DNA of 57,512 nucleotides, filler included, from Dimargaris cristalligena (taxonomy: Eukaryota): the NCBI GenBank assembly GCA_003614675.1. It is 2 parts of 2 records of this genome, joined end to end, with 100 filler letters (N's around TTAATTAATTAA, not from the genome) between each part and the next. Parts side by side here need not be neighbours in the genome. Positions count along the whole stretch, not along the records: positions 28,822 to 57,512 come from ML002497.1; 1 more part is not named here. One strand, 5' to 3'. The notes under the pieces were generated by a model. The model was given only the letters and a program-made list of their open reading frames with translations. It was not told where the DNA came from and did not search any database. Below are positions 1 to 57,512 of this stretch, piece by piece. Numbering within the stretch: position 1 is the first letter of the stretch; each line of letters begins with the position of its first letter. Position numbers and translations under genes: made by a program.

Positions 1-493
1 ATCTAAAGTTCTTCCTTATTCGCCGGATGTTTCGAAAAGATAATCAACACTGTATTCAACAAATAACTAGGCTACCCTATTATTAATCATTTTACATCAT
101 TTCAAGTCATTTATTTATTGATACTTTTGAACATAAAACACCTTATATATACATATTTACAGCCCTGAAAAAAGATGTGTCAGAATGACTAAAATGGAGC
201 CAATCAATAATCATGCAGCGAACCGGAATAACATAACCTACAAAAGTCAATGAACCACACTGAACAAAGAAGGGACTAACATCACATAAAATATTCATTT
301 GTACGTACTAGAAATGAGTTTCAATATCAAGCCCCGAGTATTATTCACATGGCGACAGTGGATAATAGGACAGGTAAAACCACCCTACATCACCGGTTTT
401 AGCGGTAACGAAGGATTTCTACCTTCCATCTACGGAATGATATACCTAGTACCGCTTGGAAAGGGGTTGAACAGAAAGGTAGCTTAGGTGGAT

Positions 494-3127
494 TTACATG
501 GGCGACACAACCCGAGAGGAGGAGGAATGGGGAGCAGCCCCGGTAGGTACCGCTGACCACTGGCCATCGGTAGAATCGGGACCAGCTGGTGGTTCATCGT
601 GACCAGCAGTGGTAGGGTTCTGGTCTAATGCTTCAACTCCCCCCGTTCTACCACTCTCGTTCGCAAATACCTGGTGGTGGATACGATCATAAGGGGTATT
701 AGGGCAGGATAGAGCCGTGGCGGGAGGAGGACTACCACTACCACCCCCTCCGCCCAGCGTGCCTCCTGAATTTCCCTGCTGAAGGGGGTGGGGAAGATGC
801 GGCAGCGTCGGTCGCGTGGAATCGGGCGCGGTAAAGTTCCGGTGACGTTGTTGGAGTCGGAAAGCCGGTAAGGGAGGTGGGGGAAGCGGGGAGGAAGTTA
901 GTCCCTCGGGTTGGCCAGACGCCGCTGATCGACCCAATTCCGGAAATGACCGGTGCTGCGAGGGTAGTTGGGGTACCGGAGGTGGGGGTAATTTAGTTCC
1001 CGAGTGGTGGAACGGATGATCGATTGGGAAACCGGACGCCGAGAAAGTGGGGGTAAACGCACTGCGACGGTGGCTGAAATCTTCCCGCAGTGTAGTATCG
1101 GCCAGTGTCGGAGAAGTAGTAGTAGTGGTAGTACTAGAAGTAGAAGAAATAGTTCTCGAGCCAAGCCCTAAGCCCAAACTCGACCGCGAGGGAGGTGGGA
1201 ATTTTTGGTTGAATGAAGCGATGGCGGCCTGGGACCGATCCTCCAGTCGCATATCGTTTGTATCAGGGGTCATCACCGTTAAAGACGGAGTTAGTTTACG
1301 ATGGTGGAGGGTGCTCCCGCCGCCGGCAGTGGCTCCTTCGGGGTCTTTCAAGGGCGGTAATTGAAAATCGGTCGACGCGGGGGTTTGAGGGGATAAGGGA
1401 GCCAGGGTGGCCACATCGGGGGGCGGGGGCGGAATGTCGGCTCGGTAATCGGCTAACCGCAAAGGGTGCGGTTTTTCACTACTGAATACGCCCGTTACCG
1501 GGGTGGGTAATGGCGACGGTAGCTGAACCTTATGGGGGTAAAACGGATCCGCACGCTGGTAGGAGCCCGCCGGACCACTGCTACACCCGGGCCGACTGGT
1601 TTCCGTCCCGTGGGTGATGGTAGCGTAAAAGGTCGATGAGGCGCGAAGATTAGGGTCGGAGAAACGGGTCAGCCGAGGGGAAGCACCCGCCGCCGCCGTC
1701 GTTGTCGTTGTTGGTGTTGCTGGGTCGGCGGAAGGCTGGGTATGGGCCGAAAATGACCGACGGCGTTTATGGCTGGGTTCTACGGATAAAATCGGGGAAG
1801 GCCGGCGGTCGGTCGAGGTCAAGGGAGTGGCCGCAGGGGAAAGTGGGGGAAGTTCAGGGGGCAACTGGCGATCGGCACGACTGGTCATGATAATCCGGGG
1901 CAATGGTGGAAGAGGCGGGGGTGGACTCGGGGATATGGCCATCCGGTTTTGATCCGGGGGAGAAAGGCGCATGGACGAAGTGGATCGGGTGGAGCGGAGA
2001 CCGGACTGACGACGAACGGGACCACCGGGACTTCCACTGGTACCTTCACCCGGGGGGTAGTGGTAGTGCGGGGAAGTGGGTAGAGGTGGGGCAGCGCCTT
2101 CCCGACAGGGGGGCCAGTTGGGGCTTCGCTGGCTTCCCCCCACAGTATGGGACCGGCGCCGGGCCAGTCGGGAAGACGATGAGGCCAGACCTAAAGAACG
2201 CCCGGCTGGGGCATGTTGCCGGTGGGCGTGGAGGGGATACTGATGGTGAGCAGCGGCAATACTCGGCGAACCCGGGTCCACCGAGGATCGTACGGACGAA
2301 GTCGAGGGCACAACCCGAGGTAGAGTGGTATTGGACGGATACAGGGGACTTTGAATATGTACATCGTACAGCTGGGAGGTTAGCCGGTGGGTTGGCGACG
2401 AGGGCCGCGTTCCGGGGCGCAGTTGAGCCACAGCGGCTACGGCCTCGGGGGAAGCCCGATTGGATGGCACGACGGGCACAGGTTCGGGGCGGGTATCAAG
2501 AACCGCACTGCAGAGTTCGGACAGAATGCTCAGTTTAGATTCGCTAGTGCCGCCTCCGGCTGAGGGATGGGCTGACAGCGGATCCTCGGGGATCTCAGCG
2601 ACGGGCGTAGGCATCCCTGTGGAGGAACGGCCGGTGGGATATACGCCGGGTACTTCAATCGGCGGGGGATAGAGCGGGGCTAGATGGGGATGCGCCGCGG
2701 CGTAGCCCATTGGTTGAGTGGGCTGCTGACGGGCCGAATAGGATGGACCACCACCGCCGCCGCCCTCCGCTGATGCTGCTGCTGCTGCCGCTACCGCGGC
2801 CATGCCGTCATAGGGATAGCTCGACGGAGAAGTCTGGGGGGTCACCAGGTCCGTCAAGGAAGGGTGGCCTGTTGTGGAGGAACCAACGGTATTATCGCTC
2901 GAGATACTGGCCCTTCGGTGGGCTTCCGTGGCGGACCGAGTCTGACGCCGCTTATAAGGACCCCGCTTAATGCCCTTCTTGCGCTCCTTGCGGGCCGAGT
3001 TGTGGCACGAATCTTCTAGGCCGTACTTGACGCACCGCTGGCAGGGCCGAGCGTCGTCACATTTTTTACAGGCCTTTTGACAGTTGGTGCAGGCGTTTTT
3101 CACCTGCTTGCGTTTCGCCGCAGCCAT
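494..3127 (-). CDS. Zn(II)2Cys6 fungal transcription factor, ~877 aa, N-terminal zinc cluster with a long Pro/Ser-rich disordered tail
   Basis: CTNCQKACKKCDDARPCQRCVKYGLEDSC fits the six-Cys binuclear cluster and is followed by a basic stretch (RKERKKGIKRGPYKRR). The first ATG is at 3127 and an in-frame TGA lies just upstream (3172-3170). Confidence 0.92.
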   Translation of the reverse strand: MAAAKRKQVKNACTNCQKACKKCDDARPCQRCVKYGLEDSCHNSARKERKKGIKRGPYKRRQTRSATEAHRRASISSDNTVGSSTTGHPSLTDLVTPQTSPSSYPYDGMAAVAAAAAASAEGGGGGGPSYSARQQPTQPMGYAAAHPHLAPLYPPPIEVPGVYPTGRSSTGMPTPVAEIPEDPLSAHPSAGGGTSESKLSILSELCSAVLDTRPEPVPVVPSNRASPEAVAAVAQLRPGTRPSSPTHRLTSQLYDVHIQSPLYPSNTTLPRVVPSTSSVRSSVDPGSPSIAAAHHQYPLHAHRQHAPAGRSLGLASSSSRLARRRSHTVGGSQRSPNWPPCREGAAPPLPTSPHYHYPPGEGTSGSPGGPVRRQSGLRSTRSTSSMRLSPPDQNRMAISPSPPPPLPPLPRIIMTSRADRQLPPELPPLSPAATPLTSTDRRPSPILSVEPSHKRRRSFSAHTQPSADPATPTTTTTAAAGASPRLTRFSDPNLRASSTFYATITHGTETSRPGCSSGPAGSYQRADPFYPHKVQLPSPLPTPVTGVFSSEKPHPLRLADYRADIPPPPPDVATLAPLSPQTPASTDFQLPPLKDPEGATAGGGSTLHHRKLTPSLTVMTPDTNDMRLEDRSQAAIASFNQKFPPPSRSSLGLGLGSRTISSTSSTTTTTTSPTLADTTLREDFSHRRSAFTPTFSASGFPIDHPFHHSGTKLPPPPVPQLPSQHRSFPELGRSAASGQPEGLTSSPLPPPPLPAFRLQQRHRNFTAPDSTRPTLPHLPHPLQQGNSGGTLGGGGGSGSPPPATALSCPNTPYDRIHHQVFANESGRTGGVEALDQNPTTAGHDEPPAGPDSTDGQWSAVPTGAAPHSSSSRVVSPM

Positions 3128-6093
3128 GTGTGAAGGATGTGTGGGATGGGGGAGCAAATAACCTAGAGGTCAAAGCTAAAATATGGGATGGAGGGGGAAA
3201 GAGGGAACAGCGTATAGACGTACGGCGGACAGGGCAGTCGGACGGAATATATAGTGCCGGCCGGAGTTAAAAATGGGGGGAGTGAATAAAGCTTGGGGCG
3301 ATTTGGTAATGATGCAAGCTGGGTAACCAAACGACCGGATATGCCAATATGATGCGATGGGCAAGGGTAACAATAGGGGGGTGATTAGAAAATTATATAT
3401 AGGAAAAGAGTGAGTAGAAGAAACAATTACGAAGCCAAAATAGTATTACGCAGGATTGTAGCCCCGCGCACTCCAACGTTTGACTGGGCTATATAAATGG
3501 TGATATAGGCGATTTTAAATCAAGGAATAGGCCACCGACAGGGTTCACATCTCTGAACTAGAAATCAGCCAGTGTTGGAAATACGCAAACCAGTGGTAAA
3601 ATCTGACAGTTCGGCCCGAACCAGAAAACCAAAAAAAGGGTGAAGGAAATAACAAAGCCAAGAAAGCACCGAACGGAGTAAGGGGTGCAAAAGGCAGTAA
3701 ATCCACACTAGGATCATAATAAGTACGGGGAAAGAGCGAGGATGAGGCGGGGCTGCGAAACATCAGTCGGGTTTTAATCCCTGCTTAAGTGAGCGGGGTA
3801 ACGGACACCTAAAACCGAGACATTCGCCCCGCCTTCTCTCTCTGCCTGTTACCCCGACCGCAAGTAAGTCCGGCTGGGGTCTAAATGAAATGAAAGGGAA
3901 GCACAAAATGGGCGCAGTAGACTAAAACCCAACTAATTGGAGCGAGGCGCGTAGGCGGGCGCAACATGGCTCCCCCCAACCCATTGGACCCCGCCCAATT
4001 AAGTGGCGGAAATGGGCGTGGCTTGCTCCGCGCTATCTTATTTGGATGACCGCCTTCGCTATGAAACCAAGAATGATTTGTGGGGCTGGGAGGCCTATAG
4101 CTATTACGACTGCCCCTTCTTCCTCGGGGCCTTTGGGATAACATATTGAAAATGACAGGAGTGCTTACCTATAGTGTATTGCCGACGAACTGTAATAATT
4201 ATACTGAATTGAGGTTATATGGACTCGAATTGGGGATATGAATGGCAGTTGAATAATCGGGTACGTCTTGGGATGATGATTCAGCTGAAATAGATGCACG
4301 CGAATAAGCCGGTTTAATGGGGATGTGGGGATGAGGCAGAAATGCAAGGATGTGGGGTTAATAGTAAACTAGATGTGTAACTAAGTGCGGGGGGTGGCAG
4401 TTCGGGGCAATTGGATTTGAAACCCCACCACATAAAACCAACCTGGTTCGCCCACCGCGGTTGTGATTGAGCGTACCAGGGAAGTGGTACAAATAGACAA
4501 AAACCGCGATTCAGATAAAATAAAGGAGAGAAAACCCCGAAATAGAGAATATATTGTTTTTGAAAACATAAAAAAAGAGAACAAAGAGAGGTGCGGTTCT
4601 GGTAGAGGGGGTCTGTCTTCGGGTTTAATTTCGATCGGGTACACGCAGGAGCGCAATTAACCGAGAGATTAGAAAGAATGAATGAAAGACGAAGAAAAAA
4701 AAGGAGCGTGCTTCTTCAACCGTACGCGTACGACACACTCGCCGGGCAACGCGCTCCACCCAGGGTCCGACCACAAATAGAAGCGTCCATCCCCACTTTG
4801 CCTCAACAGTCCACTACTCGCTCAGCATTAGTCGGAATTGCCCCAACAGGAGGGGTACATTGGGTATATACTACCCGCCTGCCTGATTTGGCAAATGATG
4901 AGCCATTGTTGGGGCGAAGGGGACGGAGTGTGAACGTTGCTGCCTATAATCATAATAAAATACCAATTTATTAGACTGGCCTCCCCCACAATCTGACGCG
5001 TTGGATGGCGAGTAAACTACTAGAAGGCCACTGAAATCAGAGAGAATCACGGAACTGATTACTTTACTTACCAGGAAAAGGCGCCCGTATATTGCCCTAG
5101 GTAACGACAGTGGGGTCCGACCACGCGGCCGGCGGTTGGCGACGATGGAATACGAAGCAAAAAAGAACGGTAAGCCAATGAACCAATAGACCGCTTGGGA
5201 AAAAGCGGCTGATTCGACACAGCTGATTCGGAGCCAGTAGTACTGATGGCGCGGAGCCGAAACAGATACCAACGGGGGGATTAGAAAGAAAAAAAGAGGG
5301 GAAAGGATAGGAGATTACGTGTATAGGCAAGGGTTACTGACCAAGCCCCATGGAAGGAGATGATTAATCCTAATGGATCACCACCACCGCTCCTATAAGT
5401 AAGTATATAGTAGAGTGACCCTCCTATAATAAGAGAGCAGAAGAATTGGACTATTCAATCGGTCCAAGTACGGAAACGGCAGGTGATATCCTTTGGCAAA
5501 GTGAAACCCGAGCAATGGAAAACTGCGGCCAGCAAAGCAGAACAGCGGGTGAAAGAGGTGATCAAATGACCAAGGTGGGTTAGGAAAAAGCAACTGCGGG
5601 GTGGTGTGAGTGTGATCTACCGGTACTATTATAGTGCACTAGACCCTTCAATTCCCGGAGTTTGAAAACGGTGTGGCCTATATAGCACAAGGGGTGCTGT
5701 AATAGCGTGCAGGGTCAGTCGAAAGGAGACTAGCTGCAGTAAGCGGGCAATGTCAATTCACTGAATGAAGAATTGATAACTAAACTGCTATAGCGCAGCA
5801 AATAAACGGGCCGATCCTACCGGTTGGTTTCTCTAACTAATCCAGGGGGCGGATAAATACTATAGTCCCAGTGGGGCAGTGGTTGACTATTATCAACTCA
5901 AGGGGCAGCGGCTAGGCCTAACCTTATAAGTATACAGATGGTCGAGCGGACAAACGCAACAAAGTCGCAATATAAGCAGCAATTAAAATAAGAAACAAGG
6001 ACCCTAGACCGGCTCGGGTTAGAATATCACTATGGACAAGTAGAAGGAGAAAATGGGACAAGTGACTATATAATAATTACAGAATAACGGAAA

Positions 6094-6123
6094 TAGAGTA
6101 GAGTAGAGTAGAGTAGAGTAGAG
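6094..6123. repeat. (TAGAG)6 microsatellite
   Basis: Six tandem TAGAG units read directly. Confidence 0.9.
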
Positions 6124-7102
6124 GATATTTAAGAGGACTATTGGAAGATGAAGAGAGGGATAATTTGTGCAGAATAGAGGGGGATACGAGGAAGTAAGGG
6201 TTCATATGTATAGATAGATAGGAATAATATATATATATATATATATCGAATAGAAGGGTATAACATAAAGGGATTAGGAGTTCATGGGGATATAGGATAG
6301 AATAGACTAGCCTGCGGAGGAGCGCAGCCGGGCTACACGTTAAATTAAATAGAGGCAACAGGTCAGTAAAACGAAGGGATGGCAAGCGGGCGGCTTTCAC
6401 ACCTATATATACCTAAATATAGGCAGACACACGGTATAGTCCAGTGGGGGGATCCTAACCGTCTATACACCCACGAAATAGGGCATTCGAAACTCCCCAG
6501 CGCTATAGTCTGAGTGTGAAAATAATGGTGGGGTATGTCAAAAAGGGAAGAGAGAAAGAGGGCGTATCTTCAATTACCGCTAGCTCCGCCAATGGAGACG
6601 GCCTATGAGCCATAGCGGAGAAACACCCGTCGCTCACCCAAACCGGCCGGTTCAGCAGCTGGTTGACAGCCCGAACGCGCACATGTGTAACAAATCGAAC
6701 ATCCGCCTGTTCAGTACGTTGGGTTGGTGCTGGGCTAAAGTGTGGGGTATGGCCCCGCGGTGGAACCGGGCTGAGTTCACTCTCCCAATCGCTCCCCCCC
6801 TCCTTTTACGCCAACTCTGGAAGCTTTTGAAAGGCCGCGTTAATTCTCCGCTTCTCCCTTTCCTTACCACGGTCCCAGTGGCCCGGGATACACCTTCCTT
6901 CGCCTGGTTTTTGAGGTATAGGTCGAGTAGAAATCCTTTAAAAGGCCGTCTGAAGCCCCGAGAGCGGAGCGGCCCGAGTGGCGGAGTTGCGGTAACCATC
7001 ACGTACCAGCCCTGGCCTCAGTCCACCCCGAAGACGGGGGGCTCCTCGGAAAGGTGACACGAAGTCCAGCGGAGATCCAACCACCATTTGCCAAATATAT
7101 AT

Positions 7103-7225
7103 GGGAGAGGTTCAACCCAGCTGTATAACGAAAACTCCGTTGGATGAAGCAAATATGACTGGTTAAAAATAAATCTCCCATACATTATCATTTAAAACCT
7201 TATACAGCTGGGCCGAATTTCACCC
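7103..7225 (+). mobile_element. MITE copy A (internally shortened), next to a (TA)n tract
   Basis: Imperfect TIRs GGGAGAGGTTCAACCCAGCTGTATAA ... TTATACAGCTGGGCCGAATTTCACCC, with ATAT on both sides. Homologous to the copies at 33, 41, 50.7 and 51.8 kb. Confidence 0.85.
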
Positions 7226-10041
7226 ATATATATATATATATATCTAATATATAACGGGTCCTAAATAGAATGGGGGTGGAGGATGGAATTTCCTCTCCGA
7301 TCTATCCACCATTCACCCAAAATGGCCCCGAAATAGTCGTCACCAATCGGCCAAGTAAAGGGGAAAGGGAGAATGGAAGGTGGCAGGGGTGATTTTGTGC
7401 CACCATCACACCAGCGACAATGCCAATTCAACGCGTTGGGCCCCACCAATGATGTCGCGCCCTGTTTCTACTACCACCATTTCTACTACTACTACTACTC
7501 TCAATATTGGCGCCGGCCTTGGTCCCAATTTAACCTAGCGTAACTTCTGCTTAACTAGTCACCCGGAAAGGTGGTCGGAAGGAACAGGCAAGGCACGAGA
7601 CCGGGAACACCCCCGGGGGGTTGCTTCGTCTTTAAACGGGCCATTTGGTTGGAGAAGGCACCCAAGACGGTGAATAAAAATGGCTGGGCCATTGTGCATG
7701 CGGATCACAACATTATCAGCATTGCGCCCACTCGTATAGTATGATAACCAAAAAAAATAGATGTATAGAAAAGTGTCGGAGTTTCTAAACCGACCAGCCC
7801 ACTAAGCAAATGATTACTCCGGTGGAATGGTTGAAGCCCCCATGTAATTAATACCAGGCTGGCCATTCCTCCGCTTACTCTCTTTCTTCTGGCATTCTTG
7901 GATTCCTGTTTCCCACCCTACGGATTTACACCCTTGGAAAATGTAGGAGGTTTGCAGTGGTGTGTATTCGCTGGAAAATGACCTGGTGTTTAAATAAGAT
8001 TCCCCCCTCCTGTTGCTACTGCAATTGGATTGTTGGAATGGAATCGGGGTGAGGATCCAGCGGCATAGCCAATAATTGGAACCCTGTCGATTCCCCCATA
8101 GCCTACGCTGCTTGTACTAATCCGAGCCATGGCTGAGATTGAAGATGGAAAAATGGAGGGATGGAGGGAGAGAGAGAGAACCACAAGCACAACTGGCGTG
8201 GTGGTTTAATAGCAGTAATGTTTACATCGATGTATAAGCCATACCGGGAAAACGAACGAGGAAGAGCGCGGTATTGTCACAGCTGGGCAGAGAAGAACAC
8301 CAAGGCACCATTGGCTCCTAAGTTACGTCCCATTGGTAGTCATTTCGCCCAGTCCCCTCTATAGCTTACCATGTAAATCAATGTTTCTTATATCTGTGTT
8401 TCACATTGAATCCGGCCGTCGTCGGTTTAAAAATGTGGGCGGTCAATACAGGCCTAAAAGAAGCGTGGGATCGGCAGCTCGCCTTCCTCGTTCGCCTAGG
8501 TAGTTGAACAAAAGAATATACATTTCCTAATATGGGCAGCATTTGTTTGTTTGATTTTATGGAGAGAAGGTACAGCGTCGAAAATGGCCCGCCTGATGGT
8601 TCCATTCGTGATATAAAAAGTACAACCGCAACCACTAAGCTAGTTAGGGAGTACTGTGTTTTGCAATTGAAACCCACCAAGGCCGACAGCTCTGAACTAA
8701 CCCTCACAACAACTACTCCCTTTTCGCCCCATTGACTTATTGACCAGCAGGAGACTAAGAGGGCTGATGCCACGCAATCCTTACCCTGGCCGTGCCAGCT
8801 GTAAATCCACGCTGTAATCGAGGGAATAAGCTTAGTACTGAATCGGTCTCCCTCCAAAGAGGTATAGAGGCTAGGGGTGGCAGACATCCTCCTTGATCAC
8901 CCACCTCGCCATACAGTCCGAGAATACCTGTAGAGCAAAGTAGCGGAGTCAAAGGGAGCCATGTTTCCATGAAGCAATACTGGGTAAGGATGGAAAAGGA
9001 AATAATTATGCACAGGCAAAATGAAAGTATCCATTTTGGGTAGCTCATTAGCCTAGTATTAGTATTTTTTGCAGGGGGGTGAGCCTCCCCATAACTCGGT
9101 GTGTACTAACAGGGTGCTTTAAGCTGCGGAGGAAGGTTGGGGTAAAATATCAGTTGATTTACATTCAAATGATTCTATAGCCATTAGTTGATTAGGGGGG
9201 CGACTTAATAAACATACCATCTTCACGTTAAATCATTTAATTGCAGATACCCGGTTTTTTTCTAAAGGTATTTTATTTCTATTAGGTGTACTCCTCCCGA
9301 CTGCAGTAGATTAATGCTAAATTGATAGCATCGGGCAACATGAGGAGGCTCCTCAGCCTTCAAAAATGACATTCACGGCTCCTGAAATTGAATACTAGTG
9401 TACACTTATATGAGTCGATAACCAGAGGACTGGTATTTGTACTGGGTTTCCAAGCCATGCTTGGTGAATGTTCGGATTTGGTTGCAGTTCTAAATAATGT
9501 CGCAGTTAAAATAACAGAGATAGTTGACATAATATTGCGGATGGACCATATCGCCAGAATATCGGATTTAGTATAACTTTGAACATAAGTAGTCCCGCCC
9601 AACTTAATTAGTACCGATGATAGCTACTAATTAGAGTTCGGGGCTATTCCTTTTATATCCCAAGAATATCGGCCATTAGGTTTATAATACTTCGAATTTA
9701 GTAACATGTTTACCCAGCAGTGAAGTGGTATCCTAGGGGTATATCACTATTACCTTGTTAGTAGGCTGATGGTTTGACCGCACATCGTCGGAGTTCATTG
9801 TGGCTGCCTTTCAGCAGCTGTTTATAACCTGAGCCAAGGGAAGGGAATCTTCAAACCGCAGCAAAGGCTCCTGTGCCGTATTATTACCCTGGAAACTATA
9901 TTGTTGTTGGTTTTGTCCAGTGTCACTTTCCATTACTTTATTCCAGACCTCATTCTATAATATTGTAAATTCCTTAACCCTTGCTTAGGCTACTTAGATT
10001 CTGGTGAATGGAGTAGAGTCTCTTTTGTCGCTGCTCTAGCC

Positions 10042-11959
10042 ATGTCCCATACAGAGCAAGTAGCTCCCCCAAGACCACCCGCCTCCCAGCTTAGACCCAT
10101 TATTGGACCCCCAATGCCCTCATCGGTAACCGAATCGCTGGCTCGTCTCCAGCAGGCCTACAACGAACTTCGGCGAGATCATGTCCAACTCCAACAGGAC
10201 TTCATGGCTCTAAAGCAACTTCACCAATGCTGTTCCACCCAAGCCAGCGCAACGACGGATTCACCGCTTCTCGGCGCGAGTGACGCCACCGACAGGATCC
10301 TCTATCCGGCCCCTGACCCAGACGATCCCTTTTTGGCCACTGACTTATTAGAAGTCAATAATGCCACGCCGGGGGAATACCAGGCGCTTGCAGAGTCGGA
10401 ACCACGCCTGGGCGATATCCGCACTCCCCCGGCTTTAACTGCCCTATCCCCGCAAACTCACCCCGCCTATCCTCTGTCCCGAGGGGCTGCCACACTAGAA
10501 GACGTGGCTACCACCGGTAAGCCAGTGGAGTTGCGTGCCATGGGTTCAGCCAAGCAGGCGTCATCCCCCCCCCGAAGTGTGGCGTCCTGAAATGGCCGAT
10601 TGGCCAAGCTCACAATTATCACAGGACTTCGAAAGCGACAGCGAAGTAGACACTGCTCAGGGGATAATACACAATGCCCCGTTCAACCAAACCATTCAAC
10701 AAACACCCCTTATCACACGCCCACAATTCATAATTACCCAAACCCCCGATTCTGCCATATCCTCCTTAAACGGGCCGAGTTCTGCGAAAATGATGACGAT
10801 GGGAAACGGAGCCAGTCTACCAGAGACACCCTTGGCAATATCATATGAAAGGCAATATCAGATGGCTCGACCAAGTACTGGTAAAGACTCGACCTCTGGA
10901 GCAGAAATATTTCCACCGGACTCCCCTCCATCGACAGTAGCGTCAATCCGGTCAACAATCGGTGGTGAACCCGCTCTCCCGACCCATTCTCCCCTTCCAT
11001 CCAATCTACGTCGGAGCGGTAATGGATCGCGCGTCCACCGGGTATCTTTCTCCATCGACTTGACTGGTGCAGCTACACGGTCACCTATGCTACCAACCAA
11101 ACGACCGAATGACGACTACGACTTTCCCTCCATCCAAATTAGTTCACCAAGTCGACGCCTCTTTCGGACCAGGTCCAACATTGGACCTCGGACTGCTACC
11201 CCCCGCCCGGCATCCCCTCCTACCTCCTCTTCTCAGCGTAGTGGTAATAATTCTGGTCGTTCTGGTAATGTGAGAGGTACCCCTCCCCCCAACCCGCGTA
11301 AAGTAGGGCTTGGTCTAGCCTCGTATTATTCTCCTCCAGGCCAAACCCCTCTGGAGCCAATTGTTACTGGACAATCACCTGAGCCAGGCCCTGAGACTCA
11401 GCTAACCGGTCTGGTATTCAATGAAGTCGTTCGAAATAAGGAAGCCCGGAAGCAATTGCTGGCCGTGGAATGCACAAGTTGTCAAGAGGTAAGAAATATC
11501 TATTTTTAAACATCCATTAGAGCAGTCTCATTTTCTACTATATTGTGGGTCTCCCCCGACCACATCCAGCATCAACTGAAAACAATAAAAAGGTACAGTA
11601 CTTATCTAATCCACCTATTTAATCACAATCATAATTACATTTAGTTCTACGAAGCATGCGGTTCGCTTCAACTCCCCGATGCAGCTCACCGGCCCATGTT
11701 CAGTCGACGTAGTCAGTCGACCTCGTCGGCCCAACCCTTGGTTAACCCGCTATGCTCGCACCATTATCCTTCTTCCAACAACCCTGAGACGACCGGAACC
11801 TCGGATGATACTGATGTATCGTCAACGGACACTACAGATTCCAAAGACCCAGCAACCGGACACTTGGCCCAGGTGTCCCGCCATCGCTACAAAGTTATCC
11901 CCAAGGCATTCCCCGAGGACTACTGGGATATCGGATTTCCGGGGGACCCTTCTCTCTAA
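10042..11959 (+). CDS. SAE2/CTP1: Sae2/Ctp1/CtIP-family DNA end-resection factor; segments 10042-~10587, ~10589-11488 (different frame) and 11645-11959
   Basis: N-terminal coiled coil (LARLQQAYNELRRDHVQLQQDF). C-terminal EVVRNKEARKQL-ECTSCQE|FYEACG (CxxC joined across GT-AG intron 11489-11644), VSRHRY (RHR motif) and PEDYWDIGFP. The frame break near 10565-10590 is unresolved. Confidence 0.85.
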
Positions 11960-12291
11960 TTGAAGAATACGTAGTAGAGAAGTAGTAGTGTATCACCACC
12001 ACCAGTCCCTCACCCAATTGGGCGAATTAAACAATTTACCCCTTTAAACAAAAATCAATAAAACATTATCAACAATTAACCTCTCGTGGACATCAATTTA
12101 AAGTGGATAAAGCAAGTAGCGTGTACAACTAAACTGGTCTCTAGCCACCCTTGGATCGTAATTTATTTTATAATAATAAAACACTGAATGGTATATGAGG
12201 CGGGCGAGTCCCAAGTCGGCGAACGAGAGCAGCATTCGGGCGGTAAGAAGGCAGGTATCAAGTAATAAAAATATTTGACAAACTCCACCGC

Positions 12292-12711
12292 TTAAGCGGC
12301 CTGCTTTCGGAGGGCGGCCATCTCCTGCTTGAGGATATTGGACTTCTGCATGCGCAGACCGATGAGCTTGAATCGTTCAAAGTCGTTGAGGTTAGCGCGG
12401 ACCTTACGCTGTTCGAGTCTCTTGGCGGTGGCGGTCTCGGTCCATTTCTTTTCGATTTCCTGTTCGGTGATGCGCTTGGCCAGGAAAGTGGAACCAGCGG
12501 TACGGGGCAGGTCCTTGACGACGAGCTTGGTGAGGATCAGGCGACGCAGGCTGAATTCCTGGCGCTGGACGCCGGTGGTGGGTCCGTCAATCAGGGCCCG
12601 GTTGTGGTCAATGATGTCGACGATGACGGCCAGCTTGCCGGCGTCGGGGCCGAAGTTGACGAGAACGACACGGCCGGACTCCACAACGCGCTTGAAAGTA
12701 GAGGTAGACAT
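12292..12711 (-). CDS. RPL14: 60S ribosomal protein L14 (eL14), 139 aa
   Basis: MSTSTFKRVVESGRVVLVNFGPDAGKLAVIVDIIDHNRALIDGP...NLNDFERFK is typical eL14, with strong codon bias. The ATG at 12711 lies downstream of a splice acceptor at 12723. Confidence 0.96.
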   Translation of the reverse strand: MSTSTFKRVVESGRVVLVNFGPDAGKLAVIVDIIDHNRALIDGPTTGVQRQEFSLRRLILTKLVVKDLPRTAGSTFLAKRITEQEIEKKWTETATAKRLEQRKVRANLNDFERFKLIGLRMQKSNILKQEMAALRKQAA

Positions 12712-12722
12712 ATTTGAATTAT

Positions 12723-13113
12723 CTGGAGAAAGAGGCATTCGGTGGGGGAGGGAAGCGGGGCATTCGGTGGTACGTGGTGGGTAGATAGGATTCCGAGCCA
12801 GACGCAGAGAGTGGGGGAAAGGGGTGTGTATGCAGATATAGAGAGGGATATGAGTTTAGTACGATGTGATGTTTAGGTTATCGAACGAGTCGATAGTCAA
12901 ATGTACATCCGATATCCACAACCCGCGGCGGCTCTTAAGGTTGGTCGGATGGGCATAGGGACGGATGGATGGATGGATAGTGGGCAGATATACGGCCAGC
13001 CCTCGTCGTATCGGCAGATGATGCACGGATGGATGTACGGTAATACGCCGAAGGTGACGGGTCGACGAGGGGGACGAGCGAGTGTTCGAAGTAAACGGAC
13101 ATTGGTAACATAC
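12723..13113 (-). other. 5'-UTR intron of RPL14 (391 nt)
   Basis: Donor CAG|GTATGT at 13113 and acceptor TTTCTCCAG| at 12723. The upstream non-coding exon begins in a pyrimidine tract (CCCCTCTTGTTTCTCC, ~13174-13157). Confidence 0.8.
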
Positions 13114-13174
13114 CTGGCTTTACTTGAGGGATCGAACACCACGAAGTACAGATACAGGAGAAACAAGAGGGGGT

Positions 13175-13705
13175 TCGTTGGGCGGTCTGGATATCAAATG
13201 AGTTTTATACACTATGTTGTTTTGTCCTCACTTTTATTGGATGGTTTTGGTGGTGGCAGCACTTTCCCGCCTACAATTTAGGCCTGGGCAATAATATAGG
13301 GTGGAAGGGGGGGGGATATAGAGAAGAGGACTCTCCCCCCCCCACCTTACACCACACTATAGCCGTGTGGGGGCTATAGGGGCCATTCCACCAACTAACT
13401 AACTGGCAGCAGGCGCTTGGGATAAAATGAAATGGTTACATGTGTATTATATACTACCACAACCATTCTTATGCGTGGGTGAATCTTTCCCACCTCTTTT
13501 AGCGGGGGATTAGTGGAGAGACACTTTTGGAGGGGAGGCTGCCTGATATCCCGCCGTATGACCTATAGTAGTGCTTGTCTATCTGCACTTTTTGCCCACT
13601 TTCTGTATTCTCCTCTCTTGTCTCCATTGAACCCCACTTACCTGTCATCTCCCCCCTATTCCACCGTTTGTTCACCCACCCCCCGCTCCGTCCGTCACTC
13701 TCGCC
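13175..13705. promoter_or_regulatory. Short bidirectional promoter region between divergent RPL14 and IPP-2 genes
   Basis: Head-to-head genes ~0.55 kb apart. Contains a G9/C9 inverted repeat at ~13299-13346. Confidence 0.55.
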
Positions 13706-14966
13706 ATGCCGAAGGGAATCCTGAAGAAGGGCACCACCAGCCAAGATGAAAAGGTCAATCGGTAAGCCCTATTTACCTAGCGCGTTTCGGTTTAGTCGTC
13801 CGCTCCTAAATGGACGAACCCCGTTGCTTCTCGACCTGTCTTTCCACTAACTAACCTTCGACTATGAATATTATTACATTTCCCTGCCGCTTCTGCCCAC
13901 TGCATTTGTTCCTTGGCCGTACTTGCTATGCTGCGGTATTCTCTGATAATCGACAACTATCGTCTATCTCGATATTTCAATGCAGTCTCAAATGGGACGA
14001 GGATAGTCTTCTGCTCACCGAAGCCCAGAAGGATTCCAAAATGAAGATAAATGAACCGAAAACCCCCTTTGTGCACTCCAATCCCGCCGACGAACTCGAG
14101 GACGATTTGGAAGGTAAGCAACTCATATGGATATACATTTCCAGATACAGTCTTTTTATTTTTACTCACCAGCCTCCGGCATAGTCCAGCAGATAGATTC
14201 GGGGTAGGGACTACTGAGTTCGCCCAGCATCTGTCGTATGATCGACTCTCACCCCCCGGTTATTGGTGCTAACCAACCACATGCCCCCCCCCCATTTACA
14301 ATCTTTTATATCATTATCTGAAACCGCTGCACGGTTGCTTGGTCACGCTCGGATCATCAGAAATGTCCCTCTCCGCCAGTTCGCCGCACAAGTCTCCTCG
14401 TATGGCCGCCTCGGAACATCGAGTCCACATTAGCTCCGGCTCTGAATGGGAGGAAGACGAAGACCTCCCCATGACCGAAGAAGGTAATGATAATAGACTA
14501 TTGTCCGCCACTATTATTTGTTTATCCAAGAGCCATGGATTGGCCATGTCAGCCCCTGCCTTAATGTATGCCCTCCCCTAGACAGCGCTTATAAATCCCA
14601 TCGAGGGACGTTGTTCTTAAAGTGCGGATGGCCATTGACCCCACTCTTTTTATCTCTTGTATTATGTATCTATGCTTTTGGAACCCGACGGTACATAATC
14701 CCTGCTTGGTATGGATTTTAGAAAAGGAAAAGCACCGCCAATTTGTCAAAATGCGCTCGAACCATTACAATATGAAAGAGGCGTTTGTCCGACCCAGTGA
14801 TATGGAAGAACTGGAGGACGATAACGACGACAATGGTAACAATAATAACGACGATGACGACGACGATAACGAAACTACGAAGTTCGTCGGCGCGAAGATT
14901 CCGCCCAAGGGATTTTCCCGTCCCTTTCCTCCACTGAGCGGTACTCTAGGCAACTCCAAGTCATAA
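13706..14966 (+). CDS. GLC8/IPP2: Protein phosphatase 1 inhibitor-2 (Glc8/PPP1R2 family), 183 aa; exons 13706-13761, 13986-14113, 14361-14483, 14722-14966
   Basis: KGILKK (SILK-type), LKWDE, MKINEPKTPF (phospho-Thr site) and FVKMRSNHYNM motifs. Three GT-AG introns join in frame. Confidence 0.92.
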
Positions 14967-15654
14967 TTCCAAGTCAAATGGCAAACGATAGCACCGGGCC
15001 CACGTTCATTCAAGAGAACTGGCCATGCCCCCCTCTCAGTCGCTCGTGAATCAACTCGGTACTATCGATAATCATTCATATTTGCCGTTCCTTATTACAC
15101 CATTTCTTCATTGCGATGTTTCTTTTACGCTTAACTATATTTTCTGTTGTATTTTCATCCCCACCCCACAACTTTACCATACATACATTTCACTTTATAT
15201 ACCCTCCTAATATATTGCCAATTACCACCCAGGCTCTCGTGATACAACCTATCCCTGCCCATCTGGTCGCGACTTTCGTTTAGCCAATTTGGTAATCGAC
15301 CTCTTGATCAAATGGGTAGGCCGCCTGATTTATTATACATACCACAGACCTGTCCAATACCAAAACTAACCTTCGTCTAATAGACGGCCGAGACCCAACC
15401 TTTGACCTACTGCCCTGGTATTCGAGGCCATGACCAAGAAGGCCTAGTGGGCGAGGGCCAATTTTATTCAAAATACATATTGTTGCTAGTGACAAAGTGT
15501 TGGGGGTACTAATATTGGTTTTTTGGCCTCAACCATTCGGTACATGTAATATATTTATCTCAGGAAATACTATTCCCATGCCTCAGATTTGATATTAATT
15601 TAGATATACATTTATTGAATAGACAATAGAAAATGGACACTGTAGTAATGCGAT

Positions 15655-18000
15655 CTAAACACTGAGGACCATAAGGTCGCGTGCAATGAAAGCCTTGAAT
15701 TTCTGGGTATTAAAAACTAAAGCTGATGAGGCCGCTGAGATGCGATGCCTGTAACTCCGGCATTGGTCAATTGTGCTAAGGAAAATACCAAAGTATATGG
15801 GCTTGAAAAGGCCCCGTCGACAATAAATGTGAATCACATAAAAATCGATATCATAGGAAATGATCCACAGGCGGATGGTGGAAATTTGGTCGTGGGTAAG
15901 TCCCTCGGGCTGGACGGCGCCCTCTTTTATCAGTTTGGCGAGTCGGTATTTGACCATGGGGTAGTTGACAGGGTTGATGGCATCGGGCCGGGGCTTGGCA
16001 TGCAACCACTGTCCTACGGGAGAGTGAAACCGGGCGATCCGGGCCGAAATGCGTAGGAGCAGAGGGGGCGGGTTGAGAATGCCATCGAGACTGGCACGAG
16101 TTTTGCGGATGTTGGCCAGGGATGATTCGATGGAGATATGTGTTAGGTACACATTAGTCAGGGGAAAATAGCTTTGGTAGGGGCCGTTGACGAATTGCGT
16201 GAAGCGCAGGCGAACCAATTGACGACTTTGCTTGAGAAGGTCAGCGGGTAGGGTCTGGTTGGGAATGGCCTGGTGGGCTGAATAAGGCACGGGGGAGCCG
16301 GCGGATACCCCGGGGGACGAAGCGGCCATTGTAATACAGCCCGAGTCGGGCGGGTGGGCCAGTAGGATAAATACCATGATCGGGTCACCGACCGTTTCCA
16401 AGAATTTCTGGCCGTTGGCGGGGTCAGAGGTGGGTACCTCCATTGGACTTAAACGCCGGGGCGGAGTAGGTTCTTCCAGTAGCCTGCGCGTTATATCGGA
16501 CGAATGATCGGGTGAGGCAGAATCCAAGAAATGGCGTAGAGATAACATGACTAATAGCGGGCCCGAGTGGCGGTTGAGGCAATTTACATCGATTGCAGTC
16601 AGGGACCGGTAAAGTGCGCAGGTATCCCGTATATCCGCGGGAAATAGATCATTCGCGTGTTCACGGGCCTTGCCAATAAAAGTAGACCATTGGGCGGTAA
16701 TGGACATCCAGCCGCTGTAGCAATCGAGCACAAAATCGGGTATAGGCTGGGTGGGCCGGGGGGCATCAGGGACGGCGATGAGAGTCCGAGCCATGGCCTC
16801 GGCCTTGGCGAATATAAAGTCCTCGTAGGGTCCTAGTGCGGTCTGGAGAATCCGGTGATAGGAACTACGGGTCTTGACAGAACTCAGGATATTCTCCAAC
16901 ATAGTGCACATGGTCTGAAAGGAGACGAAACTGCCCACCAACCAGTGGTAGTCCCGCAGCTGCTCCTTTTTCCAGTAGAAAAAAGTACGCAGGATAAATC
17001 GGGCGTAGGAGGCCAGCGGCGATCGGCCCACCGGGAAGGGGGGCTTCGTGACAAACAATTGCCACCGAATTTTGGCGTTCCAGCGATACGAATAGGGTAG
17101 CAGGTGGACCGTTTCGGTTAAGTAATCCAAAAACACCCCACAAAATCGGACCAGGACCGACAAACGGTGGTTGATGGTTCGAAAGCACCACGGGTCGCTA
17201 TAGAGCTGCATCCGATTTTGGGTCTGGTAATAAGTCTGTTCGACGGGGTTATGAGCCGGCCACATGGGACTTTGCTGGAAGACGTGCAGCGGGTCGGCAT
17301 ATAACTCGGCATCCAAGTCCACCTCGGGCATGGATTGGGCGGCAAAGTGGTAGGCATTGGCGCACAGGTGGTTAAACTCGAAGCCCTGTAGGCCCGACCT
17401 CATGAAGTGGTTTCGAAAATCGGGGAATGATGCGTTTGGTAGTTGCAAGGCCATATTTAAGTGTTGCTGCTGAATAAAAGCTGGTAGGGTAGGGTGTCGC
17501 TGCAGAAACAAGAAGAGTCGCCAGACTTCCCACTTGGTGTCGAAGCAGGGCGCTAAGCGGGCGCAAATTTGGATGAATTGGCGGGGATTGAACGCGAAAT
17601 GCTCCACAACTGTTTGGATGAGTAGGCGTTGGTCCTTCCCAATTGGATCGCCCTTCAATCCCACGACTCCCGAGGGCTCGTGCCGGGCCTTTTTCAAGGC
17701 GTCCTGGAGTTTCCGACTTTCGCTACGAAGGCCCTCTCGTTCCGATTGAAGACGGGATAGTTTGTCGCCAACACCCATGGGTGACTGGAGGTACTTGAAA
17801 TCTGCCAAAACACATTATAGTATTGCATACGAGATACTTAGTAAAAAAAATGTGGATTCGTATGGCGGCAAACTATTGGACGTTTACATGCCGGTAGTCG
17901 ACTTACTCTCGAAGTATGTCTGGTAATTATGATTAAAATTAGAACCAGCGTCATCTTTCTTCAGCTCGGTGAGATCGTGCGACGATATATCAGGGCTCAT
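15655..18000 (-). CDS. Divergent IQGAP/Gap1-like protein (RasGAP-related domain plus RasGAP C-terminal region), ~746 aa; exons 18000-17907 and 17801-15655
   Basis: LVRFCGVFLDYLTETVHLLPYSYRWNAK resembles the IQGAP GRD segment (FL..I..S...IPYGMR.IAK), LYADPLHVF resembles L.TDP..IY, and C-terminal KYRLAKLIKEGAV...LVFNTQKF resembles the IQGAP C-terminus. The intron has a GTAAGT donor (17906) and GCAG acceptor (17802) and is in frame. Confidence 0.65.
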
Positions 18001-18401
18001 AGTAGAGGTAGTAACAGTAAATATAAAAATCTCGAATTCAATCAGTATCACCAGAAAAAAACCAATATAATATATATATATACTAGGCTAATATGTTACA
18101 AAATGCGTAAACACTCGGAGGTGGGCAGCCACTGGTTTATAAGTTACTTGGGGGATAGTAAATTATGGCCAATTTTAGGCAGAGTGAAGTTTCATCTTTC
18201 CGAAAAGGACTAATGGGGAGTTATATTCAAGATATCATCCAGCATGGGAATAGCGCTCTCATCCAACGAGTATGGGAGTGAATTGGCCGATAGTGCCGTA
18301 CTTACCGAAGCTGGTATGATTTACGGAAATCCCATGGGTTCACTGAATACATTTATGAAAATGAAAGAGATCGGAAGTATTACGAGGCCAAGAAACGGAA
18401 A

Positions 18402-19117
18402 TCACCATGGGTAGGTCAGATGAAGTAGAGTTTTATTTAATGTGAATCTCAGGCAGGCGACCTTTTGGTCATAATTTGCCATCCATGGGTAGGTCAAACA
18501 TAAGCGGAACAAGAGTGGAAAATTCCAATAAATCCTTTCCAGGGTGAGTATGTGGCGGCCTAGGAGATATGTGAGGGGGGGGGGTGGGTTTGCACCATGT
18601 AGCCATTGTAATCGAGATGAAGAAGGTAACATTGAACGGACGGGTCACAATTGATTAGCTTTCGTTTTATTTAAGCTGTAAAAAATAAAATGCAGCATAA
18701 AGAAACGTATGGAATTCCGAGGCTTGCAGACTGGACAACGTCAAATAAACCCAGTCGTCCCAAATGTAATAATTGGATTATTCCACTTGTGGATTTTTAA
18801 AAAAAATAGTGAAGAGGGAGTGTCACACTTTAAGACACATGTGGAATATTAGCCAACCAGCTAGTTGTACTAATGTCAATGTCAATAGTGCATCAGGACA
18901 CAGACATCGCTAAACAAGTAACATGGTCTTTATGATATTTTTTTACCAGAACCTTAAAGCAGGCAGGACTATAGCAGTATCGCCAATCGGTACAGTATTT
19001 CCTTTTTATCCGTAGGCGACGGGATTTCCCTGAAACTAGCGGGAAAGGAGTTGCATCCAAAGGCGACTCGTCACTGAAATGTAACCGGCCTATATGTTGC
19101 ATTACTTTGGGGTACAT
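18402..19117 (-). pseudogene. Possible decayed LRR/F-box-like gene fragments
   Basis: Short stop-interrupted ORFs with LRR-like segments (WNFPLLFRLCLTYPW...KTLLHLTYPW) and a 14-nt direct repeat CCATGGGTAGGTCA with a 78-nt (26-codon) period. Confidence 0.25.
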
Positions 19118-20733
19118 GATATTTCTCTCTTTAAAAAATACATTCGAAAGAAGGACCGGCTAACTGGCATTCTTGCATACCCAACTAGACACTAAAATTA
19201 ACTCACTGTTGTCATTTCACTTTAGACTTTGCAATGAAAAAGGTCCACTGCCACTTGCATTATCCGGGAGCATACAAATGGTAGTAGTCGATATATCAAA
19301 TCATAACCCAATATATAGGCAAATGGGTATGCTTCCTCTTCAAAGAGGGGGTGTTTATTGTTCCACCGGATGCCTCTCGAACTCTTATTATCTGAAATCT
19401 GGGGTTCGTTTTCTATATTACTTCGCTATTGTGTGATATCCACCTACCCATTTCCTCCTGCCCCAAACTATGATCGTGTCCACCTCCAGAACTGAGTACT
19501 CCCACTTGGTGATAGTCCTGACATGCGAGTAAAGTGCTACCTTCGGCGACTAGGTTACACCGAAAGAAAGTACATGGCCTCCACTTGTGTTTCAAAGTTC
19601 CATATCCCAAGACCATAATCCAATAGCGGGAAACTCTTTAGCCAATATAAGGAGTTGGATTGCCGGGTTGGTATCTCAATTGATGATAGTGTTGGATTTG
19701 TGGTCGTATTGTTCCAGTGTATCAAATAGATATAATGAAATTGTCGGAATAATCAGTAAAAAGAGGGGATTATGAGAAGGGACGCTAGGACGCAGATAAT
19801 TTACTACACCGCTGTAATGAATAATGATAAAGAGCTGGGCGGCATGCAAATCGTTATAGTGATCTGTGAAGTGCCGACGATAGAATCATTTAGTTTGGTG
19901 GCTATTTTAGTAGTGAATGTCGTAGTATGTTTTATAAGTACAAGGAGCTCTACCATGTTAGGAGGGAGGGGGTTCAACATTCGTAAGCTGTTGTACAAGG
20001 AAGACTATTTCAAAAGCCTTGATTTGGCCCAATTCATTCTTTTTATTTAGTGAACCAATACATATCCTTTCGGGGTTAGGTATATTTACTTTGCGCCTGA
20101 CAATTGGCCATCTGAGGCGCCCTTTACCAGGACAGAGGGGCATCTATCTTGGTATTTATGTTGTAATTAAAGATCAAGGGATAAACGCAAGGTCTTCCTA
20201 AAGTAACTGAAAATAATATTTAAAGAGAGAAAGAGTCCCAGAAGATGTTATCTGGCACTCTCTCGTTTAATTTATAGCTCAAACAGATTATTCAAACATG
20301 TTTACATTGAGCGCAATCCATAAACCAGGCCTCTAGTATCTCCAACTCTGATGGTGGAAATAATCCACAGTTCACTCAACTCCGCCTGTACCACTAGCGC
20401 TGGCCCAGCCTATTAAGGGCAAGTATTATTTCTAGTCACCTGATCCTTCTTACCACTCATCTCTCACTATCCCTCAATCTAGCTGAGTTACTAAGCTGTG
20501 GGCATTCTGCTCCGCTAAATGGTACTTACTAAAGCGAGAGTCCCATCAGGTGTGGGGAGGGAGGCAGCCCCGCCAACAGGACCTGGTGCGGTTTTTTCGA
20601 GTGGAGGGTGTATTAGAATCGAGGCCCCTTCAATAGCCAGCAGTACTGGCCACTTCTTCTAAATCGCCACCCTTTCAACTCATTACTCGGTGCAATTCTT
20701 GTTTGCTCTTTTGTTTATCCCTTTTCGATCACC

Positions 20734-22767
20734 ATGAACCAGCCTCAGATCATTGTTCTCAAAGAAGGGACCGACACCTCCCAGGGTAAAGGCCAGTTGC
20801 TGTCCAACATCAACGCCTGCTTGGCGGTTGTGGACACCATCCGGACCACCCTCGGTCCTCGAGGCATGGACAAGCTCATCGTCGATTCCCGAGGTAAGAC
20901 TACCTTCTGGTCCGTTACCCTACTCAACCCCTTTCCTTCGGAAGCATCGCCTGATGGGCAGCTTGGCCTTCTTCTAACCTTCGAAATATACTCATCCTCT
21001 ATTATTTGGTCGCTCTACCCCCGCCATTCGATCAACCCTCAACCATCCGGTACTTTATGATTCGATAGGCAACGTGACCATCTCGAATGACGGTGCCACG
21101 ATCATGCGGCTCTTGGACATTGTCCAGCCTGCCGCCAAGGCTTTAGTTGATATTGCCCGCTCCCAGGATGCCGAGGTAAGCCTTCATTTTACTTAATTTG
21201 AGGCAATATCGAATCGAATTTATTGTGCCTGCCCGAATAGCTTGATCCGATCTGCACCAATTCCTTTATACTTTACTGACTCGAGACCCGATGTGATTAT
21301 AATACCATTTCCGTGTATCGGCATCGTTTTGATTAGGTGGGTGACGGTACCACAAGTGTAGTTCTACTGGCTGGTGAAATGCTCAAGGAAGTCAAGGGCT
21401 ATATTGATGAGGGTGTGAGCCCCTACGTTGTCATCAAGGGCTTCCGTAAGGCCTGCCAGTTGGCTTTGAATCACATCAAGGAATTGGCCGTGTCCGTGGA
21501 TAAGACCGACGAGACCAAATTCCGTGAACTGCTTTCCAAGTGCGCGGGTACTGCCATGAACTCCAAGCTGATTTACTCGCAGAAGGAGTTCTTCACCAAG
21601 ATGGTGGTCGACGCCGTGCTTCACTTGGACCAGGAGGATCTCAACGAACGTTTGATCGGTATCAAGAAGGTGCCAGGTGGTGCCATGCAGGATTCGTTGT
21701 ACGTCGAGGGTGTGGCCTTCAAGAAGACCTTCTCCTACGCCGGTTTTGAGCAACAGCCCAAGACCTTTAAGAACCCCAAGATTCTGTGCCTGAACGTGGA
21801 GCTGGAACTCAAGGCCGAGCGGGATAACGCCGAGGTGCGGGTCCAGGCCGTCCAGGAATACCAGGCCGTCGTGGACGCCGAATGGTCCATCATCTTCCAG
21901 AAGCTCGAGGCCATCGTGAACAGCGGAGCCAAGGTGGTGCTCAGCAAGCTGCCCATCGGCGATCTGGCCACCCAGTACTTCGCTGATCGGGACATCTTCT
22001 GCGCCGGCCGAGTGACCGCCGACGATATGGACCGGGTAATCCAGGCCGTGGGTGGTACGGTCCAGTCGACCTGTTCCGATATTGACCCCGCCAAGCACCT
22101 GGGTACCTGCGAGATCTTCGAGGAGCGCCAAATCGGTGGAGAGCGGTACAACCTCTTCCACGGTTGCCCCGCGGCCAAAACCTGCACCCTCATCCTCCGG
22201 GGCGGTGCCGAGCAGTTTATCGCCGAGGTCGAACGCAGTCTGCACGACGCTATCATGGTGGTTCGCCGGACTATCAAGAACCGGAATGTTGTGGCCGGCG
22301 GGGGTTCCATTGAAATGGCCCTCTCGCGCTACCTCCGCGACTACGCCCGGACCATCGAAGGCAAACAACAACTCATGGTGGCTGCCTTCGCCAAGGCCCT
22401 CGAAATCATTCCCCGCCAGCTGTGCGATAACGCCGGTTTGGATGCTACCGAAATCCTTACTAAACTACGCCAGCGTCACTCCGCCCCCACCCAAAAGTCA
22501 AGCGATGGCCGCAACGCTGCCTGCTGGTACGGCGTGGACGTTAATGACTCGCAGGGTGTGGCGGATATGTTCGTTAATTTCGTCTGGGAACCCTCCGTGG
22601 TTAAGCTTAACGCCCTGTCCTCCGCTACCGAAGCTGCCTGTCTGATTCTGTCCGTCGACGAAACCGTGCGTAACCCCCAGTCGGAACAGGCCCAGGGTGG
22701 TCCCGCTATGCCCCGTGGTGCTGCTGCCCGGGGTATGCGGGCCCGCGGTCGTGGTATGAGAGGTTAA
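20734..22767 (+). CDS. CCT7: T-complex protein 1 subunit eta, 565 aa; exons 20734-20893, 21069-21175, 21337-22767
   Basis: [72 protein letters not shown] and an RG-rich tail. Both introns are GT-AG and in frame. Confidence 0.97.
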
Positions 22768-23702
22768 GTGTAGGGTGTTCCTCGTTAGCACGCCATGTCT
22801 TCATCAGGTGCCTTTTTTATTATTAAAAAAAATAACATCCCTACGGAACCAGCGTCGGTGAATACACACACACACACACACATATATATAAAGACATCCA
22901 CCGTATTTTATGGAGATGGCCTGCTATTGTCCTGGTACCATGGCCAATACCTGGTTTTTCACCCGGCATATTTTTCCTGACTATCATTTTGTGCTATCCA
23001 GGTGGGCGGTGCTACAGTGCGGCGTTCCATCATTATTATTGTTTCACCAATACACTTTACCCTGCTATTCACCAAGACGTACGCTTTCCTCCTTCTTTTC
23101 CACCTCTATTATTATTTTATTCTCCGGCTTGATTCTTCCCATGCTATTAATAGTATCTGTGCCTTCGTTTCTTTTAGGCGTACCTCTCCCCTCCTACATC
23201 TCTCCAACTTTTTTCTTTGCAAAACAATACTCGGCCACTTGCCGACAAAAATGACCAATTAAAGAACCAACCTCGGTTTAGGCAATTTAAAAATATTATC
23301 GGTTGGAATGTCGCCGACTACAATTTGGGAAATACCCCCGTATAAGACGATATTTAGTGGGAAGATCTCGAAATTCATCCAAATATAGTATGTTCGTGGA
23401 TACTCGTATGGAGGTAGTAGCGAAAACCTTTTGCTCAGGAATTGCCAAACGCAGTGGGGCAAAAACAAGAATAGATGGGATGTAGAGCTAATATTTGATT
23501 ATACTATTGCCACAGTTTGACCAGGGTCTTTCTGTTTTAACTAAAGCAAGAGTAACCCTGGACGAAGGCACCCAAGATAGTCGCAGATAGAACACTTTAT
23601 TTTGTTGAAGGAGTAGGGGGTTCTACTGTAAAATAAAGAAAACCACTGCCAAACTCGGGGCTTCCAGATGAAAATTCGGCTTCAAATTAGCACCAAGATA
23701 AT

Positions 23703-26235
23703 TTAACAGTCATCCATGTCAAGGAGGCTAAAGGCATTGGCCATGCCTCGTCCTGCGCGGGCTTTCCCCTTTTTCTTTGAAGATTTCCCAATATTTTCAT
23801 TAGCCTCGCTGTCTTCACCCCCATCTTCTTCCACCTCCTCTCCCTCTTCCTCATGATCATCATCAACCTCCCCTTCTTCCTCATCCTCTGATTCAACCTC
23901 GGAGTCACTCTCGTGCTCCAGGTACGCATCGGATACCTCCTGGGTATCACTCTCCTCAGCCGGGCTGTCCAATTCCGGTCGGACATATACAAGTGGTACT
24001 GGGTGGGGAGCCCCTGTACGATCGGAGGCCCGGCGGAAAAAGTTCGGGGGCTTAAATGACAGGAGCACCCGGCCATCAACAACAAGCCGCAGGATCGCAT
24101 TGGCTAAGTTGCATTAAAGTATTGCCAGAGCGAAAATTAAAAAGGGGTAGCCATGTATGATAAAGTATATATTGTACACATAGTTTCACTGGTTAGCGAT
24201 ATTAGTTTAGTTGGTGGTCGGCATTTTCAGGAGTATCCTTAATAATCGTAAATTTGATATGGCAGTATCGGTACTAGCCATAGGAACCTCGAAACACAGT
24301 GGGCACGTCGGTGTCCGTTAGCCAGTGGATATCGAAAATTGAGCACAACTGGCCCATTCATGATTAACCTTACCTGAGCGGTACGCATCCGGGCGTTGGG
24401 CCTTGGCAGTGAAGAACCTCTTTCGAATCGCATGGGCTATTGGTGGCAGATATATATAGTAAAGAAAAGTAAGGGCTAGGTCACTGATTATTACATGCCC
24501 GACTGAGGGCTAAGCAAGTTTGTACCATCTGGCTCCCAAAAGTGGGCTAGTCTCCAAACTGATCAATAAATAGCCTTCGAAAGAGATAGCGGACCGGAGG
24601 GAAATGTACCATTAACTTACATTCGCAAATCGCCCACGCTGTCCAGTATTTTTGGCCAGGGGCTAGGATATCGTCGGGGGCGGTCAGCTTGAGGACACGC
24701 TCCAGTGGGATTCGCTCGGCCAAATACTGCACTGACGAATACGGTTCCTGGACCTGCGCGATATTGAACAATCCCGTCAGAATCTGCACGGGCTTAGGGG
24801 TTAGACTGGGGAATACTAGGCCGGGACAATCGCATAGCCGCACATTGTCGGCCAAATAGATGGTCTGGAAGCGTTTGGTATGGCCCGGCGTTTTGCTGGC
24901 GCTCACCACCGTCCGACCCATCAGGGAATTGATTAGGGTACTCTTGCCCACGTTGGGGTGACCGATTAACCCCAGGGTCAAATAATTTTGGTTGTAAGTG
25001 ATCTCTTGCTCCAGCTCGGACCGGATCGGGGTTTCGGACGAGGCATTCCCCGAATGCTGGGGAGCGGTATTGGACGTTGTACCAAGGCCATTTCCGTCAT
25101 CCGATTCGTACTCATACCGGGAGATGAGGGCGGCCCAATCGACATTAACTCCGGGTTTTTCAATATCCAGCTTTTGGCAAGCCCGGAAAAGGTCGGCCGC
25201 TCCAACGGGTCGATAGGCCCGTTTGCGGGGCCGTTTGACTTGCAGACGCATGTCGCAGACATTGGTATCGTCGAGCAGTACGACGGGCGCTTCGTAACAC
25301 GCAAAGGTCGTCATCGCCAGTTCCGGAAACTGGGCTTTGAGGTAGGCCTTCCACGCGTCCACAGTGGACTGCGCGACTAGATCGATTTTGTTGAGGACCA
25401 GGACCAGCGGCTTTTTCAAGTGGTGGACGACATAACGGTAGACCGAGGGGGGGAAATGTAGGAGTGGGTGGCGAATATCCGTGATCAAGAGAACGACGTC
25501 GCTAATTTCGGCCACGCGCCAGAGCTGACGCCAGACCTCGAGGTTCCGCTCGAAGAAGCTAAGCTGCGACGGGTCATAGCTCTCCTCGATGTTGTGGAGC
25601 CACTGGTCCAGGTACTGCTGCTCCGAACGGTCCAGGACCACCTTGGAATCGGTTGGCTTCCATGGTGGACGTTGAGGAATGTCAATAGTATCCGGGTACA
25701 TTTCCTCGACGGATATTTCAAGCCCGGCTTTGGGAAGTCGGAGAAAGGGTTGCATGGCACGTTCCTTGTTTTGCTGGATTTCCTTAGGGGTCAGCTTTGT
25801 AAAAACCGACACAAGCTCGCTGTGTGACTTAACTAGCCCTTTACTGGTGGTGGGGGGGGGTCCGTTTTAATAAAACGATGTAAAAAGAACAGCCGGGTAG
25901 GTAAGGGTTATTCTAAGTCGCTGGGGTACCTTATACTGGGGTGCCAATATAGCCTAATCGGAGGGGGTCGAACATGCCCTTCCGTTGGTCAAGGGTTATA
26001 GGGTATTTTCCAACCCAGTCTTCAATAAGCAGCATAGCTGAATGGCTTACCTAGTAGTGGTGGGCTTAGATTCGGCTACCGGGGCTTCTTCGGGTTCGCT
26101 CTCATTGTCGGAGCTCGCCAGTCCAAGCTTTCGATAACCCATGGTCGGCGCAACGTCGACGCCCTGTTTCCGCTGGCGCTTCTTCAAGAGCTGCTCCCTC
26201 TTTTGTTTTCCACTAAAGGCTACTTTGCGGGGCAT
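23703..26235 (-). CDS. GNL1: GNL1-like circularly permuted large GTPase (YlqF/YawG family), 623 aa; exons 26235-26051, 25843-24621, 24436-24374, 24103-23703
   Basis: N-terminus MPRKVAFSGKQKREQL; SFFERNLEVWRQLWRV; DIRHP; G4 NKID precedes G1 GHPNVGKS, G2 TPGHTK and G3 DCPG; FFTAKAQRPDAYRSAN; acidic tail. All junctions are GT-AG and in frame. Confidence 0.9.
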
Positions 26236-26538
26236 GGTAATCGGGCGAGGGGAAATGGGGCAGGTGGTTCGAAAAAGAGGGTTTCGGCTTAATTCAGAAT
26301 AACTGGGCAATGTGTAAAGAGTTGGGTAATTGTAGGAGTCGGAAACACAATATTCGGCTGGTAGAAGGCTATATTTTGAGAATGGAGTCGAAAATAGCTC
26401 GGTACCGCCTTCCGTCTACCGAATGGCACACGCTGCCCTAGACTCTCTCTTTCTCTCTCGTTAGGCAAAACTGGGTCTATGCAGTCAGCCGGGTCACTGG
26501 GTGGGGAGGTTCCCCATGAAACTGTGCCCAGAAACCGG

Positions 26539-27800
26539 CTGCCCCTGACGTTGGGTGACATCACAGGAGGGGTGAAGGAGCTTCGGCGCAGCTGGCAACA
26601 ATAATTGCTTACTCTTATAATATGCTGTCCACTTCCACCACCAGGGCCGGGCCAATCTCCTAGGTAGCTTATTGGTACTTCAGCTCAGACCCATCTTAAC
26701 CTTGGTGCTTGCTTTTTGGCCACTGGAGTATATCTTTAATGATTTACTCGCCCTTGTTACGGACACCTTTTTTGACATTCTATATTCTGAAAATATAAAA
26801 AGACGGGTTCAAATTCATTAAACGGAGGCTGGCGGCTAAAATCCCTTGTTGCACTGCTGCTTGTTATAAGACTTCTGGTCCAATTACACTTCGGCTTACT
26901 CCAGCGTCTCCTGAATGCGCACCCTCGCTTGCTTCCATCGACCGGAATTGGACATTCCCAGAATTATTTGGATGGGCAATTCTTGCCGCTCAGGTATACA
27001 TTGGAACGCGGTCACTAATTCTTCCATATCACAGGAGATATAATCATTTTTAATGAGCAGGATATCCCAGGAACCAGGAAATCCGCATTCCCTCAACTGG
27101 TAGCACCCCGCAGCCCTGGCCTCCCATCAACTTATTATGCCGATTCCCGCCGTTGAGCAAACCATTCTCTCCGGCTTGGTTTATTTACTCGCCAATATAG
27201 CTACAATTAGCCTAAACCGCATGTAGCGATTTCTATTTACAAATCCACGATATACTCTATACAAAAAGGTTGGGGCAAGCCAAGGTCTTAGTAGAGGGTT
27301 TATTGGGATCCACTACTCTCCATCAAAGGCGGGGAGATAAACAACACTCTACTAAAATTAGCCGACAAACACTGGTGCTGGGCGCGTGTAACTAATTGCA
27401 CGGAGGCCTCATCATTCATACCTAAACCGCCGGGAATACTGTGGAAGACAAGTCAGTCGGTCAACAAGGCAACTCCCAAGCAGAAGAGCTCTGGCCCTGT
27501 CCCAGGCCCATTTAGGTAGACTATCGGCCTGCCTACCAAACTTGACAGGATCGTCTCATGGCAAATCGATGTGCAGAGGAATATGGCTGTGAAAATGGGT
27601 GCCCCATGATAAACAGGACTCCAAATAAGTCCAACTTGGGTACTATGGGGCGACTCAGCTGGACCGGCCATGGGCGGAATGGCACAATCGACCAAAGCCC
27701 CACAAAGGATATGGCTCCTCTGCACTCAGTTTATAATGGCCTACCAAAGGTTTCCTTTCTGCTAGCGACAATAACCATTAGATGCATTGTCTACCTAAAA
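26539..27800 (+). mobile_element. Probable heavily decayed non-LTR (L1/Tx1-like) retrotransposon relic
   Basis: Motif-like remnants occur in LINE ORF2 order across stops and frameshifts: PLTLGDITGGVKELRR (~26540), R/PIS* (~26648), RIIWMGNSCRSGIHWNAVT (~26960), RISQEP..SLNW (~27060), ILWKTS...PKQ (~27435). No intact YADD motif. Confidence 0.35.
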
Positions 27801-28721
27801 ACTCGCCTAGTTTTACGTGGAAGGCGGTCCCCTTATAATCGGAAGACAGACCGCCATGGGGTATCCTTTAAGGATTAGCGACTGGGTCCTGAGTTTTTCG
27901 TCACCGAGGCCTTGCTAAACCCTAATTATTCTTAGCGTATTTCTCATCTGAACCCCCTTTATATCTGTAGGTTTTTGGGGAAAATGCCGTTTATATCCAT
28001 TTAGGCAGCTTGGGTGCAAGACGAGCTCATTGGTGTAGTGGTGTATACTGAAGCCGCGAACTAGGTAACTAGGCTGCAGGTAAGGAAACGGTGTCACCTT
28101 CCCTCCTTCGATTTAACGGGCTTCCAAGATAAACCCCGAAAAGACCCTTTAAACAGTGGTAGTGGCTCAAGAGGCTCATACAATTCAGGTTGGCTGTCCA
28201 TTGTCACAAGGGGGCTTACAGATTTGTATGAGTTACCACTGACTGCCCAACGAACAACCGCTTCTCGCCTCTCCACGCATACGATCAACACCCCTATTTG
28301 ACCACCCTGACTTGCCACTCTTTCCTTTAGGCTTAATGCTGTTCTTCCCCCCTTCAAAAAAGCCGGTAGAACAGGCTCCTCCATCCTTCCTCATGCACCG
28401 ACTCTCGCACAACATCAGGTATATTTACTTACCTGTTTTTGGTATACCGGAGTACCCGCAGGTGGTGTTGTATACGGTGGGCCCGTAAATATTCTCAATT
28501 TACCGGTCTGCACCGTGAATCATAACCCCCTGCCCACTTCGTCCCTCGTTCGCCGAGCCAATGGAACACTTCCTTGTTCAGCCAAGCTTGTTAGCCTTCT
28601 GACTAGCCTGTTTCAGTGGTTGGCCTCCTGTCTGACCTGAACTACTGCTAGTAAGTGTCACTGCTGTGCCCCTGTTGTGACTGACGTACTTTTCTTCTGA
28701 CCAGTTCGTGAGCCAGTCCAA

Positions 28722-28821
28722 NNNNNNNNNNNNNNNNNNNNNNNNNNNNNNNNNNNNNNNNNNNNTTAATTAATTAANNNNNNNNNNNNNNNNNNNNNNN
28801 NNNNNNNNNNNNNNNNNNNNN
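28722..28821. other. Artificial contig-joining spacer (44 N + TTAATTAATTAA + 44 N)
   Basis: Exactly 100 nt and symmetric. The 12-mer at 28766-28777 gives stop codons in all six frames. Confidence 0.95.
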
Positions 28822-29049
28822 GCGTAAGTGCTCGGCCTCCAGCTTATGGTTGTAGAAAGCACGGCGATACTTCTCTAACTCGGCCTCGGTCTGTTCAAGC
28901 TTAGTTTGAATCGGATGGACTTCAATGTTACGGCGGGTCAAGGCGACGGGGTGAATGGCCTCGGCAAGCTCCTGAAGATCCACAGGTGTACCGCTGGCAA
29001 TGCTTCCATCGGATGAGGGATGTCCTGTTGAATCGTTTATCGGTGGCAT
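28822..29049 (-). CDS. 5' part of an unknown coiled-coil-containing protein, truncated by the contig end (host gene or gag-like ORF)
   Basis: An ATG at 29049 opens 76 codons that run into the gap, with heptad-like IQTKLEQTEAELEKYRRAFYNHKLEAEHL. A TATAAA lies on the minus strand near 29260. Confidence 0.45.
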
Positions 29050-30820
29050 GTTAGTGTAAAGTGCGGATAGGGCAGTAGGTTAGGTAAGGGTAGGTCGACT
29101 GAAGATAGGTACGCGGGCAAACCTATAGGCACGAAGCGGGCAACCCGGGCTGGCAATGGGTTGGAAATAGATGGTTGAATAAGAGAACCTCTGGGGGATC
29201 AAAATGAATTCAAGTGGTAGAAGATGGCGAAACTAAACCTGGCTGGACACTACTTCTATTTATACATATTTTTGGGTACCAAAGTAAACCCCCCGCACCA
29301 TCCCAGTCTGCCATTATTGGTGTTGGCCTCCAGGGAATTCTTTGACGCGATGATTAGAGTATTTAGTAAAGCCAGTCCCTGTCCATGAGCCCATGGCTAC
29401 TTTTCCCTTGAACAAATGGCTGTATTGTTCATTGCATAGGGCCTTCCAAGGTCTGGAATAACAGGGTGACCGCTGCGTTTGATTTCCTCAGTATCGCTCT
29501 TCCCAATCAATTAAACTCGACTCGAGAATACGCCCCCCGGAGTGCGAAGTAGGTCATCAGAGCAGATGGAAAAGACAGCATCCTGCCATAGAAGCTCGAG
29601 TATTCCACGACACCGACTGTCCACTTTGACGGGCACTTTACTTCCCCCTCGTTCACCGCGGTCCATGGTGGTGGGGCCAGAGCCCCGAACATTTTTAATC
29701 AAATAAGATTTCGGGGAGGAAGGGGGCTTCGGCAATAAAAACCAATCACAATGAAGGAAGGAGACGGGACGGTGGGGTGGATAAGCCGATGGGAAAACGC
29801 CCGAGTCTGATGTTTAAAGCAGTTGGGTTGGGCGGGGCATATCTACATACCGTTGAAAAGACGGGTTGTATATAAAGAGATATTCGGAAGGGTCAATGGA
29901 AGAAAAGGCAAAAATACAAGGAGGATGGGTGAAAGTGGCCCAATAGGGCGGGTGAGAAGAAAAGGCTATTAAGTAGAGAGGTTTGTCCTCCTACTTTATC
30001 TGGCATACTGTTATGACTGTTGAATCCAATGGTGTGGGTCTCACCCAAACTCGAAATCTTAACCCACAGCATCGAATACCCGGGCAGTCCATCCACTATC
30101 TAACCCTACCCTGCCCGCAGATGACAATGTTATTGTAACGGGCCACTCGGCCAATAATAGCGCGAGTGTGTCATACACTAGGATGGAGGGATTTCCCCAT
30201 CGTTGGTTATCAAAACCAAGTGCTCCCGCCCCCTGTTGCTCGGGGAGGCTCTTCCCTGTTCTATAACATCCTATGTAATAAATCCCTATTCCTATATTTC
30301 TGTAGTGCCCATTTCGCCCCATTGACCCGTAACACTATAATAAATAAAAGGCCATGCGTCATACCAGAAGCCAAAGTTCTGCAGGATACCATTTCTCAGC
30401 TATCAATGAAGCAAGGGGTGGTGGACATGGTATCTTGAAAATCAAAACATAATTACACTGGCCATGGATCTACAAGCCCACTGAACCATCGGGATATACT
30501 ACCTTTCCACCTCCATGTGACCCCTACCCCTCCCCTGTACATTCCATCAACGGCCTTTTCAAATTATATATTTCTTACGTTGGTGGGTCCTGTAGCAATA
30601 CTGATTCGCTGATTTCGGCAACACACTCGGAAAACTGTAAATATAACCGTACAAGAGATTAGATATAAGGAAATATTTGGTGGTATGACATGTTGCTTAA
30701 CCACCGAAGCCCCTCCAGGCACTTAGATTTAATAAGATTCTCATATAGTAAAATAATCAAATACTAGTCCTTCTAAAACCACCAAATGCTAAGTGATATA
30801 GTAACAGGACTAGTATACCC

Positions 30821-32527
30821 CTAGACTGAAGGTCCAGTAAGATTGACCAGCTCAAAAGTGACATTGCCCATAACCTTGGTAGCATAGTGACGGCACTGGG
30901 TGTAGAGCCGTTCAGGGTCCCCCGGCTGGGTCTGAGTCCAGCAAAAGGGTAGATTTTGACGGGTGACCTGGCGGTCCTCCAGGAAGCTGCCATTGGGAAC
31001 CTTCTGGGCCGCCTTGGCCATGGCCGCCCAAATAATAGTGTCCACCCCCTCCGCTGGTGTACAGAACACATTGTGGAATTGATTATAAAAACTGGGTAGG
31101 GCAATTTGGATAGTGACCATATCTGCCCACCCCGGGTGCATGCTTAGAAAGTGTATCCCCTGGGCATTGCTGTAGGTCCGCGCCCATACTTGGGTCAGTT
31201 CAACCTGCTGACGCTTTTTGTGGCTGTATGCCACATTTCCACTGTAGGCATGTTTCTTCATGGACTCCAGGTTGTCCAGGTCTAGTGGAGTCAGAAACAT
31301 GCCACCCGAGGAAACCATGACAACTCGGGCAGATCCTGTACGAGCCAACAGCGGAACCAATAGCTCCGTCAAATAGTAAGTACCTAGGATGTTGGTAGCG
31401 AAACTATGCTGTATGCCCTCTGGAGTCACGCTCGCCATTTGCAGCAAACCGCCAGTGTTATTAACCTATGATGTAATAAATCGGACGGGGTAGTACCAAA
31501 CCAACTAACTGGTGAGTCTTCTGCTGGAAAGAACATCTATCTATGGAGAAGGACTTATCTCTCTATGCAGCAAGATGCCGTGGCTGTAATTGCAGCACAT
31601 ATAAATCGGTGATTTACCAAAATATTGCAATGGGAGCTCAGCTGATTAGCGAATTTCTCGACGAATGCACAAATGCTAGGTAGGTTATCTAGGCTCATTT
31701 GGTCAACGATAAGGTTATTCTTGAGATGGTCTGTGATTTCGGATTGGGCCACTTCCTGGCGAGCCTCTTCCAGAATTTCCTCCCAGGCCTTGCTGGCATG
31801 CTCCCAATTACAACAAACCATATGGACCATCACCCCTGATGTAGAACATTAAAGAGTAGAAAACCGCGGCCTTTGAATTAGCACATGGGGGCATACATAA
31901 CAGGAGATGGCTCAAACAGTCGCCGGGGTCAGTCCTTTAATAATAACACCTAGTCATGAAGACCCACTTTGAGCACTAGGCCATGAAATGAGGACTATAT
32001 GGTCGGGATAGGTATAGCATAAGGAACAGTTTGCCCACCATGGAAGTAATTCCTTGAGTAGTTTTTTGGCCAACTCAAGGAAGATCATGGGTGATAATAA
32101 TGCACCATTGCCTACTGTATCCAACTTACCTTTGGTTAGTAGGGATAGGGTGGTGGCCTTTCCCAGACCACTGTTTGCTCCTATGTCTAATGACAACATT
32201 TACAAAATAAGACTTGGAGTTTTAGAGCAATGGGCTAAACAACCCAACCAGCACAATAAGTGGTTCTGTATAGTACTTGTTATCCTTGTGGTACTCCCAC
32301 CAGTCTATATGGAATGTGCCCTGGAAAAAGTAGGTGGCAAAACACTTTGCCATTTACCCACTGGGGAATGTAATGGGCAATGACTTACCAGTAACCACTG
32401 CCACTTTCCCAACTAGTGACACATCCAGCGCATGGGGCTCGAAATGCTTGGCCTGTCTCTTGAACCTGGCCTGGGTGCTTTGGAAATAGCCCTGGCCCAA
32501 CCAAATAGGGTACCTAATGAGGTGCAT
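30821..32527 (-). CDS. DHRS12: DHRS12-like short-chain dehydrogenase/reductase, 350 aa, open but apparently degenerating; exons 32527-32389, 32180-32130, 31835-31618, 31465-30821
   Basis: VVTGANSGLGK (TGxxxGxG), VNNTG (normally NNAG), FATNILGTY, VSSGGM, YSHKKRQQV (YxxxK), SMHPGWAD and DTIIWAA. The exons splice in frame. Confidence 0.85.
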
Positions 32528-32955
32528 TGTGCACTTCAGTAGTCCAAAGTGTAGAACTGGGCACTGAGTGAAGTATAGGGAGAGCAGTCACGACCAAAAG
32601 GGATACCGAAAAACAGAGCTATAAAATGTCTAGTAAGGAGCTGTAGCGGGTAGGTTATACAACTAATAGAGTGTATTAAACCAGATTACATGTTTTTCAG
32701 CTTAGTAGGTCGGCCTCAGAATTTTATATATAGGCAAGAACTAGTGAAAAGAAAGTGCAGTCAAACATTGGCATGGTGGGAACAGCCATAAAACTCCTGA
32801 CCCCCTGGCATGGATTCACATGCCAGGAGATACGCCTAAATTATTGTTCTGCAGCGGGTCTCGAAATCGTCGTATATCAGATCAAAACTTGGCACTTCTG
32901 TTGAGAGTCAGTTGACCTGGCTGGTCATTGTAGTAGGCTAACTGAGGTACTATAT

Positions 32956-33091
32956 GGGAGTAGTTCAACAAGACTGTATAACGAAAAATCCATTTGATGA
33001 GGCAAGTACTGCTGGTTGAAAATAAACATCCCACCAATTTTCCCATACACATATTGGTTAAACCCTTATACAACCAAGCTGAACTTTACCC
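32956..33091 (+). mobile_element. MITE copy B (136 bp)
   Basis: ATAT|GGGAGTAGTTCAACAAG...AAGCTGAACTTTACCC|ATAT. Differs from copy D at only 4 positions. Confidence 0.9.
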
Positions 33092-33209
33092 ATATACTAT
33101 CGAATTGCTCCAATAGATGCTAGAAATGGAGTATAGCTCCAGTCCAAAGATTACGACAGCAAACCTAACAATCAGTAGATTTATAATTATTATTACAAAG
33201 TGTATATAT

Positions 33210-33345
33210 GGGTGAAATTCGGCCCAGCTATATAAGGATTTACATTATACGTGTATGGGAAAATATATGGGAAATGTATTTTTAACTAGTAATATTGGCC
33301 AAATCTAATGGATTTTTCGTTATACAGCCTGGATGAACTTCTCCC
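33210..33345 (-). mobile_element. MITE copy C (136 bp), inverted relative to B
   Basis: ATAT|GGGTGAAATTCGGCCCAGCTATATAAGG...GAACTTCTCCC|ATAT. One end is nearly identical to the end of copy A. Confidence 0.85.
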
Positions 33346-34982
33346 ATATGGCATCGTTTCCAAAATGGTAAACATGGGTGGCTAAACAACCGAGTGGCCT
33401 CAGCTCTGATGGGCATGGATAGATAATTTTTGGGGGGGGTGATGTGGTTGGTCACGTGTACGGAGGAGGGACTGGGCTGAACTAAGCTATATTGTGTGTG
33501 GGTGGGTGGTAGAGAGTGGTAGTGGACATGGAAGCTTCGCGGACTGTTTTCCATCCATACCATTTGACCCTAGCCAGTGCTATATTACACCCCATGGGGC
33601 CCTCTCCTTTGTGAAGCAGCAGGCGATACCCACAGGGATGTTGGTGGTGTTTCTCCCACCCTCTATCCTCATTTTCTCTATAGAAGAAGGCGTAAAACAG
33701 TCTGCTGCCTCAGCGAATGGGCAAGCGATGGATGTGTAACACCGAAGAAGTCCAGCCGCAGACTCAAATCACCCAAAGAACTATGCCAGTACACACACCC
33801 TAGCCTTGTTCGCTTGGCCAAAGGACGGGGGTACCAAGTCTCTCTCTATCACAGTAAACTATAACCAATACTCTACGCAATTTTATGAATCAATATTAAG
33901 AGGTGTAGGTGGGTGTTGGCGGTGGTGGTAGGGGGTACCTCAAGGTAACCCCTCAAGTAATGCAGACTGCCAGCGGTTAACAACCCGCTTTTCTATATAT
34001 ATATATATTTTATTTTCGCGCACGCGGCCCCGCACATGAAGCTTGCCGAAATAAGGTAGAAAACCAGAAATGAAGGAATGGTGGTGAATACTCAGGAGAT
34101 GTTGAATTTTTATTGAAACGTACCAAAAGAAAAAAATCAATGACAGGCAAGGGCGCCACGAACGTAGGTTTGGTGTGGTCGAATGGCACCCACCTAATGT
34201 ATACTGTAGCACGCTTGTAGTTTACACTAGAGTATACCATTTTCCGAATAAGAAAATGATAATGACAGCACACACACACATATATATATATATATACATC
34301 TCGAATATTAAAAGGATGCCTAATTTTAACACTGACCTATTTTTAAACCATGGTTGCACCTAACCCCCGAGAGACTGTATATCAGTGGGGCATTGCCAGT
34401 CGTTCAATCGGGGCGATTCAGCTGAAGTGTAGATTATGCTGCGGTCCATGTAAGTCACCCTGGACCACCATGACTGAGCTAAGCCTTGATTACACCGCTG
34501 TCCAAGCGCTGTTGGATACACCGTACGCCTTTTGGCGCCACCGGCCGGGTGTACTACTCTATCCTACACCTGCCATTTCCTTTAAATACACGTACCATAA
34601 ACCCCCCCTACGTTACCCTATTTTATTATATATTTAATGTGTAATCATTTCTGCTGTCCGCCCCTGCGTATCGAGGATTAGAACTAAAGGACCAACAGTA
34701 AAACTCGACGAGGCGAGAGGACAATTGGAAAGAGGCTAAACGAGGCGAGACAAAGCGAAACGGAACAGGGCTAGATGGGAGAAAGACGGATGAGCCGGGG
34801 GGGAATGACGACGGTAACCCATAATAATGGATAGGCCAAAAATAACAGCCAAGGTGGCCCAAAATAATGGAGGATTCGAACCAATGGGTAACTCCGTGTA
34901 ACAATCAAATTTCGGATAATGGGAAGTCTGGGCCATGGGCCAAGTCTTTATATATCCTAATTGAACAATGCGGTGTATGGAA

Positions 34983-35006
34983 AGAGAGAGAGAGAGAGAG
35001 AGAGAG
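34983..35006. repeat. (AG)n microsatellite
   Basis: About 12 AG units read directly. Similar short AG/TA tracts are scattered through the intergenic regions. Confidence 0.9.
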
Positions 35007-36805
35007 TAGAAGAGCGCGCCATTAAAGGTCAGGATAAAGGGGAATAGGAGAGGAGTGGTAATCGAATGCAGGCAAGATACCCCCCTGTCGCGTGCCTCCC
35101 TCCCCCCACTCATTTAGCTAGCACTGGAGGGAATGCTTTAATCCGGTATATTGGGGAGTGGTATTGAAACTCCGCCGACCCTTCCGTGGCAATGAAAGTG
35201 CTAAAGAAGCCACACACCCGAGTTCATTAGCTCTTTCCCACTCCCACCGTCGCTTGCTCTCTCTCCCTTTCTATCTATATTTGGCCACCACCGCGTGGCC
35301 ATGCATTCGGCTGTTCCAAGTAACTAAACCCCTCCTCCGATCGTGGCCGTGTGAAGCCTGATCGAGCCGAGCGGGGTAGAATGGGCACGCGGGGTCGACC
35401 GAAAAAGCATCACCGAAAGTGACCGCGTCTAAATATGCAGCTGAGCCATTGGTTGAGATGATGGCGAAGCTGTGGGACGAGATATTGGGTTGATAGAGTA
35501 ACCCATGGGCATTGCCAGCACTCCCATACACACACTCTCTCAAGGCCTAATCGGCTGAAGCAATAGTCCACCTCCAAGCATAACCAGGAAACCGGTAGGA
35601 AGTATTAGAGCGGCGGGCCCCCCCCGCAAGGTCTCGAATGGGTTAGTTCGGGTCCGAGTGTACTCCATTGACCCACTGTGCTGCTCCGATTATACTTAAT
35701 CATGGTCCCACGGCCGAATCCCTCTTAATGACACCGCCTCAAAGCACTGCATAGCCCCACAATCTCCAGAGCAGAGTGGGTGAGTGGGAAATACAAAATC
35801 GAGTTGTCCATTATCACCTTAACGGCCATCTAAGCCCCCCTTTCCTGCAACAACTCTGAGACTTGCCCCGCCTAGACACCAGTTTTAAATAAAGCGATAA
35901 TCTCGATATTCCTAGACCGATTTAGTCACTGCCGCTTGGCTAAAATTGAGAGTATTTCATTGAGACAGTTCTTCTATAGTCGACAGATTATCCACGGAAG
36001 TTTAATAAAACTGCTTATACTGATATAGGGGAGATGCAAAAACCATTCAAACAGGAATACGCACATTAAACCATACAACTAAGACAGCGGATAGAACATG
36101 GGGTCATTAAAGTAAAGGAGGCAGAGGGGGTCTTTATATGGGGATAGGTAACATACGGGGGAGGAGAATGCGGTGGGGGAGCTCAAACAACGAAGATAGT
36201 CAAGAAAAGAAAGTGTGCACAGGGGATGAGAAACTCTAGACAATAGAACTGTACAAATATATGTATATATACGTGATTTAACACGTATACATCTTATCAT
36301 GGTGGCATGGGAAGAGAATAGGTAAAACAGGGGTAGATATAGAAGTAGGTGAAGTAGGGGTGGGTCGGATGTATAACAGCAACTCTGTACCAAGTGGGGG
36401 TTCATTATACCGGGTTAAACAGGACGAACAGACGTTAACATGTGTAGCAGTAAATCGATGGAAAGGTCGGTAAGAGGAAAAGTAGAATAAAACAAGAGCG
36501 GGGAGTAGTATAACACGGGAAGTGACGGAGAGGATTCGGGGTGGAAGACAGGAGCGGTGACGATTTGGAGAGGACAAGCGATGGTCGATACGAGCCAAAG
36601 ATGAAGGGGGGAACGGAGGGAGGATGCAGAAGACGCAACAAATGAGGGAACCGAGGGGAGGAAGACAGGAAACGACAAATAAAAGGGGGAAGGGATAAAA
36701 AAACAACTGAGGCGCGCGACAGAATAATAGTGTACAGGAGGGGGTTGAGAGATATAGAGATGGGGAGGAGGTGACCTCCGTCCGTTTCCCCCCACAGTCG
36801 GGGGA

Positions 36806-38014
36806 TTAGGGGATAGTTATGGTGTCCGTGGGTGGTCGCAGTGCAGGAGTACAGCCGTCTGGGGGGTGTGAAAGAGTGAGGGGACAAGTAAAAGGGGCCG
36901 GTGAGTCGGTGCAGTCCATGGCTTGGCGGGGGATGGGGGTAGCCCGGGCCGAACCCACTCGGGGGGCACAGAGACTCGTGGCGGTGGCGGCCGCGGTAAG
37001 CCGGTCCGCCATGGCGGCAGGGTCGGCAATGGGGGCGGGGCGGTGCAGCCGAGGGTGAGGAGGGTAGTCGGCGGGCCGGCCCAGGGCAGCGGCGGTGGGG
37101 GAGGGAGACGGGGGCACGGTGGAACTGTCCATGGAGGCGGCGGTCGGCGTAGGGGTGGTGGCCGTGTTACGGGACCGGTTGCGTTGGCTGGGAAAGGTCC
37201 GGGAACGCTTGGGGTCGTTGGCGGCCTCGAGTTCTGAGATCTCGGAACACGAACGTTTGCGGTTCCGAATAGCCTTGGACTTTTCGGTGGGGGTGGGGCG
37301 GCGGTCCTTGGCAGTGTCCTGCAGCATGGACACCTTGACCCGATAGTCGAGGGTGATGGCGGGGGGAAGGAGGCTAAAAAACTCCGACAGGCGGCAAAAA
37401 TCCCAGGTCTTGGTTAAATTGCGGATAAACACTTCCCGGTGCTGGGAGGAGGGCCAAAACGACGATAGGGAACCGAGGAGCTGGGCGATTTGCGAACAGT
37501 TCCAGTCGCGGGTGACCTCCCGAATGAGAAGCGCGCGGCGGGACTCGGCGGTGGCCACTACGTCGACCATGTTAGCGGGACGGTGGGGGTCGCGGGTCTC
37601 GGCCTCTTGCTTGGCGACGTCTACCCAGTCGATGGTGACGTGACGGACCACCACGGCGATGGAGGCCAGGGTCCAGCCGGAAAAGAGCCACTTCAGGGCG
37701 TTGGCAATGCGGTCTATGGGGTAGTCGTTGGCAATACGGTAGAGGTAGTTGCTGGTCATGGTCACGTTCTCCTCGCACTTGAGCCAGTGGCCAAAGGAGG
37801 CGCCATACAGGCTGTCCATTTGTTCGATACTGGTGCCCACGTCCCGCCAGCTGGTGGAGGTGGGTTTGTGGGTCAGGTTGGCCAGGGAAAGCTCCTCCTC
37901 CAAGCTGGGGAGGGCGTTCTTAGTCATGGGGGAGTGGAGGCCCATGTAGGGCGGTTGTGGGGGGTATGTGGAAGTAGCAGCTGGCGAGGGCGACGGCGAC
38001 GAAGGGGAGGCCAT
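36806..38014 (-). CDS. Uncharacterised 402-aa protein with a helical Trp-periodic core, putative bipartite NLS and low-complexity termini
   Basis: Single long ATG-initiated ORF with GC3-rich codon usage like the true genes here. Globular core at about aa 55-230, then RNRKRS...PKRSR. Confidence 0.8.
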   Translation of the reverse strand: MASPSSPSPSPAATSTYPPQPPYMGLHSPMTKNALPSLEEELSLANLTHKPTSTSWRDVGTSIEQMDSLYGASFGHWLKCEENVTMTSNYLYRIANDYPIDRIANALKWLFSGWTLASIAVVVRHVTIDWVDVAKQEAETRDPHRPANMVDVVATAESRRALLIREVTRDWNCSQIAQLLGSLSSFWPSSQHREVFIRNLTKTWDFCRLSEFFSLLPPAITLDYRVKVSMLQDTAKDRRPTPTEKSKAIRNRKRSCSEISELEAANDPKRSRTFPSQRNRSRNTATTPTPTAASMDSSTVPPSPSPTAAALGRPADYPPHPRLHRPAPIADPAAMADRLTAAATATSLCAPRVGSARATPIPRQAMDCTDSPAPFTCPLTLSHPPDGCTPALRPPTDTITIP

Positions 38015-40978
38015 CAGGGTAAGAAAAGACTTGGGCGGAAGGGGCTTGGGAAAGGCAGGAAGGAATACTACTACTACTACTACTAGGTTGGACCGAGGAA
38101 CAAGTTAAGAGAGAGAGGGCTTGAGGAAGATAGCAACCAAGAAGAGAAAGGAGAATAATAATAATAATAAATAGAAGAAGGAAAGAACAAGTTGGGTGTA
38201 CTTTACCAAGCGGAGAGAATATTAGTAAAGAAACGGGAGGTCAAGTGCATACAAGCACAACAATAGCAAAGCAGGGCATACAAGAGAGGGTCAGGCAGAA
38301 CAGTAGTAGAGTCTATTGGGAGACAATAGGGCGGTTGGGAAAGAGGAGGGGGGGGGGCTTCAAGGAGAGAGGGGGGGCATCGGTCCAGGAGACGGAGAAA
38401 AGCACTAGCTACAATAAGCGTATATATATAGAGAGAGAGAGGGAGAGAGAGAGGAGTGCACGAAGGAACAGGTTTGCTGTATGGAGAAGAGGCAGGTCGG
38501 CGGGTATTTATATATATATATAAATTTAAGCATCTATATAAATAAATGTATATATTTATACGGAGAGTGCGGAAGAGAGGAAACCAAGGCAAGCAGGAAA
38601 AGGGGATTACTGGGGCCTGGACGGAAGAGGACGGGCTAGCGTATTTATACAGGCAAGCAGGGTTAGGCGAGGGTCACCGGAACGCAAGCGGGGAGGGAAA
38701 CAGCACCTGGTGTAGCCAATCCCGGGCTGGCCCAGGGGTCCGTGAGGGTGCTTGCGGTCTCTTTCCACTGTGCAAGTGACTGTGGCGGCCGCTGGATTGC
38801 CACAACCCCCCCTCTCTCTCTCTCCTTCATTTTTCGCCTTGCCTCCCACCCACCACTAATAGTAGTAGTAGGAGTAGTCTCCCCTCACCCCCATCCTCTC
38901 CACGGCACCCTCCATTGGCTTTACACCCCACCCACTTTATCTCTCTCCCTTTTCCCCATAATGAAATGGCCACCAACCTCAACCTACACCTCTTTATGTG
39001 GTAATAAACCATTTAAGGCCCCCCGGCAAGCCCGCATTGCCGCTGCCTAATAAGCGTAGAAGGGAGTTGCCGGGGGACCTTTGTTGCGGTGGCCTACGGA
39101 TTGCATTACCCATTGCTCCCCGACCCGGCGAATAGCCCCGAGGAATCGCGGGTCTTGATAATCAGGCCCAGCTTCATTATCGCTAGACCGGTGCGCTATA
39201 TTCAACTTTACCGTTGAATCGGGTTGAATTAATCGGACGAATCCTCTCCCTTCGCCTACCTCACTCGTGCTATTTCGGAATTTATTATGTTTGGGGCTAT
39301 GCCGAAGAAGCTGCACAACTCCTACAGGACTCTTCGCAAACACCCCTTCCATTTAACTACCTACCCATACCTCCCGGAGCAACCTATTTCCGGCCTACGA
39401 CTATAATTCGTCCGTATGTTCCTATATATAATGTTTTTACTTAGTTCTTTTCTTTACCCCTTCATGCTCTAACCCAAAATGTTTCATCGAACGGTGCCCC
39501 ACGAATCCAGTGGCAATCTTTGGCGATTACCCTTTTTCTCGCCCCCCTCCCTTTTTCTCTATACATCACCCTGGCAGCCGCTTCTCGGCGTGGTGTCATT
39601 TTCAACCCCACCCCCCCTCTCTCTCTCTCTCCCACATTATAGGATTGGTCCAAGGAAATAATGAGATGCGCGGCTATAACAGGCCCCTGTAATAATCACT
39701 TACCGCCGGTCCCCCGTTTGTGAGCTTGTACCATCCCACCCATCCCCATAGCCTAGTAATGCTGATGCTACAGCCGAATCCGAAATTAAATCGGAAGCCG
39801 GGCCGACGACGAGAAGAAGAGAGGGAGAGAGAGAGATAAACCGATAAAGACGCACCTCTGTCCTCGCGACCCAGCCCTTTGGTGTTCCCTCTACCAATTA
39901 ACTCACCTTAACTGGAATTCGGAACCGGCCCTACTCCAGCCAGGGGGGAGATAAAGGCAAGGGAAAAGGGGCCTCATATCGACAGATACAGGCCAGAATG
40001 AAACGGCGTGGTTAACAGATCATACGCGCTAATTATTAACCTACGCTAAAAGGGCCATTCATGGGGGAAAGATAAATAGATACTGTGCAGTGTAGCCCTT
40101 TTTTAAAAAATAAATACATACATGAAGGCACATCATCTTGTTCCCTCCATTTCCAACGCAGTAATATCGCCTATTCGATGGCTTCATACTCCACACCAAT
40201 TGTAATAGTTAGGGGGGTTTTTTATAGTAAATTGTTGGAGTTGGTCCTACGCCAAACATTCCACCTCCTTCTTTAGCCAAATCACCCTTATTTAGGCCTA
40301 AATAGCCTACATTTTCCAGACCCCCCTTTCTGACCCTAATACACTCGAGGGTGACCCATTATGCACCGGGGGTGCGTGAACAATGGGTCCCCCCAAAACA
40401 TCCCCATTATAAGCACACCACCATTGCCTCCGTCACTCCTGGACAGGGCCTCTCCTGGGATACACAGTCAACCTCTAACTAACTACACACCTCTCGTATC
40501 TTGCCTTATTCCGAACCACTGCCCTCGTATTCGGTGGGGCTGCGTCGAACGTCCGAGCTATATACCCTTTCAACCTGCATAGGATGATTTCCAGCCTGGT
40601 GCCGCTGAACGCTGCGGGGATGGCCCGATAGCAACCCTCCCCCCGCATTTTACATGATAGCCGCTGACCAATAACAGCACCCTGTGCAATAGAAAGCCGG
40701 TTACCGGAACATTCCCTTCGAGAAACCCTTGGTTTTCAGCACACGATCGATGATGGTCCCTTTTACGGACTTATAAATAGACCACCAATGTGGCGGCGAG
40801 GTTCGAAACCAGAGAAAAATACCTGCACCAGCCACAACTGCATCCATGTCTAAAAATATACGGTGAGTCTCGCTGTTATATCTACTGCCATTATCCGCTT
40901 ACCATTACTATACTGCACACACACATGGAATATTTATGGGTGGGGGAGAAAGTAGTCGATACTGCCCATCCAAAATAT

Positions 40979-41114
40979 GGGTAAAGTTCAGCTTGGTTGT
41001 ATAAGGGTTTAACCGATATGTGTATGGGAAAATTGGTGGGATGTTTATTTTCAACCAGTAGTACTTGCCTCATCAAATGGATTTTTCATTATACAGCCTT
41101 GTTGAACTACTCCC
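40979..41114 (-). mobile_element. MITE copy D (136 bp)
   Basis: ATAT|GGGTAAAGTTCAGCTTGG...GAACTACTCCC|ATAT, 132/136 identical to the reverse complement of B. Confidence 0.9.
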
Positions 41115-44100
41115 ATATATATTCCACGGCCCTAAAAAAGGTGATTACCAAATTCACTACCACCCCGGCCTTACTGGATTGGGCCTACCAGCCGTCCATA
41201 TTTGCCTCGCCATTATCCATCTATTTATCTATATATATATATATGTATATGTATCCCCAACTACCGCTACCACGGCCTATTTTTCGCTGTATTACACAAG
41301 GCGAATGGCTAACCAAACACGGACTATGGAATTTTCGACGCGCCTCGGCGTTGACGTTACACAGCCGGTATATAAAACAGCCTCCCCAGAAACTCCGCCC
41401 ACCAATAATTACGAACCAATGAGTCGGCTGACCCATCCACAGTAGAGAGGGGGAGGGTGGTAATGGAAAAGTGCGGGAAATGAGAAGAAATCCCACTATG
41501 AGGCGATCGTTACTTTCATCCCCTCCTCCTCACCCACTCGTTCCGTCGTTCCTCTTGTGCGTTCGGTTCTCACACGCTTTGGAGGTTTTTCCCCCCGTTC
41601 GATCATCGTCGACAAAGACACTAAGATTCCACATCGACCTGACTGCCTTAACGTCTTCTTTTCGCACCATTACTGGCCTTTCCTTTCCTTTTTTGGCCTG
41701 ACCTTGCGTATACCCCTGCCCTAGTTTAATCAGGCTGCAGTGGGGCTGCTTCGACACCGCCGCTGGCGAACAGCGGTAATCTCACATCCACAACCACAGG
41801 GGTATAATGACCCGAACCTCCGGCCCATTTTAATAGGCCTGTAATCGATGTAGGATTACTACAGGCAAGAGGCCATGTACCAGTCCCGGCACTAATATAT
41901 AGCGGTCCTTTACTTGTTTGTGCTTATTTTTATTTAAGCATCCCCTAAAATATATGTATGGACTGGCATTTATATATATTTTTACCATATCCCGGCCTTC
42001 TTCAGCTGGACAAAGCCTCATAACCAACATACCAGCCTGATTTCCTTAATGGTATTAAATAAATAGCGTGGACTTGGTTTTGGGTGACTGTACTAAAATA
42101 TAGCTTAAGGTCCACCCTTCAACGGGGTCGTTTCAGTCAAGTCCGCCGCTTTAAACCGTAAATGATCTCATACTCTCATGTAAAAGGAGTGACAAGTTCT
42201 GGCAAATGAAGGCCATGGGCAGTGACGAGAGAGAAAGAGAGCAGGGGGGTTGGAGAAAGAGATGGGGAAGTTAACAATGGAGTAGGATGGTTATCTAAAG
42301 CCAGGCCACCCGGGATTTTTCCATCAGCGCTTGATGGTCAGCTGTGAATAAGAAGAGTAGGCGGTATTCTGCGAAACCTAGTTAGTATCCCCTTTTATAC
42401 TGCATACCACGAGTCCTTCCTTTAGTTTTAGGCATGAGTCGGGCCAAACGTCCCGCGCTAATTGGCTTATTTCCCCACCCCTACTCCCCTCCCCATTCAA
42501 TCGTAAGTTCGTGGATTAGTCCATTTACCCAGGTTTAAATGTTTCATTTTTTTATTTCCATTTCCATTTTTTATTTATTTTACACCATCAATCTCCATCG
42601 CCTTTAATAGTATCATCGGACAATTTATCATTGTCCCAAAAAGCTTTATATTGGGTTGGTTAATCACTCTTGAATATCCCCTCCTATTCCAATAGGTGTC
42701 CCCCCCCACCATTTCTTCATTTCCCGTCCCCCTCTCGCCGTTCACTAGAAACCCAGTTAAACCGCCACTGTGGCTTAAGATACCAATTGGGTGACCCGGC
42801 GGACTGTGGCGGAAAATGGCGGGATTTATTTATCACTCACAACCTCCTTGTCGGCTCTCGTATAGTTCATTAGTTAACTAGTGCACTTGGTTTATGCGCC
42901 GTGTGTGGGGAGGGGGAGGGAGGGAGGAATGGTGGTTTAGTTTCGCCACTATCACCACCATCGCCATCACCTATGAGGCAGGAGGCTCTGGCCATTTTCA
43001 TATATAAACCCCACAGGATCCACGGAAGTAATGTATGCCACGTGCATCTCACCAATTTGGGACTGAGCGTGCGCTGGTCAATAATGATGAGGGAAAGGGG
43101 GTTGTATATAAAAAGAGGTTGGTAAGTATATAGACATATATATATATAAAATGGGGGTGGGGAAATGAAAAGGAGAATCCCCGGAGTGATGTTTAGGATG
43201 ATCCCAGTCTATAGTTTGTGGTTATGATGGGGATGGGGAGGGTGATGTAGAAATGGGGTGTAGGATACCGACCACCCCTCTTCCTCCTCCTTGGCCTCCA
43301 TTAAATGGGGATTCCCAATTATTCACCTACCCCATGTCGAGGCATAAGTGGTGATAGTGGTTGGGATGCTAATCCATCGGTGGTTGTATCGGTGCATCAC
43401 GACATGATAAGACTGATGTGGAAGGAAGAGAAGGGGAGGGCAGAGTAGAGTAGAGTGGACAGCACGGGTGTAGACTGTACTATACATCGGTGTGGAAAAA
43501 TCGACAGTAACGGGGTAAACCCTCCCTCCCCTTGGGGAGAAGGGGTGCGCACTTCGACCAAGATGTTCGGGACGGCCAGTCGTCAGCTAGTCAGTTAGTT
43601 AGTTGGTTGGTCTTGAACGATGTTTATATTTATTTTTTTGAGGGGGTATTTTAAATTTACATTGGCAATCACCCGATATGAGCGTGAGCGTGTGTGGAGT
43701 GCGGGGAGAGAAAAGGGAAGAGGAGACAAAGAATGTGAACGAGAACTGTTACGGTGGGGTGAAGTTTTTCATTTGCCTTGCAGTTGGCCGTGAGGGTTGG
43801 GCTGTGGGGGAGATGCCCTGCACTATGCATGGTAGCGACTAATATACCCTGCGGAGAACCCAACGGGACTGGCCTGGTGTTGGCAGCACCAGGTGGTGTG
43901 GTGTGGTGTGGTTGGGTAAGTGGGAGGCCACACAATACCCGTCGGGGACTATACCTCGGTGGACCTCCTCAAGTAGCTGACATTGCAATAGTCGAGTCGA
44001 GAGTATAAATTAGGTCACCGGCAAACCAGTGTTAAGCTATGTCAACAAAAAGATACTAAGGGGGGGATTTATAAGGAACATTGGTAAAAAAGGTAAAGAA

Positions 44101-45857
44101 TACAAGGGGGAAAGGGAGGGTGGAGAGGTGAAAAATGAAGTATAACAATAATAAAGAATAGCAATAGTAGGGAGAGGGCTGTGCTAACGGAAGTTGATGT
44201 GGATCGGCAAAGAGAGTGAAGCAGCGGGAGTGGGAGTGGGAAACCTAACGCCAGCTTGGGCTGACTCTACTCCTCCTCCTCATTTAGCCGTTCTCCCTCT
44301 TTTTCGGTCTCCCTCTCCTTTCTTTCCCCTCATTCCTCGTCATTTTTGGGCCTCGTTTGTCACCATTTTAGTCGGAAGGGGGCTTGGCCATTGATAAAAA
44401 TCTACCAGAGGAGAGAGAGAGAGAGAGAGAGAATGGGAGAGGGGGGAGTGCAGGCTATAGTAGTGTTTTCTTCCCCACCATTGTTAGTACCCTGACAGCT
44501 GACTGGTATAGAGAATGCACCCTTGAATCTTCTCCAACCACTCAACATTGGCATACCGAAAGATGGATTCGCTATTTGACTGGTGCGATGATGGGTACAG
44601 GCGGGGCTGATTGATTGTAAGGAGGGAGAGATGGGGGAAAACCCAAGATAAATGGGAGGAGTACGGGGGAGAGGGATGTGCCGCCCTAGTGAAAGAATAT
44701 CTATATTGCAAAGGTCGATGGCGTTCGTCCAATATGAGTGATCCGCTGGCGATGATTGTGCCCAACCTTCACTTTTCACACACCTACCCCACGTACTCTC
44801 TCATATATACATATATATAAGATTAGAAGTCGTTGGCGGGAACCGAGAATAAAGAGATGTACCATAAACCAGCGGCGCGGCCCAGCTCGGTTCAGCTCCG
44901 CCGCTGGCCAGGGTGTCGAACGAGTAGTGAATAAGGCAAGTCCATGTGCTTGATCATTAAGGAGTCGGCGGTGGACAAATGGCCAACGAAGGGACCTCTC
45001 CTCATGGGCAGGTATTTTTAATGCCGAAGGCGCCCCATTCTCGGGATATGACCATCTCCGACTACTTTTCTAGCCGCACCTCATATCCCGCACTTACCCA
45101 CTCCCCACTCTCACCCACGCCCCCCTCTTGTCGCGTGGGTTGTCCGCTGTGAAGGTATTGTAAGTTCGCCGAGGGTCCTTCCTTGGGACCCTTACTCTCA
45201 GTAGGGCCACAATGGCAGGCATCCGAACTCGGTGGTGGACGAGGGGTGATCAGGTGGCCAGGTCACAGACCTGCCCCCTCCCCTCCCTCTCGTTCATTAT
45301 GATCCATTTTGCTATTACCAGAGGCGGGACTGTCACTACCCTTTCCTTCCTTCCCCACCCCACATACATACATTCACACCTTGTTTTAGGCAAGTCTGAC
45401 TGGTTTAATGTATGAGGGGGTGCCAGGGTAGGCGTGGGGTTACATTGTCCCCGTCGAGGGTTAGGGTTTTGACCGTAACAGTACCCAGTCTTGAACAGGG
45501 TTATTGGGGATTAAATAGGTAGAGGGTGAGAGGAGGGTTGGGGTTAGATCCAGACTGCTGGACAATGCTAGTCATGCTTGATTGAGTCGGTCCTTTTATA
45601 TTCCATTACATTCTTGATGTTTCCTTTGCTCTTCTGTCGTTGGCGGTGGGTTCCCAATGGGAGGGGGGCTACATTTACATTTACATCTCCACCTCCTAAC
45701 CCCCTTCTCCCCGACGATATCGTCACAATCAAATTTACCAACATGGCCTAGCCCCAAGCGTGCGGAGGCAGTGAACTGACAAAGACCCGAATTAAAATAG
45801 GAAGTAAAGGGGTGAATAACACTATATTGCGGCATACAGGTGCCATACACACACACC

Positions 45858-45883
45858 TATATATATATATATATATATATATA
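45858..45883. repeat. (TA)13 microsatellite preceded by (CA)n
   Basis: Read directly. Confidence 0.9.
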
Positions 45884-48800
45884 CATCTGAATCGGTGCAC
45901 TGACTATCACCCCGCATATTGATAAATATATATAGTTTGATGACTGGTCCCTAGGGGGGAGATTGTGATGGGGCACAAGGTTCATGTATGAATCTCTCGC
46001 TTCACTGTAGAGCCCTGGTGTAGAGGCGACTTTAACCCCATTCTCTGCCAGACTATCCCTCGACATGCGACCTCTGTTTGGGCTAATGCACCTAATGGTT
46101 CAGTTCCCCTTGGTTGAGTGGAGTGCACCCACATAACATAACTTATAGCAAAAATAATCATAATAATAAACCTCGTTTTGGTAGTCCATTTCGAATGCTT
46201 CATTTGTGTGTAGGAGGGGGGGGTTGTTATCCTCAAACCATAGCATTGTTTAATCATGCAGACTTGTACTATCGGCAAACATGATTGCTACAGTTGGTGA
46301 CGGATGTCAACAAACCCTTCAGCAATGAATAACAGTAGCCCATGTCTGTTATTGCTTGCCCCCTGGTACGATTTTCAGAAAATAGCTGCATACCAGTGCC
46401 CCCCCTCCCCCAAACAATTACCACTCTCTCTTTCTCTCCAGGGCACCCGCAGGCCTATTGACCACCACCACCTTATATTAGCGCTTGCTTAGAAATTGGT
46501 ACATAATAGATTGATTATCTTTTGGGCGGGACCTCAAGTTTCCACCATCTCTCCCCCCTTCTTCGCCTGTTTGGTCCAGTACTATAATTCAGTGCCCATT
46601 AGTAAATCACAACACACCACACTCCCAAAAGTAACAACAACTGAGTAATGTCTTTTTGAATGGACGTCGCTGTGTTATTATTGACATGTAGTCCCCACCT
46701 TCGTTTACAGCCTAGTCGGGACGATCATTCGCCTTTTTGGGTGCTCCTAGGGTAAGCAGACAACCAGTGGGCGAGTTAAAACGGGGCTGCGATTACAACT
46801 TCTTCTTTTTTTCAATTCAGCTCTGTTCTAACCATGGTGTATCGAGAACTTTCGGATGGGGGTGCGTGCTCCCGGTGAATGAAAATCTAAACAATATCAA
46901 AATTCTGGTAAATTCCGCCCGGTGAGGGCAGTCCTATTCTGTAAGTCCACTCCATGATGACATGGGTAGTGGTGGGGTGTGGGTAGAGAGGAGGTCCGTG
47001 TACATGTCCATACACTGGCACACCTCTACTCAGAGGTAAACTATTGGCCCTATTTCGTAAACCCACCCTTTTCCCGAAAACTATACACTACATGACTATA
47101 TTTAGATCTGAAAGTGGTGGTTCTTCATTCGCTTCTTTTAAAGTCATCAGTGATAGAGAGAGTGTGTAGGGTAGGTGATTGCATACAGTGCCTCACTAAT
47201 TATTATCACACTATTCCAGCACATCTATGATTCCACTTTTTTCTCTGGAGCGCTTGAGTATGGATTCAGCCAGTTTAGCCATGTGCTTCGAATGGAAGTA
47301 CTTACCTAAATTACCTGTGGTATTTCAGACAATTGAAGACATACTGCGTCTTCGGAGCCACCTCATACACTCATTAGAGTCACAGAGATGGGGATGGGCG
47401 TGGGCGGGGGAGAAATCCTCAGCGATCCGAGTAGTTGCTCATTTTCTTTTTTAACCAGTCAAAGCCATAGCTGCGGCTTGTCCTAACTACAGCCAATAAC
47501 CATTCAAACCAATTTCACATCCTCCCGAATGGGATTGCCATTTTTTAGAATATAAATTCTTATATTCCCCCCTCAATAGTGCAGCAAACCAACATATATA
47601 TATATATATATATATTTATATTGTCTATTTGGGCGTTCCATAATATGGGTTTGTCAAACCATCTACATATAAACAGATTAAGCCACTCTCGAACGAAGTG
47701 CAATCTTGTTGTCGTTGTAGGGACTCCGGTGCCCTGATTGACCCAACAAATCGGCAGGTCGGCGGATTTTAAACCCCTCCCCTCCTAAAATACCCCTTCC
47801 TCCCGGGAAAGAAGAATGTCATTCTGTTTGCCCAAGTTAAGAAGGGGAGTGCGAGTCAGGGAGGATGGAAAGGAGGGAGGGAGGAGAGACTTGTAATTCC
47901 TATGCGTCGAAGGTATATTCATTTTACCTCGACCCCTGGTATGCAGGTCCAGGGTATACCAGCTCACCAGGGGACCGTCGGCCGCCTAGTTCAACGGCTG
48001 GCATAGAGGAGGGAGCAGGTCTTATTATCACTGCCACCTCATTCCCATTCTCCACCGAGGAATCCTTCACCCCCTTTATGGCCATGCTTAAAGGACCATA
48101 CCGTATATCACGATCTCTTTAAGAGCCCCTCCTTCCTCCCTTCGTTGTTATTTCCACTTATCCCAGTGGATCACTGGAATCCGGGCCGCTAGAGCTCCAG
48201 TGGGTAAGCATGGTGAGGTGAAGATAGCATTGTATCTCATTAGAATTGGTTTATTTCAACAGTCACGCGGGTGGAAAGGGGGGTTTCAGTGACCCATCAG
48301 GTACACTCGGCTTTCGTGTAGCAACTATTCCGGATTGAAGTCGCTGTGAATACACTCATATAGGTATGCTGCTTTTTAATACCCAAAATCCCTCTCTTTT
48401 CTCACTTACTGGGCCTTTTATGGCCAAGCGCAACAGTTTTAGGAACGACCGTTGGCGGGCTACTACCAATTTGGAACAGAGTGCTGAAGGATCGCAACCT
48501 CTACCTATCTTTGACATAGTTTTTGCCGAACAGTATACGTCGTGCTAAGACAAGTATGCCAATGAATTGACTAGTCCGGCGATGTAGGCTCAGGGTGATC
48601 GGGTGAGTATTAGAAATGTCCCTGCTTTTTATGGATATACGCTCATACCCTTCTCTTCTCTTCTCTCTCTCCCTTGACAATTCTTGGTTCCCTCAGCTAC
48701 GGAATAGGGGTCTCTAAAGTTAACGGATGGCACTTTAGTTACTTCTCACCCAGCAATGTCATATTAAAGCCGCTGTGTTTGAAACATAGCAGTGCCGAAA

Positions 48801-50171
48801 TCACCGATACTCAAGCTAAAGTGGTGGTGATCTAGACGAGATGAAAGTTTCACCGCCGGCCCGGGGCGATCGCCGAAATTATAGTCGGTCGTCAAGGTGG
48901 TGAGAAAGTTGAGTTTATAATTCTAGTGTATTTGCCGTTGACGCTCTTTTAGATATTCGAATGGAACTGCCAAGTTTACCCATGGTCAATTGTAAATTAG
49001 TATTATTCTATATGCGGCAAACGAAACTGAAGCTGTGGGTTAGTTTTTTGCAATTACCCATTTGTTCTTTTTCCCTGAACCTCCTCTCCTCTCCGCCCCT
49101 CTGTTCTCGTTCAAATGGATGATTATACCTTTGGCCGAATAAGTGACCCTACTCTATGTAAGTTCCCTAAACGAGGTAAATGAAACATACATTAGGGATC
49201 GAAGCTATTATTTTTTCCCACCAGCCTCGGGGAGTGTTGATCCATTCTCTCGGTTGAAAATCCTGCGCCATGTACTTCAGAGAATGATTGCCCTGCCTCA
49301 GGGTTGCTTCCGCTCCGCTTGGTGCTCTTCTACCTAGTTACCAAGACAGTTTCATTTTTCAGCCCGTATAGTAAGTTTGGACTTGATGGAGGAGTACGGA
49401 AAAGCCAATCATTGAACCACTCAACAATATACACAATTTGCAACACCCCTTCTCCATCGCCACCACCCCCTTCCTCATCCTGTTCTTGGGATTATTACAT
49501 AACGGGGGCTAAGTCTTTCGATACGAAACATATGCGTGGAAAAAGGTCATGATCGGTGGGACTTGGAGCCCGAAACAGAACATCCAACTTCCCACTAAGC
49601 GAAATCAATAGTATCCCTACAATGGTATTATATGTTCCACCAGAGCCACCCCCGTTGATGTATCGGCCGTGCAGCTCTGGGAAGTGTGCGAAGGGTCGAT
49701 GGTGATCGATTATGAGAACCATAACCCCCCGCTTCTTTTTTTTAGAAGATGAGTGGTTATCAAACACTCGTATACTATTATTAGGATCTTATTCAGTGTT
49801 CAACCAGTTGTAGACTATTCTCTTTTTATATATATAAAAAGAATGCACAGGTTACCCATCACCAAAACAGTAGTTACTGCTTTTTGGCCGGTCGGATTAT
49901 ACGTCGAATCAAACATCAAAGATGGAGTGCAAGTGGTAAAGTAAATATACACAGCTGAGCCTTTGCGAATCAGTGTGGGGACTGGGAATAATTGCCTTAA
50001 TTATCCGATGGCCATTGGGCTCACTATTTGGGTATTAGGGAGTGAACTAAGTCGGTGGCCCTGGATTTGCCGCTTGGACAAATCCTAACCCAACGGACCC
50101 TTACTTAGACGTTTGCAACCCCACTTATATACTTGTTCGATGGGAATACTGTATATAGTCTGCTTATGGTT

Positions 50172-50256
50172 TATTCCGTGGGTAGTAGTATCGGATAGAT
50201 CACACGTAGCACATAGTAGCCAGGTATCTAAGGTTCGAGTGAGCCTCGGCGGAATA
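50172..50256 (+). pseudogene. tRNA-like relic (resembles tRNA-Val), not a canonical cloverleaf
   Basis: Terminal pairing TATTCCG/CGGAATA, an A-box-like GGTAGTAGTATCGG, then ATCAC, AGGT and a B-box-like GGTTCGAG in tRNA order. The anticodon arm and T-loop are disrupted. Confidence 0.3.
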
Positions 50257-50717
50257 GTCTAGTAAGCATGATGATTCGTAGTATCTACAATGTTGCACAT
50301 CGTGGATTCAGCGAATTAAGCGAATATTCAATAACAGTAATATAAGGCCGGTTTTTGGGGCTAATGTAATTTTATTGGACCCATTACATTACTAGCTTAG
50401 CCGTACTCCCTGCCCCAGGTTGGAGCGCGCATTTTATTTTGGTACCGGGGCCTACATTGGTAGAACAATATCAATCTTATCGACATTGATTCAAAAAGCA
50501 GACGTTCTAATTGGAACCGGGGGTTAAATCTGATATATGGTTTGGCAATTTTCATGGACACCGCCCACCCCACGAGAACTGTTTGCTATTGCGATTAAAG
50601 TATTCAGAGAATCAACACTGTAGACAGTGGTATCATCGGTGTTACATCACTCGAAAAAAATTTACTAAAATACAGTGTTGCAGTTAGTGCACGACAGGTC
50701 TAAGAAATAGAGAATAT

Positions 50718-50855
50718 GAGTAAAATTCAGCTCGGCTGTATAAGGTTTTAACTAATATATGTGTATGGGAAAGTCGGTGGGATGTTTATTTCCCACCAGT
50801 AGCATATGCCTCATCGAATGGATATTTTGTTATACAGCCTTGTTGAACTACTCCC
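50718..50855 (-). mobile_element. MITE copy E (138 bp)
   Basis: ATAT|GAGTAAAATTCAGCTCGGCTGTATAAGG...GTTGAACTACTCCC|ATAT, clearly alignable to B and D. Confidence 0.88.
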
Positions 50856-51201
50856 ATATGCATAACAGGCGTGTGTAAACGTCAGACATAAACGATCAGT
50901 TTCAAAAGGGGCCAATTAAAAAATACTGACGTGGGCATTGTGACAGTGTACGTTTAACACGCAAATGATATTGATAAGGGGGTATTTCAATAGGCTACCC
51001 GGGATAAGATACTGATTGGAATCATCAGACACTCTATGGAGGATCAGGAAAATAGATATATAATATCAATCGTTGCTACCGGCCATCCGTGAAGTCGTCA
51101 ATAAACAATTAATCACCTTAGCCCATGTCCCCAGCTGATAACTCCGCGCTTCTGTCCTTGTCAGTAAGATCGTCACTCGTGGTAAGATCCACTATAAGTA
51201 T

Positions 51202-51335
51202 GGGAGAAACTCGAATCTGATACATAGCAAAAAATACAATTGATAGAACAGGTATTATGAGTTGAAAATAAATTCTCCACCCATTTTCTTTTATACATCC
51301 TTTACGAGCCTGTACAGGCTTGATGGTATATTACT
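51202..51335 (+). mobile_element. MITE copy G, old and highly diverged
   Basis: Starts TAT|GGGAGAAACTC and retains the internal GTTGAAAATAAA.TCTCCACC.ATTTTC block at the expected offset. The right end is eroded. Confidence 0.5.
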
Positions 51336-51752
51336 ATATTGAATATTCTTCCAAACGATACAGGGCCCGATAAACTATTTCAACGGGTTATCAATGAATC
51401 AACCGGTTGTTAATATAGAGGGAAAACAGTTAGAAAACCGATGGCCTGTATAGAGCCTGAAGGCTAGATACCGAAAAGGTCAAATTTAGGATGTTGGCTG
51501 CTCAGAGTGACGTGCGGCAACAATTAGGGCTATTGATGGACAATCGTATCTAACTACCCGTTGCTTAGACTGGCTGCTGTACCACATATTGAAATACTGG
51601 GGCGCTGGATTATCATGTTGAACCAAAAGCTGGGTTACCAAAGCGCTGGCCCTCTAAATTACTGGATAACCCTGCTAAACAATTGAAACGACTTTAGAAT
51701 TGAGTGTAAAATAGACATCCAAGAAAATGGATACAGCAGTACGTTATGATAT

Positions 51753-51886
51753 AGGAAGAATCCAACAAGGTCAAATGGCAAAAAAACCGTTAGATGTAGT
51801 GAATACTACCGATTAAACATGGATATACCTCCTATCTTTCCGTATACATCATGCAAAGTCCTATACAGCTGGGCCGAATTTAACCC
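51753..51886 (+). mobile_element. MITE copy F, diverged
   Basis: The right end TATACAGCTGGGCCGAATTTAACCC|ATAC matches copy A. The left end ATAT|AGGAAGAATCCAACAAGG is degenerate, and the length (134 bp) fits the family. Confidence 0.7.
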
Positions 51887-52556
51887 ATACTGTCATAGAA
51901 ATTAATGGATATTAATAGCAAACTACGACTCGATTACATAACACTCAGCAATTGACCATGGTGTAGGTCGTTGTACACTTTCTAATGGTCGGGCAATGGG
52001 CAGATTTTGACAGACTGGACACCGGAAAGTACTACAGTATTCAACATTGGAAGAAACATGAAAATTCACATAATTTTATTCGAAGCGGCCCAATTATAAC
52101 ATAGGCCCTGTCAGAGAAAACCTTGAAGGCAACGTCCAAAGCAGTACTAAAATAGTCGAAAAAGGAAGATGAATGGAGGTGGGTGGCATAAAATACAATG
52201 AAAGGATCACATATGATATGAGGACATCAAAATCAAAGTAGCAGGAGTTTTCAAAGTTGGGAAGAAAATACCCCTAACCAAACACTGAAGAATGGTTGGA
52301 GGAAAGTGTCCAGAATATAACATAAGAGCATTAAATTGGGATATACATTTGGATATTACCAACTGAGAAGTTGGAATCTAGTTAGTATGGAAATCGTCAG
52401 GAAAATTTTTGGTCATACGAAGGGATGTCATGTTCGGTGGGGAAGGTGCAAAATTGGAGATTAACAAAAATAGATGAAAATTTAACTATGCGCAAGTAAG
52501 AACCGACTGGGTCGATGGCCCTATAGTTTTAAGCTTGGCTAGAAAGGCTCTGTACT

Positions 52557-54293
52557 TTATAGGACGTAGGCCTGCGAATACTGAGATACGTAACCGGTAC
52601 ATTCATTAACTACTGTACAGTCATCATCAGTTAGCTCATCACCAGTACTACTTCGATTGCTGCCAATGAGGATGAACTGTTTGTGGTCCGAAGGTTGGCG
52701 TATATGGGATTGGGTTTTGGGTGGGGTGGCCTGTGGAGTGTCAGGTAATGATATGATTTTGGCGGAAGTGACCGGTACCCATAGTGCCGGATCATCGTCT
52801 GAGAAGCTTAGATAGGGCTTCCCCCGGGAAATGTATGGATGGTCTAGTCCGTTGGCTACCACCATGGGTGTCTGAAGGACTGACGGTAGGTCAGGCAGGT
52901 GAGCGGGGGGAGACGACGAATGGAAAAGGGTTGAGCTGGATAAATTCGATTTACTTGACTGTCGGACAGAGGCTACCATTTCAGCCACTTTCCTATCCAC
53001 CGTGGCAATATGGATAGGGAAGGTGGCCCGGACCATTTTGGCGGACTTACGCTTGAAATATCCGTTTGGAACCTTCAGATCCACAATTAAGTCGTAACGG
53101 AAGGACAAATGGCCCGCCGAGAGAGGCCGCAGGTCGTGGGGAAGCCGAATGCGGGCTACACATCGATAGGGCCGGTCCGAGCCCGATGAAGACGAGAAGG
53201 CATTGACAGGTTCTTTGTCGGGTATAGAGTGCTGCTCTCCGCTCGGACTTCGCATGGCAAGTAGGCTAGTGGCCGCATTTGAAATGGCGCGGCGACGCGC
53301 CTTAATAGGGCTGACGACCGGAACTGGCTTGGGCAAGTCGAGGGGCTCGGGGTAGTCGATTCCTAAGTTACGGCGACTATTCCACACTGGTTTGCGCCCG
53401 GGATGGTGAGAATGGGCACGGCCGTCCAGATGGCATTCGATGGTCTCTTCCAAAGAGCAAAGGGCCTCCATTACCCTCACCGTCCCAGATTTGTGGCTAA
53501 TTTCCAACTCCACTTGGACAAGGTCGCCGGCCTGGTATTCTCGCTTGGAAAAGACGCATTTTATTTGATAGGAGGGCTCCTTGCCGTCCTGATCGGCCAC
53601 TATCCCCTGGGCCATATGAGCCTCCGTTTCCGCAACCACTACCGAGTTTCGATCGAATGAGACCGACGGCCAAAGCACGGGCTCATAAAGAATTGGAACT
53701 ACTGACGAAAGGACCTGTGCGTTTCGACACTCCACACCGGCCTGGAAAACGTATTCAATCACGAAGTCGGGACAAGTGTTATCAGCAGAGGCGGACCGGC
53801 TGGTTGAACCCGGGTAGTTCATGAGAGGCAGTTGGCAGTTGAAGGGGAAGCAATGCGTTCCCGGATTTATAACCTTTTCGTAGGTACCCAGCTGGTCGCC
53901 CCATACTACCAGCTCCTGCTGATAATACACTTTTTTCAGACAGCGGTCGCCATTGGAATTGGCGGATAGCGCGACCTTCTCCTGGCCGATAAAACACAAA
54001 ACGATCCGACGGGCAACGAAGCGCGCATAGGTCTTTAACTTGACTGCACCTAATGTGATAGAAAGTCGGGTAAATACAATAAAAAATGACAGTTGTAAGC
54101 GAGAAAGGAATGTATTGGTTAGTGTGGTGGTTTGGGGGGAGGTCAACTCGAGCTGCCAGTACCAATGGGCAAGGGGTGGACTAACAACTGTATAGCGGGT
54201 TTATATAAACTTACCGGTAATAGTCTCGTTGTTATGGAAAATGTGGTCCGGGCCGGTTAGGAGGGAGACCTCTAAAACAGGGGGCTGTATCAT
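52557..54293 (-). CDS. Arrestin-fold (alpha-arrestin-like) protein, 523 aa; exons 54293-54215 and 54049-52557
   Basis: IFHNNETITGAVKL...IVLCFIGQE, GTHCFPFNCQLPLMNYPGS, IEYVFQA, EYQAGDLVQVELEI and LSFRYDLIVDL...FPIHI are arrestin N/C-domain strand patterns. The GTAAGT...TAG intron is in frame. Confidence 0.8.
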
Positions 54294-57200
54294 GGCTTGG
54301 GTATTCGATTTATACACACAAGTCAATGGTGTTTAATAATGTAAGACTGGTTAGGGTACCACTCTTTAGTGACCGGGATGGGAAGGATATATGTGCAAAG
54401 AGGTGGTTTCCCAAAATATAGAAAGAATAAAGTCGGTTAAACCAATGGGTTACAGTGAATTCAAAAGTTACGAAGCAGCGGTAACCGAAAATGAGTGGAT
54501 TTCTTAAAATAAACGTTGAAAACGGGGGTGTAGGACCTCAAAGAAGAGAAGGGCGCTGTAGAATTATGCAATAGTCAATGAAGCTCAATCTATGAGATTA
54601 AGGTTCGCGAACGGTTATTTCCCAGGTGCGAAAATCGAAACGAAGGGAAAAGCGTTGGTAAGATTGTCGAGGGTTCGTAGTTATTGAATAGGGGAATCCT
54701 CGATTACAATTGAGAATAAAGTGGGGAAGGGCGGCAAACTAAAAGCGCGGGAATGTATAGTTATTCTGGTGCGACGGAGTGGTGGGGGCTGAAGAAGAGA
54801 TAGGGAGGTCCTGCGCGTGCACGGGTGCGGCTGGGGCACTTGGTCATATTTATAGGCGATTCGAGCCCTTGGTCATCATCACGGGCCGAGTGAGGCACAA
54901 AGAGGGGGGGGGGCGGTTCTGCGATTGGACTGGGACCTGGTTATGGGGTTCGCCCAATACATCGTGAATGAATGGATACAAAAAGCCAGGGCCAAAACAA
55001 GGGGATGTTATGGGCCACCAGTTCCACCTACAGTCCCTTCCATCCTTTCCCCCCCTCCCTCTCCCTTTTTTCTCGCCCTTACTATGACTATACACTTATT
55101 CGTGTATTAGTCCGAATGAGTAATTACATTACAAATGTATTAGCACCGTCATGAAGCTTTGCCCTACTGTGGCGGGTTATATTCGACTGTGGTGCCCGCC
55201 CACACAATGGGTTGGGCCATCTACGATAGTGGCGGTGCGTAAATCACTAAAGTACTCTCCTTGTCCCACTCTAACCCTCTCTCCTTATTAGTGTTTCTTC
55301 AAAATAGCGCGGAGCCGGCGACTGTGACCAGCTTAGTGAGGAGGGCAAGGAGAAATGCCCTTTAACGCGTCAATGTTGGCGCGCCTAGTGAACGGAGCGG
55401 TATCCTCAGTGACTGCTAACTACTGGACTGGCTCACTTATAGCCAGGTCAACCTGGCCCTAGCCAGTGTAGCACTGAATGTACAGACAGTACCGTGGCTC
55501 TCGCCGATTCAGCCAATTCATTGCTCTCCTTCAAGGATATCATTACACTGCACTGTTGGCACCGTATGGGCTGTGAATGTGAATTTTGCGTCACTATAGT
55601 ATAGGGGGAAATAGTGATATTTGAATGATATTTGATTTATAGCTCTCCTGTCGTTTACCTTTTATCTCCATCTTCCCACTGAAATGTCCAATGGTTCACT
55701 GTGCCGAAGTGTGTTAAAGGGCTGTATGGTTCAGCTGGCTGGATACGCGTTATTGAATCCCGAAAAAAATAATCCGATATTGTCGGCCAGTTTTTTTTTT
55801 TTGCGTGCGCTATACTGGACCACATTCGGGATGTACTACCCCTTTTTGACCTTTCATTGCAAGACCACACAATGAACCCAGTTTTCAAGTGCTTGGCTAT
55901 TCCGGCCACTGTAACCGATACCAAATGGGAATGGCCTTAGTGATTACTTCGGTCGCGTCCACGGCTGTATGGCCAAGAAAAAATAGAACGGGTCCGCGAG
56001 CAAAGACTAATGATTTCGCAAGGAATGGTGCGCGGGGCCCGTTCGCGGATCGGTAATATTTCAGCCTGAGGCCTGATTTCGACTCTTCTGTCCCCAAAAG
56101 GTCGTGTTCGTCCTCCCGGCCATATACAGCCAAGTCGATTCGGTCTATCTAGTGCAGGGGGTCAAAAGGACTCACTCGGCCGCCGCCTTACATAAGGAAG
56201 TTGGCCTAGTTGTATGAGTTAGCATTGACCAGGGCGTCTCAGCCTCGCTGTAATGCCACCCTGGTCAACCTTTATGATCTCAAAGTGTTTCAGCCAGGGC
56301 GTATCCATTACTTCTACTCCATCAATCCCCCAAAAGGGTCGACGATAATGTAGCGCCTCCCCGTTCGGTCCCGGGAGGTCAGTTTAGTTAGGTTTACCAT
56401 AAACGGCTGTTAACGGATTCATGCTTTGTCATTTAGTTATCAAGACTTGGAAATAATCTGTTTGGTTTAAATCGATTCTTGGCGATTTTTAAAAGGCGAC
56501 TTGGCTCCATTAACGACTGTCATAGTTCACCCAGCTTCTGTGGCGAGTTGTAGATGGTAGGCTCTTTAATAAAGCTATAAAATGGGCATTACTTGGTTGG
56601 TCCGGTCTGTATAATTTAATAATGACCCATCACGTACATACGCCACTAATAGCCACCGACGGCCCCGTTTACCACTTGGTTCCTTAAAAAAACAGCGGAA
56701 AGGCCTATATCAGTGGATACAACCAGCGCAAGCCTCCCCCCAGGAAACAACCGAACCACCAACAATCGCACCATTATGGCCAACAGTGCCCTTGTCCATT
56801 TATTCGAATATTCAATATTTAATCGTAAACGGTAAAAGTGCTAGGGCGGTGTCTGACCAGGCTAGGTGGTCTTTTTTTTGCAGCTTGGCGCCGGTTCTTT
56901 ACTGACCCTGGTCAGCTGGATTGCATAACGGCAGGTCTACCATTGGTAGCACTGTTTAACAGTCCTTAGTTATTCACAGTGGTTGAACACCACGCTACTC
57001 CCTCATAGCCCCCCTGCCCCAAATTAATGTGTTGCACACTGTTCATATTAACTAGTACCCTAAGTTTACACATTGGTAATTGACTGTGGGCCACAGGGTG
57101 ATTTCGCAAATATCATTTTACAGGAGTCGGGTGCGTGGCTATGGGTATTTTTATCGCCATCCTATTAGATGGCCTTGCTTCATGCTTGCCATAATATTCG

Positions 57201-57512
57201 CTCCACATGGCCCCAATTTGGCCAAGCCCAGCCTGAACTACACAGCCATGTTAAATGCGAGTTATCCTCCCCAGACAGTGCGGATAAATGTATTCAAGTC
57301 ATGAACGAGACGACGCCGCTGTTAAATGAAATGCAGCTATTAATAGGGCAAGGAACCCGACCTCACCCATGACTTGAGGCACATTGTTCAATTCGATTAT
57401 ATACCGGCCTTCTATGAAAGAATGACCAGCATGGTCACCCCGACCACTACGAAAGGGCCACGGTATTGGTCCACCGAGGGAGAATATATATAGAGGACCA
57501 AAAGCAACTTAA

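Follow-up and report, generated by a model that had tools for sequence, protein, structure and literature searches.

The locus at 30821..32527 in Dimargaris cristalligena raises the question of whether a DHRS12-like gene with an open frame and unusual residues at conserved positions encodes a working enzyme, or is a duplicated copy being lost through mutation at CpG sites. The window referred to below is the whole stretch of DNA analysed (57,512 nucleotides, two parts joined by filler), and the coordinates of its features are collected in Table 1. The initial annotation had described an intact frame and introns, and this was borne out by a minus-strand splice model with exons at 32527-32389, 32180-32130, 31835-31618 and 31465-30821 (stop included), in which all three introns were GT..AG and the coding sequence (1053 nt, 350 codons plus stop) contained no internal stop. 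The encoded protein was identical to D. cristalligena RKP37422.1 (P0241) except for one two-residue splice choice: TGxxxGxG, the cofactor motif of SDRs, was present as VVTGANSGLGK in this splice model, and the public models have VVTDIGANSGLGK at the Gly-rich motif through an acceptor 6 nt upstream.

Homologues with E ≤ 0.001 numbered 915, and matches named DHRS12, from fungi and animals, showed 40-51% identity across 87-95% of exon 4; exon 4 alone scored 26.0 bits for Pfam adh_short, marginally under the cut-off of 26.6. By similarity, the gene is classified as a DHRS12-like classical SDR. The window copy resembled DHRS12 of animals and early-diverging fungi in length class, in the Gly-rich motif and in the catalytic Ser and Tyr-x-x-x-Lys (VMVSSGG and AYSHKKRQQ in the window protein, VTVSSGG and AYAQNKRQQ in homologues), and differed from it at four places: the NNAG motif reads NNTG, the Arg that follows the second strand is replaced by Cys, PGxxxT has Met at its Thr position, and the Arg of LRT has become Cys. 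The sole solved relative found, 3RD5 (a bacterial SDR, E 6e-11), was too distant to guide the placing of the lost residues and was rejected for that use.

Table 1. Features of the DHRS12-like locus and its surroundings (positions in the window)
Feature	Position	Strand	Remarks
DHRS12-like short-chain dehydrogenase gene	30821..32527	(-)	four exons, 350 codons, open frame
CpG-depleted, TpG/CpA-enriched tract	30001..34000	.	CpG o/e 0.45, TpG+CpA o/e 1.18
Codon 72, TGT (Cys) for family Arg (VCRN)	31810..31812	(-)	Arg in 99% of 110 homologues
Codon 252, ATG (Met) for Thr (HPGWADT)	31118..31120	(-)	Thr in 100% of 110 homologues, including Tieghemiomyces
Codon 271, TGT (Cys) for Arg (LRT)	31061..31063	(-)	Arg in 100% of 110 homologues
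Codon 312, TGG (Trp) in the window	30938..30940	(-)	only contig there in X1 and X2 reads TAG (stop)
MITE-like repeat, about 146 bp, terminal inverted repeats	32951..33096	(-)	97% identical to copy at 40975-41119
Second MITE-like copy, other subfamily	33203..33349	(+)	inverted relative to the copy at 32951..33096
Exon-like ORF, Dimargaris-only orphan protein family	28822..29079	(-)	multi-copy left flank, adjoins gaps at 28722-28821

The locus had been noted as CpG-poor next to CCT7, RPL14 and GNL1, and calculation agreed. For the DHRS12-like coding sequence, CpG o/e was 0.42 and TpG+CpA o/e 1.29, against 0.97 and 1.06 for the neighbouring CCT, 1.04 and 0.93 for the GTPase, 1.09 and 0.96 for RPL14, and ranges of 0.83-1.09 and 0.89-1.06 for eight coding ORFs elsewhere in the window; for the span 30821..32527 the two values were 0.39 and 1.26. 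The sliding analysis of both ratios that had been suggested mapped the tract to 30001-34000, the lowest in CpG o/e among all 4-kb windows (step 500) of the stretch, with 0.82 and 0.97 outside it and 0.80 and 0.98 over the whole window. The 1-kb bins across the tract had CpG o/e values of 0.52, 0.53, 0.27 and 0.47 (mean of the remaining 53 bins, 0.82; sd, 0.16), with a minimum of 0.11 at 32001-32500. Its left edge was gradual, from about 29750 to 30750, and its right edge lay at about 33750-34000. The tract took in the MITE pair and overlapped a multi-copy segment (30000-32950); rightward of the pair it continued for about 650 bp (33350-34000) through DNA at single-copy depth.

Residue changes were compared with 110 homologues, with the Tieghemiomyces orthologue and with two further D. 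cristalligena proteins, P0135 (KAJ1974966.1) and P0121 (KAJ1973206.1). R72, T252 and R271, all kept in Tieghemiomyces, were lost via CGT>TGT or ACG>ATG; we take the Arg after strand 2 (VCR), the Thr of HPGWxDT and the Arg of LRT to have roles in cofactor binding. At position 72 (VCRN>VCCN) P0135 has His, and the Cys of the window copy and this His would therefore both derive from CGT. The readings SIR>SIC (C119; Arg in P0135 and Tieghemiomyces), NNAG>NNTG (codon 140, ACT; Ala in 95% of the 110 homologues, NNAG in both P0121 and P0135), VTVSSGG>VMVSSGG (M186; ACG, Thr, retained in a sister contig), HPGWADT>HPGWADM (T252M) and RTP>CTP (R271C) in the initial annotation likewise held. Its W/H/W series at Arg-type positions held in part: H76 and W81 are Arg in both P0135 and Tieghemiomyces, and W75, shared with P0135 and Pro in Tieghemiomyces, was not supported as a decay change. 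GADT>GVDT (V277) proved not to be recent CpG decay, since it is common to Tieghemiomyces and P0135 and is therefore older than the CpG decay of the window copy.

Over its length, the window protein broke 19 of the 79 columns conserved at ≥ 85% in the 110 homologues, compared with a mean of 3.4 (sd 3.4) for other homologues and 12 for Tieghemiomyces, and it was less similar than the Tieghemiomyces orthologue to 103 of 109 outgroups; the catalytic Ser, Tyr and Lys were absent from the 19 broken columns. With three near-invariant residues lost, the window copy has, as judged from its sequence, most likely ceased to encode a functional DHRS12 enzyme. CpG transitions yield a stop codon only at CGA, which would explain why the frame is still open. 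When loss of 56% of CpGs was simulated in six window ORFs, 350 codons remained stop-free with a probability of 0.23-0.80, and the open frame therefore carries little weight.

The gene was not single-copy, in agreement with the duplication that had been proposed. The suggested search for a second DHRS12 copy yielded P0135, a partly gutted protein of 216 aa with 88% identity across 36% of exon 4 and without the GANSGLGK exon and residues 158-274; P0121, from the same accession series, had 5 residue differences from the window protein. An intact second D. cristalligena DHRS12 was not found among the best 120 of the 915 matches. Variant and reference-like contigs occurred together within single runs, as in run X1 (e.g. 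60.4 of 189.2 at 31233), and an X2 contig over 30273-32978 had 15 differences from the window (identity, 99.4%). Related versions of the gene were seen in another accession series and in the sequencing runs of three studies. Depth of the X5 contigs was 424-870 over 28830-32762 and 151-164 over the right flank, which places contig depth left of the MITE repeat at 2.7-5.6 times the right flank, an estimate of copy number that relies mainly on this one run; depth in X1 and X2 was very uneven. The X1 right-flank contigs had 0 differences from the window across 6.4 and 2.9 kb.

At place 30939, the depth of C>T was 133.2/133.2 in X1, 45.6/45.6 in X2 and 0/618.4 in X5, and translation of the variant version carrying TAG gives W312*. 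The idea that the gene has yet to take a first nonsense mutation is less telling than it seems, with only CGA codons able to give stops, and a sister version already carries W312*.

Contig-versus-window differences numbered 261, of which the best-supported 40 were listed and 39 classified, comprising 24 CpG-site transitions, 11 other transitions (7 of them in CpA/TpG context) and 4 transversions; from 30139 onward, 24/30 of the listed differences were CpG-type. Run totals of transitions to transversions were 88:13 for X1 and 193:26 for X5. Between the window and the X2 contig, 8 of 10 listed difference sites were CpG sites and four of them read CA versus TG, indicating that both copies had mutated at the same ancestral CpG; in a pair 99.4% identical, this points to a rate of change at CpG far above that at other sites. 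The 32 residue differences between the window protein and P0135 required, by inference, 35 base changes, of which 27 were transitions at CpG sites, 7 were transitions elsewhere and 1 was a transversion, P0135 codons having been inferred from the protein by minimal change with a slight bias toward transitions; both copies were mutated, with changes in both directions and three sites of CA versus TG. The proposed check of the spectrum between copies accordingly found CpG-site transitions overwhelmingly dominant and running in both directions; transitions concentrated at CpG with TpG/CpA in excess are the pattern of methylation-linked CpG decay. The base 5′ of the mutated CpG cytosine showed no preference (A7, C6, G6, T5; n = 24 listed differences). 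Listed exon-4 differences between versions were 3 synonymous and 6 replacement or nonsense, small numbers that give no sign of purifying selection.

We consider it probable that the locus reflects methylation-linked CpG decay of a duplicated, repeat-adjacent DHRS12-like gene, for which we infer 5mC, silencing and the targeting of the methylation. The window holds one copy of a gene duplicated in D. cristalligena, and this copy, with about 1 kb on each side, would make up a block of chromatin that is methylated at CpG and probably silenced, beside the high-copy MITE pair. Methylated cytosines would deaminate to thymine, turning CpG into TpG or CpA, so that each copy would have lost CpG sites independently; CGN Arg codons would become Cys, Trp, His or Gln, and ACG or GCG codons Met or Val. 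The sister copies are further decayed, one having a nonsense codon and one being without the cofactor-binding exon and the catalytic region.

The association with transposable elements that had been suspected was supported by the MITE pair, which lies about 425 bp upstream of the gene. The copy at 32951..33096 is high-copy (bin depth 4.9e4-2.3e5 vs about 45-160 nearby), and the two copies make up a 408-bp imperfect palindrome, with 32952-33349 matching itself in reverse at 68.6% by self-BLAST. MITE proximity alone was rejected as the cause, since the four solo copies of the window were without a CpG-poor halo (flanking 500-bp CpG o/e, 0.52-1.11). As a second test of the spectrum, the five window MITE copies gave no clean CpG signal (28 transitions, namely 9 CpG-type, 12 CpA-type and 7 other, with 18 transversions and 5 multi-state columns), and they are so old and mixed that they count neither for nor against CpG decay. 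Pfam searches of 127 ORFs of at least 90 aa and 23 flank ORFs (E ≤ 1) found no domain of a mobile element, such as a transposase or reverse transcriptase, in or beside the tract, and no tRNA or Rfam family was found in the window.

The left flank supplied a separate comparison. Its exon-like ORF had one match among 1.84 billion representatives, the hypothetical protein P0242 (RKP34862.1 / KAJ1993277.1; 58% identity, E 1.2e-19), and an X5 contig depth of 869 vs about 155; CpG o/e at 28751-29250 was 1.04, not depleted. The flank as a whole (28830-30000) was as multi-copy in X5 as the gene, yet its CpG o/e was normal (0.61-1.04) and CpG-type changes made up 1/9 of its listed differences. Copy number alone therefore does not predict decay, and the homology-directed targeting allowed for in the initial annotation is doubtful.

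The sparing of this flank also counts against an active homology-sensing, CpG-specific mutator, analogous to RIP, which would deaminate cytosines in all copies in bursts (e.g. before meiosis) instead of by slow decay of maintained methylation. Such an activity would fit the independent hits in both directions in all known copies, the CpG sites and CA-versus-TG pairs between the window and the X2 contig, the lack of an intact D. cristalligena DHRS12 among the best 120 of 915 matches and the CpA/TpG context of 7/11 non-CpG transitions. It is nevertheless unlikely: the tract has graded edges and, in the manner of a spreading chromatin mark, reaches into single-copy DNA, its context is plain CpG, which is what maintenance methylation would give, and RID-dependent RIP occurs only in Ascomycota according to Amselem et al. 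(2015, PMC4352252). A duplication-triggered CpG-specific mutator in D. cristalligena (Kickxellomycota) that knocks out all copies of a host gene once it is duplicated is rather improbable.

The window copy could also be a working, lineage-specific DHRS12 variant whose odd residues are tolerated or adaptive and whose CpG poverty comes from regional or gene-body methylation or from spreading out of the MITE pair, unrelated to duplication. With its frame open, its splice sites canonical, TGxxxGxG and Ser/Tyr/Lys kept, and a Tieghemiomyces orthologue that is itself unusually divergent (12/79 broken columns, V277 shared), a changed but working enzyme is possible, and the strongest CpG depletion falls at the gene's 5′ end, beside the MITE pair. 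The replacement of R72, T252 and R271, the stop or large losses in sister versions, the ratio of synonymous to other exon-4 differences (small numbers) and the solo MITE copies without a halo make this reading quite unlikely. An artefact, whether from chimeras in the assembly of single-cell libraries after amplification or from C>T errors caused by damage, is very improbable. The extremely uneven depth of X1 and X2, the two N gaps at 28722-28821 and the absence of the window base from X1 or X2 contigs at several places would favour it, but the window protein agrees with the public model RKP37422.1, related versions recur in another accession series and in the runs of three studies, and errors from damage, having no CpG specificity, would not strip CpG from 4 kb while the neighbouring 10 kb agree with X1 contigs at 0 differences.

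Methylation-linked decay has counterparts in other fungi. Amselem et al. (2015, PMC4352252) link CpG C-to-T signatures of fungal repeats to Dnmt1 subfamilies, and Hane et al. (2014, PMC4014442) describe CpG-biased, repeat-proximal hypermutation in Rhizoctonia solani AG8. Those cases share with the present one the CpG transitions, the TpG/CpA excess, the association with repeats, the leakage into neighbouring sequence and the possibility of hits in host coding sequence; they concern Ascomycota and Basidiomycota, whereas Dimargaris belongs to Kickxellomycota, and the substrate here is a small host-enzyme gene family in which the direction of change can be read from the sister copies. RIP, as in Neurospora and other Pezizomycotina, likewise makes C-to-T/G-to-A changes in duplicated DNA, hits every copy and disables duplicated genes; unlike Neurospora-type RIP, the changes here fall at CpG without a 5′ preference, and the gene copies are mutated while the adjoining multi-copy flank is spared. 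Classical RIP prefers CpA (Hane et al. 2014, PMC4014442), a preference rejected here with CpG at 24/35 listed and 27/34 inferred codon transitions. Hypermutation in Pucciniomycotina repeats (Horns et al. 2012, PMC3318451) is similar in its CpG-containing target, repeat association and occurrence outside Ascomycota; its TpCpG preference was rejected here, with T 5′ of 5/24 mutated cytosines in the listed differences against a background of 0.28.

The host is an early-diverging fungus, as the initial annotation stated. Supplementary file 1 of Funabiki et al. (eLife 2023), a table that does not cover Dimargaris, has DNA-methylase entries for Coemansia and Linderina (Kickxellales, same subphylum) and lists Linderina as positive for 5mC. 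Published work on zygomycete-grade fungi has focused on 6mA. A literature search returned no report of 5mC-type decay or RIP-like mutation in Dimargaris or of CpG-biased repeat decay in Kickxellomycota. In the main texts, no mention of Dimargaris or Kickxellomycotina was found in the RIP phylogenomics paper PMC12543289 or the DNMT review PMC7862722, nor Zoopagomycota or Kickxello- in the 2026 review PMC13297926.

CpG-biased repeat decay is documented in Dikarya, and the locus would extend that kind to a Kickxellomycota fungus. It is a clean, gene-sized example with internal controls, in which sister copies give the direction of change, the orthologue and 110 homologues the ancestral residues, and untouched neighbour genes the background, and it is a good test site for 5mC and for homology versus repeat-proximity targeting. 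For annotation it carries the warning that 'intact' gene models in CpG-poor tracts can be pseudogenes in the making. If a duplication-triggered CpG mutator were real, it would serve the function of RIP in a fungus outside Dikarya, and homology-directed genome defence, along with its cost, the blocking of evolution by gene duplication, would have an earlier origin in fungi than assumed, or would have arisen anew more often. Under methylation-linked decay, a host enzyme gene, besides transposons, can probably be disabled after duplication in the mould-parasitic D. cristalligena, apparently leaving no intact DHRS12-like copy among the proteins listed.

The DHRS12-like short-chain dehydrogenase gene was modelled with GT..AG borders at all three introns and a coding sequence of 1053 nt with no internal stop, in agreement with the initial annotation, which had described its frame and introns as intact. 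Exon 4 used as a query retrieved 915 relatives (E <= 0.001); those that carry a name are fungal and animal DHRS12 short-chain dehydrogenases (40-51% identity), and its best match was a Dimargaris cristalligena protein (99%). The public model P0241 (RKP37422.1) was the same as ours but for two residues (acceptor 6 nt upstream). At the intron 1 acceptor (32168-32186), P0241 and another public model, P0121 (KAJ1973206.1), use the AG 6 nt upstream, which gives VVTDIGANSG, whereas the downstream AG gives VVTGANSG, the Gly-rich TGANSGLG motif of the family; since theirs does not yield this motif, both public models are probably mis-spliced. The features of the window are collected in the table.

Features of the window and their coordinates
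Feature	Position	Strand	Description
DHRS12-like gene	32527-32389, 32180-32130, 31835-31618, 31465-30821	-	four exons
MITE-like pair	32951-33096, 33203-33349		inverted to each other; ~146 bp, terminal inverted repeats, TA-rich flanks
Solo MITE-like copies	7094-7232, 40974-41123, 50711-50860, 51781-51889		
Exon-like ORF	28822-29079		left flank; Dimargaris-only orphan family
Open frames without Pfam family at E <= 0.001	497-3169, 15658-17814, 36809-38104	- (36809-38104)	891, 719 and 432 aa; CpG content normal (0.88-0.98)
Other recognised genes			SAE2, RPL14, IPP-2, CCT subunit, GNL1-type GTPase, arrestin-domain protein

The locus had been judged CpG-poor by eye, and the measurements bear this out: over 30821-32527, CpG observed/expected (o/e) was 0.39 and TpG+CpA o/e 1.26 (whole window, 0.80 and 0.98), and the coding sequence (0.42 and 1.29) was compared with eight other coding ORFs of the window (0.83-1.09 and 0.89-1.06). 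CpG o/e in the 1-kb bins from 30001 to 34000 was 0.52, 0.53, 0.27 and 0.47, against a mean of 0.82 (sd 0.16) in the remaining 53 bins; no other 4-kb segment had so low a value. At 500-bp resolution, CpG o/e dropped to its minimum (0.11) at 32001-32500, where the gene has its 5′ end. The tract sets in gradually on the left (~29750-30750) and ends on the right at ~33750-34000. The sliding CpG and TpG/CpA check suggested by the initial annotation therefore located a depleted tract at 30001-34000, with TpG+CpA in excess across the gene; the deficit is real, local and extends beyond the gene. A second, weaker CpG-poor stretch was found at 43001-47500 (500-bp CpG o/e 0.39-0.84; 0.39 at 46001-46500, with TpG+CpA o/e 1.27), and the bin 42998-43503, which has joints to the MITE, was of raised depth in two public DNA sequencing runs, X1 and X5. 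At 38001-39000, CpG o/e was 0.45, yet TpG+CpA o/e was only 0.84, and the scarcity there is probably compositional, not a deamination pattern; small between-run indels lie inside it at 38065, 38348 and 38811.

The gene is multi-copy, as the initial annotation had supposed. P0121, with 5 residue differences to the window protein, and the sister copy P0135 (KAJ1974966.1), without the GANSGLGK exon and residues 158-274 (catalytic Ser, Tyr and Lys included), belong to one accession series and lie on different contigs. The stretch was present in six DNA runs from three studies, four of which were compared over 28830-44000. The right flank was single-copy, and X1 contigs there had 0 differences to the window over 6.4 and 2.9 kb. 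Contigs across the tract were short and differed from the window (15 differences in the X2 contig 30273-32978), variant and reference-like contigs were present together in X1, and X5 contig depth was 424-870 over 28830-32762 versus 151-164 on the right flank. At codon 312 one version reads TAG, and X1 and X2 have no other contig covering this codon.

Transitions/transversions were 88/13 in X1, 40/10 in X2, 193/26 in X5 and 32/11 in X6. Among the best 40 of 261 rows, 39 differences were classified (a row inside the MITE at 41014 was omitted) as 24 CpG-site transitions, 11 other transitions and 4 transversions; by position, the CpG-type share in these rows was 24/30 from 30139 rightwards and 1/9 left of 30000. 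No base was favoured immediately 5′ to the cytosine that mutated (A7, C6, G6, T5 in the 24 listed CpG-site transitions). CA versus TG differences between copies at 30459/60, 30720/1, 30865/6, 32787/8 and 32821/2 indicate that at each place a single ancestral CpG was lost, through one strand in some copies and through the other strand in others. Tabulated between the window and P0135, as had been proposed, 32 residue differences over 216 aligned residues correspond to 35 base changes, of which 27 are transitions at CpG sites and 7 transitions elsewhere, with a single transversion (P0135 codons inferred from protein). The mutated copy is the window at some sites and P0135 at others, and both are mutated at three (C72/H, H132/C and Q290/W). 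Seven of the 11 non-CpG transitions (29017-33168, best 40 of 261 rows) were in CpA/TpG context, which may point to a faint second preference for CpA or may simply follow from the enrichment in TpG/CpA. The stop-making change at codon 312 of the sister version is one of these seven.

Conservation was counted with 110 homologues of 290-375 aa drawn from the exon 4 matches, P0121 and listed matches outside that length range being left out. Among 79 columns conserved at >= 85%, the window protein broke 19, the Tieghemiomyces parasiticus orthologue 12 and the other proteins a mean of 3.4 (sd 3.4); of 109 outgroups, 103 were closer to the Tieghemiomyces protein than to the Dimargaris one (mean identity 39.1% vs 34.9%). 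The substitutions listed in the initial annotation stood in most cases. The most invariant broken columns were R72C (TGT; Arg 99%), T252M (ATG; Thr 100%) and R271C (TGT; Arg 100%), all three retained in Tieghemiomyces; H76, W81 and C119 are Arg in P0135 and Tieghemiomyces, P0121 and P0135 both have Ala in place of T140 (NNTG), and a sister contig has Thr (ACG) in place of M186. Two were not supported: W75 is also in P0135, with Pro in Tieghemiomyces, and V277 (GVDT) is common to Tieghemiomyces and therefore old.

The open frame is no evidence for function, because CpG transitions create stop codons from CGA alone, which encodes 13 of the 85 arginines in three ordinary window genes, and simulated random removal of 56% of CpGs from six window ORFs left 350 codons stop-free with a probability of 0.23-0.80. 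Codon 16 is CAA in the window and CGA in P0135 (minimal-change inference); the change was on the opposite strand, and a stop was narrowly missed. Exon-4 differences between versions, among those listed, were 3 synonymous and 6 replacement or nonsense.

The MITE-like pair is situated upstream of the gene, ~425 bp from its start codon. This family (terminal inverted repeats ATATGGGAG... / ...CTCCCATAT) comprises at least 2 subfamilies and has a very high copy number, with bin depths of 3e4-3e5 in three runs (4.9e4-2.3e5 in the bins of the pair). No CpG-poor halo was found around the solo copies, so that MITE proximity by itself does not account for the tract, and no transposase or reverse-transcriptase domain was found in or near it. 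The exon-like ORF of the left flank had P0242 (RKP34862.1/KAJ1993277.1; 58% identity) as its sole match among 1.84 billion representatives; two 44-base N gaps within 28722-28821 adjoin it.

The spectrum, the tract, the multiple copies and the residue losses are direct observations. Their best reading, we infer, is that a duplicated, repeat-adjacent and probably silent segment would have been CpG-methylated, and that deamination of 5mC at the methylated CpGs would then have followed. A burst-like mutator triggered by duplication is possible and is favoured by how strongly CpG differences outnumber non-CpG ones where versions are 99.4% identical, but the tract edges are graded and the left flank was spared despite its high X5 depth. 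This flank (28830-30000), at ~5-fold depth in X5 with normal CpG content, is the main contrary observation and makes strictly homology-directed targeting doubtful.

The methylation reading may draw outside support from a published table (PMC10538959, supplementary file 1), in which the Kickxellales Coemansia and Linderina have entries in the DNA-methylase columns and Linderina is marked 5mC-positive; Dimargaris is absent from this table. D. cristalligena (Kickxellomycota, Dimargaritales) was correctly called an early-diverging fungus, and our literature search found no paper tying Dimargaris to 5mC, DNMT1 or RIP. Rhizophagus has been reported to carry CpG methylation on its transposons, together with a DNMT1-related enzyme (Dallaire 2021). 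For Dikarya, published work covers CpG-biased repeat decay that is tied to Dnmt1 subfamilies and that also leaks into genes (Amselem 2015, PMC4352252; Hane 2014, PMC4014442; Horns 2012, PMC3318451). In Dimargaris it is a host gene family that records the decay process, with direction and controls, and herein lies the value of the locus.
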